Origin: the human T2T-CHM13v2.0 reference genome, Homo sapiens
Reading direction: 5' to 3' (one strand)
Length of the DNA: 64,000 bases
Assembly: GCF_009914755.1 (NCBI RefSeq)
Contig: NC_060936.1
A program made the translations under genes and the position numbers. A model generated the notes under the pieces. That model did not search any database and was not told where the DNA came from. It saw nothing but the letters and a program-made list of their open reading frames with translations. Shown in pieces: positions 1 through 64,000 of the stretch; position 1 is the first letter of the stretch, and each line of letters opens with the position of its first letter.

Positions 1-1110
1 CTCTATCTTCTCTACTTGAGGAAGAGAATTTTGAGAGGCATGGACTTTAATGGTACCTTCAAACAGAAAGGCTGGGACCTGCTCTTCCCCTCCCACAGGC
101 ATAGAGTAGGGACAGAGCCAGCTTCAGGTCCTGGCCTGCTGGCTAGACAGAGGACATTCATAGCTTGGTCAGACATCAGAGGGACAACTGGCCAAAGGAC
201 TGGGGTCATGTGATGGGTCTTCTTTTCCAAGCTTTGGAGGAAACGTCAAAGGTGGGAGAGGCATCAGCTGGGGTGGTCTGAAAGAGCAATTAGGAGGGAG
301 CAAAAGGAATGGAGAACAGGACACAGCCAAGTCGCCCACATCCCCAAACAGAGCTGCCTTTGTTTTCCTGATGCAAAGGACACAGCAGCAGACTAAAGCC
401 CCAGGAAAAAAGGCAGAGATCTTGATCAAACTGGGGCCAGAGGGCATTGCATAGACCACTTGGGGGTACTCAGAGCCACAAAGGGGAGATATGCTGGACA
501 GGAGGGCAGAGGAAGAAACAGAGGGGAAATTATGAGGATGAGGTTAAGAACTGAATGGGGAGATATGAGAGCAAAGACGGCTGCTGCATGAGCAGAGATG
601 CTTCCTGTGGCTTCCCTGCCAGGGTTCCAAGTGAGCCTGAGCTCCTTATCAGTAGGGAGCATTCACCACCCACCACGTGCCCCATTGGAAACCCCCACCC
701 CCAGCCCCATTAACACACACAGCCCGTGTCAGCCTAAAATCTCATGAGTGGCTCCATTTTCCCTTTCCGGGCTTCCCGTCACTCCCCGCCTAGCATGCTG
801 AAAACTGAGCAATTAAATATCTGAGGCCCAAGTGCAGAGCATACACCCCCTCCATTAGAACTCAGGTTCACCTGAGGTAGAGGACACATGTCCCCCAGGG
901 TTTGGACCACCTACTCTACTGCTGAGCCAGACCTAGAGATGCCTTCTCATAAATACACAACCACTCTGTAGAAACACTCATGGAAATGTCATTTAGCTGT
1001 TTAATATGCATCCTGAGTAAACTTCTCTTGCTCAGTCATTTATGCCACTGATTGGAAATAGCACAAATCCTAGGGTGGTCTGTGCATGTGTGCGTGTTTG
1101 ACATTAGGGT

Positions 1111-1111
<1 letters not shown>

Positions 1112-1150
<39 letters not shown>
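1112..1150 (+). repeat. (GT)n microsatellite
   Basis: ~19 GT units. Confidence 0.95.
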
Positions 1151-1151
<1 letters not shown>

Positions 1152-1254
1152 TGTCTGCCCAGCTGCCAGGGTCTCTGGACGTTCTGCATGACTTTCTTCA
1201 AGCTTTGAGAGGTGGCCCCCATGGAGAAGCAGGGTGTGGAGGGGCTCTAGGCCG

Positions 1255-1720
1255 GGAGCCCAGGTCTTCACTTCAAGTCCCTGCTCCTCTACCACCAGGA
1301 ACTGGGGCTTGGCAAGACACTTTGCCTTCTTAGACCTCGATTTCCCCATCTATGAAATGAGGACTTTGCTGAGATGACTGATCTCATAGGTCATTTCTAG
1401 CTCTGACATTTTCTGGATTTCTTAAATCCACTTTAAATAGCACCATGTAATTAGAATTAATTGTTATAATTGCTAACATTGATTGATTGAGCCATGTGTG
1501 GTAGGAATTTCTCTAAGCCTTTTCTGTGCATTATCTAACTTAAACCTAATCCCAGCATTGTCAGGTATATATTAAAATTCCTGTTTTACAGATTGAAAAA
1601 ACCAAGTCACAGAAAAGTTAAAAATGTGGCCCAAGGTCACACAGGTAATGAATAACAGAGTTGGGAAACCTATAGAGGGACAGTCTTCCTCCAGACCCTG
1701 CACACTTAACTATGACATTA
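1255..1720. mobile_element. Two MIR relics in opposite orientations (~1255-1410 +, ~1470-1720 -)
   Basis: MIR core motifs (ttccccatctatgaaatgagg; ttttacagattg..cccaaggtcacacag). Confidence 0.65.
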
Positions 1721-3044
1721 TATGGCCCCATTATAAAGGGAAGAACATTTGGAATCTGGGCCTCTCACCAGTCAAGGTGCAAGGCAATACCAGATAACAG
1801 CCACTGTGGGCAGTGATTCTAGCTGCCACCACCAGGACATTGCAAAATTCATGAGAAGAGGATGAAATTACTAGCCTCCATTCAAAGGACAAGGGCAGCT
1901 TCAGTTTCAGAGGTGTCATCCTTCTTCCTCTGTCCACCTGGCCAGCCTCAGATGTGGGCTGATATGAATGCCAAGCCCATAATTTAAAGTCTGTCCTTTC
2001 GTCCCCTTCCCCCATGGCCCTATCACTGCTATACCTGCAAATCACTCCTGAGGAAAAGCAATCACTGCATCATGGCAAGGTGGCCTGAAGGCAGGATTTG
2101 ATAGGGCCCCATGGCCATCTTTGTACTGACCCAGGACAGCCGGCACTTTCTGCACCATTCCAGAGGTGGTGAGCAGGCAACAGTAACTGAAACACCAGGA
2201 AGCCCTTCCTGGTGCCCAGGCAAAGGTGCCAGCCTGCCTTGGGAAGATGGTTCCACCTTGCCTGAGAGTGTGCATTGGAAGGAAACAACAACCATTGAGA
2301 TCCTTTTGTTCAACTCATGACCTAGGACAATATGCTGGACCTGCAGATTGCTCTAGACCATCTGAACAGAAAATGGACCAAACAAAAGTAAAAGGAAGCC
2401 AGCAGGCAAACCCACTCTCCTCCCACAGCATGATGAAGAAGGGCAAACACAGCCCCCAGCCAGGACTTCTAATGGAGAGCAGAGGGGACCCTAAAGCAAG
2501 AACACCCCCTGCCCACCCACCACCATCAGAACCATGTACAGAAATCTGGTTCTGATTTGCTGCAGCCATCCACTGCCTGATTCTACCAGAAAGCACTACA
2601 ACATTCTTACTCCACTATTTCATCTCCCTGTGGTCCAGCCTTCCCTGGCCTCATGTCAGATTAATATTCCTATTCCGTGGAAGCCGAACAAAATTTCCTT
2701 TGGTGGAGTTGACCTCTCCAATTGGCCCTGGCTGCCTGGAAGCTATGAAGCCAGTGGCAGCCACCACCCCGTCCCCACTCCTGGGGTCTGGAAGTATAAA
2801 CACACTGGGTGGCCCCTGACTCATATAGAAAGTTATTAGGAAGGAGTGAGGCTTTACAAGGTGTCAGAGCTTTCACCAAGCTTTCAAGTTGGGTGAGCTG
2901 ATCTCAAAGTTTTGCAGAGAAAAGAGCAACTGAATCAAAATTGCACTAAAGATTCAGCCCAGGCTATGTCTGAGGTTCATGCTTACTGTCCAGTGACCAA
3001 AGCTGGCCAAAGAAAGGTGGCTGCAAGAATAAAACCAGATGATA

Positions 3045-3280
3045 ACAATAATAACTCACTTTAAATGCGCAGATTACCATATATTAGGCACTGTACTAAG
3101 GGCTTCTAATGCACTATATCACAAATCATCTCAATAAACTCAACAAGTAGACACTATTCTTTTTCCCACTTTAAAGATGAAAAAAGAGTGAACCTAAGAA
3201 AGGTTTTCCCAGAGTGGCAGAGTCAAGATTTGAATCCAGGCAGTCCAAATCCAGAGTTCAAGCCCTTAACCACTGTGCAA
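3045..3280 (-). mobile_element. MIR
   Basis: cccactttaaagatga...gtggcagagtcaagatttgaatccaggcagtc...ttaaccactg. Confidence 0.7.
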
Positions 3281-3757
3281 CGTTACTAGCTAGCCCTGAG
3301 TTCTTTGAAATGCCCCTCAACACCTTGCAATCCTTAATGAGCCATGATGGGGATATTGAGGACTGTCCATGGCTAATTAAGATTCCTGAGCTAGTATATT
3401 TCTGCCTCCTTCTGGAAGACAGACCCTGACCATGAATCAACACCTACTCAAGAAAGGGGTCCTTAGTCCATTAAGGCTGACTCCACTCAAAGCCAACACA
3501 AACTTTATCTCATCTGTCTTCCTGGAGATCTGCACCACTGCTCTTCCCCATGGGCATAGGAAACCAGTGCTAACTGCACACCCTACTGCCAATGATGCCC
3601 AGGAGGTGTCCGGAGTAGGCCAAAAGGAATCCGAATAGAGTCCTGGCCTGGGACTCCGGAACTGTGTTTTAGGAGGAAAGACCCTGAACAGACCCTTCCC
3701 AGCCCATAAATCTAAGCTTCCCAGACCATCCTAAGCAAGTTTAAAAGCAGAGAGGAA

Positions 3758-4730
3758 AAGTAGAGATTTGAACAGATATGTGTACACCCATGTTTAAAGC
3801 AGCATGGTTCACAATAGCCAAGGCAAATGGAAGCAAGCGTCTGTAAATGAACGAATGGATAAACAAAATGTGGTATATACACACAATGGAATACTATTCA
3901 GCCTTAAAAAGGAAGGAAATCCTGCCATTTGTGACATCGATGAGCCTGGAGGACATTATGCTATGTGAAATAAGTAGTCAGACTCATAGAAGCAGAAAAT
4001 ATAATAGTGTTTGCCTGGGGCTGAGGGGAAATGGAGAGTTGTTGAATGGGCATAAAGTTTAGGTTATGTTAGATGAGTAAGTTCTAGAGTTCTGCTGTAC
4101 AACATAGTGGCTACAGTCAACAAAATAGTATCATGCACTTCAGAATGTAAGAGGCTAGATCTCATGTTAAATGTTCTTACCACAAATACAAAATGAAATT
4201 TAAAGAATTAAAAAATAGAGGGACACAAAGAAACTTTGGTAGATGTTGGATATGTCTATTACCTTGATTATGGTGATGGTATCAAGGGTGTTTGCATGTG
4301 TTCAAACTCAACAAATTGTACATATTAATGTATTTCTTTGCATATTAATTACACCTTAATATAGCTTTTTTTTAAGGAAATTCTGATATATGCTACAACA
4401 TGGATACACTTTGAAGACATTATGTTAAGTGAAATAAAAGGACGTGAAAGGACAAACATTGCATGATTCCACTTATATGAGGTCCTCAGTCAAATTCACA
4501 GAGACAGAAAGTATAATGGTGGTTTCCAAGGCTGGGTTGAGGGTGGCCGGAGCATTAGTGTGTGACGGGTACAGAGTTTCAGTTGAGGAAGACAAAAAAG
4601 CTGTGGAGATGGATGGTAGTGGTGGTTGCGCTACAATGTGAATGTACTTAATGCCACAAAACTATACATTTTGAAACGGCTAAAATGGTAAATTTATGTA
4701 ATGTACATTTAACCACAATAAAAGGAAACA
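3758..4730 (+). mobile_element. Old L1M (L1MA/L1MB-like) 3' ends, two nested copies
   Basis: L1 3' motifs (gaatggataaacaaaatgtggtatatacac; gacattatg..agtgaaataa twice), flanked by the 14-bp direct repeat aaagcagagaggaa. Confidence 0.8.
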
Positions 4731-5601
4731 TTTACAGTAAATATTATGTCTCTTGAAAGTGATCATAATTAAAACTTAGGCTAGGATTTTTTTTAAAGCA
4801 GAGAGGAATAAGAAATTCATAAAATCCACACATAAAGAGGAGATACATTCACTGGCCCCAAACCCCAATGAAATGTAATGATGGGTTCACTGAAATATAG
4901 GAAAGTGAAAGTTAAATCTTTTGATATTAAATTATTTAAGTAAGTAACCTTACCTAATACAGCAGCACCCTCAGTAAAAATGTGTGATTAGAGATCACTC
5001 AAGAAGGGCCCCTGAGCCCAGCCCTGGGGATAAACCACTTCCACTGTGGGGGATGTTGCTCCTCAGGGTTGCCCATGTTTCCCTGCTCCTCAGCAGAGCC
5101 TGCCAACAGCGTCCAAGCAAATGAGGACTGGCTAGCCCTGGGAGGCTCAACTAGCCTTATCACTGGGTCACAACTTGTTTTCTCACTTCCATCATTTTCT
5201 CAGTCATCCAACTAATGTTTTCAGACATCAGTTGTTTCTGAGCACTGTATACGGCTTTCGAAATAAAGAAGGAAGGAGAGAGAGAAGGATGGAGACCCTT
5301 GGGAAGGAAGCAGAGAAGCTAACTCTTTTTTTGAGCACTTGCAATGCGCCAAGCACAGCTCTGAGCTTTTTACAAGCGTTATCCTCTGTGCCCCTCACAT
5401 AAGCTCTATGGGGTAGATACTAACATGCCCCCCGGTTTTTTTTTTCTTTTTTTTTTTTAGTGGAAACATGAAGTTTTATGAGAGAGAGAAGAAACCTTTG
5501 GTGGTGCACAGGGATTTGAATTCAGGTTTGTCTGCCCACAAAGCATGAGTGCTTAACCACTAAGTTACATTGTTCCGGGACAGACATACAGAGGTTGATT
5601 C

Positions 5602-7002
5602 TGTGTCCGCAATTGGTGGGTTCTTGGTCTCACTGACTTCAAGAATGAAGCCGCGGACCCTCGCAGTGAGTGTTACAGTTCTTAAAGGCGGGGTGTCCGG
5701 AGTCTGTTCCTTCTGACGTTCGGATGTGTTCGGAGTTTCTTCCTCCTGGTGGGTTTGTGGTCTCGCTGGATCAGGAGTGAAGCTGCAGACCTTCGCGGTG
5801 AGTGTTACAGCTCTTAAGGCGGCGCGTCTGGAGTTGTTCTTTCCTCCCGGTGGGTTCGTGGTCTCACTGGCTTCAGGAGTGAAGCTGCAGACCTTCGCGG
5901 TGAGCGTTACAGCTCATAAAAACAGTGTGGACCCAAAGAGTGAGCAGCAGCAAGATTTATTGCAAAAAGCGAAAGAACAAACCTTCCACAGTGTGGAAGG
6001 GGACCCCAGCGGATTGCCACCGCTGGCTCCAGCAGCCTGCTTTTATTCTCTTATCTGGCCCCACCCACATCCTGCTGATTGGTCCATTTTACAGAGAGCC
6101 AATTGGTCTATTTTACAGAGAGCTGAATGGTCCATTTTGACAGGGTGCTGACTGGTGTGTTTACAATCCCTGAGCTAGACAGAGAAGTTCTCCACCTCCC
6201 CACTAGATTAGCTAGACACAGAGTGTGGACACAAAAGTTCTCCACGTCCCCACTAGATTAGCTAGATACAGAGTGCCGACTGGTGCATTCACAAACCCTG
6301 AGCTAGACACAGGGTGCTGATTGGTGTGTTTACAAACCTTGAGCTAGATACAGAGTGCCAATTGGTGTATTTACAATCCCTTAGCTGGACATAAAGGTTC
6401 TCCAAGTCCCCACCAGACTCAGGAACCCAGCTGGCTCCACCCAGTGGATCCCACACTGGGGCCGCAGGTGGAGCTGCCTGCCAGTCCCACGCCGTGCGCC
6501 CACACTCCTCAGCCCTTGGGTGGTCGAAGGGACTGGGTGCCTTGGAGCAGGGAGCTGTGCTCGTTGGGGAGGCTGGGGCCACGCAGGAGCCCACAGCTGG
6601 GGAGGCTCAGGCATGGCAGGCTGCAGGTCCCAAACCCCGCCCCGTGGGGAGGCAGCTAAGGCCCCACGAGAAGTCGAGCACAGCAGCTGCTGGCCCAGGT
6701 GCTAAGCCTCTCACTGCCCACGGCCGGCAGGCCGGCTGGTTGCTCCAAGTGCGGGGCCTGCCAAGCCCACGCCCACCCAGAACTCGCGCTGGCCCCCAAG
6801 CGCCACGCGCAGCCCTGGTTCCCGCCCATGCCTCTCCCTCTACACCTCCCTGCAAGCTGAGGGAGCCGACTCCGGCCTCGGCCAGCCCAGGTAGGGGCTC
6901 CCACAGTGCAGCAGCAGGCTGAAGGGCTCTTCAAGTGCCACCAAAGTGGGAGCCGAGAGCGAGCGAGGGCTGCAAGGACTGCCAGCACGCTGTCACCTCT
7001 CA
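5602..7002 (-). mobile_element. Solo LTR12C (ERV9 LTR), sense to ANO2
   Basis: Minus strand starts TGAGAGGTGACAGCGTGCTGGC and ends ...CCACCAATTGCGGACACA. Has tandem CCAAT-containing subrepeats and a 4-bp TSD attc (5598-5601 / 7003-7006). Confidence 0.95.
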
Positions 7003-9299
7003 ATTCCACATGGCCCCTGCCCTCAGAGAGTTTACATGCTGCTGAGGGACAGTTGGACAAAAAGCAATTACATTACATTACAAAAAGACACTTGGTAAAA
7101 CATGGGTCAGCATAATAAGTGTCCAGGAGCGCAGGTGAGGAAATCAGGACAACTCCACAAAGGTGGGACTCTTAAACGACCCCTGTCTTACACGTGTCCC
7201 ATCTCCTTCCCCAGACTGCCAGTCTCTTGGAGCCAGGACTGGGTTTCCTCTTTACACAGCCCCTGTGCTGGTAACAGCTGTGATATGCTGGCCACCAGAC
7301 AGGCCATTAACCCAGGAATGCCAAAGTAGGGCTCTCAGGTAGAGGGGAAATGAAAGCTTTTAGGTCAGTGCCTGACTGAGAAGTCAACTCTTTCTTAAAG
7401 GAGGTATTAACTTCCTACTGATCATAGAGCTTCGCTCAATGAAGCACCCCGTCCAAGACCCTTTACCACCTCCTGGTGGCCTGGAGGACTCATGTGAGTT
7501 GCACAAATAAGGCAGGCCCTTAAGGCTAAAAGTCCAGAAAGGAAAGACAATCAGAGGCAATGTGTCTGTAGACAAGCAAAAGCAGGTTCACAGATGGGAA
7601 ATAGGACTCACCAGGTCCCCTCCAGTCTGTGGCCCTGGGGCTTAAAATTCCATTTTTTTTTTTTTTCTGTCCAGACCTGCATCTTGGGAAAACCAGCACT
7701 GCCCAGAAGTGATTAATTCCCACGAGTATTGAGCCCTTGGCTGCATGGAAAATTCTTCCAGGGGCCTGGGGAAGATGACAAGGCCTCCCATGGCCAGAGT
7801 CCATTTCTCTACTATGGCAGCTGCTTGGAGGTGCTTGCAGCCTCATTGCCAACCCACTGGCACATTCAGGTCAATGCAGAATGTGCCTCCAACTTATCAC
7901 ACTGGAGCACATTAGACAATGGAACAGACCCCTGTCTTAAGCCCTTTGGGACCCTGTCAGAAGAGGTCCTTCTACTCACAGCTCAGAGCAGAGGTTCACA
8001 TGTCAGAATATGTCAAGAGACTGCTTTGTCTTTATAAATACCTTAATCTGAAGTTAAATATTCTTAGGCAACTCTGTCTTCTAGGATTTTCCTAAAGGCA
8101 CACATTAAATTGTGAGATAGAAAGAATTCAGCCTAATAATTTCTTGCCAAGCCCTGTGTTAGGAACTTAGAGATTGAAAAAGATGCAGTCCCCATCCTCA
8201 AGGTAGAGATGAACATGCAGTTTACAGCGCAAGTCAGTGAGGCCCATCATAAAGGCATGCATAGGAAACAGGGGCATCCCTGAGGAGGCAGCAGGGGAAG
8301 AATTCACAAAGGTACAATATCTGAGTTGGTACACAATCAGTTCATGTTTACTGATGGATAAATATCTTGCATGGCCTTCTGCAAAAACCTGGGCTGACAT
8401 CTTTTCCTCCAGTGACTGCCTTCCTCCCCAGCACAGTGGAATATCTGCCATTCACTTACAGGATTGGTCACCTGCTGTCTTCTTTCCCTTGCAGTGACAC
8501 AGAAAACATTGTTTGCCTTTCCCATATTTTACAAGTCACAGCTCATATAGAACTTGAATCTCCCAAGCTCACTTCATTGAGTTTGCCTTTTTACTTGCAT
8601 TCAGACCTCATCACATTCCACTCTCTCCACCTTTGGGGTATGTCCATTTACAATCCTGATAGACTGTGTAGAGATCACACATTTCTCTTCAGACACGTTC
8701 TCCTTCTATGCCACCTCAAAATTACTTTCTTTTTGAGTCAGCTTAGACTCAAGCAGTCCAAAACCCAGAAGGGGTCATTAGCATGGACAGAGAGAGCCGA
8801 GGAGAAGCCCTCTATTTCTGGCTTTAGAAAAAGAAAGTCATCTCTTAACACTCAGAAAGAGTGGAAGGAAGCCCCCATTGTTTTCTTTTCTCCATTCTTT
8901 CACATGCTAGACCACAGGCCCCTAGAAGGAGAGTGAGAGGAACATTCCTCTTTGCTCCCAAGAGGTTGGAGCAAACCCCTGTTGCTTTTTTCTCTGTGTG
9001 CGTCCTTTCACCACTTGGCCCCAGACACAGGTGCAGTTTTGGGAAGTATGTGGCAGAGGAGGGTAAGTAGATTCCAAGATTTCTGGCTGAAGGATGGCAA
9101 AGAGGGTCTCAGGGGACAGGAAGGTTCTGCAAAGATCACGGAGAGGCAAGAGCTCAGCAAAATGCCCCCATAAGCTGTTCATGAACCCTTTGGCTTACCC
9201 TAAAGCTGCATGTGCATGGATCTGATCCTAAATAGCACACTATATACCCTAAGACAGTAAAGACTGAGCTACATAATACATCACTAACCAGGTCTCAAC

Positions 9300-10692
9300 C
9301 TGGCCACTTGATAGCATCCATAGGATAGACTCAAATAGCATAAGGCTGTGAAAATGAAACTGATTTTGAAACTACCTACAGAATTCTGGTCAGAACTTGC
9401 AACTTCAACCCAACCAGATCAATTGCCTGATAAAACACAAATAGGATTTAAATAAAACCCAGATTTCCATAACATAATATTGAAAGTGTCCAGGATACAA
9501 TTTAAAATTACCGAACATACAAAGAACAAGGAAATCTTTTGTGAGAAATGACAATAGACAAATGCCGATGACAAAGATATTGGACTTATCTGACCAATGC
9601 TTTAAAGTAGTCATTACAAAAAAGGCCCAAGAAAGAGCAAACACTCTTGAAATGAATAGAAAGAGACATTTTCAGAAAAAAAAAATAGAAGACATAAAAA
9701 TGAACCAAATGGGAATTTTATAATTAAAAAATAAAATAACTGAATTAAAAAACTCACTGAATGAACTCAATAACAGAATTGAAGTGACAGAGGAGTCAGT
9801 ATACTTGAAGAAATCAATAGAAATTATCCAACCTGAACAACAGAGACAAAAAAACATGTTGAAAACAATGAACAAAATATTGGAGACCTATAAGGCAAAC
9901 CAAAAACATCTAACATTAATGCCACTGAAGCTCCAGAAGGTCAGAAGAATGAGTACAGCATAGAAAAAAATTTGAAAATATAATAGCTACAGACTTTCCA
10001 AATTTGGTGAGAGGTATAAACCAGAAACAGATTTATGAAGTTCAGCAAACCCCAAATAAGATAAACTCAAAGAAATTCACACCTAGACACATCATAATCA
10101 AAGTATTGAAAACGACAAAGGAAAAAGTTTTGAAAGCAGCCAGAGATAAACAATGCATTACTTACAGGAAAATAGTGATTTGAATGACCACAGATTTCTC
10201 ATGAGGAGCCATGAAGGTCAGAAGGTAGTGGAGCAACATTTTGAAAATGCTTAAAGAAAAGAATTGTCAATCAAGAATTCTATAACCTGTGAAAATACCA
10301 TTCAGGAATGAAAGTAAAGACTCCTCTGTGAGGAAAACTAAGGTAATTTATTGCCAACAGACTTGGTTCAAAGAATTGCTAAAGGAAATTCTTCAGAAAA
10401 AAGGAAAATGTACCAAAAGGAAACTTAGAACATCAGGAATAAAGAACCAGAAAAATGTTAACTGTCTGTGCAAATAGACTATTCTCACTTCTTAAATTCT
10501 TTGAAATGTTTGACAACTGAAAACAAAAATTATAACACTTTCTCATAGAGTTTTCAATTTGTGTAACTATAATACATAAGACAAATACAAAGGAGGAAAG
10601 GCAAAGGAACTTCTAAGATGGTAAGGCTTCTTTACTGCATTTGAAGTGGTAAAATATTTATTCTAAGTAGACTGAAAGAAAACAAGTATATC
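9300..10692 (+). mobile_element. Old L1M 5'/ORF1 region (resumes ~13916-13975)
   Basis: Degenerate ORF1-like A-rich sequence (cacacctagacacatcataatcaaag...tgaaagcagccagaga). Confidence 0.75.
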
Positions 10693-13600
10693 CAAAAATC
10701 AACTCAAGATGGATCAAAGACTTAAATCTAAGAAACCATAACATTTCTAGAATATAATATCAGAAAACTCTTCTGGACATTGGCTTAGGCAAAGAATTCA
10801 TACTAAGACCCCAAAAGCAAATGCAACAATAACAAAAATAAATAAATGGGACCTAATTAAGTTTAAAAGCTTCCTCACAGCAAAACAAATCATCAGCAGA
10901 GTAAATAGACAACATATAGAGTGGGAGAAAATATTCACAAATGATGCATCCAACAAAGGACTAGTATCCAGAATCTAGAAGGAACTCAAACAAATCAAAA
11001 AGAAAGAAAACACATAATTCCATCAAAAAGTGGGCAAAGAATCTGAAGAGACATTTCTTTTCTTTATTTTGTATGTAGTTTTTTTTCCCTTTTTTTCTTT
11101 TTTTTTTTTTAATTATACTTTAAGTTCTGGGATACATGTGCAGAACGTGGAGGTTTGTTACATAGGTATACACAAGCCATGGTGGTTTGCTGTACCCATC
11201 AACTCATCATCTACATTAGGTATTTCGCCTAATGCTATCCCTCCCCTAGCCCCCCACCCCACAACAGGCCCCAGTGTGTGATGTTCCCCTCCCTGTGCCC
11301 ATGTATTCTCATTGTTCAACTCCCACTTGTGAGTGAGAACACGTGGTGTTTGGTTTTCTGTTCCTGTGTTAGTTTGCTGAGAATGATGGTTTCAAACTTC
11401 ATCTGTGTCTGTGCAAAGGACATGAACTCATCCTTTTTTATGGCTGCATAGTATTCCACGGTGTATATGTGCCACATTTTCTTTATCCAGTCTACCTTTA
11501 TGGGCATTTGGGTTGGTTCCAAGTCTTTGCTATTGTCAATAGTGCTGCAATAAACATACATGTGCATGTGTCTTTATAGTAGAACAATTTATAATCCTCT
11601 GAGTATATACCCAGTAATAGGATTGCTGGGTCAAATGATATTTCTGGCTCTAGATCCTTGAGGAATCACACACTGTCTTCCATAATGATTGAAGTAATTT
11701 ACACTCCCACCAACAGTGTAAAAGTGTTCCTATTCCTCCACTTCCTCTCCAGCATCTGTTGTTTCCTGACTTTTTAATAATCACCATTCTAACTGGTGTG
11801 AGATGGTATCTCATTGTGGTTTTCATTTGCATTTCTCTAATGACCAGTGGTGATGAGTTTTTTTTCATCTGTTTGTTGGCCACATAAATGTCTTCTTTTG
11901 AGAAGTGTCTGTTCATATCCTTCACCCACTTTTTGATGGGGTTGTTTGTTTTTTTCTTGCAAATTTGTTTAAGTTCTTGGTAGATTCTGGATATTAGCCC
12001 TTTGTCAGATGGATAGGTTTCAAAAATTTTCTCCCATTCTGTAGGTTGCCTGTTCACTCTGATGATAGTTTATTTTGCTGTGCAGAAGCTCTTTAGTTTA
12101 ATTAGATCCCCTTTGTCAATTCTGGCTTTTGTGGCCAAAAGCTTTTGGTGTTTTAGTCATGAAGTCTTTGCCCATGCCTATGTCCTGAATGGTATTGCCT
12201 AGGTTTTCTTCTAGGGTTTTTATAGTTTTAGATCTTACGTTTAAGTCTTTAGTCCATCTTGAGTTAATTTTTGTATAAGGTGTAAGGAAGGGATCCAGTT
12301 TCAGTTTTCTGCATATGGCTAGCCAGTTTTCCCAACACCATTTATTAAATAGGGAATCCTTTCCCCATTGCTTGTTTTTGTCAGGTTTGTCAAAGACCAG
12401 ATGGTTGTAGATGGGTGGCGTTATTTCTGAGGGCTCTGTTCTGTTCCATTGGTCTATATATCTGTTTTGGTACCAATACCATGCTGTTTTGGTTCCTGTA
12501 GGCTTGTAGTATAGTTTGAAGTCAGGTAGTGTGATGCCTCTAGCTTTGTTCTTTTTGTCTAGGATTGTCTTGGATATATGGGCTCTCTTTTGGTTCCATA
12601 TGAAATTTAAAGTAGTTTTTTCTAATTCTGTGAGGAAGGTCAATGGTAGCTTAATGGGGATAGCACTGAATCTATAAATTACTTTGGGCAGTATGGCCAT
12701 TTTCATGATATTGATTCTACCTATCCATGAGCATGGAATGTTTTTCCATTTGTTTGTGTCCTCTCTTATTTCCTTCAGCAGTGGTTTGTAGTTGTCCATG
12801 AAGAGGTCCTTCACATCCCTTGTAAGTTGTATTCCTTAGGTATTTTATTTTCTGAAGCAATTGTGAATGGGAGTTCACTCATGATTTGGCTCTCTGTTTG
12901 TCTATTATTGGTGTATAGAAATGCTTGTGATTTTTGCACATTGATTTTATATTCTGAGATTTTGCTGAAGTTGCATATCAGCTTAAGGAGATTTGGGGCT
13001 GAAACGATGGGGTTTTCTAAATATACAATCATGTCATTTGCAAACAGAGACATACTCCATCACATAAACAGAACCAGTGAAGAAATGAAGAGACATTTCT
13101 TAAGAGAAGATAAACAAATAGCCAACAAACATATGAAAAAATGTTCAACATCACTAATCATCAGGGAAATGCAAATTAAAACCACAATGAGATACCACCT
13201 CACTCCTGCAAGAATGGCCATAATTAAAAAGTCATAAAACAATAGATGTCAGCATGGATGTGGTGAAAAGGAACACTTTTACACTGCTGGTGGGATGTAA
13301 ATTAGTACAATCACTATGAAAAACAGTATGGAGATTCCTTAAAGAACTAAAAGTAGAACTACCATTTGATCCAGCAATCCCACTTCTGGGTAGCTACCCA
13401 AAGGAAAAAAAAAAAGTCATTATATGAAAAACACACACGCATGCATATGTTTACAGCAGCACAATTCACAACTGCAAAGATGGAGCCAACCTAAGTGCCC
13501 ATCAACCAATGAGCGAATAAAGAAAATGTGGCATATATACCATGGGATACTACTCAGCCATAAAAAGGAATGAAATAATTTATTTTGCAGCAAATTGGAT

Positions 13601-13906
13601 GGAGCTGGAGGCCATTATTCTAAGTGAAGTAACTCAGGAATGGAAAACCAAATATTCTATCCTCTCACTTATAAGTGGGAGCTAAGCTATGAGGACACAA
13701 AGACATAGGAATCATATAATGGACTTTGGGGACTGGAAGGGGGGTGAGGTATAAAAGACTACATATTGGGTACAGTGTACACTGCTCAGTGACAGGTCCA
13801 CTAAAATCTCAGAAATAACCACTAAAGAACTTATCCATGTAGCCAAAAACCACCTGTACCACCAAAACTATTGAAATAAAAATATTAATCAAAACAAAAA
13901 CAAAAA
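10693..13906 (+). mobile_element. L1PB1-like 3' portion, split by an L1PA insertion
   Basis: ORF2 C-terminus and L1PB-type 3' UTR (aactcaggaatggaaaacc...ccactaaagaacttatccatgt). Flanking repeat aagtatatc at 10684-10692 and 13907-13915. Confidence 0.85.
11060..13085 (-). mobile_element. 5'-truncated L1PA (L1PA7-like) with a short 5' inversion
   Basis: Poly-T tail at ~11060-11110 and frameshifted ORF2 pieces (ORFs 11650-12057, 12116-12814, 12811-13053). 16-bp TSD tgaagagacatttctt at 11044-11059 and 13086-13101. Confidence 0.93.
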
Positions 13907-15119
13907 AAGTATATCTGTTGTAATCCCTAGATCAACAACTAATAAAATCACACATAAAGATGTATTCATAAACAAGTTCTCCAGATAATTCTGATAATGC
14001 TCAAATTGAGAACCAGTAGACTACACAAAAGAACTTTAAATCTTATTAAAATCCTGATTAGTATTCACTTATAACATTGAAACTCCAGCTTTAATACATA
14101 CAGTGCCTTCAATTTTCCCCTCCTTTTAAGCCCCACCTTCTAGATGGTCAGAATGAAGATGAAAACAGTACCATTGAAGATAATGGGTGCTTCATAGGAA
14201 CCTAAATGGGATGGTAACTAACACTGTGTAGAGATATTATCTGTCTCTAAAGATAGGAAATAAATTTACAGAAATAATTTTGATAATTCTCTAAATTTCC
14301 TCATGAAGGAGAGAAATAATTCTCCCTATTAATGATTTTTGGCAACTGAATCTCAAAGAAATTAAATATTTTATTTGAAGCCCCAACTGGTTGGGATCTG
14401 AGTGCACAGAGAATAGGTAGAAAGGTTTTTTTAAAAAGGATTTAAAACTGGATTAAAAGGGTAATTCGGGAAGAGTTTTGGAAGAAAAAAATTCCAGTTG
14501 AGATAATCCATAGTTTAAACTTTTGAAGACAATTCTAATTGGAAATATAAATTTTGGAGTTCTCTTACGATAAAGATGGCAACAGAAATGTTGAACATAA
14601 AATAAATCATCTTAAGACTGACTGTAAAGTCACTCCTTAAGATTTTTAGGGTCTTAAATCTCCCTTTTTTGAAGAGAACCTAGGGATGAGCTTTGAAAAG
14701 TTTCAATATTTAATCATCAGATAGATGCAGAGACATGAGAGGTGTAAAAAAAGAAAAAAATAAATAAAAAAGAATTCATTACAGCAGAAAGACCCAGCCA
14801 AGAAGACTTAGAGGAAGCAGCCAGAGAAGCAGGAAGGAAGTCAGAAAAGTATGGATAGCATCAGGGAAAATGGTGTTTCCAACAGGAAGGAATGTCCTAC
14901 TGTGCTGAATATTGCTCAAGGGTTAAGGAAGCTAAGAACTAAAAAAAGAAAAAAAAACTGCTCAGGTTAGCACCTACTAGAAACCCTGGCCACCCATACA
15001 AGAGCATCTGGGGCACAGCAGTGGGAAGCAGAGGCAGATTGGAGTAGGCTGAGTGACAGGTAAAGAAATGGGCATAGTAAGTAGAAATAACTTCCAAAAA
15101 AAGTCTGTGAGAGATGCAG

Positions 15120-16520
15120 TGATTAAGATAATGAGATATTGGCACAAGGATAGTCAAACAGACTAAGAGAATAAAATAAAGTCCAGAAGCAGATCCCATA
15201 CAAAGACAAAGTCTTGATTCCTGGCTTCAATAATCCAGCAGAGCAATGAGGAAGAATGGTCCGTTCAATAAATGACGTTGGGTTAATGGGATATCAAAGT
15301 GGGGAAAAATTAATTTTGACTCACACCTCATGCCACATACAGACCAAAAAAAAAAAAAATCAATTCTATGTGGACTGTGGACTTAAATGTGAAAAGTTAA
15401 CAAATAAATGTTATGGAAGATAACAAAGAATATATTCTTAGCTTGGATAGGTGATAATTTCTTAAACAGAATACAAAAAGCACTGACATAAAGGAAAAGA
15501 TCAATAAAATGACGTAAAATAAAATTGAGAACATTTATCCACCAAAAGAGTGAAAAGAAAAACCACTGAGTGAGAAGAAGATATTTGCAAAATATATACT
15601 CAACAAAAGATGTACCAAGTATAGATGAAGAATCCCTTCATGTCAATATGAAAAAGGGAGACAACCCATTTTTTTAATGGCTATAAGACTCAAACAGGCA
15701 CTTTAAAAAAGAGGATATCCAAATGGCTGGAAAAAAAATATATGAAAAGGTTTTTATCTCATTAGCAGTCACCAGATATTGCAAATTAAAACCACCCTGA
15801 CATACCACTACACATGTATCAGAATGGCTAAAATTAAGATGACTGACAATATTAAGTGTTGGTAGGATGTAGGGAAACTGGAACTCTCCTACACTACTAA
15901 TGGGGAATATAAATTGATGCAAACACTTTGGAAACTTTCCAATAGTGTCTACTAAAGCTGGTCATCACCTGCCATATGACCCAGCAATTCCACTCCTAGG
16001 TGTGTACCCTTTAGAAATGCATTTACCAAAAGACCTGTAAAAGAATAGTCATAGCAATACTATTCATAATATCCTAAAACAGAAAACAACCCTAACGTCC
16101 ATCAACAGTACAACAGACAAGGAAAATGTGGTACATTCAAACGATGAAATACTATCCAGTAACGCATAAACCACTACTACACACAACCATATAGATTAAT
16201 CGCACACACTTAATGTTGGGCAAAAACAAAAGCCAGACACAAAATACATATTATACGATTCCATTTATACAAAGTTGAAAAACAGGCAAAACTCATCTGT
16301 GATGCTAGAAGTCAGAATAGTCACGACCTTTGGGTGGTGGGGGTAGGGTCACGACTGGAAGGAGGCCCAAGGGGGACTTCCAGAAAGCTGGAAATGTTCT
16401 ATTTCTTCATCTGGATGGCAGTTCCTCTAGTTTGTCCACTCAGTGATAATTCACCAAGTTGTACACTAAAAATTTGTGTACTATTCTGATATATGCTATA
16501 CTTCCAAAAGAGGCTTTTTT
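15120..16520 (+). mobile_element. Old L1M (L1ME/MD-like) ORF2 end and 3' UTR
   Basis: Degenerate L1 motifs (gacccagcaattccactcctagg; gcaaattaaaaccac). Confidence 0.75.
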
Positions 16521-19500
16521 AAAAGCCTAGCTATAAAGGAGAGGAGAATGAGAAGGCCATAGCTAGAGGGGTTAATGGGGTTTAGAAAGAGGAGTTTCTC
16601 AAGGAAAAAAGTTGAGCCTGTAAAACCAAGCTGCAGCCCAAGAAGCAGCTCATCTCTCATTAAGATGGAAGAGACTCCCCCTGCTGTTCACCTGAGCCAG
16701 GACTCCGGAGTCCGCCAACACCTTGGCCATGCATAGTAAGTGCACAGTAAACTCATTGATTGAGACAGTCGCCTCTGGGTGATGCTTCCAGCTTAGAGGA
16801 CTGGCAAACATCTCTTTCATTGTCATTCCTAATCACACCTCAGAGGACTAGAGACTTCATCTTATTAAGAATTCTAGCAACTCAGCCAAATAGCCAAAGT
16901 GCATGATTCCCATCTTCAGAGAGGAAACAGACACACTTAGTGGGTTAGCAGCTGTCCCCTAAAATCACACGGTCCCTCAGAGACTTTGGATTCTGAGATG
17001 CTCACTCAGGCAACTCCGCAGAGCCAGGGGAATAAGAAAGCAGTCCTGTGTCATGCAAAGTCACAGATCTCAACTGGAGCCCCAGCTTCACCTCCGCAAG
17101 CCTCTGTTTCTGTAAAATGGGAATAATAATCTAACAACAATTGCTACTTCACAACGATTTTGTTAATATATACATTTGGCATGGACTCAGGTGACCAACA
17201 AATGTTTGTTCCCTTTCTCCTCTCCTTTCCCTAGGGAAACTGAAGATTCTTAGAAGACAGAAACAGCTCCATTTTGCAAAGAGCTCTGCAAACCAGGGAT
17301 GCAAAGGTCCCTCGGATTCCAGATAACTGTTCTTAGAACCATGTCATCTGCTGGTCTAGCACAGAGTCTGCCAGTCTCTAGGACAGCTCATCCCTTTTCC
17401 TTTGCACAGTGGTTGTTCAGTTTATGCACATGGGTTTCTGCGTTTCTACATGGTTTGGGTGTGTGCGCTTTTCCCAGATCAGGGAGGAGGGATGGTGGGA
17501 GGGGGAACACACAGCAGCACAAGTGTCTGTGTTTGTGTTTCAAGCTGCAGCTGTTTATTTCCCCAGATGAATTTAAAAATCATTCCAAATTCATCAGCAT
17601 CTTCTGAGGAGCCCTCCTAACTAGCAACATGTTCAATACTCCAAAGCTGCAGTGGATAGGAAGCAAGAGAATTGGGAAGGGGGACAGGATGCATGAGTTC
17701 CGTTTTTCAGCAGTTCCCCTGTCACCCAAGTTCTGATGGTCTCTCATAAGCAGTATCCAACTCAACCCACATCACAGCCCTGGATTTCAATGTAATCACG
17801 GACAACCAAGAGCCCTGAGAGGATGGAGAGGCACCACTATGCCCAGCTTCATCTTCTAGCTCTGGCTCAAGGTAAAGAGTGAGGAAAAATGCAGGCAGGC
17901 TGAGACTTACTCCCTGGAACACATGGTTGTTTGGATCAGGCATCCGTTTCTGAGCCCCTCCTAGTCACGAGAGATTTCACTTTCCATGCCCAGTGTTTAG
18001 CACCCATCTAGAGGGCAGAGGACAATTTAAAAATGCATTTGTGAATTTGAGTATGTTACTGAACTTCCATGGACCTCCATCTGTAAAATGAGACGCTAAT
18101 TAAAGACTCTCAAAGGTCCCTTCCAACTCTTTCTGAGTCATCGAGGGCTTACCATAAAATAAAATGGAAAACAACAACAACAACAACAAAAAACTAAAGT
18201 GAACTCTCCCTTTAAAAAAAAAAACATGGGGGAGCATTTGCTCTACCTCCGCATTTAACGTGTGGTCCCTGCCATCCTGGCACAGCCTGACCACAATCCC
18301 CTTCCCCATGGGTGGGGCCGGGACAGGAAATGGCCAAGCACACAGCATCTTCCCAACCTCCCCTCTGGTGCTCAGTCACTTCATCTGCTGAGTATTTAAT
18401 TAGAACTGGTGATGGCTGTTTGGAAAGAGTCAAGGCCAAGAGGGCAGGAAGGCGTCTCCTTGTTCTCGGCTCAGGAGACTCAGAGAAAGCCCAACAGCTG
18501 GGACAGGTCTCAGTCTAGGTCATTCCCCTGCCGGCAGCACTTTGATGGCTTTTTGTATTCATCAATTCAGACGTTCTCCTGGGGAGGGCCTTGACTTCAG
18601 ATGAGGTGGGGCCACTCTCAGCAGGGTCACTGATTCTCCTCGTCCCATTCCCGACACGCTTTGCTTTCTGAAGCCTGGAAATACACATTTCCATACCGAG
18701 CAAGGCTGCAGCGGTGGCTGCAAGAGGGACCTGGAGATGTTAGCAAACCCAGGCAGGAAGTAACAATGAGCAGATTCAACCTGGAAAAATGCGGCCTTTG
18801 CATCTGGGGATAAATAATCAGAAACACAAATACTCAGGTGGGAGGGAGATGCTTGGAACAGGAAGCAGCCAGACAGCATTTGGACAGGAGCTTGCAATGT
18901 GATCTGGTGACAAAGAAATTGCTGGGGGATTCATGAGCTGGATGCATGGAGGTGATACCCCAACAAGAACAAGGAAGGAACAAGGGGGAGGACAAGCAGC
19001 TGTTCTTTGCCTCCCTGGAGGCCACCACTATGTGGACCAAGGGTTTGAGATGGCAGCAAGAAAGGTTCGGGTCAGACTCTAGAAACATAGGGAGATATTA
19101 CGTAAGAGCATGGGCAAGCCCCCTGGGAAGAAGTCTGAAGGACCCTGACATGCACAGCCTGTCCAGAGCTGGGGGCATGGATGAGGTGACCTTCAAGCAT
19201 CTGATGCACACGACTGCATGATTCTGCAGAATACGGTGAGTGGACCTGCTCGGTAGGTGTTGCAGGAGACGAGAGATGGAGGAACTCAAATCAGCCAAAA
19301 ATGGAATGGAAATTCAAGAGCTGGGAAAAACCACATGACCTGTTCTGAGTTGGAGACAAAGCTGGGAAAGGAACTCCTATTTGCAGATACACAGAATCCC
19401 TCCTCCTCAGGCCCACAAGGAAGATATTTTCCAATCCTGTTGCTCCATTGCCTAGGACATAAGAGCATCAAAATGAGGCTCCAGAGACAATTCCCCATGT

Positions 19501-19911
19501 ACATTAGACTCCGAGGGGCCAATCACACAGATGCTATTTGACTTATTCCTTTGCCAACATACAGTTGCTCTGGAGGGATTTCGGTTAGATCTTAGGAAGA
19601 ACTTCCTCCTGAGATTTGAGATACTGCATGAGCGAGCAAAAGAGGCAGTTTATATTCTCTCTTCCTACAGTCAGTTTATAGGCTAGATTACACTCAGAGA
19701 TGTATAGAGAGGAAATATCCCCTTCCACTACAGCATAGTGAGAAAGCTACAGTGCACCTCACTTCGAACAAACTTGATATCTGAAAGTCCAGGATTAAAA
19801 AGCAGACCAATTAGGTTGCTTATTCACTTTTTTAAAAAACTCACGATAACAAGCTATATTAATACACTTAAATTTGGATGTGAGATTTAAGAATGGCATT
19901 CAAAATAGCTA

Positions 19912-20200
19912 GGCTGGACAAGATGGTTCATGCCTTTAATCCCAGCACTTTGGGTGGCTGAGGCAGGAGGATGGCTTGGAGCCAGGAGTTTGCAATCAGC
20001 CTTGGCAATATAGTGAGACCCCCATCTCTACAAAAGAAAAATTTAAAAATTAGCTAGGCATGGTGACATGTGCCTATAGTTCCAGCTACCCAGGAGGCCA
20101 AGGCGGAGGAAGACTTGAGCCCAGGAGTTAGAGGTTTCAGTGAGCCATGATCGCACCACTGCACTCCAGCCTGGCCAACAGAACAAGACTCAATCACAAA
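19912..20200 (+). mobile_element. Alu (AluJ-like)
   Basis: Dimeric Alu motifs (aatcccagcactttggg; gcaccactgcactccagcctgg). Confidence 0.9.
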
Positions 20201-20201
20201 A

Positions 20202-20514
20202 GAAGGGAAGGGAAGGGAATGGGAGGGGAGGGGAGGGGAGGGGAGGGGAGGGAAGAGGAAGGGAAGGGAGGGGAGGGGAGGAGGGGGGAGGGGAGGGGAG
20301 GAGGGGGGAGGGGAGGGGAGGAGGGGGAGGGGAGGGGAGGGGAGGGGAGGGGAGGGGAAGGGAGGGGAGGGGAAGGGAGGGGAGGAGAGGGGAGGGGAGG
20401 GGAGGGGAGGGGAAGGGAGGGGAGGGGAGAGGAGGGGAGGGGAGGGGAGGGGAGGGGAGGGGAGGGGAGGGGAGGAGAGGGGAGGGGAGAGGAGGGGAGG
20501 GGAGGGGAGGGGAG
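20202..20514 (+). repeat. (GGGGA)n polypurine tract at the Alu tail
   Basis: ~310 bp of almost only G/A pentamer repeats. Confidence 0.95.
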
Positions 20515-21255
20515 TTCTAGCTCAAACCAGGGCACAAAGGTGGGTGACTTATTGATGGACCCAGGAATGCAAAGGTCTCTATGATTTTAGCTGAGTCTTC
20601 CTAGGGACCATCCAGCTTCCTGGTGAGGTATATGACATGGGGGTCTTAGCTCTTGGAAGAGCTTTAGAGACTCTAGAAAGAAGGAAGGACAAAGGCTTCT
20701 GTCTTTCTGAATGCAGACTCTCCACAGCACCGGACAATTGCGCAGTGTTGAAGTCTCATGCTGGTCTGTAAAGCCAGGCCAGAAGAGGAACTGGGAATAA
20801 TTAGGATGGGAGATTACATCCAACTTACAGGTAGGTCATCCCAGAGGCCAGAAAAAGACAAAAGAGTTTGAGGGATCTTTGGACCTGATATTAAGAAACT
20901 CTAAGAACAGCTAATCCTGAGCTTCTGATATATGCCAGGCACTGCACTGGGCTCTTTAACATACATTATATCATTTAATTATTTGTTTCCTGGACAAATA
21001 TTAAGCACCCACTATGTGCCATCCTTCTTCAAAACAATTCAGCCAGATTACTTATACAGAGAAGAAAACTGAAGTGATGTGAAGTATCATATAATTTCCC
21101 CACGGTTATATGTCCTCTAGTGGCTCAGCTGAAATTCAGATTCTGGCTGGCATTCTCACTGTGCTTTACACCAGAACCTTCTTCTTCAAGAAACCTTCCC
21201 AGCTCTGCCACTCTTGGTTCCAAGCATTACAGTAAGACAGCTAGGATGTGCAAAG

Positions 21256-21257
<2 letters not shown>

Positions 21258-21288
<31 letters not shown>
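21258..21288 (+). repeat. (TG)n microsatellite
   Basis: ~15 TG units. Confidence 0.95.
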
Positions 21289-21292
<4 letters not shown>

Positions 21293-22689
21293 TAGACAGC
21301 AAGGTCTGTGCAGACAATTCACAATTATCCAAACTGGCAGAGATGATGAGTGGTAGCACAGATAAACCGCAGCCCTTTGGTCCTTTGGTCCTGGAGGGAT
21401 TTGTACTCTGCATTTGAGAGTGGAAGATCCCAGCATATCTGTGTAATTCAGCCTGGTTTAGGCTAAGATTAATGACTGAATTAGCTCCCACTTCTGAGCA
21501 TCCTAGCAGCAGGAAGGGGTGACCCAGAATGCAAGAGGTGGTGAGCAGATTAAGCACTCACCCTCCGTGAGTAGCCCCCACATGGAGGAAACCCACACAT
21601 GTACATGGGTCATCCTGCATGACCCTGGGCAATTTCCTGCCTTCTGCTTTCTTCATTAAACACTGACCTCCCCAAATGTGCCCACCACATGATCATCCCC
21701 TCTTTCTTCATCCCAGAGCAATGCAGGCCTCTGTGCTTGAAGAGTGTTCCAGCCCAAATGTTGCCTGGCTGCTGCAGCATTAGTCTCCAATGTAAGCAGC
21801 TTATGGAAGCTGTAGTAAAGAAGGGGGGACTCCCATCTGGGACCATGGTCCTTGAAAAAGGAAAGAGCCAATATGATGTGATTTCCAGAACCTGCTCCAC
21901 CTGCTGGTGCCCAATACACCACCATTCACCTAAGGCTTTGATCCCTGAGAAAAATGCAGCTGCCGCAAAGCAGGGTTACACTGAAGGGTCTGAATGAGTG
22001 GGATTGGAAGGAGGGAGAGTGATGGGAAAACCACATGGAAGGGAAGCCACAGAAGAGGAAGGCTGAGTGTGCCCAGGGCAGACGCCTCGCAGGCCCACCA
22101 TCACCTCTCCTGATGCCTGTAGCACGAATGAGCGGCGCACACACCTGTGGGTTTATCCCAGTACTGCTTCCGGGGGCAGCTGACACTCCACATCGTCCTG
22201 TCCTCCCTGCCAGAGCCCCAGGTGACCCTGGTACCACACGGCCCCGACATGCCACAGCACCCGATGCTCCTTCTCGATCTTCAAATTTTGCAGTGTCATC
22301 CTCTAGCCTTGCTCCCCCTGGGAAGCCTTGCCACCTCTCACCCCTGCCTGCTGGCTCCAGACCCATACACCTGTCTCAGGGGCAGTCCTGAGCAGACTGA
22401 TTCTCACCACAAACACAGCCCAAGGGTAATTAAAAGGTATCTGCAGGGATCCAGCTCTTTCCCAACCCACAAGCTCCCACCTAGGCTGACAGGAGGGAAG
22501 ACAGGATCAGCAGAACAAAGGGAACAGGGAACAAAATGATAAGAAGAGGATACTCTCAAGTTCAGAGGTGTTCTTCTCCTCCCCTGAACTTTCTTAAGTG
22601 GCTGACAATCCAAACAGTGGACTCTAGGACTCCCCTTTCCCCATGCCAAGCTCAGACAGCAGGAACCTCATCCCTGGAGAGGGAGGACA

Positions 22690-23050
22690 CGGCAGTGACT
22701 GAGAGCTCAGGCTCAGGGTTTGAATCCCTCACTGGCAGCAAGGGTTCCCAGGGGGGTGAGGCTGGGGGATAACGCTGAAAGAATTGAAGGGAGCACCAGG
22801 TGCTGTTGCGTGTTAGGGCCGTGTGGCACCTGGAGCCACCTGGGGCTCTGGCAGGGAGGACGGTGTGGAATGTCAGCTCCCCCATCACCCTGGGGGCAGT
22901 GCTGGGATGACCCTGATCAAGTTATGTAACTTTGGTTTTCTTATCTGCAAAATAGGGGCAGTGGTAGTATACGCTTCATGGAGTGGTTTTAAAGATTAAA
23001 TGAGTTACTTTATGTTCCTAGCACAGTAGAAGCATCTCTTATTACTAATA
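22690..23050 (+). mobile_element. MIR interrupted by a ~180-bp inverted duplication (22734-22913)
   Basis: 5' MIR part (gagagctcaggctc..tttgaatcc) and 3' core (ttttcttatctgcaaaatagggg..gattaaatgagtt) flank the insert. Confidence 0.6.
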
Positions 23051-23990
23051 ACTTCAAAAGCAGAAGTACAGGGATCAGAGAGGGAGGGGCCCAAGATTCA
23101 TGAGGCCCCAGTGGCAGGAAAGAGAGAGCAGGTATTCCTGGCAACACTGAATAGGAAGTTCCTGATGACTGGAAAAGATCCCACCACCAGAGAAGCTTTC
23201 AGGACAAGGAGACAGTGCCTGACATACTGTCCCTAGGAAATCATGTCTGCGTCTTTTTTCTGAAGAGCCCATGACAAATCCAAGTCCATGACAAAGTAAT
23301 CATTATGACCTTGGAATCTGCCCAATGGCACAGAGCCAGAGAGGGTTGAAAGAAAGAAGAGAAGGCCAGAACTAGAAAAGAAGGAAGGGTGGAAAGATAC
23401 AAAAAAAATCTGCTAACACCCCAGGGCTCAACCTCTTTCCCCAACAGGTCACCAAATCCCCAAAACACTGGACCAGATGACAGCCTGTTCAGGGACTCAG
23501 GTTCACCCTACAGGTCTCCTCTCTCTCACCTTCTCTCCCCTATCCCTTCATCCCACCCCGGCTTCTAGCTTTCTCTCTTCGGGCGTCTCCTCAGGGTGGG
23601 TGGCTCTGAGCGGGCTGCAGATTGCTGTGGTGTTTTCTTCCCAGACTGAGGAAGGAGATGGGAGAACCAAAGGCAATACTGCTATTGAATGAGAGGCAGG
23701 AATTGGAGAAGGTTTCAGTGCAGGAAAAGGATAGGAGCTGACACACAGAGATCCCAGGCTGCTATAATTGGGGGCAGGGCTAGGAGAAGGCACCAAGGGC
23801 TTCCTCTCCAGTTGGCCTTCCCTGTCAACTCAAGCTCCTGGGCATCTCTGCCTCCTGGAGCAACTCTACAATGTATTATCTTTGCTAGGCATTATGCTTT
23901 GAATCATTCAACAAACAGCACTAAAGGCTATTATATTATCAATATGTCACACATTGTTAAAAAAAAAAAAAAAAGAAAAAGAAAAAAAGA

Positions 23991-24491
<501 letters not shown>

Positions 24492-27400
24492 TCAATCCAT
24501 TCAGCGGCAAGCATAGCTCTAGAAGGTGTACTAGGTGCTTTGGTAATGTTGCCCAAGTACAGAATGAGAGGCATTAGATGATGGATGGATGCAACATAGC
24601 ATCAAATAACATTTTTAAATAACAAGAAAGTCCGTTTTCAATTATCCTGCAAAAATAAAGTCTCCGTTTGTTTCCAATATGTCTTTAACCTCTCTGATGC
24701 TAGCTAAGCTTCCTTCTCAACAAAGAGTAAGCAGGCCCCGGTCTCGGATCTCCTGCAGCCAACAGTATCCAGCTAGAAATGAATGATGTCGTTTTGTTTC
24801 GGTTGTGCCTATTTTTATAATTATTGTCTATCTGTTGGCCAGTGATATTGGTTCTCCATTTCTGATAATGATAGAATGTTTCCCTTTAAAATAAATTTAA
24901 GTTTCAAAAGTGAGCCAATTTAACAAAAATATTCAGCAAATAATAGTCCAGATAGTAAATGGCTACGCCTAAAATTAGGAATCTAGTAAGTAGTGGTATT
25001 CAAACTCATAATCATGGTATTCAAATAACCAGTATTTGTGAAACCTTTTACTCTGGGAGCCCAGAAAAGAGGCAATTGGCATATATGCCTTGAACTGTTA
25101 ACTCTCTGTTCATGAATTTTCTAATTTCCTAACAAGACAGTAAACTCCCTGCACCTTCTCCCTTTGGGGATGCCTAATCCACTCATCAAGCAGTTTCATT
25201 CATTCAGAAAATAGGAAGGGAATTCAACTCAGCCCATAAAGAGGGGGAAAAAAAAAGGAAAATTGAAGCACAAAGGTAGACAGGGTGGGAGAGCCAACTT
25301 TGGCTTATTTTATGACACATTACAATTCATGAAGTATTTCGCCCATGAACGGTGTGGGCTACAGATCCCAGATAAGAAAATAGACCCGGCATGGCTAAGA
25401 ACCTTGCACAAAGACACACATCAGTGAACCTGGCCCTTCACTCTCCATACCCTAAGTTCTTCTTGCTACATCGTGCTCCTGGGGAGCCCAGTGGGGAAGG
25501 CAGCTCCCACGCATACCACTGATGCTCTCAGCCTTCAGCAGGCAGAGCTGGGATGCCAGACCCTGCTCACAGGCGTGGCCTGAGTTGGTCTGAATGCAAC
25601 CTCCCCAACTCCACAATGCACCGTGAGAGCAGTACATAGCAACACACACAAACTCGTAACCACGCACGGGCAGCGTGTGCAGGGAGCCAGCAGCAAACCC
25701 ACACCAGCTCCGAGGACCCTGGGGCTTCCACTCTGAAGCCTTTGGGGGTTCCCGTGTCTGCAGAGAACAACAGAAAAGCACACCCATCAAATTCCACTCC
25801 TTCTGTTTCCTGTTCCTGAAAAGCTGCTAAGACTCACAGGTCCTCTCTGAGGCCTGAGAAGCCTTCACCCTCCAACGGCCTGTGGATGAGCTAAGTGTAA
25901 GTTCCCTGGGCTGGAAGAGCCCAGAAAGAACGGATCAACAGCATGGGCTAAAATATCCACGGTCAAACAGACCTCAGCCCTTACCACCTGAGAATAATCA
26001 ATTCCTGAGTGGAAACTCAACAAGGCAGTAATACGAACACCAGCAGTCACCCTATCCAAGCCGAGAGTCCGACTGCCCAGGGTGCTGGGCTGGACAGAAA
26101 GTCCAACTGCTGGCCACAGTGGAGTGGTTTGCAGTAGCCGAGACTCCCAACCCAGTGATGCTCAAGGAATGGTAAACACATTCTGGGAGACATCAGAATG
26201 GACCCAGGGTTCCCTAGGAGGCATTAGGCCATAAATGGCAATTTCCATGAATCATCATGGAACCCTCTGACTTTAGCTAAGCTCCTGGGCAAGCCAAGAG
26301 AGGTAAGAGAAGATGAGGCCTCCTAAGTGCATCTGTCCCGCTCAGCAGACAGTGACACAGCTAACATCCCCAACAGCTGCTCTTCCTTTTGCTTCCATTG
26401 TAACTGTCGCTTTGTTTTCCCTTACAATTGTGTGCACAGAATAGGGAAGGCAGGGAATAAGTGGGGTGCACCATTGCTTGTATTGGTGCCTGAATGTAAA
26501 CAGGAGCATTATCTCCTCTGGAGAATGGCCTTCACTCCACACAGAATCATGAGTCCACTCAGAACAAGGGTCATCCGCCTTTTGAGCAGAATGCATCATT
26601 ACACGCTGTAGGTCCACAAAATAGCAGAGCAGGAAGGGGCCCTGGAGACTGGTGGGAGCTAGGAGAACATGCACAGATCATGATGCTGTTTGCAAGATCC
26701 TTTACAAAGGTTCTTAACGTACCAGCATGCTTAATTCCACCATTAAAACTAGGAATAATTCTGTAGAAAAACCCACAACCCAAACTAAGCCTAGAAATTA
26801 AACATGATTGGCCAATTCCACATGCTCCCATTAATATTCTCTCACTTCTCACCCACTCCTTTTGCCCTCAACAAGTACTTACTGGCAGGCAAGGGGTAAC
26901 AGCTTCCAAAGGTTTAACAAAAAGATATGTTAGAACAACTGTAAATTGAGAAAACTATCTTTATTCATGTTACTTTTTAGTAAATTGCAAAAACTTTATC
27001 AATTTTTTTATTTTGGTATAGACTACCTTACTCCAAGTCATGGGAAGACAGTACTGTCAGATACATAGCTGGAGAATCCCTGATTTCACACCCAACCTTC
27101 CCTTTTTCCAGAATAGAAGTCGAGATCCAGAGAGAAGCCAGTTGGCAGCAGACAAGGTCCTAGAACCCAGGTCTTCCAGTGCTCAGCTCCCTTCTTGGGT
27201 TCAGGCACACCATGGACTAAACAACATGCTTCCAAAGTGCAGTTAGCTGTGCACACGGAGAGGCAGCTGCACAGCAGCACACAGGAGCCCAGCATCATCC
27301 CGTGCCCCACAAGTGCACCTGCAGCAGGACTCTTCAGGAGCCCTCTCTGGGCAGTGCGTGCCCAGAGAGCAGGCGGTGGGCGTTCCTATTTGATCTCCCT

Positions 27401-27799
27401 TCATACAGCAGCCAGGCAGGACTGCCATGCTCTACCTAAGGCTTCTCCTAGGCTTTGGGGAATATGTTCAAGGGCATGTAGGCATTTTGGGGCCATGGAA
27501 TGGAACCTCAGGACAGTCAGATGAAATCTATGGACCCTACTCAGAATGTTTTTAAATGTATAAAATAATTATCCGAGGCAACAAGGAGACTAAATGTATA
27601 GAAACAGAGTTATCCAAATAGTTAAACATAAATTTGTGATATAGTAATAGACTTCCTTCTCTATTAACACATGAAATAATGAGACCTAGAGACACATCTA
27701 AAAATTGGCATAATTTCTAAGTACAAATGAGTATAATTTGTTTTCGAGATTTGTGCAACAAATTTGATATGATACAAATCTATGTGTTTGTTCTTGTTG

Positions 27800-28089
27800 T
27801 TTTGTTTTTTGAGACAGTCTCACTCTGTCACCCAGGCTGGAGTGCAGTGGCACAATCTCGGCTGACTGCAATCTCTGCCTCCTGGGTTCCAGCGATTCTC
27901 GTGCCTCAGCCTCTGGAGTAGCTGGATTACAGGCACGTGCCACCAAGCCTGGCTAATTTTTGTATTTTTAGTAGAGACAGGGTTTCACCATGTTGGCCAG
28001 GCTGGTCTTGAACTCCTGACCTCAGTGGATCCACCCATTTAGGCCTCCCAAAGTATTGGGATTACAGGTGTGAGCCACAGAACCTGGCC
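27800..28089 (-). mobile_element. Alu (AluS-like), within a probable hAT-Charlie-like DNA transposon relic (~27500-28285)
   Basis: Reverse Alu consensus; the surrounding element call is tentative. Confidence 0.85.
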
Positions 28090-31000
28090 TCTATGTGTTA
28101 CTTCTATTAGTGACAGTCACAGGAACTCATCTTAATGTAGGTTTTTGCCTATATTATTAATTGAAGTAAATACTAAATGTCAGTTAAATGTTGATGAAAA
28201 TAAAGATGTAATTTTCTATCATTCAAGTTTGTGGATTCTACCCCTGAATTCTATCCACAAAACCCTCAAGATTCAAGAACCCTTGATGCTGTCATATGGC
28301 CCCAGGAGTCATCAGATATAAGCACCCTAAGAAGCTGTCCAGGGGTAGCAGGGAGACTCTGTCTTCAGTGAAGGAGGACACTTAAGGCTGAAGTGGCCCC
28401 AAGAACCACCCTCATCATCTGTCAAGCCCAGATATAACCATTCTGTATCCTCAGACCTCAAAGCCTTAAAGACTCTGTCTACCACGTACACCACCCACTT
28501 CAGCTAAACCTTTCACACTTGCACAGTCCACGCCAGCATCTCAGCATCCTGAGGGTGAGTTCTTCCTGGAGATCTGACAAGGGTAGGAAACAGAGCTCAC
28601 CCACTCCTGCTGGACCCCAGCATCTGCGGGCAGGGAGAGGGAAGTTGATTTCACCCAGACCTTCACAACAGAGTTAAGCCTTCCCAGTCCATCAGACCAT
28701 CGGTCACTCTCCCAGGACTCTTTTCTCACCTCTGTTACTGCACTTTTAGACCCTATTTGATTCTCCCAGGTCAGGTCTGCTTCCCTTGAAAGCAGGGGCC
28801 ATGTCTTATTCACCTCAGCATCCTCAGCTCCCAGCCCACCCAGGACCCAGCACCTAGTAGGTGCTCAGTAAATGTCTGCTACATGAAAAGCAGGAGAGAG
28901 GGGCCAGAGACTGAGCCTGGCAGGTCCCTCCTGGCAGTTGCTTTACAGCTGCTGTGACTGCCCAACCAGCCCCAGACCGATAAAGACCCTGAACTTATCA
29001 AGTGACAAATGCAGAAGGGCTTTCCTTCTCAATGTGTGTCTCAGAGCCCAAAACATCTAGCAGTGCCATGAAGAGGGACGATTAGCAAGATAGAAACCAA
29101 CTGTCCCCCGAGTCTCTCTTCACCAAATGCAGACATTGATGTGAATGACAGTAGGAAGCACGGGTGATACTCAAGATATTTAACAACCAGCATAACACAT
29201 TGCGAATCAGGGCAGGCACCAGCCACGAACACCAAGTACAGTCGTACCAGGAATACCAGTCAGATAGGGAGATAATAACTTTGCTAGGAGGAAGACAGAC
29301 TAACGCAAGGAAGCCAGACTCCCTTAGCTTATTTGTCTGCATAGACTCTATAATGTCAGTATTTAATCTGATTAAGGCATTAACCAGCAGTCTGACCTTG
29401 TGCCAGTCACATATTCTCTCTGGGCTTCAGTTCCCGCTCTAAGATGAAATTGAAAGAAATTATCCAAGCTGTTGTTACAACTATAATGTCCTATGATCCC
29501 ATCTTCTCACACATCACAGGTGGCACCCAGTAACAAAGAAAATCAGCAAAGCACACAGCTGGCTAAGGTGATGCACAGACCAGAAACCCTTGACAAGGAC
29601 AACCGTGACATTCGTTGAGCCATAGCATCTGGTACTGCAGTTTGGGATATGGCAGATCAAAGCCCAGAAACCTCCTTCCAACCCCTTCTGAGGAATCCTA
29701 GAGATCTCCAGAAGCACCCTGTCAGTTGGTAAAAGACTCCAGACATAAAGGACTTGGTAAAGAGCCACACCCAGCTCCCTTCCTCCTCCGTGTAAACCCT
29801 CAGCCTGCTTTTCACTAGACCCACTGCCCAGCTTTGTGCAAAACCTGGACACTGCTCATCTCTGTGGCTGGGTGAGTGCCACCTCCTGGGGAGTATGAGA
29901 GAATAAAGAACAAGAGGAGCAGAAGCAAGAAGACCTTATTTCAAGGCCCAGCCCTGCTACTCACCCACTTGACAAGGTGCTTTACGTTTCCTAGTCGGTG
30001 AGAAGGGACATTAGCTGCTCTAACCTCCTCAGGGTTGGGGAGGTTGGGGTGGGGGGAGGCTAAAACGAGCATCAGAGGAGAATGCTGAAGGTTAATGTTT
30101 TCATTATAGAGTCTTTGGAGATGGAAATAGACATGTACCTGGATTTGGGGGCTTGGAGGCTTGCCTTGCCCCTCCCTGCTTTCCCTGTGCATCCCCACCC
30201 CAGGCTGCCCGGAGGCGTCCCCTCTGAGATCAAATCCAGCCAGCCCTACTGTGCCTCCCTGTCTCAGCTGTGCGGTCCCAGGGGCAGGGGCTGCAGAGTT
30301 CTTTGTTGTGTTCCCCAAAGATCCCTCGGGGTAGGAAAGAGGCAAGGGAGAAGCCCAAGGTCCCAGCCTGCTGCCTCAGGGTGGGACAAGCAGGACAGGA
30401 ACACAGCCAAAGCCAGAGGGAAATCATCGCATCTTCCCCAGTCATTAGTGTGAGCAGCAGCGGCACGACTGTTCCTACACTCAGGAGAGCATGGCAGCGT
30501 CACGAATAAACAGTAGAGACGAGGGCATCATTAAAACCCATATTTGCATTTTCCCTGCGTTTGCTATATCCTTTCCTAGGAACACAAGCAACCATCCCAC
30601 TCCAGAGGAGAAAATAGCCTCATTTTATAATGGAGTCAATGGGGGCCTGGAGATCCCCATCCCATAGAAATACACCACGCCCCGATCCAGCACCAGCAGC
30701 CTGCCCTCTGTGGATGTCCAAGACGGAGCAACGGGCAGGAAGGCCTCCAGGGGACGCTGTCACCCTAGAAAACCAAACAGCAAGGTTTTCCTAAGGATTC
30801 TAAGCCCTAGTTTCCCCAGCAAAGCAAAACCAAGCCAGACTTGAGAATTATAAGAGGAGAACTGCTTCAAGACAAGTTTTATATAGGTAAGAGTGAGGAA
30901 GACAGCGGCAAGTCTGAGTGTTCGCCCTGTGAGGTGATGGACTGATCTGGGTCCCAAAAAATGGTCACCCAGGGCCAACCTGTGCTTCAGAGGCCACAGA

Positions 31001-31566
31001 GCAGCCTCCAGGGAGGGCAAAAAGCCCAGAGTCCAGTGGGCTCACGGCCCTGGCGCCACACGCTCCTTCTGGAAAGGAAGAATAGGTACTCCGTAAATCA
31101 GTCCCGCTTTGAATACGTAACTGCTGACCTCTGCAGAGAATCTCTGTGAATTCTGGGGAGGGAGGAAGAGAAAACTACTATAAAGTGCTTGGTTGGTTCT
31201 CCTCGGGATGACAAGGATCCCAGAAGCTCCAAAGCTCAGACAGGGTCCAAATCCCAGCAGGACCCCTTAGTGGCAGCGTGACCTTGGCCAAGCCACTTGG
31301 CCTGTCTCCTCCAAGATGGGAATAACAGCCCCTTGCAGGGTATTCATGAAGACTAAATGAGCACAAGTGAAAGCAAAACCACACGTGATGAGGCTCACAA
31401 AAGGCACTCAGAAAAGTCCGTTTTCTTCCTTAAAACCATAGATTAAATCTCACTCTAAAGACAGAATTTCTGAAAGTCACCCCGACCTCTTCCTGAAAAG
31501 GAGGTGGAAAGTGGGATGGCGACAGAGCCTGAGAAACAGTGGCAGCTGGTTTTAAGAAAGTGAAGC

Positions 31567-31872
<306 letters not shown>

Positions 31873-33603
31873 CTAAATGGGCCTCCCTGGGAGGGCACGA
31901 TGTCACACACCCAAGATATCCCCCTTTGACTCAGTGCTGCAATTCAGGTTGAGATGCCAGACATCCAGGCTCTGCCAGACCTACAGGGTGAGGAGTCAGG
32001 GGTCAGAGACATCTCATGGCATAGGAGGAGGGAGTCTCCTCTCTGCAGAGAAAGGATTTGGGAAATTCCTGGATTCACACCTGATACCGAGACAGAGTAG
32101 GGCTCCACCTCCCGAAAGCAGCTGTGGGCCCCGAGACTTCCCTGATGGTACGCTGTCCCTTCCAAGAACAGCCCGTAGACCTGCTGGCGATGCCAGGCCA
32201 CGCTGAATTTTAAAGCCAACTTCTGCTATCAGTTCCCTGGTGGTCCCTCAATCTCAAGAAAGCCAGCCCCTAGTAAGGGGGCACCTGGCCTCCCTGTCAT
32301 GCCATTCTCCATTTCCAATTTCAGCTATCTAGCTGCCCACAAGGATGAAGCTTGGGGCCATGTCTGCTAGGATTTCAGGGCCTGCAAGGTGAGAGGTCTT
32401 TAGCTAAAAGTCTACAAACATGCCCTCCTGGCTTCCACAGGATTGTACTGTGCCTGGTTCTCAGACCCCTCCCTCAGGTGCCCCTGGTGACACCCATGCA
32501 TGTGAGTCTCTGCCTCTGCCCTGCTTGCTCTCTGGGTCAAAGCAGGAGGTTTCTTTAAGAGAGAGTGGGAGGAGGTGGGCCGACCAGACCTCCCCAGAGC
32601 TGTGTCAGAGCCTGTTCAGCTCACCCACTCGCAGTCCCGCCAGGACTACAGGAAACTCTCTGGACGCTCAAGGCTGGGGCAGTCTCCTGAACTGCTTAAA
32701 TTAGCCCCCCACTCTGACACAATGCACAGCACCAACAGGTGGCCCTCATTTATATGAATTGGTAGGGTGCAGACGTCTCTGTCACCCATAAGCATCTCCA
32801 ACGACGTCTTTAAATGAAATTCTAATCAAACGGTCAAACTAAGAAAGCAAATGTTCATACTTGAAAGAAAATTTAGTATTTTATCAAATGACATATAAAG
32901 ACATTTGATAAAATGCTGAATTGTCTTTGAAATATGAACATGGACAATATCAATACATGGAAATATGCACAAAAAATGAAAAAGTGAAATGCCAAATGGA
33001 AGGTATGTGCCAATTATCATCCTGTCAAAAGCATGCCCAGGTATCAAGGAGGGTGGGAAGTGAATTATCTGCTATTCAGAGTTCAGTGGATGCGAAGTTC
33101 TTTTGATCTGTAAGGCTAAGTGAATCATTTTTAATGGGTCTCTGATAGGAACCCATTTGCTCTCCATTTGCCTTAAAGTCAATGAACCCAGAGCCTAAAA
33201 GATTGCCCAGCTCAGAAGGGTGGGACAGCTGAGCAGGTGGGGCCACCGCACCTACTGTTCAAACTGCCACCAGGTGCAGTCAAGCAAGTCTCCCTCTCCT
33301 GTGAAGCCCCCATTCCAGGCTGCTGCTCACAGCCAAGGCCAAGCATCTTAACATGGTGAAAAGTTGTTCAGAACCTCACAGCCTCTAGCTGATGAATCTC
33401 CAAGCACAGTTTAACACCAACATGGCATGGAGGGAGCAGGGGATATCACAGAATGCTGCCCCAAAGGAGGCGACGATTCATTCTCGATCCTTTTTTTCAG
33501 TGGCACACAACTGGAAGCAACCTAAGTGTTCATTATTACTAGGGGAGTGACTAGGTACACTGTGGTGGCTGCAAACTGCTCATTCATTAAAATAATGGAG
33601 TCT

Positions 33604-33908
33604 GGCCAGGCACTGTGGATCACCCCTCTAATCCCAGCACTTTGGGAGGCTGAGGTGGGTGGATCTCTTGAGGTCAGGAGTTCAAGAACAGCCTGGGCAA
33701 CATGGTGAAGCCCCGTCTCTACAAAAAATACAAAAATTAGCTGGGCATGGTGGCACACACCGCTGGTCCCAGCTACTCAGGAGGCTGAGGCAGGAGGATC
33801 ACCGGCACCTGGGGAGTTGAGCCTGCAGTGAGCTGAAATCACACTGCTGCAATCCAGCCTGGGTGACAGAGTGAGGCCTGGTCTCAAAAATAAATAAAAA
33901 TAAAATAA
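33604..33908 (+). mobile_element. Alu (AluJ-like) inserted in an old L1M 3' fragment (~33500-34370)
   Basis: Alu consensus; taaaataatgga repeated on both sides. Confidence 0.88.
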
Positions 33909-34882
33909 TGGAATCAATGTACATGCAGAACGTGAATGGATCTGAAAAATAAAGTGCTAGAGAAAAAAGTAAAAAACAGAATGGGCTATAAAACAGTACC
34001 TTCTATGTAAATTAAGAATGCATACAGTTCTGAGAAACTGTCACCACCAAGAGAAGTCTTAGGAGACCTGACAACTCTGAATAGAAAAATCGCAGCAGGT
34101 TAAAAAAAAAAAAAAAAAAAAAAGGCAGCAGTAAGGAAATCTGAATAAAGTGTGAATTTTAGTTAATGATAATGTGTCAGTATTAGTTCATTAACTGTAA
34201 CAAATGTATCCTATTAATGTAAGGTGTTAATAATACAGGAAACTGGGAATGGGGTAGATGGAAACTCTGTACAATCTTCCAATTTTTCTGTACATCTAAA
34301 ACTGTTCTACACAATAAAGTCTTTTTTTTAATTTAAAAAAAAAAACAAAACACTGTATCTTTTCCAGAACGACGATGCCTTGGAATGACTGCCTGCGAGG
34401 TAGCAGGCAGTGCAGAGTCAGGGGGAGATTTAAATAAATAACCCAAGTTATTGTGCAGATCAGTGATAGTAATGTGCCATGGCTGAAAAGTAAACTCAAC
34501 GCTTTACACGCGAGGTCCCAGCACAGATCATAATAACTACCTTTTGGAAGACAGAGACAACGCTGCAAGACAGTAGGCCACAATGAGAGGTGGAAGTCTG
34601 ATGACAGGGACGCTGGGGGAGGCTGTGTCACCTGGAGTAGCCTCATGAAGAAGTGCTGAGTGGCCTTGAAGCCATGGGTGGGGGCTGAGAGGGAGGAGTC
34701 TGGGTGGTTATACAACAGGAACAACAATCCAGGACCCCAGTCTAACACTGGTCAGTCGCAAGAGCCATCTCTTTGCCCTCCAAATTCCCAGCCAAAGTGG
34801 GGAACATCTGACAGAAACCAGAATGAAGCATGGTGGGGAGACGGGGGCAGCCAAGATGGGCAGTGGTGTTGATAGTAGCATT

Positions 34883-35053
34883 AAGGGTGGCCAGGACCAT
34901 TACATTTTAATTTCAGATCCATAGTGAATAATTTTTAGTGTATGTCCCCAATATTTCATTGTACATGCTAAGAAAAAAAAAGTATTCACTGTTGAACTGA
35001 AACTCAAATTTAACTAGGCATGCTGCATTTTTGTTTGCTAAACCTGGCAACAG
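34883..35053. mobile_element. MER53 (hAT-type MITE)
   Basis: agggtggccag ... aatttcagat ... tatgtcccc ... ctgaaactcaaatttaact ... aacctggcaac matches the palindromic MER53 layout. Confidence 0.75.
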
Positions 35054-35142
35054 TAAATAATAATAATAGCAGTAATATTCTTTGTTAGTGTTCTAGGTAC
35101 TTTATTTAGTTACCTTGTTTCATCTTCATAATAACCCAGTGA

Positions 35143-35478
<336 letters not shown>

Positions 35479-36039
35479 TGTTATTTCCTTTTTATAGACC
35501 AGGAAGCTTTACCAAAAGGATGAGGTAAGCTAAGCAAGGTCATGAGCTAGTAAGTCAGGCCTGGAATGTGAACATATGTAATTGGCCTTAAGAGCTCACT
35601 CTCTTGAGCACAGACATACTGCTTCCCAACCAGGCAGCTGAGTGAAGCCCTGGCCTCTGCTCCCTAAGACCCAACAACAGAGGTACGCACCACAGCTCCC
35701 ACATTGGTAAGTTCCTGGAGCGAGAATGCATCTTCACCTTGGAGAGACCATCTCAGCAGACCCCAGCTGGAGCCACCAAGTGAGCTCTGGGTTTCAAAAA
35801 GTGAAAATCAGCACTCCCACAGCAAGGAAGCCTAACGCATCCCTAAGAGAGCTCCCTCTTCCTACATGGGTGGAAAGACTAACCCAGGAAGAATGTCTTC
35901 TGCCTTAAGGGTCTGGCAAAGCAGCACAGGCCAGCACCATGAGGCATGAGCCAGGCCACATGCCATTCTGCCTAGGGACAGGGGAAAGGAAAGGATGAAT
36001 GACCTCTGGGGATCCCTTCCAGTTTGAGGAAAGCATTAA

Positions 36040-36346
<307 letters not shown>

Positions 36347-36892
36347 AACTTAAATCTTATCAGGCAAACTTCTGATGAAAATGGCACCTCAAGCCTCAGC
36401 ATGACACCTTTTAAAATCATCATGATGAGCATTTATTGAGCACCTATTATGTACCAGACATTGTGCTGAAATTTTCATTGCTCCATCTAATGATGAGGCA
36501 TGTTTAAGTATAATCCAGCAAGGCATCTATTACTTTGCAGATAAGGGACCTGAGGTTCAGGGAGGTCACTCATATACTCAGCTGACACTTATTAAGCACC
36601 TATATGTGCCAGAGTCTGTCCTGGGTGCTGGGGATGTGCAGCGAGCCAAACAAGATCTCTGCCTTCATGGAGCTAGTGGGAGCACAGATAAAAAACAAAC
36701 AAAAAAAGTCTATCATTGTTATTCCAGGTGGCAATGCTGAGTGTGATGAAGAAAAGTAAGGCAGGATCGAGGGACAGAGAGGGACGGGGTGGGGGTATTT
36801 TGGCTAGGATGGTCAGGGAAGATGTCAGGAAGGAGGTGACATTTGAGCAGAGAGCTGAAGAGAGGGAATGTGATGCACAGGTCTGAGGAAGA

Positions 36893-37603
<711 letters not shown>

Positions 37604-37637
37604 AAGGGAAGGTCATTTTTAAAGGATCACTGTGGTG

Positions 37638-37750
37638 TGGATAAATGGATGGATGGATGGATGGATGGATGGATGGATGGATGGATGCATGCATGCATGC
37701 ATGGGTGGGTGGACAGATGGGTGGATGAATGGATGGATAGGTGGATATGT
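37638..37750 (+). repeat. (GGAT)n microsatellite
   Basis: Tandem ggat with a gcat/gggt interruption. Confidence 0.9.
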
Positions 37751-38187
37751 GTATGAATGGATTTCCATGGATTCCCTTGCACTGACCAGAGGTGAGAGTA
37801 TCTATAGCTTATAGGTTGATAAAATATGTCCTATGTATGTCCCAACTCAGTTTCCAAATACATCTCAAATCAGCTCCCTCAGGGGACCCCAGACAAGCGC
37901 ATTCCTTAGTGAATGAGATTCATATAGAGGAATTTTATTCCAAAATTCAACAAGGAAACTAGGTCTTCCTCCCAAGGAAACCATATGGAGAAGGCCACTA
38001 GATGTGGCCTGAGAATGTCAAGAAGAAATTTCTTGCCTTTAATGTCTAACTAGGCTAACTCCCAACTCCCAAAGAACAGATTGGCACACCACCACCCCAC
38101 CACTACTACCTGGAATCCCCTAATCAGGACCACTAGCAACACAAGACTCTTTCTCAAGCCCTTGGGCAAGAAAATCTGGTTTCTCCA

Positions 38188-38578
<391 letters not shown>

Positions 38579-38643
38579 TCACTAGGAGCCCGGTTCTGTG
38601 GTGCCATTCCATCTCCAAGTCCCTGGCCACCCGCCTGACTCAC

Positions 38644-38970
38644 CTCCAAGTCCTTCTCAAGCTCCAGTCCAGCCTCCATCAGATTGTGCTCAAATTCCTC
38701 CCGCTGCTCCTTCCTCTCCTCCTCCAGGGCATCGAGCGGTCCCAGCTCAATGTCACCTGGGCCCCCAGCATGAGGCTCCTTGCCTGTCTCCCCATTGGAG
38801 ACGATAGCCAGCGAGTGGCCAGGGAAGCCTTGGGCCAGGTGCACCCCGCGTTTCCGGTAGTGGTAGGCAAGTACATAGTCGACCTTCCTCTGACTGTCAT
38901 GGAAGTGCATGCGGCTAAGACGGGCCTCCAAGGACACAGGCTCATTGGCATCCAGATAGTTGTTGATGAC
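38644..38970 (-). CDS. ANO2: ANO2 coding exon 3 (327 nt; [10 protein letters not shown]...GLELEKDLE, aa 70-178)
   Basis: Acceptor ctctctctggccAG|GTC and donor GAG|GTGAGT, phase 0/0. Encodes the anoctamin N-terminal motifs RKVDYVLAY and [16 protein letters not shown]. Contained in ORF 38485..39000(-). Confidence 0.97.
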
Positions 38971-39550
38971 CTGGCCAGAGAGAGAGGAGAGGCAGGGCAA
39001 GGTCTGGTGAGTAAGGGGTGAGAAACAGAGGAGGCTGATCTATGCTCTGGGCTCAGGGAAACGGACTCAGAAGCAAGCCTCTCAGGCCCAAAGGCCCCCA
39101 GTGCCCCCAGTAAAAGGACCGAATGGCCTAAGTTAATCTGTCATGCCAGCTTGCGAGGCCCTCCACCCACCTGTTGACAGTCTGGGCATCGGTGCCTTCA
39201 CACATGCTCCAGCATCCATGCACACACACACTCACACACAGACTGTACCTGCAGCAGCAAACCCCTCACAACCGCACTCCTGCCTCCACACACAGAACCA
39301 CACGCCCACGCCTGCACACACACATGCAAGCACCTGCAGATGCACACGCAGCCACCTCTACCCTTGTCTCCCTGCACCAGCACTCCTGCACCATACAGGT
39401 GAAGGGGCCTGTGTACACGCGTATCTACCCGAGTGCGCTCTAACACACACACCCCCTTCCACAGGCACCATGGCCCACACACGCTCACCTCCTTGCAGAT
39501 CTGCACCTCTGCCTGCAGATACACTATATATTTAAACACAGAATACTCAC

Positions 39551-39571
39551 AGGCAGGTTCTCTGGATCCAT
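39551..39571 (-). CDS. ANO2: Candidate alternative first coding exon of ANO2 (MDPENLP) in intron 2
   Basis: Minus strand reads ccaATG GAT CCA GAG AAC CTG CCT|GTGAGT: 21 nt, phase 0, in frame with exon 3. 5' end not defined. Confidence 0.55.
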
Positions 39572-39865
39572 TGGAACAAAGACCAATTTCTAGTCACCAG
39601 ACCCGACCCCTACCCTCCCACCCACGGGAATTCACCAGGCACTATTCACAGCCCCACATCCTCCTCTCCAGCCACTGGTGAGGGCCCTTTCAAAGACAGC
39701 AGCAGGGAACTGACTTCTGCTGTCTTCCACTCCAGAGGTGGGGAGGTGGAAAGAAGAGGAGGAGAGAGAACACGATGAAGCAGGGGAGGGACCGGCCTCT
39801 CCCCGTGGGTGTTTCCCTGTTTATTACTGGTTTGAAACCCAGCTGCCTCTGCAGCCACCTGAGAG

Positions 39866-39879
39866 GTCACCTGGGCAAC
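39866..39879. promoter_or_regulatory. RFX X-box motif
   Basis: GTCACC-TG-GGCAAC fits GTNRCC(N0-3)RGYAAC and lies ~300 bp upstream of the candidate MDPENLP exon. Confidence 0.45.
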
Positions 39880-40223
39880 CAGATGAAGCTCCAGGCACAA
39901 GGGAGAGACTCAGAGCCACCATAGCAGAGAAGACAGTTGCTCAGGCTTGCAGGAGGGGAACCAGGGGGCCTGCAGACCAACTGGCAGCATCGACTGGCCT
40001 CCCACGCCTCCTCCTTTCCTGACCCTCCTCTGACCAGAACAGGGCACTGGGAAAGTGTGCCTGACTTGGAGACAGAGAAGAGAAAAGGCCCTACCCAAAC
40101 CTAGGTCTCTCTCTTTCACGCACACATGTGCTCCCAACTGGAGGATCCCCCAGACCAGAGGCTCCTTGGTGGCCTGCAACAGGGCTGGCCTATCCCCCCA
40201 CCCCACCCCCGCCCAGTACTCAC

Positions 40224-40408
40224 AGAGCTGCTGCGGGTGCTCTCTCCACCGCAGGGCTGGCCAGGATCTCTGTTGGAACCGCCCTGCAGACCTGGGGCCC
40301 GGGGACCTGGCATCTTGAGACACTGCTGTCCATGTTTGGGGCCCTGGCCCCCTCTGGACCCTGCCTGAGGGCTCAGCCGGCGTGGGGAGCCAGGGAGCAG
40401 GGGTATAT
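40224..40408 (-). CDS. ANO2: ANO2 coding exon 2 (185 nt; [17 protein letters not shown]...GGESTRSSS)
   Basis: Acceptor tccctctcacAG|ATATA and donor TCT|GTGAGT. G from exon 1 plus AT gives Asp8; 22+185=207 nt (69 codons). Contained in ORF 40116..40436(-). Confidence 0.95.
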
Positions 40409-40611
40409 CTGTGAGAGGGAAAGACAAGGGAGGCAAAACAGCCTCAGGTGAAGGAAATCCAAGACACTGAGGTACTGAGTGTACTCAGACACTAGCCCTG
40501 AGAAAATGGCCCATTTTGCTTCACAGCTGCCTCCTTGGTTAGTCCCTAAAGCCCAGGTTCACACTGACCACAAGGAAGGGAGCATGGAAAAGGAAGTGCG
40601 GCCCCCCGACT

Positions 40612-40913
40612 GCATACACACACGCACACACACATACACACACATGCACGCACACACACCCACATACACACACACATGCACACATACACACACGCATACA
40701 CACACACACGCACACACACACATACACACACATGCACGCACACACACCCACATACACACACATCCACACATACACACACGCATACACACACACACACACG
40801 CACACACACATACACACACACGCACGCACACACCCACATACACACACACATGCACACATACACACACGCATACACACACATACACACACACACACACACA
40901 CACGCACACACAC
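40612..40913 (+). repeat. Complex (CA)n-rich alternating purine-pyrimidine tract
   Basis: ~300 bp of CA/TA/CG dinucleotides with recurring blocks (catgcacgcacacacacccacatacac). Confidence 0.95.
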
Positions 40914-42162
40914 AGCGTGGAGCCACCAGCAGGAGCTCCTTCGGATCATGGCTGTCATAATCTCTCATAATTCCCAGATAAGAAAGGGGTGGCATTGAGC
41001 AAGTCAGGGTGGTGGGGGGGCACTGCCTGGAGAGACACCTTGAATTAATACCAAAGGCTTAGGCTTTGGGCCTCTCCCGTGGCAGCAGCACCAGCTGGCA
41101 CCCTGGCCAGCCCCCACCTCCCTCGGGGAGAGAGCAAGGACAGACCAAGGGGGTCCTCTGAACAACTGAACAAAGGACTGTCCTCCAGTGTCCTTTCAGG
41201 GTCCTCACGCACCTGCTGCCTCTACCCAGGCCCCAGAGGTCTGCAGCCCCTTCTCGGCAGGAATGCAGGACCACTTCAGAAAAATTCCAGTGTCTCCCCT
41301 GAAGGGAAAAGTCCCTAGTAGGTGATGGAATGACTGCATGCTAGAATTGGAGGGAACTGAGAGAGTAGATAGTCCAGCTGCACTTTGTACAGACCCCACT
41401 GGAACCGCGAGTTGCCAAGGTCTCAGCGCAGGTCAGACTCAATCTATTCTCTCCTCTGAGAAACACTTCCTAGAAAAGCAACACAGCCAGTGCCCAGGCT
41501 TAAACCTCAGCTCTGCCACTTGCCAGCTCTAAGACCTCTTTGTGCTTGTTCTCTAGCTGTAAAATGAGAATCTCAAACTTGCAGGATTGCAGTGAGAATG
41601 AGAATAAGATAATGCCTGCAAAGCACCCAGAGCAGTGATTAGCCTGACGGCATGTGATCAAAGGCTGTGATTAGAATCGTTAGTGTTTGCATTTTAACCT
41701 CCAAGTGAGCAGAAGTAACACCTTATGTCTCCAACTCAGCCCTAAGCACCTGCTCAGTGAATGAATGAACAAAAGCAACTCTTCCAGTCTGTTGAAACAG
41801 AACTCCCGGCCCTTTGCCAACTTGTGGAGCAGCCCCTTAGGTGCTCAGCCCTCCAGCGCAGTTTCAGGGGTCCTAGAACATTCGGTCCCTGCACTTGAGA
41901 AACATAATCTCTTTATGAAGACAGAGCTGACATGCAGGAAACACAACTGTGACCAGCAGAGGAAAGCTTTCATCATTCCTTTCTATACTGTGGGTTCTAG
42001 TCCACACTGTGGGAGACCAGAAAGACTAAGTCAAAGTCGGCTTCTGGGGTAACTGAGCCAGAGCTGGGTCCTGGAGGGTGGGTAGCTTCTGAAAGGCCAG
42101 GAGGCACGGGAGGCACTCCCTAGGGAGACAGCACAGAAGGGCAGGCGTGGGCACACCTTGTG

Positions 42163-42562
42163 GGAGGAAAATGAAAACTCAGGACCCCATATCACTCTGC
42201 CGAAAGGAAAATATTAAGCCGAAAGCTGAGTCAGGCAAGACGCTGCCTTTCCTTTTGTTCCTAAGCAGACAGCTACAGATAAAAGGCTAGATAGCTCCAC
42301 AGGCAGCTACTCTATATTCACCTTGTCCAAAGCGCAAGATGAATACATCATTGATAATTCCCTAACTGCTCCTTTTCTCTTGCAACATGCAGATTCCCAC
42401 AGCCTCCCTCTTTCCCCCACAGCCTGCTTTTCCCCGTTAAATATTGAAGCCCTCAAAATGATCTTTGGAGAAAGACACAGACCTCTCTTCCAACCACATT
42501 CTTAACGTTGGCAAAATAAACGAAATTGATTGAGGCCTGTCTCAGATATTTTTTGGTTTACA
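42163..42562 (+). mobile_element. ERV1 solo LTR (MER4 group)
   Basis: gaaaactcaggacccc...ctgcctttccttttgttcctaagcagacagctac...aataaa...ttttggtttaca; possible TSD tgtg. Confidence 0.7.
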
Positions 42563-45500
42563 TGTGATGGGGCTCAGGCTCAGGGCTCTAAAAAAGGGGC
42601 TTCCTCCCTTGTGCCCAATCTCGCCTCCTCCCACTTCCCTTGTGCCTTCCTGCATGCCTGCCCCACAAGTGCCTGAGAACAGAACTTGGAACAGAAGGAC
42701 TCTACCCCAGAGAAGACCTGGAAACCTCTAGATGCATGTCTAAAAAGCCCAAGACCACTGGATACATCACTGGGGAACATGATAAAGATGATGTTCACTC
42801 AAGGGCCACCCTACCCTGGCAGCTACATTCAGATTTGCACCTGTGGCTCAGAGTAGCTCAGATTCAAGGGCAATGCAAAGCTTTGGTCCAGCTGCTGTCC
42901 AGGAACCACCATCCCCTAAAGGTGCCACCTGGAGTTTGAGGCTGACATTCAGGGCCCTCACTAGCCATCGCAGTTGCTCCCCCGGCTCGCTCTCTGACAC
43001 ACGGATCCGGCTGCCTGGGAACTCTGCTTCCCTTCTCTCCCTCTCCCCACAAGTGATTAGAGCACAGCACACGGTTCAGCCATCCCAGCCGTCCCAGCTC
43101 TGGAGAGGCACTCCAGGCAATAAAGACACAAGGGAGCCACCTTCAGACGTGAGAGGAAGGCCAAGGGGAACGCGAGTGACGCCTGCCCTCAGGAAGGGGA
43201 AGGGTGAGGCAGGTGAGCACACACCTTGAGAACTCCCTAAGAAGCTTAGAAGAGGTGAATGAGGTCAATTAGAAGGAAAGGCCATCGTACACAGCCCGTG
43301 GAACATGTCACCCATTTGGAAAGAATCTTTCCTTCCTTCACCGTTGCCTTGGCTCTCCTTCCACGCTGCCTTGAACAACAGATCCTTGGGTGTTCATAAC
43401 TGCAATGCCGTGAGGGTGGGGGCATGGCTTACCCACGTCTGGGTTGAGGAGATGGATGTCGTAAGGCTGGGGCCTGGGCCTTTCTCCACGTTCCAGCTCT
43501 CTCCCTGGGCACTCTCATCCACTCCAGAGACCTTCATTGTCACCTATTGCTGACGACACTTAAGTTTCACTCTAACTCTTGCTCTCCTGCAGGCACCAGG
43601 TCCACACATTCCCCTGCCTGCTCAGCATCTACACTTGGATGTTTCCCAGCCCCTCAAAGTCAACATGCCCAAATCCAAACATACGATCTTCTCCAAAACA
43701 GGATTCTTTTTCAGCATTTCCTGCTCCTGCAAATGCTCCACCAAACAGTCAACGAGCTGGAAATCTAGAAGCAGCCTTGATAGCTGTTCTTCCTCATGCC
43801 CCATGTCCAATTTGGTACCGATCCTATAAACTTTACCCCTGAAATGTCTGCCAAACCCCTCTGTTCTTCACCCTTCCATGAGTCCCACCCTAGTGCCAGC
43901 TGTCAGCCTCCTTCCCCTGGAGGACGGCGATGCCCTCCTAACAGATCTCCCTGCTCCCTGTCCCTGTTCCCCACAAGGCAGCCAGGGGTCCTTACAAACA
44001 TCCATCTGGCCAGGACACCCTCAAGAGCACAAACTTATGGGGCTCCCATGGCTCTCGGGCTGGGACCCTGCATTCTGCCCCGCCAGTCTCCACCCCCTCT
44101 CTCCTGCTGGCTCCCTGGGGTCCCGCCATACACCTCTGCTCTAGCACACCAGCTCCCCAGCCCAGCATCCTACATGCATTCTTCCCGCTGCCTGGACCAT
44201 GCTTCCCTACACACTCTTCATCTAGTTGTGGGCCACCTACTATTTTGGTCCTTAGGGACCCAGAAAATCCAAAGCAATCCATTCTTGCTTCAAAAAGCTG
44301 CTAATCAAGGTGTAAGACTGGAATATTCAGATACTACTAAGAAAGCTAATTTCCTTCCAACCTAGACATGAGTAAGGTTCCACAAGTTGGGTTGTGCAGG
44401 ATTGGGAGGAGGTGCAGGCCACGAGGACCCATGTGATGTTGCCGGAGGAAGGCCTCACCACCAGCACCCTGCCCCAAGACAAACCCTTTCTCTGAGCTTA
44501 GTTTTTACTTCGGTGATTTGGGAGAAGGTGTCATTATTATATCTTTTCCTCATAAAGTGAGTGTGATGATACAGTAAGAGAAAAGATTAACATTCCTTGG
44601 AAGTACATGAGCTATGAAAAATGCACAGGATAATTATCAAACCCTACTTCAGGACGTCCATGCTGCCTCCTTCATCCGTCTCTTCTCCACTTCATTCCAG
44701 CTGCTCTGCTTCAAGTCCCTGGAATTCCCTTTCTCTCCCAGCCCACTGCCTGCTCACCTGCCACTTCCTCCTGGAAGCTTCCCCAGACTAAGCAGGAGAA
44801 GCACTGGCTGTCTGTCCCCACCATTATTAGTACAAGTGGGTTTACTCATCAGGGATGACCACACATTTTTTAATCCTTTCGGTACAGTCTTGGCTGTTTC
44901 ATATCAGTGGCCTCAGGTGAGACCTCTGTCCCTTCTCATTGGAGCCAACCTCACCACTCGCAGGACTGCAGGTACCTTAGGTCACTCTACAGAGGCAGAT
45001 GAAGAAGGGGTAGGATCAGAGACATTGAGAGAAAAGAACAGAGACTGAAGGATGGAGAGGCCCAAATCTCAATGAAAAAACAGGTGAAGCCTGTTTTCAG
45101 AGTCTCCCCAAACCAGTCCTTCCGAAATCTCCTTTCTGGGCCTGCCCAAAGCCCCTCCCCAGCTTCTGTGCCCTGTATTCCACCCTCCACTGTCCATCTA
45201 CCATCAGGGCTTCCAACGACCATTTCCTCATTTAACCTCTGGCTCTTTTGCTAATCAGCTAATTTACACCAAAGTACAAACAGCCCATGCTACGTCCTGA
45301 TATTGGTAAAAAGCATTTTGAAAACATTAAAAGGTTCTGCAGAAGGCATAAGCCCACATGCTGATGGGGCAGAGGTCATAGCCTGAAGGCATCATCTCTA
45401 ATGGGGTGAGAGGAAGATGGCTGAGAGGCAGAAGTTCTGGCTGGGACCTCCAAATAATGCTATATCCCCAGACAGTCTGGCAGGAACCTTCAAGGTCACT

Positions 45501-46010
45501 GCATAGGCCGAGAGCTAGAAAGGCCCTTCTGAACAGGGGGGAGGGGCAGGCACAGAATGTGGAGAGCTGGTAAGAGTGAGAGAAGCTTGGGCATGTAGCT
45601 GACAGGGGAAACACCAAAGCCAAGGAGACCAGGAGACACAGTCAGGAGCAAGACAGGGCCAGATTGTGCAGAGAAAGGGCAGAAAGTGAGTTCACTAAGC
45701 ATGGAATAGGGGGCAAGGTGAGTCAGCAGGGACCTAGGCAACTTCCAGAGCCTCCAAGAGAGACCAGCAGCAGGAGGAGGAGGTGTCCTGAGGGAACTGG
45801 ACTTCTGGGCAGTTGGGCTTTTCCTCTGAGTTTCCCTCTTGGCATCATTACTGTCTCACTCCTAACTCCTGGTGGCTGAAGTATGAAGGGCCCTGAAATG
45901 AGGGGCCACCTCCATCCCCAACCTCCCAAAGCCACTGCTTCCAGCAAAACCAGACAGGCCCAGGGCTGCCCTGTGGGAGACAGAGCATCCGCACTCTCCC
46001 AGGCTTCTGC

Positions 46011-47730
46011 ACTAGTCTACTTTCCTTCCTCACTAGTCTACTTTCCTTCCTCACTAGTCTACTTTCCTTCCTCCGTAGTCTACTTTCCTTCGTCACTAGT
46101 CTACTTTCCTTCCTCACTGGTCTACTTTCCTTCCTCTCTAGTCTACCTTCCTTCCTTACTCGTCTACCTTCTTTCCTTATTAGTCACTTTCTTACCAGTC
46201 TTCCTTCCTTACTAGTCTATCTTCTTTCCTTACTCGTCTACCTTCTTTCCTTATTAGTCACTTTCTTACCAGTCTTCCTTCCTTACTAGTCTATCTTCTT
46301 TCCTTACTCGTCTACCTTCTTTCCTTATTAGTCACTTTCTTACCAGTCTTCCTTCCTTACTAGTCTGTCTTCTTTCCTTACTCGTCTGCCTTCTTTCCTT
46401 ATTAGTCACTTTCTTACCAGTCTTCCTTCCTTACTAGTCTATCTTCTTTCCTTACTCGTCTACCTTCTTTCCTTATTAGTCACTTTCTTACCAGTCTTCC
46501 TTCCTTACTAGTCTATCTTCTTTCCTTACTCGTCTACCTTCTTTCCTCATTAGTCACTTTCTTACCAGTCTTCCTTCCTTACTAGTCTATCTTCTTTCCT
46601 TACTCGTCTACCTTCTTTCCTCATTAGTCACTTTCTTACCAGTCTTCCTTCCTTACTAGTCTGTCTTCTTTCCTTACTCGTCTACCTTCTTTCCTTATTA
46701 GTCACTTTCTTACCAGTCTTCCTTCCTTACTAGTCTATCTTCTTTCCTCACTCGTCTACCTTCTTTCCTTATTAGTCACTTTCTTACCAGTCTTCCTTCC
46801 TTTTCTATCTTCTTTCCTTACTCGTCTGCCTTCTTTCCTTATTAGTCACTTTCTTACCAGTCTTCCTTCCTTACTAGTCTATCTTCTTTCCTCACTCGTC
46901 TACCTTCTTTCCTTATTAGTCACTCTCTTACCAGTCTTCCTTCCTTACTAGTCTATCTTCTTTCCTCACTCGTCTACCTTCTTTCCTTATTAGTCACTCT
47001 CTTACCAGTCTTCCTTCCTTACTAGTCTATCTTCTTTCCTTACTTGTCTACCTTCTTTCCTTATTAGTCACTTTCTTACCAGTCTTCCTTCCTTACTAGT
47101 CTACCTTCTTTCCTCACTCGTCTGCCTTCTTTCCTTATTAGTCACTTTCTTACCAGTCTTCCTTCCTTACTAGTCTACCTTCCTTCCTTACTAGTCTACC
47201 TTCTTTCCTTATTAGTCACTTTCTTACCAGTCTTCCTTCCTTACTAGTCTATCTTCTTTCCTTACTCGTCTGCCTTCTTTCCTTATTAGTCACTTTCTTA
47301 CCAGTCTTCCTTCCTTACGAGTCTACCTTCCTTCCTTACTCGTCTACCTTCTTTCCTTATTAGTCACTTTCTTACCAGTCTTCCTTCCTTACTAGTCTAC
47401 CTTCTTTCCTCACTCGTCTGCCTTCTTTCCTTATTAGTCACTTTCTTACCAGTCTTCCTTCCTTACTAGTCTACCTTCTTTCCTCTCTCGTCTGCCTTCT
47501 TTCCTTATTAGTCACTTTCTTACCAGTCTTCCTTCCTTACTAGTCTACCTTCTTTCCTCACTCGTCTACCTTCTTTCCTTATTAGTCACTTTCTTACCAG
47601 TCTTCCTTCCTTACTAGTCTACCTTCTTTCCTCACTCGTCTACCTTCTTTCCTTATTAGTCACTTTCTTACCAGTCTTCCTTCCTTACTAGTCTGTCTTC
47701 TTTCCTCACTCGTCTGCCTTCTTTCCTTAT
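46011..47730 (+). repeat. Pyrimidine-rich VNTR: ~7 x 21-bp units, then ~21 x 74-bp higher-order units (left arm)
   Basis: 21-mer actagtctactttccttcctc. The 74-mer has subunits of 21+15+17+21 bp; attagt recurs at 46179, 46253 ... 47655, with one 70-bp variant (46771-46841). Confidence 0.97.
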
Positions 47731-50309
47731 AGGCCTTCCTTCCTTGTGATTACCCAGGGTTTGATGGAAGGAGCCACATTCTGTTTAGCTTTAATTCCCA
47801 ATGTTTTATACAATACCTGGGAAGTTAAATGGGTCTGCAATGAACGAACAGAGATGTGAAATACTGCACGTATATCATCCCCACCCCAACCTCCCAAAGA
47901 ATGGTCATTTGCTGTGCTTGGAGCCTGGCATGATGGTGTGGGTAATGGGGGTATAGGGGGAAGGCCAGCAGTGGATGAGTGTTGGGAGATGAAGTGGTCC
48001 AGACGGGTAGGTGCGGACTCGATCAGGAAAGACCCTGTATGTCATATATGACAATTTGGTCTTCATCCTAAGAAGAGTAGGCAACCATGGTCCTGCTGAA
48101 GGCATGCCCTGGTAGAAGCCTCAGAGAGACCTGGGTGCTTTCAGATTGAAGACCCTCCCCCTGGACCCCTCCTCAAGTGCCCTGGGCACTTCATTTCAGT
48201 TAGAATCAACATTTACACCCAGGTCTCATCCTGCTTCTTGCATGAATTGGACCCAGGACAACAGCCAAAATTTGAAGCTCCAGGCTTAAAATTTGGGCCC
48301 AATGGCCCTCCTGATTACCCCACCCCTTGCCCCAGAGGTCCTGCAGAACAGCACTTCCCTCAGTCTCTATATGCAGCCACAGTAACAGGACTGCTCTCCA
48401 GTTCCCTCCATACTCACACACACATAAAATCCATTTGCATATCCGCCTCCTGGGCTCTGCTTGTCTTATAGCCTTGGCTCAGAATTAGCCCTCTCTCTCC
48501 AATGCACATGCCCCCCTTTCCTGATGATGCCACCACCACAGTTTGCATCCTTGCCTTGTTCCCCTCTGATAGAAGTAAGCTGGCCTTCCTACTGCTTATC
48601 TTGCTTCTCTCTCATCCTGGGCTCACACCACAGCTACTATTACCATTTTGAAACAATCTCACCAAGTTAGTCCCACTCTGTGGTTGCCTACTCTTCTTAG
48701 GATGAAGACCAAATTGTCATATATGACATACAGGGTCTTTCATGATCGAGTCCGCACCTACCCGTCTGGACCACTTCATCTCCCAACACTCATCCACTGC
48801 TGGCCTTCCCCCTATACCCCCATTACCCACACCATCATGCCAGGCTCCAAGCACAGCAAATGACCATTCTTTGGGAGGTTGGGGTGGGGATGATATACGT
48901 GCAGTATTTCACATCTCTGTTCATTCATTGCAGACCCATTTAACTTCCCAGGTATTGTATAAAACATTGGGAATTAAAGCTAAACAGAATGTGGCTCCTT
49001 CCATCAAGCCCTGGGTAATCACAAGGAAGGAAGGCCTATAAGGAAAGAAGGCAGACGAGTGAGGAAAGAAGACAGACTAGTAAGGAAGGAAGACTGGTAA
49101 GAAAGTGACTAATAAGGAAAGAAGGCAGACGAGTGAGGAAAGAAGATAGACTAGTAAGGAAGGAAGACTGGTAAGAAAGTGACTAATAAGGAAAGAAGGT
49201 AGACGAGTGAGGAAAGAAGATAGACTAGTAAGGAAGGAAGACTGGTAAGAAAGTGACTAATAAGGAAAGAAGGTAGACGAGTGAGGAAAGAAGACAGACT
49301 AGTAAGGAAGGAAGACTGGTAAGAAAGTGACTAATAAGGAAAGAAGGCAGACGAGTGAGGAAAGAAGATAGACTAGTAAGGAAGGAAGACTGGTAAGAAA
49401 GTGACTAATAAGGAAAGAAGGCAGACGAGTGAGGAAAGAAGATAGACTAGTAAGGAAGGAAGACTGGTAAGAAAGTGACTAATAAGGAAAGAAGGTAGAC
49501 GAGTGAGGAAAGAAGATAGACTAGTAAGGAAGGAAGACTGGTAAGAAAGTGACTAATAAGGAAAGAAGGCAGACGAGTGAGGAAAGAAGACAGAAAAGGA
49601 AGGAAGACTGGTAAGAAAGTGACTAATAAGGAAAGAAGGTAGACGAGTGAGGAAAGAAGATAGACTAGTAAGGAAGGAAGACTGGTAAGAAAGTGACTAA
49701 TAAGGAAAGAAGGCAGACGAGTAAGGAAAGAAGACAGAAAAGGAAGGAAGACTGGTAAGAAAGTGACTAATAAGGAAAGAAGGTAGACGAGTGAGGAAAG
49801 AAGGTAGACTAGTAAGGAAGGAAGACTGGTAAGAAAGTGACTAATAAGGAAAGAAGGCAGACGAGTGAGGAAAGAAGATAGACTAGTAAGGAAGGAAGAC
49901 TGGTAACAAAGTGACTAAAAAGGAAAGAAGGCAGACGAGTGAGGAAAGAAGATAGACTAGTAAGGAAGGAAGACTGGTAAGAAAGTGACTAATAAGGAAA
50001 GAAGGTAGACGAGTGAGGAAAGAAGGTAGACTAGTAAGGAAGGAAGACTGGTAAGAAAGTGACTAATAAGGAAAGAAGGTAGACGAGTGAGGAAAGAAGG
50101 TAGACTAGTAAGGAAGGAAGACTGGTAAGAAAGTGACTAATAAGGAAAGAAGGTAGACGAGTGAGGAAAGAAGATAGACTAGTAAGGAAGGAAGACTGGT
50201 AAGAAAGTGACTAATAAGGAAAGAAGGTAGACGAGTAAGGAAGGAAGGTAGACTAGAGAGGAAGGAAAGTAGACCAGTGAGGAAGGAAAGTAGACTAGTG
50301 AGGAAGGAA
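46085..50309. repeat. Large inverted repeat (arms ~46085-48087 and 48681-~50309; spacer 48088-48680)
   Basis: 47731-48087 is the reverse complement of 48681-49037, with only 3 mismatches seen. The VNTRs extend the symmetry outward. Confidence 0.97.
49038..50309 (-). repeat. Same VNTR inverted: ~16 x 74-bp units plus terminal 21-mers (right arm)
   Basis: actaat recurs from 49108 to 50210 (13x74 + 2x70 bp). Reverse complement of the left array. Confidence 0.97.
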
Positions 50310-51629
50310 GACTAACAAGGAGATAATCTCCAGAATGGGAGGAGAGTCAACATGAAAGTATGAAGAAGGATCCATGGAAGCAGAAGCCCTCAGCTCTCCC
50401 TAGAGCTGTCAGGGAGGCTCCCAGAGGACACGGCTTTTGCATGCAACTAGAAGAATTAACTAGGCATCTACCAATGGGCAAAGGAGGAAAGGAGACTCCA
50501 GGAAGAAAGGCAGTGATTTGTATGATCCATTGCAATGGGCCTCGGGCCTGGCTGGTTGAGATTATGGCCCTCCTGAGAGCAATGACTGCTAGCCTCCTCA
50601 CCCTCATTTTCTGCCTGCGGAGTCCCCACAAGGGGCCAGCTACGTGGTGAGATTTGAGGGGCACAGAAAGGGCCCTATCTGGTGTATAGTGCACACTTCT
50701 TAACATGGCCTACAAGGCCCTTTACCATCTTTCTTGTCAACCTTCCCACTGTCATCTCCTGCTAGTGACTCTCCTCTTGTGCACACACAGCCACACATGC
50801 ACAGAAACTCCAGAGAATGAACTGCCTGCAGCTCCCAGAAGGTGATCTGCTTTTTTATTTGCCCTTCTGTCTCTAAACTTCTCTCCCCAACCATACAACC
50901 ACCCCAAATTCCACTCTGTTAACGAGGTTCACAATTTATTATAATGTTAAAAGATTTTAAGCAAGAGAACAACATAATTAGATTACATTAGAAAGATGGC
51001 CCTGGCTGTAGTGAGGATAAATGAGGTGCCAGGAGAAGGATGGATAAATGGATGGGTGGGTGGGTGGATGGACAGGTGGGTAGGTGAATAAATGGATGGA
51101 CAGATTCCTAACTGTTTTTCTGATACACGTACCCTTTATAAAATTCACAAAATTTTATTTCACTGGTCACACTGCTACTCAAAACTTCCACTGTCTTGAG
51201 GCTTACAAACAACTTGGCATCCAAAGACTTACACAGCTGACTGTTACATGTCTCTGCTGCCAAATCCCTCCATCAGACAAGAACATTCCTCTTTAGTCAA
51301 ACCTGTCCCCAGACTGATGCTCACTCTGTGCCTCTGCCTAGGCTGTTACTTCTGTTTGGCATGTCCTCTCCACTAAGCTAAGTCATACCCAGGTAAAGTC
51401 CTACTCCTATACCACGCCTTCCCTAACCACTGAAGGAAGTCCTCTAGAAGTTCAGATTTGCCTTTTTTATCTCTGTATTCCTAGCACAGGACTCTGGATG
51501 CAATAAGAGCTCTAAAAGCTTTTGGAGGTAACGATGTAGGGAACTGAGGAATCCTTTCTTGTGAGTGAATTTTGAAACAGGATGGATTCCCCTGTGCTGA
51601 ACTGAACATAGAACTGCCCTACTAGTAAC

Positions 51630-51830
51630 AACTACAACACTAATCGCTAACACTTTACATGTGTCAGACACTGTTTTAAACACTTTACATGTATCAATTT
51701 ATGTAATCTTCACGATAACCCTGAGGTAGGTACCATTGTTGTCACCATTTTACTGATGAGGAAACTGAAGCACAGAGAGGCCAGGTAAGTTGTCCAAGAT
51801 CACCAGCACACTCAGTCCACACTTTTCTCC
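51630..51830 (-). mobile_element. MIR
   Basis: aaccctgaggtagg..ccattttactgatgaggaaactgaagcacagagagg..tccaagatcac. Confidence 0.75.
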
Positions 51831-53289
51831 ACTAAGCAATGCTGTGCAAAAGGAAGATAAATGGCCAACATTACTTGGTAAATCCCTTCCTGGCTGGACA
51901 TTCTTAACATCCCTCACCCTTTAAAAAGGTCTTTTTACAAATAGCATTTATAGTCAATGATCAGACCCAAGATCCTAACAGTTAAGACCAAGAGAATAAG
52001 AATAAGAGAGAATTATCTTATTGAGAATGTAATCGAATGAGAAATTCATTTCAGGAAGTGCTTCTCTCAATGACAAAATTTACAAATTGGGACTTGGATG
52101 AGTTGCCTAAATGAAACCTACTCATTGGCAGCCCATCCTACACTTTGGTTTGGAGTATGGCTGATGAGATTAAGGTATAAATGCCCCTCCTTACATGTCA
52201 TGAGGAAGTAGCCAGTGTACAACATAAAATTGGTCAAAACTGGTCTGTTGGCTCATTAATTATAACCTGTTTTGCAACAGATTTGCTCTGTTTGCTCTTC
52301 CATTGACATCCTGGGTATATTCAATGGGCTCTCTCCGTGTCCCTCATCATTCTCCACCACCCATAAACATCTCCCATCTCTTCCTCCTGGGTGTAACCAA
52401 GATTAAAGATATCATTCTTATTCTCATCTCTCCAAAGTAGGAATAGGTTTCTCCTACCCAAAATGGACTGGGACTGAGGTTAAAGCCTAAAACAGCTCTT
52501 CCAATCATAGCTCCCACTCTCAGGCTACTGAGGACTTTGGAACTGGGTGAGATGCTGGGGGTTATGGAAGGATGCAGCAGACATGAGGGATAGGAACAAT
52601 CCTGAGAATTTTATAAAATATCCCAAATATATTTATTTATAGTCTGTAGGAAAGTGCTCAGAAAATGCCTCTGTTACAGCTTTTTTAACTGGTATGAGTG
52701 AATTCATATTGTATAGACAGTGAGCTTAATGGGCTAGTTGCACACTGCTTGAGGATAGGCATAGTACCTATCTTATTCACCTCTGTATCCTAAGCCCTGA
52801 GCATATGACCTGGTACATAATAATCTTTGAGGGCAGAGTGTGAGAAAAGGAGGTTCAATAGCAAACATCCACCACAATGGTAACACCATGTGAAAGTCGA
52901 GAGGATTGTTCATGAAGGCACTGGAGACACACCTAGGGACTCCCATCATTACTGGGTCAGACTTTAAGGGTGACTGGAGATAGCATAATAACTAGTGGGG
53001 GAAAATTTTGAGAAATACATTTTTTATTTTCTCATAACTTCTCCTCCACCAGGCTACTGTGGTCTAGCCAAATGCAGATCGCTCTTATTCAAAACCAGGA
53101 TATGTCCTCATTTGAGCATCTGTGAAATTATGGCCACCATATCCCAAAGGACAAAACTGGGAGAAAAAAAGTTCTGGAGAAGGGGCACAGAAGCATACAA
53201 GACCTATTCTGTGTGGAGAAGGAGCCTGTCATGGGAAGCCAGACTTAAAATATTAGGATTCCGCAACTGGAAAAAGACAAATGGGAACA

Positions 53290-53430
53290 CAGAGGGGTTC
53301 TCAACCTTGGATATTCATTAGAATCACCCAAGAAGGTTAAAATATTGATGTCTGGGTTTCACCTCCACAGATTTGGACTTAATTTATCTGGGGTGATTCT
53401 ATGGTACAACCAGGGTTGAGACCATTAGTC
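53290..53430. mobile_element. MER5A-like DNA transposon relic
   Basis: ggttctcaacctt...ttagaatcacc...gtgattct...ccagggttgagacc terminal pattern. Confidence 0.7.
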
Positions 53431-53514
53431 TAGAGAATCACTAACAGAGTCAAAACAGGGAGCACAGATCTAGTCACAGATCTTGAAATATTAGAAGAAA
53501 GAAGCACCACTATT

Positions 53515-55085
53515 TGGGTGGATTTACATTTCCCTAATGACCAATAATGTTGAACATCTTTTTACGTGCTTACTAGCAATTTGCATATCTTCTTTGGAGA
53601 AATGTCTATTCAGAGCTTTTGCTCATTTTAAAATCAGGTTCATCTTTTTATTGTTGAGTTATAAGAGTTATTTCTATATTCCAGATATAAGTCCTTTGTC
53701 TGATATATGACTCACAAATATTTTCTCCCATTCTGTAGGTTGTCTGTTCAATTTTCTTGATGGAGTCAAGAGAAGCACCTGCAACCAAAAATGCTCTTTT
53801 GGAGCATTTTTAATTTTTATGAAGTCCATTTTGTCTATTTTTTATCTGATGTGTCACGGTTTGACTATCGGTGTCTCTTCCAAAATTCATATTGAAACTT
53901 AACCCTCAATGCAGCAGAATTAAGAAGTGGGTCCCTCTGGGAAGGATTAAGTCATAAGGGCTCTGCCTTTACAAATGGGTTAGTACCCTTATAAAAGGGC
54001 TCAAAGGAACAGGCTAGACCCTCTTTTTGCCCTTCTCCCCCCAAGTAAGGACACAAAAACAAAGTGCCATCTTGGAAGCAGAGAGCAGCTGTCACCAGAT
54101 ACTGAATGCTGACACCTTGATCCTGGACTTCCCAGCCTGGAGAACTGTAAGAAATAAATTTCTGTGCTTTATAAACAAGCCAGTCTCTGGCATTTTGTTA
54201 GAGTGAGCAAACTGAGACAGAATGCTTATGGTTTTGGTGTAACATTAAGAAAACATCACCTAAACCAAGGTTGCGAAGATTTACTTCTATGTTGTCTTCT
54301 AGTTTTATCAATTTAACTACTACATTTACATCTACGATTCACTTTGAGTTAATTTTTATGTATGAGTGAGGAAAGGGTCCAACTTCATTCTTTGTACATG
54401 ACTCTCTAGTTGAATTCAGCATAATCAAAGCTCCAGAATTTTTATAGAATTTTATTTTTATAGAATATTTACTTGGATGCAACATCATCAAAGCTCCAAA
54501 ATTCTATACCATAAAGTGACAGGCACTTAGGTTGTTTCCATATCTTGACCACTGTGAATAATGTTTCAATGAACATGGCAGTGCAGATACCTTTACCAGG
54601 TAGTGATTTTACTTCTTTCAGTATATACCCAGAATAGGAATTTCTGGGTCATATGGTGGTTCCATTTTTTTATTTCTTTAGCAACTTCAAACTGTTTTCC
54701 ACAATGACTGCATGAAACTGCATTCCACCAACAGTGTATAAGGGCTCCTTTTTCTCCACATTCCTTCCAAAAGAGTTATCTCCTGACTTTTTTATATTAG
54801 CTATCCTAACAGGTATGCGATGATATCTCACTGTAGTTTTGATTTGCATTTCCCTAATGACTGGTGACGTCGAGGACTTTTTCATATACCTGTTGGCCAC
54901 TTTTATGTCTTCTTTGGAGAAATGTCTATCCAGGTCATTTGCCTATTTTTTAATTAGGTTATTTGTATTTTTGCTATTGGATTGTGTGAGTTCCTTATAT
55001 ATTGTGAATATTAACTTCTTATCTGATACACAGTTGCCAAATATTTCCTTCCACTTCATTGGCTGCCTTTTCATTTTGTTTCCTT
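53515..55085 (-). mobile_element. L1M fragments interrupted by an MST-type MaLR LTR (~53852-54219)
   Basis: Reverse L1 ORF2 motifs (tttggagaaatgtctattc) twice. LTR runs tgtcacggtttg...gccatcttggaagcagagagc...agaactgtaagaaataaatt...gagaca. Confidence 0.75.
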
Positions 55086-56073
55086 TGTCTCTTTTTCATG
55101 GATCACTTATTTCTATTTATTTGCATGTCTAGTAAGTTTTATGGTATACTGGACATTGTGAATGATAAAACATTATCTTCCTATCGAGGGGGTTGGAATT
55201 TTTTTTTTTAACTTTCTAGCAGGAAGTTCAACTATGAGCTGATCACTTTGAGCTTATGTAGGAGTTTGCTGTTGTTGCCAGGGTATGCTGTGGAAAATCC
55301 AAGGTGTTTCTCAAGAGGCTCTAATCTGGAAGGGTTCAGCCTCTAAACTCTTGTCTTCCCTATTGATCTTTCTAGGCTTGGCCTTAGTGTTCTTCAGGGA
55401 CCATCCAGAGTAAATTTTTCTCTACCGTGTGCTTCTTACTCCTAAAACAAAGCCCCTGGGGGTCTCAGCTACATGTCTGGAATGTTAGGACATGCTCATG
55501 AGGTCTTGCCACTCTGGCTGGGATGGACTTTCAACATCTCCCAGTACCGTTCGACTTCTACCATTTCTGTTCTGATCTCAATGCTGCAGCAGCTTCTCTC
55601 TGGCAAACTTCATATGCCTCACCCTGTGCATGTGAAGCCTCACTCTTAGCCAAGGACTCACGAAGGGTCCCCAAAGAGCCCTCTGGGCACCTCCTTTCAC
55701 ACACATTCCTCCTCTCTGTGTTCTTCCCCATAATTTCCAGGCATTTAATAAGCATTTCCAGGCATTTTGCTGCTCCAAATTTTTATCTCTGTCTTCTCAG
55801 TTCAGTGGGATCCTTTCCTCCATGTGGACTCCAGATCCCTGACCCCTGGTAAATAGCCTGCACTCAGAGGGCTAAATTTCTCTTCTTTCAGGGATTGTAC
55901 TTCTATGCTGGTGCTTGTTCAGTACCTGAAAATAACTGATCTACATATTTTTTTCCAGTATTATAATTTATGACAGAATGTCTATCCCAGGACCAGTTAT
56001 TCCATTATGGCCTCAGCCTCCCAAAGTGCTGTGATTATAGGCATGAGCCACTGCACCCAGTCTATTTTATTTA

Positions 56074-56802
<729 letters not shown>

Positions 56803-57617
56803 TCAAGAACACTTGATTCAACATAATCAAAAGCTCCAGAATTCTAAACCACAAAGCACAGAAGAGATGACTTTGCCTAGAAGTTTCTCCCTGCTCTTCT
56901 TTTCAACATTTCAATTTGAGCACCTGCTCAATGAAACACCCACTCATTGAGCACCTACCGTGTGTCAGGCTGCAGTAAGGATCAAAGATGAGTTAGATCC
57001 ATCCTCCATCCCTGCCTTTGAGTATCTCTCCCCACCTGTGGTATGCAGAAGTGTGAGGTGGGTTAAATCTGTTAGGTTGGTGGAAATTTGGGAAAGGCTC
57101 TGTTGAGCAAGGCTTAGAAATATGGAGATTTGACATGAACAGTCACTCAGTGGACTGGGTTAACGCTCTTATAAGTAATTTATTATTATCCACACCGATG
57201 GTGAAGGATACTATATGAGTCACAGTAATGCCATTCCTGTTTTCCGAAAGGTAGAAAGCGCATGGAAGAACAGGCATGGAAGGCTTCCAGGGGCCAGGGC
57301 CAGAAGTAGCACATGTCACTGTTCAGATTCCTTTGGCTAAAATTCAGTGTCATAACTAACTGTAAGGGAGGCTAGGAAATAAGGTCGAGCTGTGTGTTCA
57401 GGAAGAAGAGGAGAACATGGATTTTGGTAAGCAGCTAGTAGTCTCTGTCACAGAGGCCTACCAAAAATGAAAAGCTTGGTGTAGCATGTTCACACCTTAT
57501 ATTGTGTTAAAGTTATACATTTCCACATTTATCTCCCCAAGTAGGCTCTCAGATCCAGTTCAGCACCCAGGACAAGGCAGGGATATGGTAAATGCTTATT
57601 AAATGGTTTTTAAATCA

Positions 57618-57661
57618 ATGGATGGATGGATGGATGGATGGATGGATAGATGGATGGATGG
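57618..57661 (+). repeat. (GGAT)n microsatellite
   Basis: Tandem ggat. Confidence 0.9.
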
Positions 57662-58119
57662 TGAGCTTGTGTGACAGTAGTTGGCCAACAGATTCTGTTG
57701 CTTCTTGAGGCTCCTCCTGGAATGCCACATATCGATGTTGTCAATTTAGAGAAAGATGCTTGCCTTCCCGTTTGATATGGAAGGTGGGCATGCCTCCAGT
57801 ACACCTATAAACTGGATCAAATCATTTAGGCACAAGTTAACTACATTTAGCAAAATTTAGCATTTGAATTTAGATAGATTGTATAGAACCCATTCCTGCA
57901 CCCTCTGATTCTTAAACTGGTATTATCATCAGTTCTCTAACGTATGTTTTAGAAGTCGAAGAGCCACACAGAAGCCGTCCAAGTGGAGGGTCCTCCCCAT
58001 CATTGAGGCACACACTTCTAAGACCAGGAAGCCTAAGCATGCTTGGGGATTTGCAGGCAGAGGAGCTTTTCCTTCTCCAGTGACAGGCTTGTCTTGCTCC
58101 TAGGTTCAGGCAAAACCAC

Positions 58120-59610
58120 AGTAACACACTACTTCACGTCCATGAGGATGGCTATAATAAAAAGATGAATAATAACAACTGCTGGTGAGTTTGTGGAGAA
58201 ATCAGAACCCTCATAAATTGCTGGTGGGAATGTAAAATGGTACAGCCACTTTGGAAAATAGTCTGACAATCAAAGTTAAACATATGACCCAGCAATTCTT
58301 CTCCTAGGTATATGACCAAGAGAACTAAAAAACATGTACACACAAAGACTTGTACTTGAAAGTTCATAGCAGTATCATTTATAGTAACAAAAACTAGGAC
58401 ACACAAATGCCCATGAACTGGCAAATGGATAAACAAAATGTAGCCTATCCACCCAAGGAAATAGATTTCAGCTATAAAAAAGAATGAAGTACCGATATGT
58501 GTAACAATACACATTAACCTTGAAAGCATTATGCTAAGTGAAAGAACACAGACACAAAATGCCACACATTGTATGGTTCCATTTACATAAAATGTGTAGA
58601 ATAGGCATATCCATGGAGACAGAAAGTGGATTCGCGGTTGCCAAGGGCTAGGGGGAGGGAGGAAAAATGAGCAACTGCCATTGAGTGTGAAGTTTCTCTT
58701 TAGGATGATGCAAATGCTTTAAACTAGATTGCGGTGATGGTTGAACAACTCTGTGAATATACCAACAGCCACTGAACTGGACACCTTTAAAGGGTACATT
58801 TTATGGTATGTGAATTGTATCTCAATAAAGCTGTTTTTCAATGGAATTCCTAGAATTAAAAATTACAATTATGGAAAAGAAAAATCCATTGGGTGGGATT
58901 AACAGCAAACTGGAGACGGCAGAGAAAGGATCAGTGAAGTTAAAGATGGATCCAACAAAAGTAATCAAATCTAGAGAGCAGAGGATAAAGATTGGAAAAA
59001 TTTAACAGCACCTCAGAAACTAGTAGGGCGATACCAAACAAGCTAACGTTCATGTGACTGGAGTTCCACAAAAAGAAGAAAAGAAAAGCAGATCAAAAAT
59101 AGTTGAAGAAGAAAAAAAATAAAATAAAAATAGTTGAATAAATAGTGGCTGAAATTGTCTCAAAATTTGATAAAATACAATAACTTGTAATAACAGATTT
59201 AAGAAGTCCAGCAAACTCAAGTTAAAAAAAAAAAGAAAACCACACCTAGATACATCAGAGTCAAAATACTGAAAACCAAAACTGAATATCAAATCTTGAA
59301 CACTACCAAATTCAAAAGAGATTATACATTAATAAGATAATGAAGAATATTTAAATATGAATTTAGGCTAGCTTCTCGTCAAAACAATGGAGACCAAAAG
59401 AGTGATACCCAGAGGGCTGGGGCTGGGGGTGGAAAAAAAGCTATCAAACCATTCATCTATATCCAATGAAGTATCCTTCAAAAATAAGGATGAAATAAAG
59501 ACATTTTTCATAAAAACACAAGTTGAGAGAATGTCACCAGCAGAACTGCACCTCTAACAATGCTACAGGATGTTCTGCAGGCTGAAGGGAAAGGATAACA
59601 AATGGAAATG
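58120..59610 (+). mobile_element. L1MB-like 3' end (~58120-58835) followed by an old L1M ORF1 region
   Basis: L1 3' UTR motifs ending gaattgtatctcaataaagctg, then degenerate ORF1-like sequence. Confidence 0.75.
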
Positions 59611-60359
59611 CGATTAAGAATTCTTCCTAAGAACTTCCTGATGGAGTGCCGCGTATCCCTTTCTTACACAGAGAAGGAAAAAGAGACTCAGTGTCACTGC
59701 TCCAAACAGACTACTAGCCATTGACTGTTCCCTATGACTAAGTCACTACTTTTAGGATAACAGGTTTAACCTATTAATTAGTTATGATATAAATTTCATG
59801 GTTTTCAAATAGCATTTTTTAAAGTGTAATGGGGTAGAATGGACCAGAAAAGAATAAGGCAAAAACGTTCCTCTTTTAAAATTAAAAATAATATGATAAA
59901 TGCCCACGTGATAAATAATACTCATTTTAAAAACCTACTAATGAAAATACAGCTCGTTATGTTGGGCAATGTCTTACATCAATATCACCATGAACTCGTG
60001 ATATTTTAGTGTAGATAAACCAGTCTCCTTTCATTACATAATGACAGCCATGTTACTTACTGTCTTCCCTTTCCCTTTGAATGCCAGGAACACGTGGCCT
60101 GAGCCACAAGACCGCACACAACCTGGCTGGCTCTTACCTCTCTCCCTCTTGATCCCTCTGCTGCAGCCCTTAGCTTCCCCACAGGGGAAGCTCCACAGCC
60201 CAAGCATCTCCTTGCCATGGGTTCTTTTGCCTTTACTTCCTTTGCTAGACAATCCTCCAGATATCTGCATGGCTTGTTCCTTCATTTAATGCAATCTCTG
60301 TTCAAATTCATCTCCTAAGAGAGGCCTTCGCTAACCACTTAGTTACGAATAGTGATGGA

Positions 60360-60825
60360 GAATAGACGTTTCTCAAAAGAAGATATATAAACAGCCAACA
60401 AACATATGAAAAAATGTTCAGCATCACTAATCATCAGGGAAATGCAAATTAAAACCACAATGAGATAACCCACCTTACTGCTGCAAGAATGGCTATAACT
60501 AAAAAGTCAAAAATTTTACTAGATGTCGGCATGGATGTGATGAAAAGGGAACACTTTAACACTGCTGCTGAGAATGTAAACTAGTACAACCACTATAGAA
60601 AAACAGTATGGAGAGTCTTTAAAGAACTAAAAGTAGAACACCATTAGATCCAGCAATCCCACTACTGGGCATCTACCTAAAGAAAATGAAGTCATTATAT
60701 AAAAAAGACACATGCACATGTATGTTTATAGCAGCTCAATTCACAATTGCAAAGATAGGGAACCAACTTAAATGCCCATTAACTAAAAAGTGAATAAAGA
60801 AAATGTGGGATGTCTGTGTTTGAGT

Positions 60826-60865
<40 letters not shown>

Positions 60866-61210
60866 CTACTCGGCCATGAAAAGAAACAAAATAAGTCTTT
60901 TGCAGCAAATTGGATGGAGCTAGAGGCCATTATTGTAAGTGAAGTAACTCAGGAATGGGTAACTAAATATCATATGTTCTCATTCATAAGTGGGAGTTAT
61001 GCTATGAGGATGCAAAGACATAAGAATGATATCATGGACTTTGGGGACTCAGCGGGTAAGGGTGGGAGGAGGGATAAGGGATAAAAGATTACATACTGGG
61101 TACAATGTACACTGCTCGGGTGAGGAGGCACTAAAATCTCAGAATTCACCACCAAAGAACTTACCCATGTAACCAAAAGCAAAACCCCGTACCCTAAAAA
61201 CTACTGACAT
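60360..61210 (+). mobile_element. L1PB1-like 3' end with an internal (TG)n (~60825-60860)
   Basis: Same L1PB-type 3' sequence as 13086-13906. Confidence 0.85.
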
Positions 61211-62619
61211 TTTTAAAACAATTTTTAAACAATACAGATGGATTATACTGTGTACTAGAGACAATAACACCGTCCCTAGCAGCCAAATACCTGCTATGCA
61301 TGTGCTCTAGCAACGTCATACATAGGGTGGGATGGGCTTCTCTCAGCCCACAGAATGGGTAGCTTTCCAGAAAATTAGGTCTTTGTTACAGAAAATTATA
61401 GACACACTCCCCAGTAGGCCCAAATGCCTCTCACCCTGCAGCCTTGCCCCACAATGGAAGATGAAGAGATGGCACACCTGGAAACTGGACTAGAACTTGA
61501 GGTGTGTGTTTGGATCCCACCCTTACCCCTCACACAGTCTCTACAGTCAACCAGCAGAGTGGCTCTGGTACCCACATAGAGGCAACTCAGACAGCAGAAG
61601 CAGTTGCTGGAAAGGATCGAATCAGGTGCTTGGCTCCGGAAATGACGGGTGCACGTTAAGACACACTGAGAGGAGCAAATGAGCCCTGGATGCCCAGCAG
61701 CTGAGCCAGGGTGACAGAGAGACTGGGCAGGGGCTCTGATGCCAGGTTCCAAGGACAAAGGCTCGGCAGGTGGAGGGCCAAGAGGACCACAGTCCTCTGG
61801 AAGCACCTTCACCTTGTCTAAGATCCTCCCTCCACCTGCCACCTGCCTTTGGGCTGAGACCCGACCTTGCTCAGTGGGACCTTCTGTCCCAGACGAGGTT
61901 CCACATGGTCCCGGGGTGGTATTTCTCCACATCTGCTCACAAAGTATCAGGACTGTGACTGACACCACCTCCCAGTGCACTCAGCTCATTGTTCATGCCA
62001 AAGGAGCGGGCACCTCCCTCTTCATGCCTGTCTCAAGAATTACCAGAAACACAACAGCCGACAAAGTCCCTGTCCCAGGCAAAGTCAGTCCTGCCCAAAA
62101 GCAATAAAATAACGTCTTTCTTCTCCATACTCCACCTCAATTTGCTTTTCTTCTAAGAAAAGTCCCTCGGGAAGGTATAGCTGTGTTTCCCTGCAGCCTG
62201 GGGTGTAAATGCCTGATCTTGGAACCCTTCCTGAATGCGGTTTTGGGTAAGACACTGGAAAAAACTTCTGAAACTGAGAGGCCACTCCAGGGATGCCAAA
62301 GTCAAATTTGCTCTGTCCTCAGCGGACCGTTGCTGAGTTAAACCCAGTCCGGCTGGTTGTTTACTTATTGTTTACTTACCTTCAGATGCTGTAGGCTAAA
62401 CGTCCCCAGGACTTGTAACAAGGAGAGGCAACATCACAGAGGTGGGGATTGGTAACCAATCACAGAGAAGCGGCCGCCCAAACCTCTGTTGTCCTACCTT
62501 CCCTCTCCTTGAGTTAAAAAAAAAACAAAACAAAACAAAAAACAAAAAACGTCTCGGAAATTACATAGACGTCCCTCAGAGTCCCTACCCTGGAAAAACG
62601 GGGTCAACTTCCCGCACCA

Positions 62620-63270
62620 CCCTGCCCAGGCTCCCTTGGGGGTCCCCAATCCCGAAGGGTGGGAGTTCGGATGCCGCCTCCTTCACTCCCTCCCTCCTAC
62701 CACCTGTAGGAGACCAGGACCAGGTCCAGCCGGAAAACTCACCGCGCGGCCCGGGAGTCGCCATGATGTGGACGCGGACCCCGCCGGCCCGCGGCCGCGC
62801 GCTTCTGGGCAGGCTTATGCCGCCGCGGGGCTAATTCCATCGCGGCTCAGCTCCGTCCCGGCGCGCCCGCCCCTCGCCGGCTGCCGCCTCCTCCTCCCCC
62901 ATCCCTCCCGGCCGCCGGCGCCGCGCAGCCACAGCCCAGCTCTCCCCGCTGCGCCCTGGGCGCCCGGGTGCTGGGAGCGGGGCGTCGAGAATGGAGCGCG
63001 GTCCCGCGGCCGGGTTGAGTCCAGGACACACTCGGGTCCGTGGGGCTGAGGGGCGAGACAGTAAACGCTCCCTGCTCCCCCAGAGCCGGGGCAACGCCCC
63101 ACAACCTGCTTCGAGTGTAAAAATTCAGCCGGATTATCTCATGAACTGTCTGGCTGATTAGTTTCCAATCCTGCCAGCAAAACCTTCTTCCCGCCGCCCC
63201 AAAGGGTCATCCACTGCCCAAGAGTTAGCCCTGGGGCGGGAGTGGGGGCGAGCCCCTGGACGGCGGATCT
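62620..63270 (-). promoter_or_regulatory. CpG island / ANO2 promoter
   Basis: Very GC- and CpG-dense (gcgcggcccggg, ccgccggcgccgcgc) with GC boxes (ccgccc ~62866, ggggcggg ~63233). Overlaps exon 1. Confidence 0.9.
62743..62764 (-). CDS. ANO2: ANO2 coding exon 1 (MATPGPR + 1 nt)
   Basis: Minus strand reads ATG GCG ACT CCC GGG CCG CGC G|GTGAGT. This matches the ANO2 N-terminus MATPGPRDIPLL, ends in phase 1 and lies in a CpG island. Confidence 0.95.
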
Positions 63271-63697
63271 CCCACACCTGTCTCCATACTAGGTGGAGAC
63301 CAGCTGTCCTCACCTTGCCCTAGGTTAAGCAGAACAAAAGGGAGAAGAGGCAGGTAGTAAGTGCACAAGGGACCGCAAAACAGGAGGGGCTGCCAGAGGC
63401 AGGAGGAGGGGTCCATTTTATAAGAGCTCTCCCATGAGACGCTAGGAGGGTTAAGGAAGGTTGAGGGAGTAGATGATGGAAGCTCCATCCCCAGAGGGGA
63501 AGAGGAGTGCCAGCTCCCCGGGACAGTTCACGGACCTGGGCAGGGGGATGGGAGGGAAGACCTCCAAAGGGCCCTTCTGCACGATGGAATCTGCAACTCC
63601 AAGATGCACAGAAGTAAAACAAGTTCATTAATACCATGGACCCCCAAAATGAAGAAGTACTATGTTAAGGTCAAGTATGCCATTTGTGATCACTGAC

Positions 63698-63707
63698 CTT
63701 CAGGCAT
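63698..63707 (-). CDS. Possible upstream alternative first-exon coding end (MPE + G)
   Basis: Minus strand reads ATG CCT GAA G|GTCAGT; phase 1 matches exon 2 (G+AT=Asp). No other support. Confidence 0.3.
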
Positions 63708-64000
63708 GAAGATTTTCTCTCCTATATTGATAAGGTAGGCTGGTCATGATAGATCCCACTTTATAGAGAAGGAGCCTGGGGAAGCAAAGGGGAGTAAGTG
63801 ACACCACAGTCGAGGGCAGAGCAGAAGGAAAACCACAAGATGTGATGTCCCAACCCAGGCCTTTATTCCATCCACTGCAAGTACTACCAGCTAATGCTTC
63901 TACAGGACTTCCTCTCCACCCAACACCCTTCTCAGTGCTTTCCCTATGGTAGTTATTTTAATCCTAACAATAAGTATATGAGGCAATCACTGCAGTGTGC

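What the first reader, a model, noticed from the sequence alone, without database searches (positions are those of the whole stretch)
46085..50309. ~4.2 kb near-perfect palindrome with VNTR-bearing arms in ANO2 intron 1
Seen: the left arm (~46085-48087) and right arm (48681-~50309) are inverted copies around a 593-bp spacer. The ~357-bp non-VNTR inner parts differ at only 3 positions I could find (cagggt/c, tgaac/t, gatcag/t). Inference: such identity means a recent inverted duplication or ongoing arm-to-arm conversion. The ANO2 pre-mRNA passes through both arms and could fold a >1.5 kb dsRNA stem (an ADAR, Dicer or MDA5 substrate, or a splicing modulator). In DNA it could form hairpins and let the spacer invert by intrachromatid recombination.
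Basis: partly seen in the sequence, partly recalled or inferred. Interest (0 to 1): 0.85.

Follow-up and report, generated by a model that had tools for sequence, protein, structure and literature searches.

The report
Young VNTR-bearing inverted duplication in ANO2 intron
A 2-kb piece of the first intron of the human ANO2 gene, mostly a 74-base tandem repeat, has been copied in reverse 593 bases away, giving a real but probably harmless small palindrome whose transcript should fold into a very long RNA duplex.

Summary
The left arm is 46085-48087 and the right arm 48681-50309, inverted copies around a 593-bp spacer. "Near-perfect" fits only that inner part (99.2%). The repeat-bearing parts are about 97.5% alike where aligned, and the left arm is 374 bp longer (21.7 against 16.7 units of 74 bp).

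The inner arm and spacer occur nowhere else in CHM13, so this is a local inverted duplication, not a mobile element. It lies in intron 1 of all three RefSeq ANO2 mRNAs. In silico the sense transcript forms 1600 arm-to-arm base pairs. Each repeat arm alone is almost structureless.

Best reading: a hominid-age inverted duplication, 4-8 My if unconverted (interval 0.9-25 My), that is probably neutral. It is a likely nuclear ADAR substrate and a possible substrate for spacer inversion. Cruciform extrusion and MDA5 or Dicer roles are unlikely. A RefSeq p300/CBP-dependent enhancer overlaps the right arm.

I found no paper on this locus. It is a new member of a known kind, of modest interest.

The parts
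46010..46191 (+). Outer 21-bp minisatellite of the left arm (8.7 copies). Its first roughly 3.5 units (46010-46084) lie outside the inverted homology.
   Evidence: TRF row; sequence read; homology edge at 46085
46085..48087 (.). Left arm of the inverted duplication (2003 bp)
46127..47730 (+). Left tandem array: 74-bp unit, 21.7 copies, 19% purine on the + strand. The unit is made of four diverged sub-repeats related to the outer 21-bp unit.
46968..47337 (+). 370 bp (5 units) of the left array with no partner in the right arm. Its exact placement depends on the alignment.
47731..48087 (.). Left inner non-repeat part (357 bp), 3 differences from its partner
48088..48680 (.). Spacer, 593 bp, single-copy in CHM13
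48681..49037 (.). Right inner non-repeat part (357 bp), the only other copy of 47731-48087 in the genome
   Evidence: (99% identity, E 3.3e-178)
49038..50267 (-). Right tandem array: 74-bp unit, 16.7 copies, 82% purine on the + strand
50203..50309 (-). Outer 21-bp minisatellite of the right arm (5.1 copies). The homology ends inside it at 50309.
48681..50309 (.). Right arm of the inverted duplication (1629 bp)
48637..49836 (.). RefSeq functional element 'P300/CBP strongly-dependent group 1 enhancer' (a 1200-bp window). It covers the last 44 bp of the spacer, the right inner part and about 800 bp of the right array.
   Evidence: annotation only, not tested here

Best explanation
This is a genuine, locus-specific inverted duplication, that is, a small palindrome with a spacer.

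Origin. A roughly 2-kb segment of ANO2 intron 1 was copied in reverse orientation 593 bp away. The segment consists of a 21-bp minisatellite, a 74-bp higher-order tandem array built from it, and 357 bp of unique sequence. The left arm is probably the original, because its 21-bp array continues about 3.5 units beyond the homology whereas the right arm is cut off inside that array. This is a weak inference. The array already had many units when it was copied. Since then each arm has changed on its own by unit gain or loss and point changes, giving 21.7 against 16.7 units.

Age. If the arms have not converted each other, the 0.84% divergence of the unique part dates the event to about 4-8 million years ago, with a wide interval of 0.9-25 My. 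Arm-to-arm conversion would make it older.

How it behaves (inferred, not shown):
1. In DNA, the arms are homologous enough for recombination between the arms within one chromatid, which would flip the 593-bp spacer, and for arm-to-arm gene conversion. Cruciform extrusion from duplex DNA is improbable at this spacer length.
2. In RNA, ANO2 transcription runs through the right arm first (a pyrimidine-rich, unstructured RNA), then the spacer, then the left arm (purine-rich, also unstructured). The only stable fold is a roughly 1.6-kb arm-to-arm duplex. It would be a nuclear ADAR substrate and would be discarded with the intron.

The most likely overall status is a selectively neutral structural quirk, not a built device.
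For: Structure: (coordinates, 3 differences in 357 bp, 35 in 1629).

Single locus: the query 47731-48680 finds only itself and the right inner arm in CHM13. In one search the array finds only 66-72% matches outside this locus.

Not a fold-back assembly artefact:
- The arms differ at 35 aligned sites, by 5 units and in unit make-up. Unit strings are CCFCCGHAIAJKELMNEOBB against ABBDPBQARADDSAD.
- The spacer is asymmetric.
- The RefSeq enhancer window spanning the spacer/right-arm junction keeps its source length of exactly 1200 bp, as do 54 of 66 such features on chr12.

Array copied as an array: a rare 70-bp unit with a 4-bp deletion occurs in both arms (one on the left, two on the right). The left one sits at the same unit index from the outer end as one of the right ones, and the innermost unit is identical.

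Age: 3/357 = 0.84%, Poisson interval 0.17-2.46%. The mutation rates used, 0.5-1.0e-9 per site per year, are recalled.

Transcription through both arms.

RNA:
- Inner 1307 nt: minimum free energy -928.8 kcal/mol, z = -44 against 30 shuffles.
- Whole 4331 nt: -3361.9 kcal/mol. 1600 of 1881 pairs are arm-to-arm, 0 are within the right arm, and the longest uninterrupted helices are 265 bp.
- Arms alone: -0.018 and -0.086 kcal/mol/nt, against -0.29 +/- 0.05 in 13 control pieces of the same intron.

Known behaviour of such structures:
- Spacer inversions and arm-to-arm conversion occur in X palindromes (PMC8327919, passages).
- Long, nearly perfect inverted duplicates in human pre-mRNA are weakly expressed and some are heavily edited (PMC7006430, passages).
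Against: - No other haplotype, ape orthologue, RNA-seq, editing table or dsRNA data could be consulted. Age, polarity of the duplication, spacer toggling, conversion and RNA pairing in cells are all untested.
- The aligned array part is more diverged (32/1272 = 2.5%) than the unique part (3/357 = 0.84%; Fisher p = 0.06). That fits faster array mutation, but equally fits conversion acting on the inner part of an older duplication.
- Off-register alignments of the arrays are nearly as good (93-96%) as in-register ones, so unit-by-unit positional homology rests mainly on the shared short unit.
- The overlap with a rare annotated enhancer class (66 such features among 5142 enhancers on chr12) argues against calling the region inert.
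- Energy-model folds ignore proteins bound to pyrimidine-rich and purine-rich RNA, and helicases.
Confidence: 0.72

Rival explanations
1. An older inverted duplication whose inner arms are kept alike by continuing arm-to-arm gene conversion, as in sex-chromosome palindromes, rather than a young one.
For: The inner unique part is 99.2% identical while the aligned arrays are 97.5% identical (Fisher p = 0.06). Conversion maintaining more than 99% arm identity is documented for X palindromes, where within-species arm divergence is below 0.2% against 0.87% between human and chimpanzee (PMC8327919, passage).
Against: Three differences in 357 bp, spread over the segment at 61, 242 and 327 bp from the spacer, is not the near-zero divergence seen in converting palindromes. 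There is no long identical tract next to the spacer: the second to fourth innermost array units already differ between the arms. Arrays mutate faster anyway, which alone can explain the contrast. The recalled PRDM9-type 13-mer is absent from the palindrome: 0 of the 5 window matches lie in it.
Confidence: 0.25
2. The repeat arms are a regulatory module. They would form an array of transcription-factor sites acting as a p300/CBP-dependent intronic enhancer of ANO2 or a neighbour, and the inverted duplication doubled it.
For: RefSeq places a 'P300/CBP strongly-dependent group 1 enhancer' at 48637-49836, with its centre at about 49236 inside the right array. Only 66 such features exist on chr12. 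The arms carry GATA-like cores at 5.5 per kb, against 1.6-2.3 per kb in the rest of intron 1 (the motif is recalled and repeat units are not independent).
Against: This is annotation only. The source experiment and cell type could not be found (one search returned 0 papers). Short reads in two near-identical arms and a tandem array map ambiguously, so a peak summit inside the array is unreliable. The left arm, which has more units, carries no such feature. No conservation or reporter data were seen.
Confidence: 0.15
3. The RNA duplex is functional. By pairing, the arms hide dense arrays of splice-site look-alikes, or recruit ADAR or other dsRNA-binding proteins, and so tune ANO2 intron 1 splicing.
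For: On the sense strand the first-transcribed right arm has 70 overlapping pyrimidine-tract-plus-YAG matches (43 per kb, against about 1 per kb in the rest of the intron). The left arm has 63 GTRAG (31.5 per kb, against about 2 per kb), including 21 GGTAAG. The predicted duplex would bury both sets. The arms have no competing self-structure.
Against: The motif counts are a by-product of the repeat's composition, and no splice-site scoring model was run. RefSeq shows no exon in or between the arms. No Rfam family matches: the single hit has E 0.73, scores below threshold and lies at the left outer edge. The unequal, fast-changing arms give no sign of selection for pairing.
Confidence: 0.08
4. 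Assembly artefact: a fold-back chimeric read built into CHM13.
For: Palindromic chimeras do occur in long-read libraries (general knowledge).
Against: The arms differ at 35 aligned positions, by 374 bp and in unit order. A 593-bp unique spacer separates them. A 4.2-kb structure is spanned by single long reads. A RefSeq feature projected from another reference covers the spacer/right-arm junction at unchanged length.
Confidence: 0.02
5. A mobile element with long terminal inverted repeats (fold-back type transposon).
For: Inverted arms around a short middle resemble such elements.
Against: The inner arm and spacer have no other copy in the genome. The outer ends of the arms are unequal and sit inside a minisatellite, with no flanking target duplication seen. 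There is no convincing ORF: the 5 ORFs of at least 80 aa are mostly repeat-encoded.
Confidence: 0.01

Closest known systems
Large X- and Y-chromosome palindromes (arms over 8 kb, over 99% identity; PMC8327919)
   Same: Two inverted arms around a unique spacer. The expected behaviours are arm-to-arm conversion and spacer inversion by recombination between the arms. The spacer size, 593 bp, is inside their reported range of 77 bp to 358 kb.
   Different: The arms are 1.6-2.0 kb, not over 8 kb. Identity is 97.9% overall (99.2% only in 357 bp). It is autosomal and intronic, has no genes in the arms, and the arms are mostly a tandem repeat.
Inverted-repeat-flanked (NAHR) human inversions (10.1101/2021.12.20.472354; PMC3961182)
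   Same: It has flanking inverted repeats well above the 200-bp mark used there.
   Different: The studied inversions in PMC3961182 are 5.1-226 kb. The invertible segment here is only 593 bp. No inverted allele has been seen. Most inversions under 2 kb in that survey are L1 twin-priming events, which this is not.
Long, nearly perfect inverted duplicated sequences in pre-mRNA / putative MDA5-type dsRNAs (over 300 bp, over 96% paired; PMC7006430, PMC11838218)
   Same: It meets both thresholds in silico, lies in an intron like most of that class, and sits in a gene of restricted expression (the last point is recalled).
   Different: That class is dominated by pairs of transposable elements (over 90% of predicted dsRNAs are repetitive). 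This one is a local duplication whose arms are a purine/pyrimidine-asymmetric tandem array, and at about 1.6 kb it is far longer than the medians reported there (75-297 bp). I could not see whether it is listed in that preprint's Table S5.
Palindromic AT-rich repeats and short-spacer quasi-palindromes that extrude cruciforms (reference list entry in PMC8804325; PMC10164571)
   Same: It has inverted symmetry, and fold-back is possible if the region becomes single-stranded.
   Different: It is not AT-rich (GC 40-51%). The 593-bp spacer compares with near-zero spacers in those repeats, and a change from 12 to 100 bp already lowers inverted-repeat-induced recombination 300-fold in yeast duplex DNA.

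Membership tests
Large sex-chromosome-type palindrome (criteria of PMC8327919) | Inverted repeat arms longer than 8 kb | tested here: not met
   The arms are 2003 and 1629 bp. The criterion was read.
Large sex-chromosome-type palindrome (criteria of PMC8327919) | Arm-to-arm identity above 99% | tested here: not met
   Identity is 97.9% over 1629 aligned positions. Only the inner 357 bp reach 99.2%.
Large sex-chromosome-type palindrome (criteria of PMC8327919) | Ongoing arm-to-arm gene conversion | not testable with these tools
   This needs orthologues or population haplotypes.
Segmental duplication (at least 1 kb, at least 90% identity; thresholds recalled) | Two copies of at least 1 kb at 90% identity or more | tested here: met
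   1629 aligned bp at 97.9%. Only 357 bp per arm is non-tandem sequence, so a repeat-masked screen would probably miss it (inference).
Long nearly perfect intramolecular dsRNA (over 300 bp, over 96% paired) | Stem over 300 bp with over 96% of bases paired | tested here: met
   The inner stem is 357 bp with 3 mismatches. 1600 arm-to-arm pairs cover the 1629-nt right arm. The thresholds were read.
Long nearly perfect intramolecular dsRNA (over 300 bp, over 96% paired) | Both arms in one transcript | tested here: met
   Both arms lie in intron 1 of all 3 RefSeq ANO2 mRNAs. This rests on annotation, not on RNA data.
Long nearly perfect intramolecular dsRNA (over 300 bp, over 96% paired) | Duplex forms in cells (A-to-I editing clusters or dsRNA capture) | not testable with these tools
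   No RNA-seq or editing tables were available. A search for ANO2 plus A-to-I found 0 papers.
Inverted-repeat-mediated polymorphic inversion | [quoted passage not shown] | tested here: met
   The threshold was read.
Inverted-repeat-mediated polymorphic inversion | Both spacer orientations present among haplotypes | not testable with these tools
   Only one haplotype is readable. Reads and other assemblies are off.
Cruciform-prone palindrome (PATRR-like) | AT-rich arms with little or no spacer | tested here: not met
   GC is 40-51% and the spacer is 593 bp.
Transposon with terminal inverted repeats | Multiple dispersed copies in the genome | tested here: not met
   Only this locus matches. Closed regions are not shown, so absence is not absolute.
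Minisatellite / VNTR with higher-order unit | Head-to-tail array of a unit of at least 7 bp | tested here: met
   74-bp unit, 21.7 and 16.7 copies, with 21-bp sub-repeats.
Minisatellite / VNTR with higher-order unit | Copy number varies among people | not testable with these tools
   The only data are the two arms of one haplotype. They differ by 5 units, which shows the array does change.
Known structured RNA family (Rfam) | Match above a family's gathering score | tested here: not met
   One sub-threshold match (21.6 bits against 45, E 0.73) at 45914-46058.

The most novel reading that the evidence does not exclude
The inverted duplication arose on the human or African-ape lineage. It created one of the longest non-transposon intramolecular RNA duplexes in any human pre-mRNA: about 1.6 kb, built from two arms that are unstructured on their own. 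The duplex is hyper-edited in ANO2-expressing neurons and masks more than 130 splice-site look-alikes. Its 593-bp spacer toggles orientation among people, next to or inside a p300-dependent enhancer. On this reading the locus is a lineage-specific regulatory and structural polymorphism of ANO2.
Probability: 0.1. Interest if true: 0.6.

Novelty: new member of a known kind. Interest (0 to 1): 0.33.

Why it matters
If the predicted duplex forms, this locus is a clean natural test case for how cells handle a kilobase-scale, near-perfect, non-transposon dsRNA confined to an intron. The questions it opens are ADAR hyper-editing, nuclear retention, and what happens when intron turnover fails.

At the DNA level it is a small autosomal palindrome that probably falls between catalogue thresholds. 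It is too short for palindrome surveys, its spacer is probably too long for non-B DNA inverted-repeat motif catalogues, and it is mostly tandem repeat for segmental-duplication screens. The spacer limit for non-B motif catalogues and the segmental-duplication thresholds are recalled. Loci of this kind may therefore be under-counted as sources of small inversions and of mapping ambiguity. The annotated enhancer peak on only one arm may be an example of the latter.

No evidence here points to a phenotype.

Tried and rejected
Mobile element: rejected, because the inner arm and spacer have only these two copies in CHM13.

Known RNA family: rejected (one chance-level hit).

Coding potential: 5 ORFs of at least 80 aa overlap 45800-50600. 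They are repeat-encoded or short and unsupported. I did not search them against protein databases.

Recombination-hotspot motif: the recalled 13-mer has 5 matches in the window against 2.7 expected, and none lies in the palindrome.

H-DNA (triplex): the longest pure pyrimidine or purine run is 16 nt, so I did not pursue it.

Breakpoint microhomology: reading the junctions showed none at 48680/48681. A 7-base inverted match near 48667-48673 and 50310-50316 is also part of the repeat unit, so I give it no weight.

Which arm is the copy: there is only a weak argument, from the longer 21-bp array on the left. It needs an outgroup.

Literature.
- ANO2 with 'inverted repeat' (1 paper, bacterial, irrelevant).
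- ANO2 with 'VNTR' (7 papers). One passage of PMC8096271 lists ANO2 among introns overlapped by tumour-specific repeat changes, without coordinates. PMC8498101 only has ANO2 in a methylation gene list.
- ANO2 with 'inversion' and 'structural variant' (4 papers).
- ANO2 with 'palindrom' (11 papers).
- ANO2 with 'A-to-I' (0 papers).
- None of these describes this locus.
- PMC8804325 reports a balanced-translocation breakpoint in an ANO2 intron at an hg19 coordinate. By my rough conversion, which uses recalled hg19 gene bounds, it lies about 79 kb from the palindrome, so I set it aside.
- The source study of the RefSeq enhancer class was not found (0 papers).
- Supplementary tables were closed. 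Three kinds may list this locus and could change the 'not in print' statement: Table S5 of PMC11838218, the inversion call sets of 10.1101/2021.12.20.472354, and VNTR catalogues.

Full report
**1. What is there**

- The repeat finder reports inverted arms 47162-48087 / 48681-49606 (926 nt, 97% complementary, 593 nt apart) and 46085-46674 / 49720-50309 (590 nt, 95%). The remaining pairs among the 145 found are shifted registers of one tandem repeat.
- Tandem Repeats Finder finds a 74-bp period array of 21.7 copies at 46127-47730 and one of 16.7 copies at 49038-50267. Each is capped on its outer side by a 21-bp minisatellite: 46010-46191 (8.7 copies) and 50203-50309 (5.1 copies).
- A gapped alignment of the left side with the reverse complement of the right side defines the left arm as 46085-48087 (2003 bp), the right arm as 48681-50309 (1629 bp) and the spacer as 48088-48680 (593 bp).
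- There are 35 mismatches in 1629 aligned positions. Two stretches occur only on the left: 4 bp, and 370 bp (five units).
- The 357-bp non-repeat inner parts differ at three sites only: 47760/49008 (T/C), 47845/48923 (C/T at a CpG) and 48026/48742 (G/T).
- 'Near-perfect' therefore fits the inner part (99.2%). It does not fit the whole 4.2 kb, where the aligned array positions differ at 32 of 1272 (2.5%) and the arms are unequal.

**2. It is real and local**

- A search of the whole CHM13 genome with 47731-48680 returns only the query itself and the right inner arm (99% identity, E 3.3e-178).
- The array finds nothing above 72% identity outside this locus. The weak hits are other pyrimidine-rich minisatellites.
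- It is therefore not a dispersed repeat or a transposon with terminal inverted repeats. Matches in closed regions are not shown, so absence elsewhere is not absolute.
- An assembly fold-back artefact is very unlikely. The arms differ in sequence, length and unit order, and a unique asymmetric spacer lies between them.
- In addition, a RefSeq enhancer feature that straddles the spacer/right-arm junction keeps its source length of exactly 1200 bp in CHM13. So do 54 of the 66 features of that class on chr12, while the other 12 changed length. This suggests that the reference the feature came from has the same stretch. That is an indirect inference.
- Elsewhere in the window, inverted pairs within 10 kb are at most 187 nt and 89% complementary (13 pairs in 1-46000, none in 50400-64000).

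**3. Anatomy of the arms**

- Reading the units shows that the 74-bp unit is four diverged sub-repeats (about 21, 21, 15 and 17 bp) related to the 21-bp unit that survives at the outer edge. The array is thus a higher-order repeat that grew out of a simpler minisatellite.
- Coding each distinct unit by a letter gives CCFCCGHAIAJKELMNEOBB plus a last unit on the left, and ABBDPBQARADDSAD plus the same last unit on the right.
- Only 3 of the 16 positionally aligned unit pairs are identical.
- Both arms nevertheless draw on the same few variable positions, and both contain a rare 70-bp unit with a 4-bp deletion (one on the left, two on the right). In the alignment the left one pairs with a right one at the same index from the outer end.
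- I read this as an array that already had many units being copied as a block, after which each copy evolved separately.
- This positional argument is not strong, because shifted registers align almost as well (93-96%).
- The left arm's 21-bp array runs about 3.5 units beyond the homology, whereas the right arm stops inside it. That makes the left arm the likelier original. Later expansion on the left would look the same.

**4. Age**

- Three differences in 357 bp is 0.84%, with a Poisson 95% interval of 0.17-2.46%.
- With recalled rates of 0.5-1.0e-9 substitutions per site per year, and divergence accruing on both arms, this gives 8.4 or 4.2 million years. The interval spans 0.9 to 24.6 My.
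- The duplication is therefore 'recent' on a primate scale but cannot be called human-specific. Any arm-to-arm conversion would make it older.
- The higher divergence of the arrays (Fisher p = 0.06) fits either faster array mutation or conversion focused on the inner part.

**5. Setting**

- The three RefSeq ANO2 mRNAs all splice a first exon (62743-62806, or 63698-63779) to 40224-40408. The palindrome therefore lies in intron 1 (22.3 kb in the select transcript) and both arms are transcribed on the minus strand.
- No masked repeat of 100 bases or more is annotated between 40917 and 54874.
- The one annotated element is a 'P300/CBP strongly-dependent group 1 enhancer' at 48637-49836. It is one of 66 such features among 5142 enhancers on chr12.
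- Its midpoint, about 49236, is inside the right array. I could not find its source study. Read mapping in two near-identical arms is ambiguous, so I treat it as a lead only.

**6. RNA**

- Folded as the ANO2 sense strand, the inner 1307 nt have a minimum free energy of -928.8 kcal/mol, with the two 357-nt parts paired end to end. Thirty dinucleotide shuffles average -449 +/- 10.9, giving z = -44.
- The whole 4331-nt stretch (46000-50330) folds at -3361.9 kcal/mol with 1881 pairs. Of these, 1600 join the right arm to the left arm, none lies within the right arm and 54 lie within the left arm. Uninterrupted helices reach 265 bp. Fifty of the pairs are G-U.
- The arms are strongly strand-asymmetric: 19% purine on the left and 82% on the right, on the plus strand (skews).
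- Each array alone is consequently almost structureless as RNA: -0.018 and -0.086 kcal/mol per nt, against -0.29 +/- 0.05 in 13 control pieces of the same intron. Nothing competes with arm-to-arm pairing once the second arm has been transcribed.
Whether it forms in cells is untested.

**7. What the duplex would and would not do**

- The structure meets the published working definition of a long, highly paired dsRNA (over 300 bp, over 96% paired).
- A preprint predicts 2,018 of these in the human genome. All but one would be removed by splicing or are non-exonic. The reported median stem lengths are 75-297 bp, and more than 90% of all predicted dsRNAs are made of repetitive elements (PMC11838218, passages).
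- An earlier survey found that such inverted duplicates are depleted even from pre-mRNA, are weakly expressed, and that some are heavily edited (PMC7006430, passages).
- The most likely fate here is promiscuous nuclear A-to-I editing, followed by disposal with the intron. The model has 925 paired adenosines.
- MDA5 sensing would need the intron to reach the cytoplasm. Efficient dicing of long dsRNA in human somatic cells is not expected (recalled).
- No Rfam family matches.

**8. DNA**

- Homology of 357 bp at 99% inside 1.6 kb at 98% is well above the 200-bp flanking repeats seen at 132 of 183 sequence-resolved balanced human inversions (10.1101/2021.12.20.472354, passage).
- Spacer inversion is common in X palindromes: about half differ in orientation between species (PMC8327919, passage).
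- A flip of the 593-bp spacer is therefore plausible. It would be invisible to most short-read methods.
- Cruciform extrusion from duplex DNA is not plausible. In yeast, lengthening an inverted-repeat spacer from 12 to 100 bp lowered inverted-repeat-induced recombination 300-fold in duplex DNA, whereas in long single-stranded regions spacers up to 30 kb did not matter (PMC10164571, passages).
- Fold-back after a nearby break and resection is the more credible route to instability.

**9. Comparison and verdict**

- It works like a miniature sex-chromosome palindrome, and like the long intronic inverted duplicates studied for dsRNA.
- It is not a member of the 'large palindrome' class, since arm length and identity were tested and not met. 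It is not an AT-rich cruciform-forming palindrome, and it is not a transposon.
- It does meet the sequence criteria of a segmental duplication, of an inversion-prone inverted repeat and of a long highly paired dsRNA.
- I found no paper describing it. Supplementary tables that might list it were closed.
- I rate it a new member of a known kind, real and tidy, most likely neutral. Two leads are worth a cheap check: editing of the arms, and the spacer's orientation and arm lengths across haplotypes and apes. The enhancer annotation is a third.

Noticed in passing
window 46085-48087 and 48681-50309 (minus strand): On the ANO2 sense strand the first-transcribed right arm holds 70 overlapping pyrimidine-tract-plus-YAG matches (43 per kb, against about 1 per kb in the rest of intron 1). 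The left arm holds 63 GTRAG (31.5 per kb, against about 2 per kb), 21 of them GGTAAG. The order is 3'-like sites first and 5'-like sites second, the order that could define a pseudo-exon. The predicted duplex would hide both sets. The motifs are recalled and no scoring model was run.
   Followed up: partly
window 48637-49836: A RefSeq 'P300/CBP strongly-dependent group 1 enhancer' overlaps only the right arm, with its midpoint inside the tandem array. Features of this class are fixed 1200-bp windows (54 of 66 on chr12 keep that length in CHM13). Calling it on one arm only may reflect ambiguous read mapping.
   Followed up: partly
window 46127-47730 and 49038-50267: Each tandem array alone is nearly structureless as RNA (-0.086 and -0.018 kcal/mol/nt, against -0.29 in 13 controls) because of extreme purine/pyrimidine asymmetry. 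On sense transcription, the non-template strand of the left array is purine- and G-rich, a composition that favours R-loops (inference from general knowledge, not tested).
   Followed up: no
window 31657-38478: A cluster of inverted repeat pairs of 169-186 nt at 73-89% complementarity, probably Alu-type elements (family not checked), lies just beside the coding exon 38644-38970.
   Followed up: no
G000 chr6:691465-692927 and chr12:5820386-5820697: Pyrimidine-rich minisatellites with 66-72% similarity to the ANO2 array occur at many places. One is a long array on chr6 and another lies in ANO2 itself, about 116 kb away. Common descent or convergence of simple sequence was not resolved.
   Followed up: no
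window 40917-54874: No masked repeat of 100 bases or more is annotated across about 14 kb. This includes the two tandem arrays themselves, so the soft-masking used for this assembly does not flag this repeat.
   Followed up: no
window 45914-46058 (minus strand): A sub-threshold Rfam match to WT1-AS_2 (21.6 bits against a gathering score of 45, E 0.73) overlaps the left outer minisatellite. I take it as chance.
   Followed up: no
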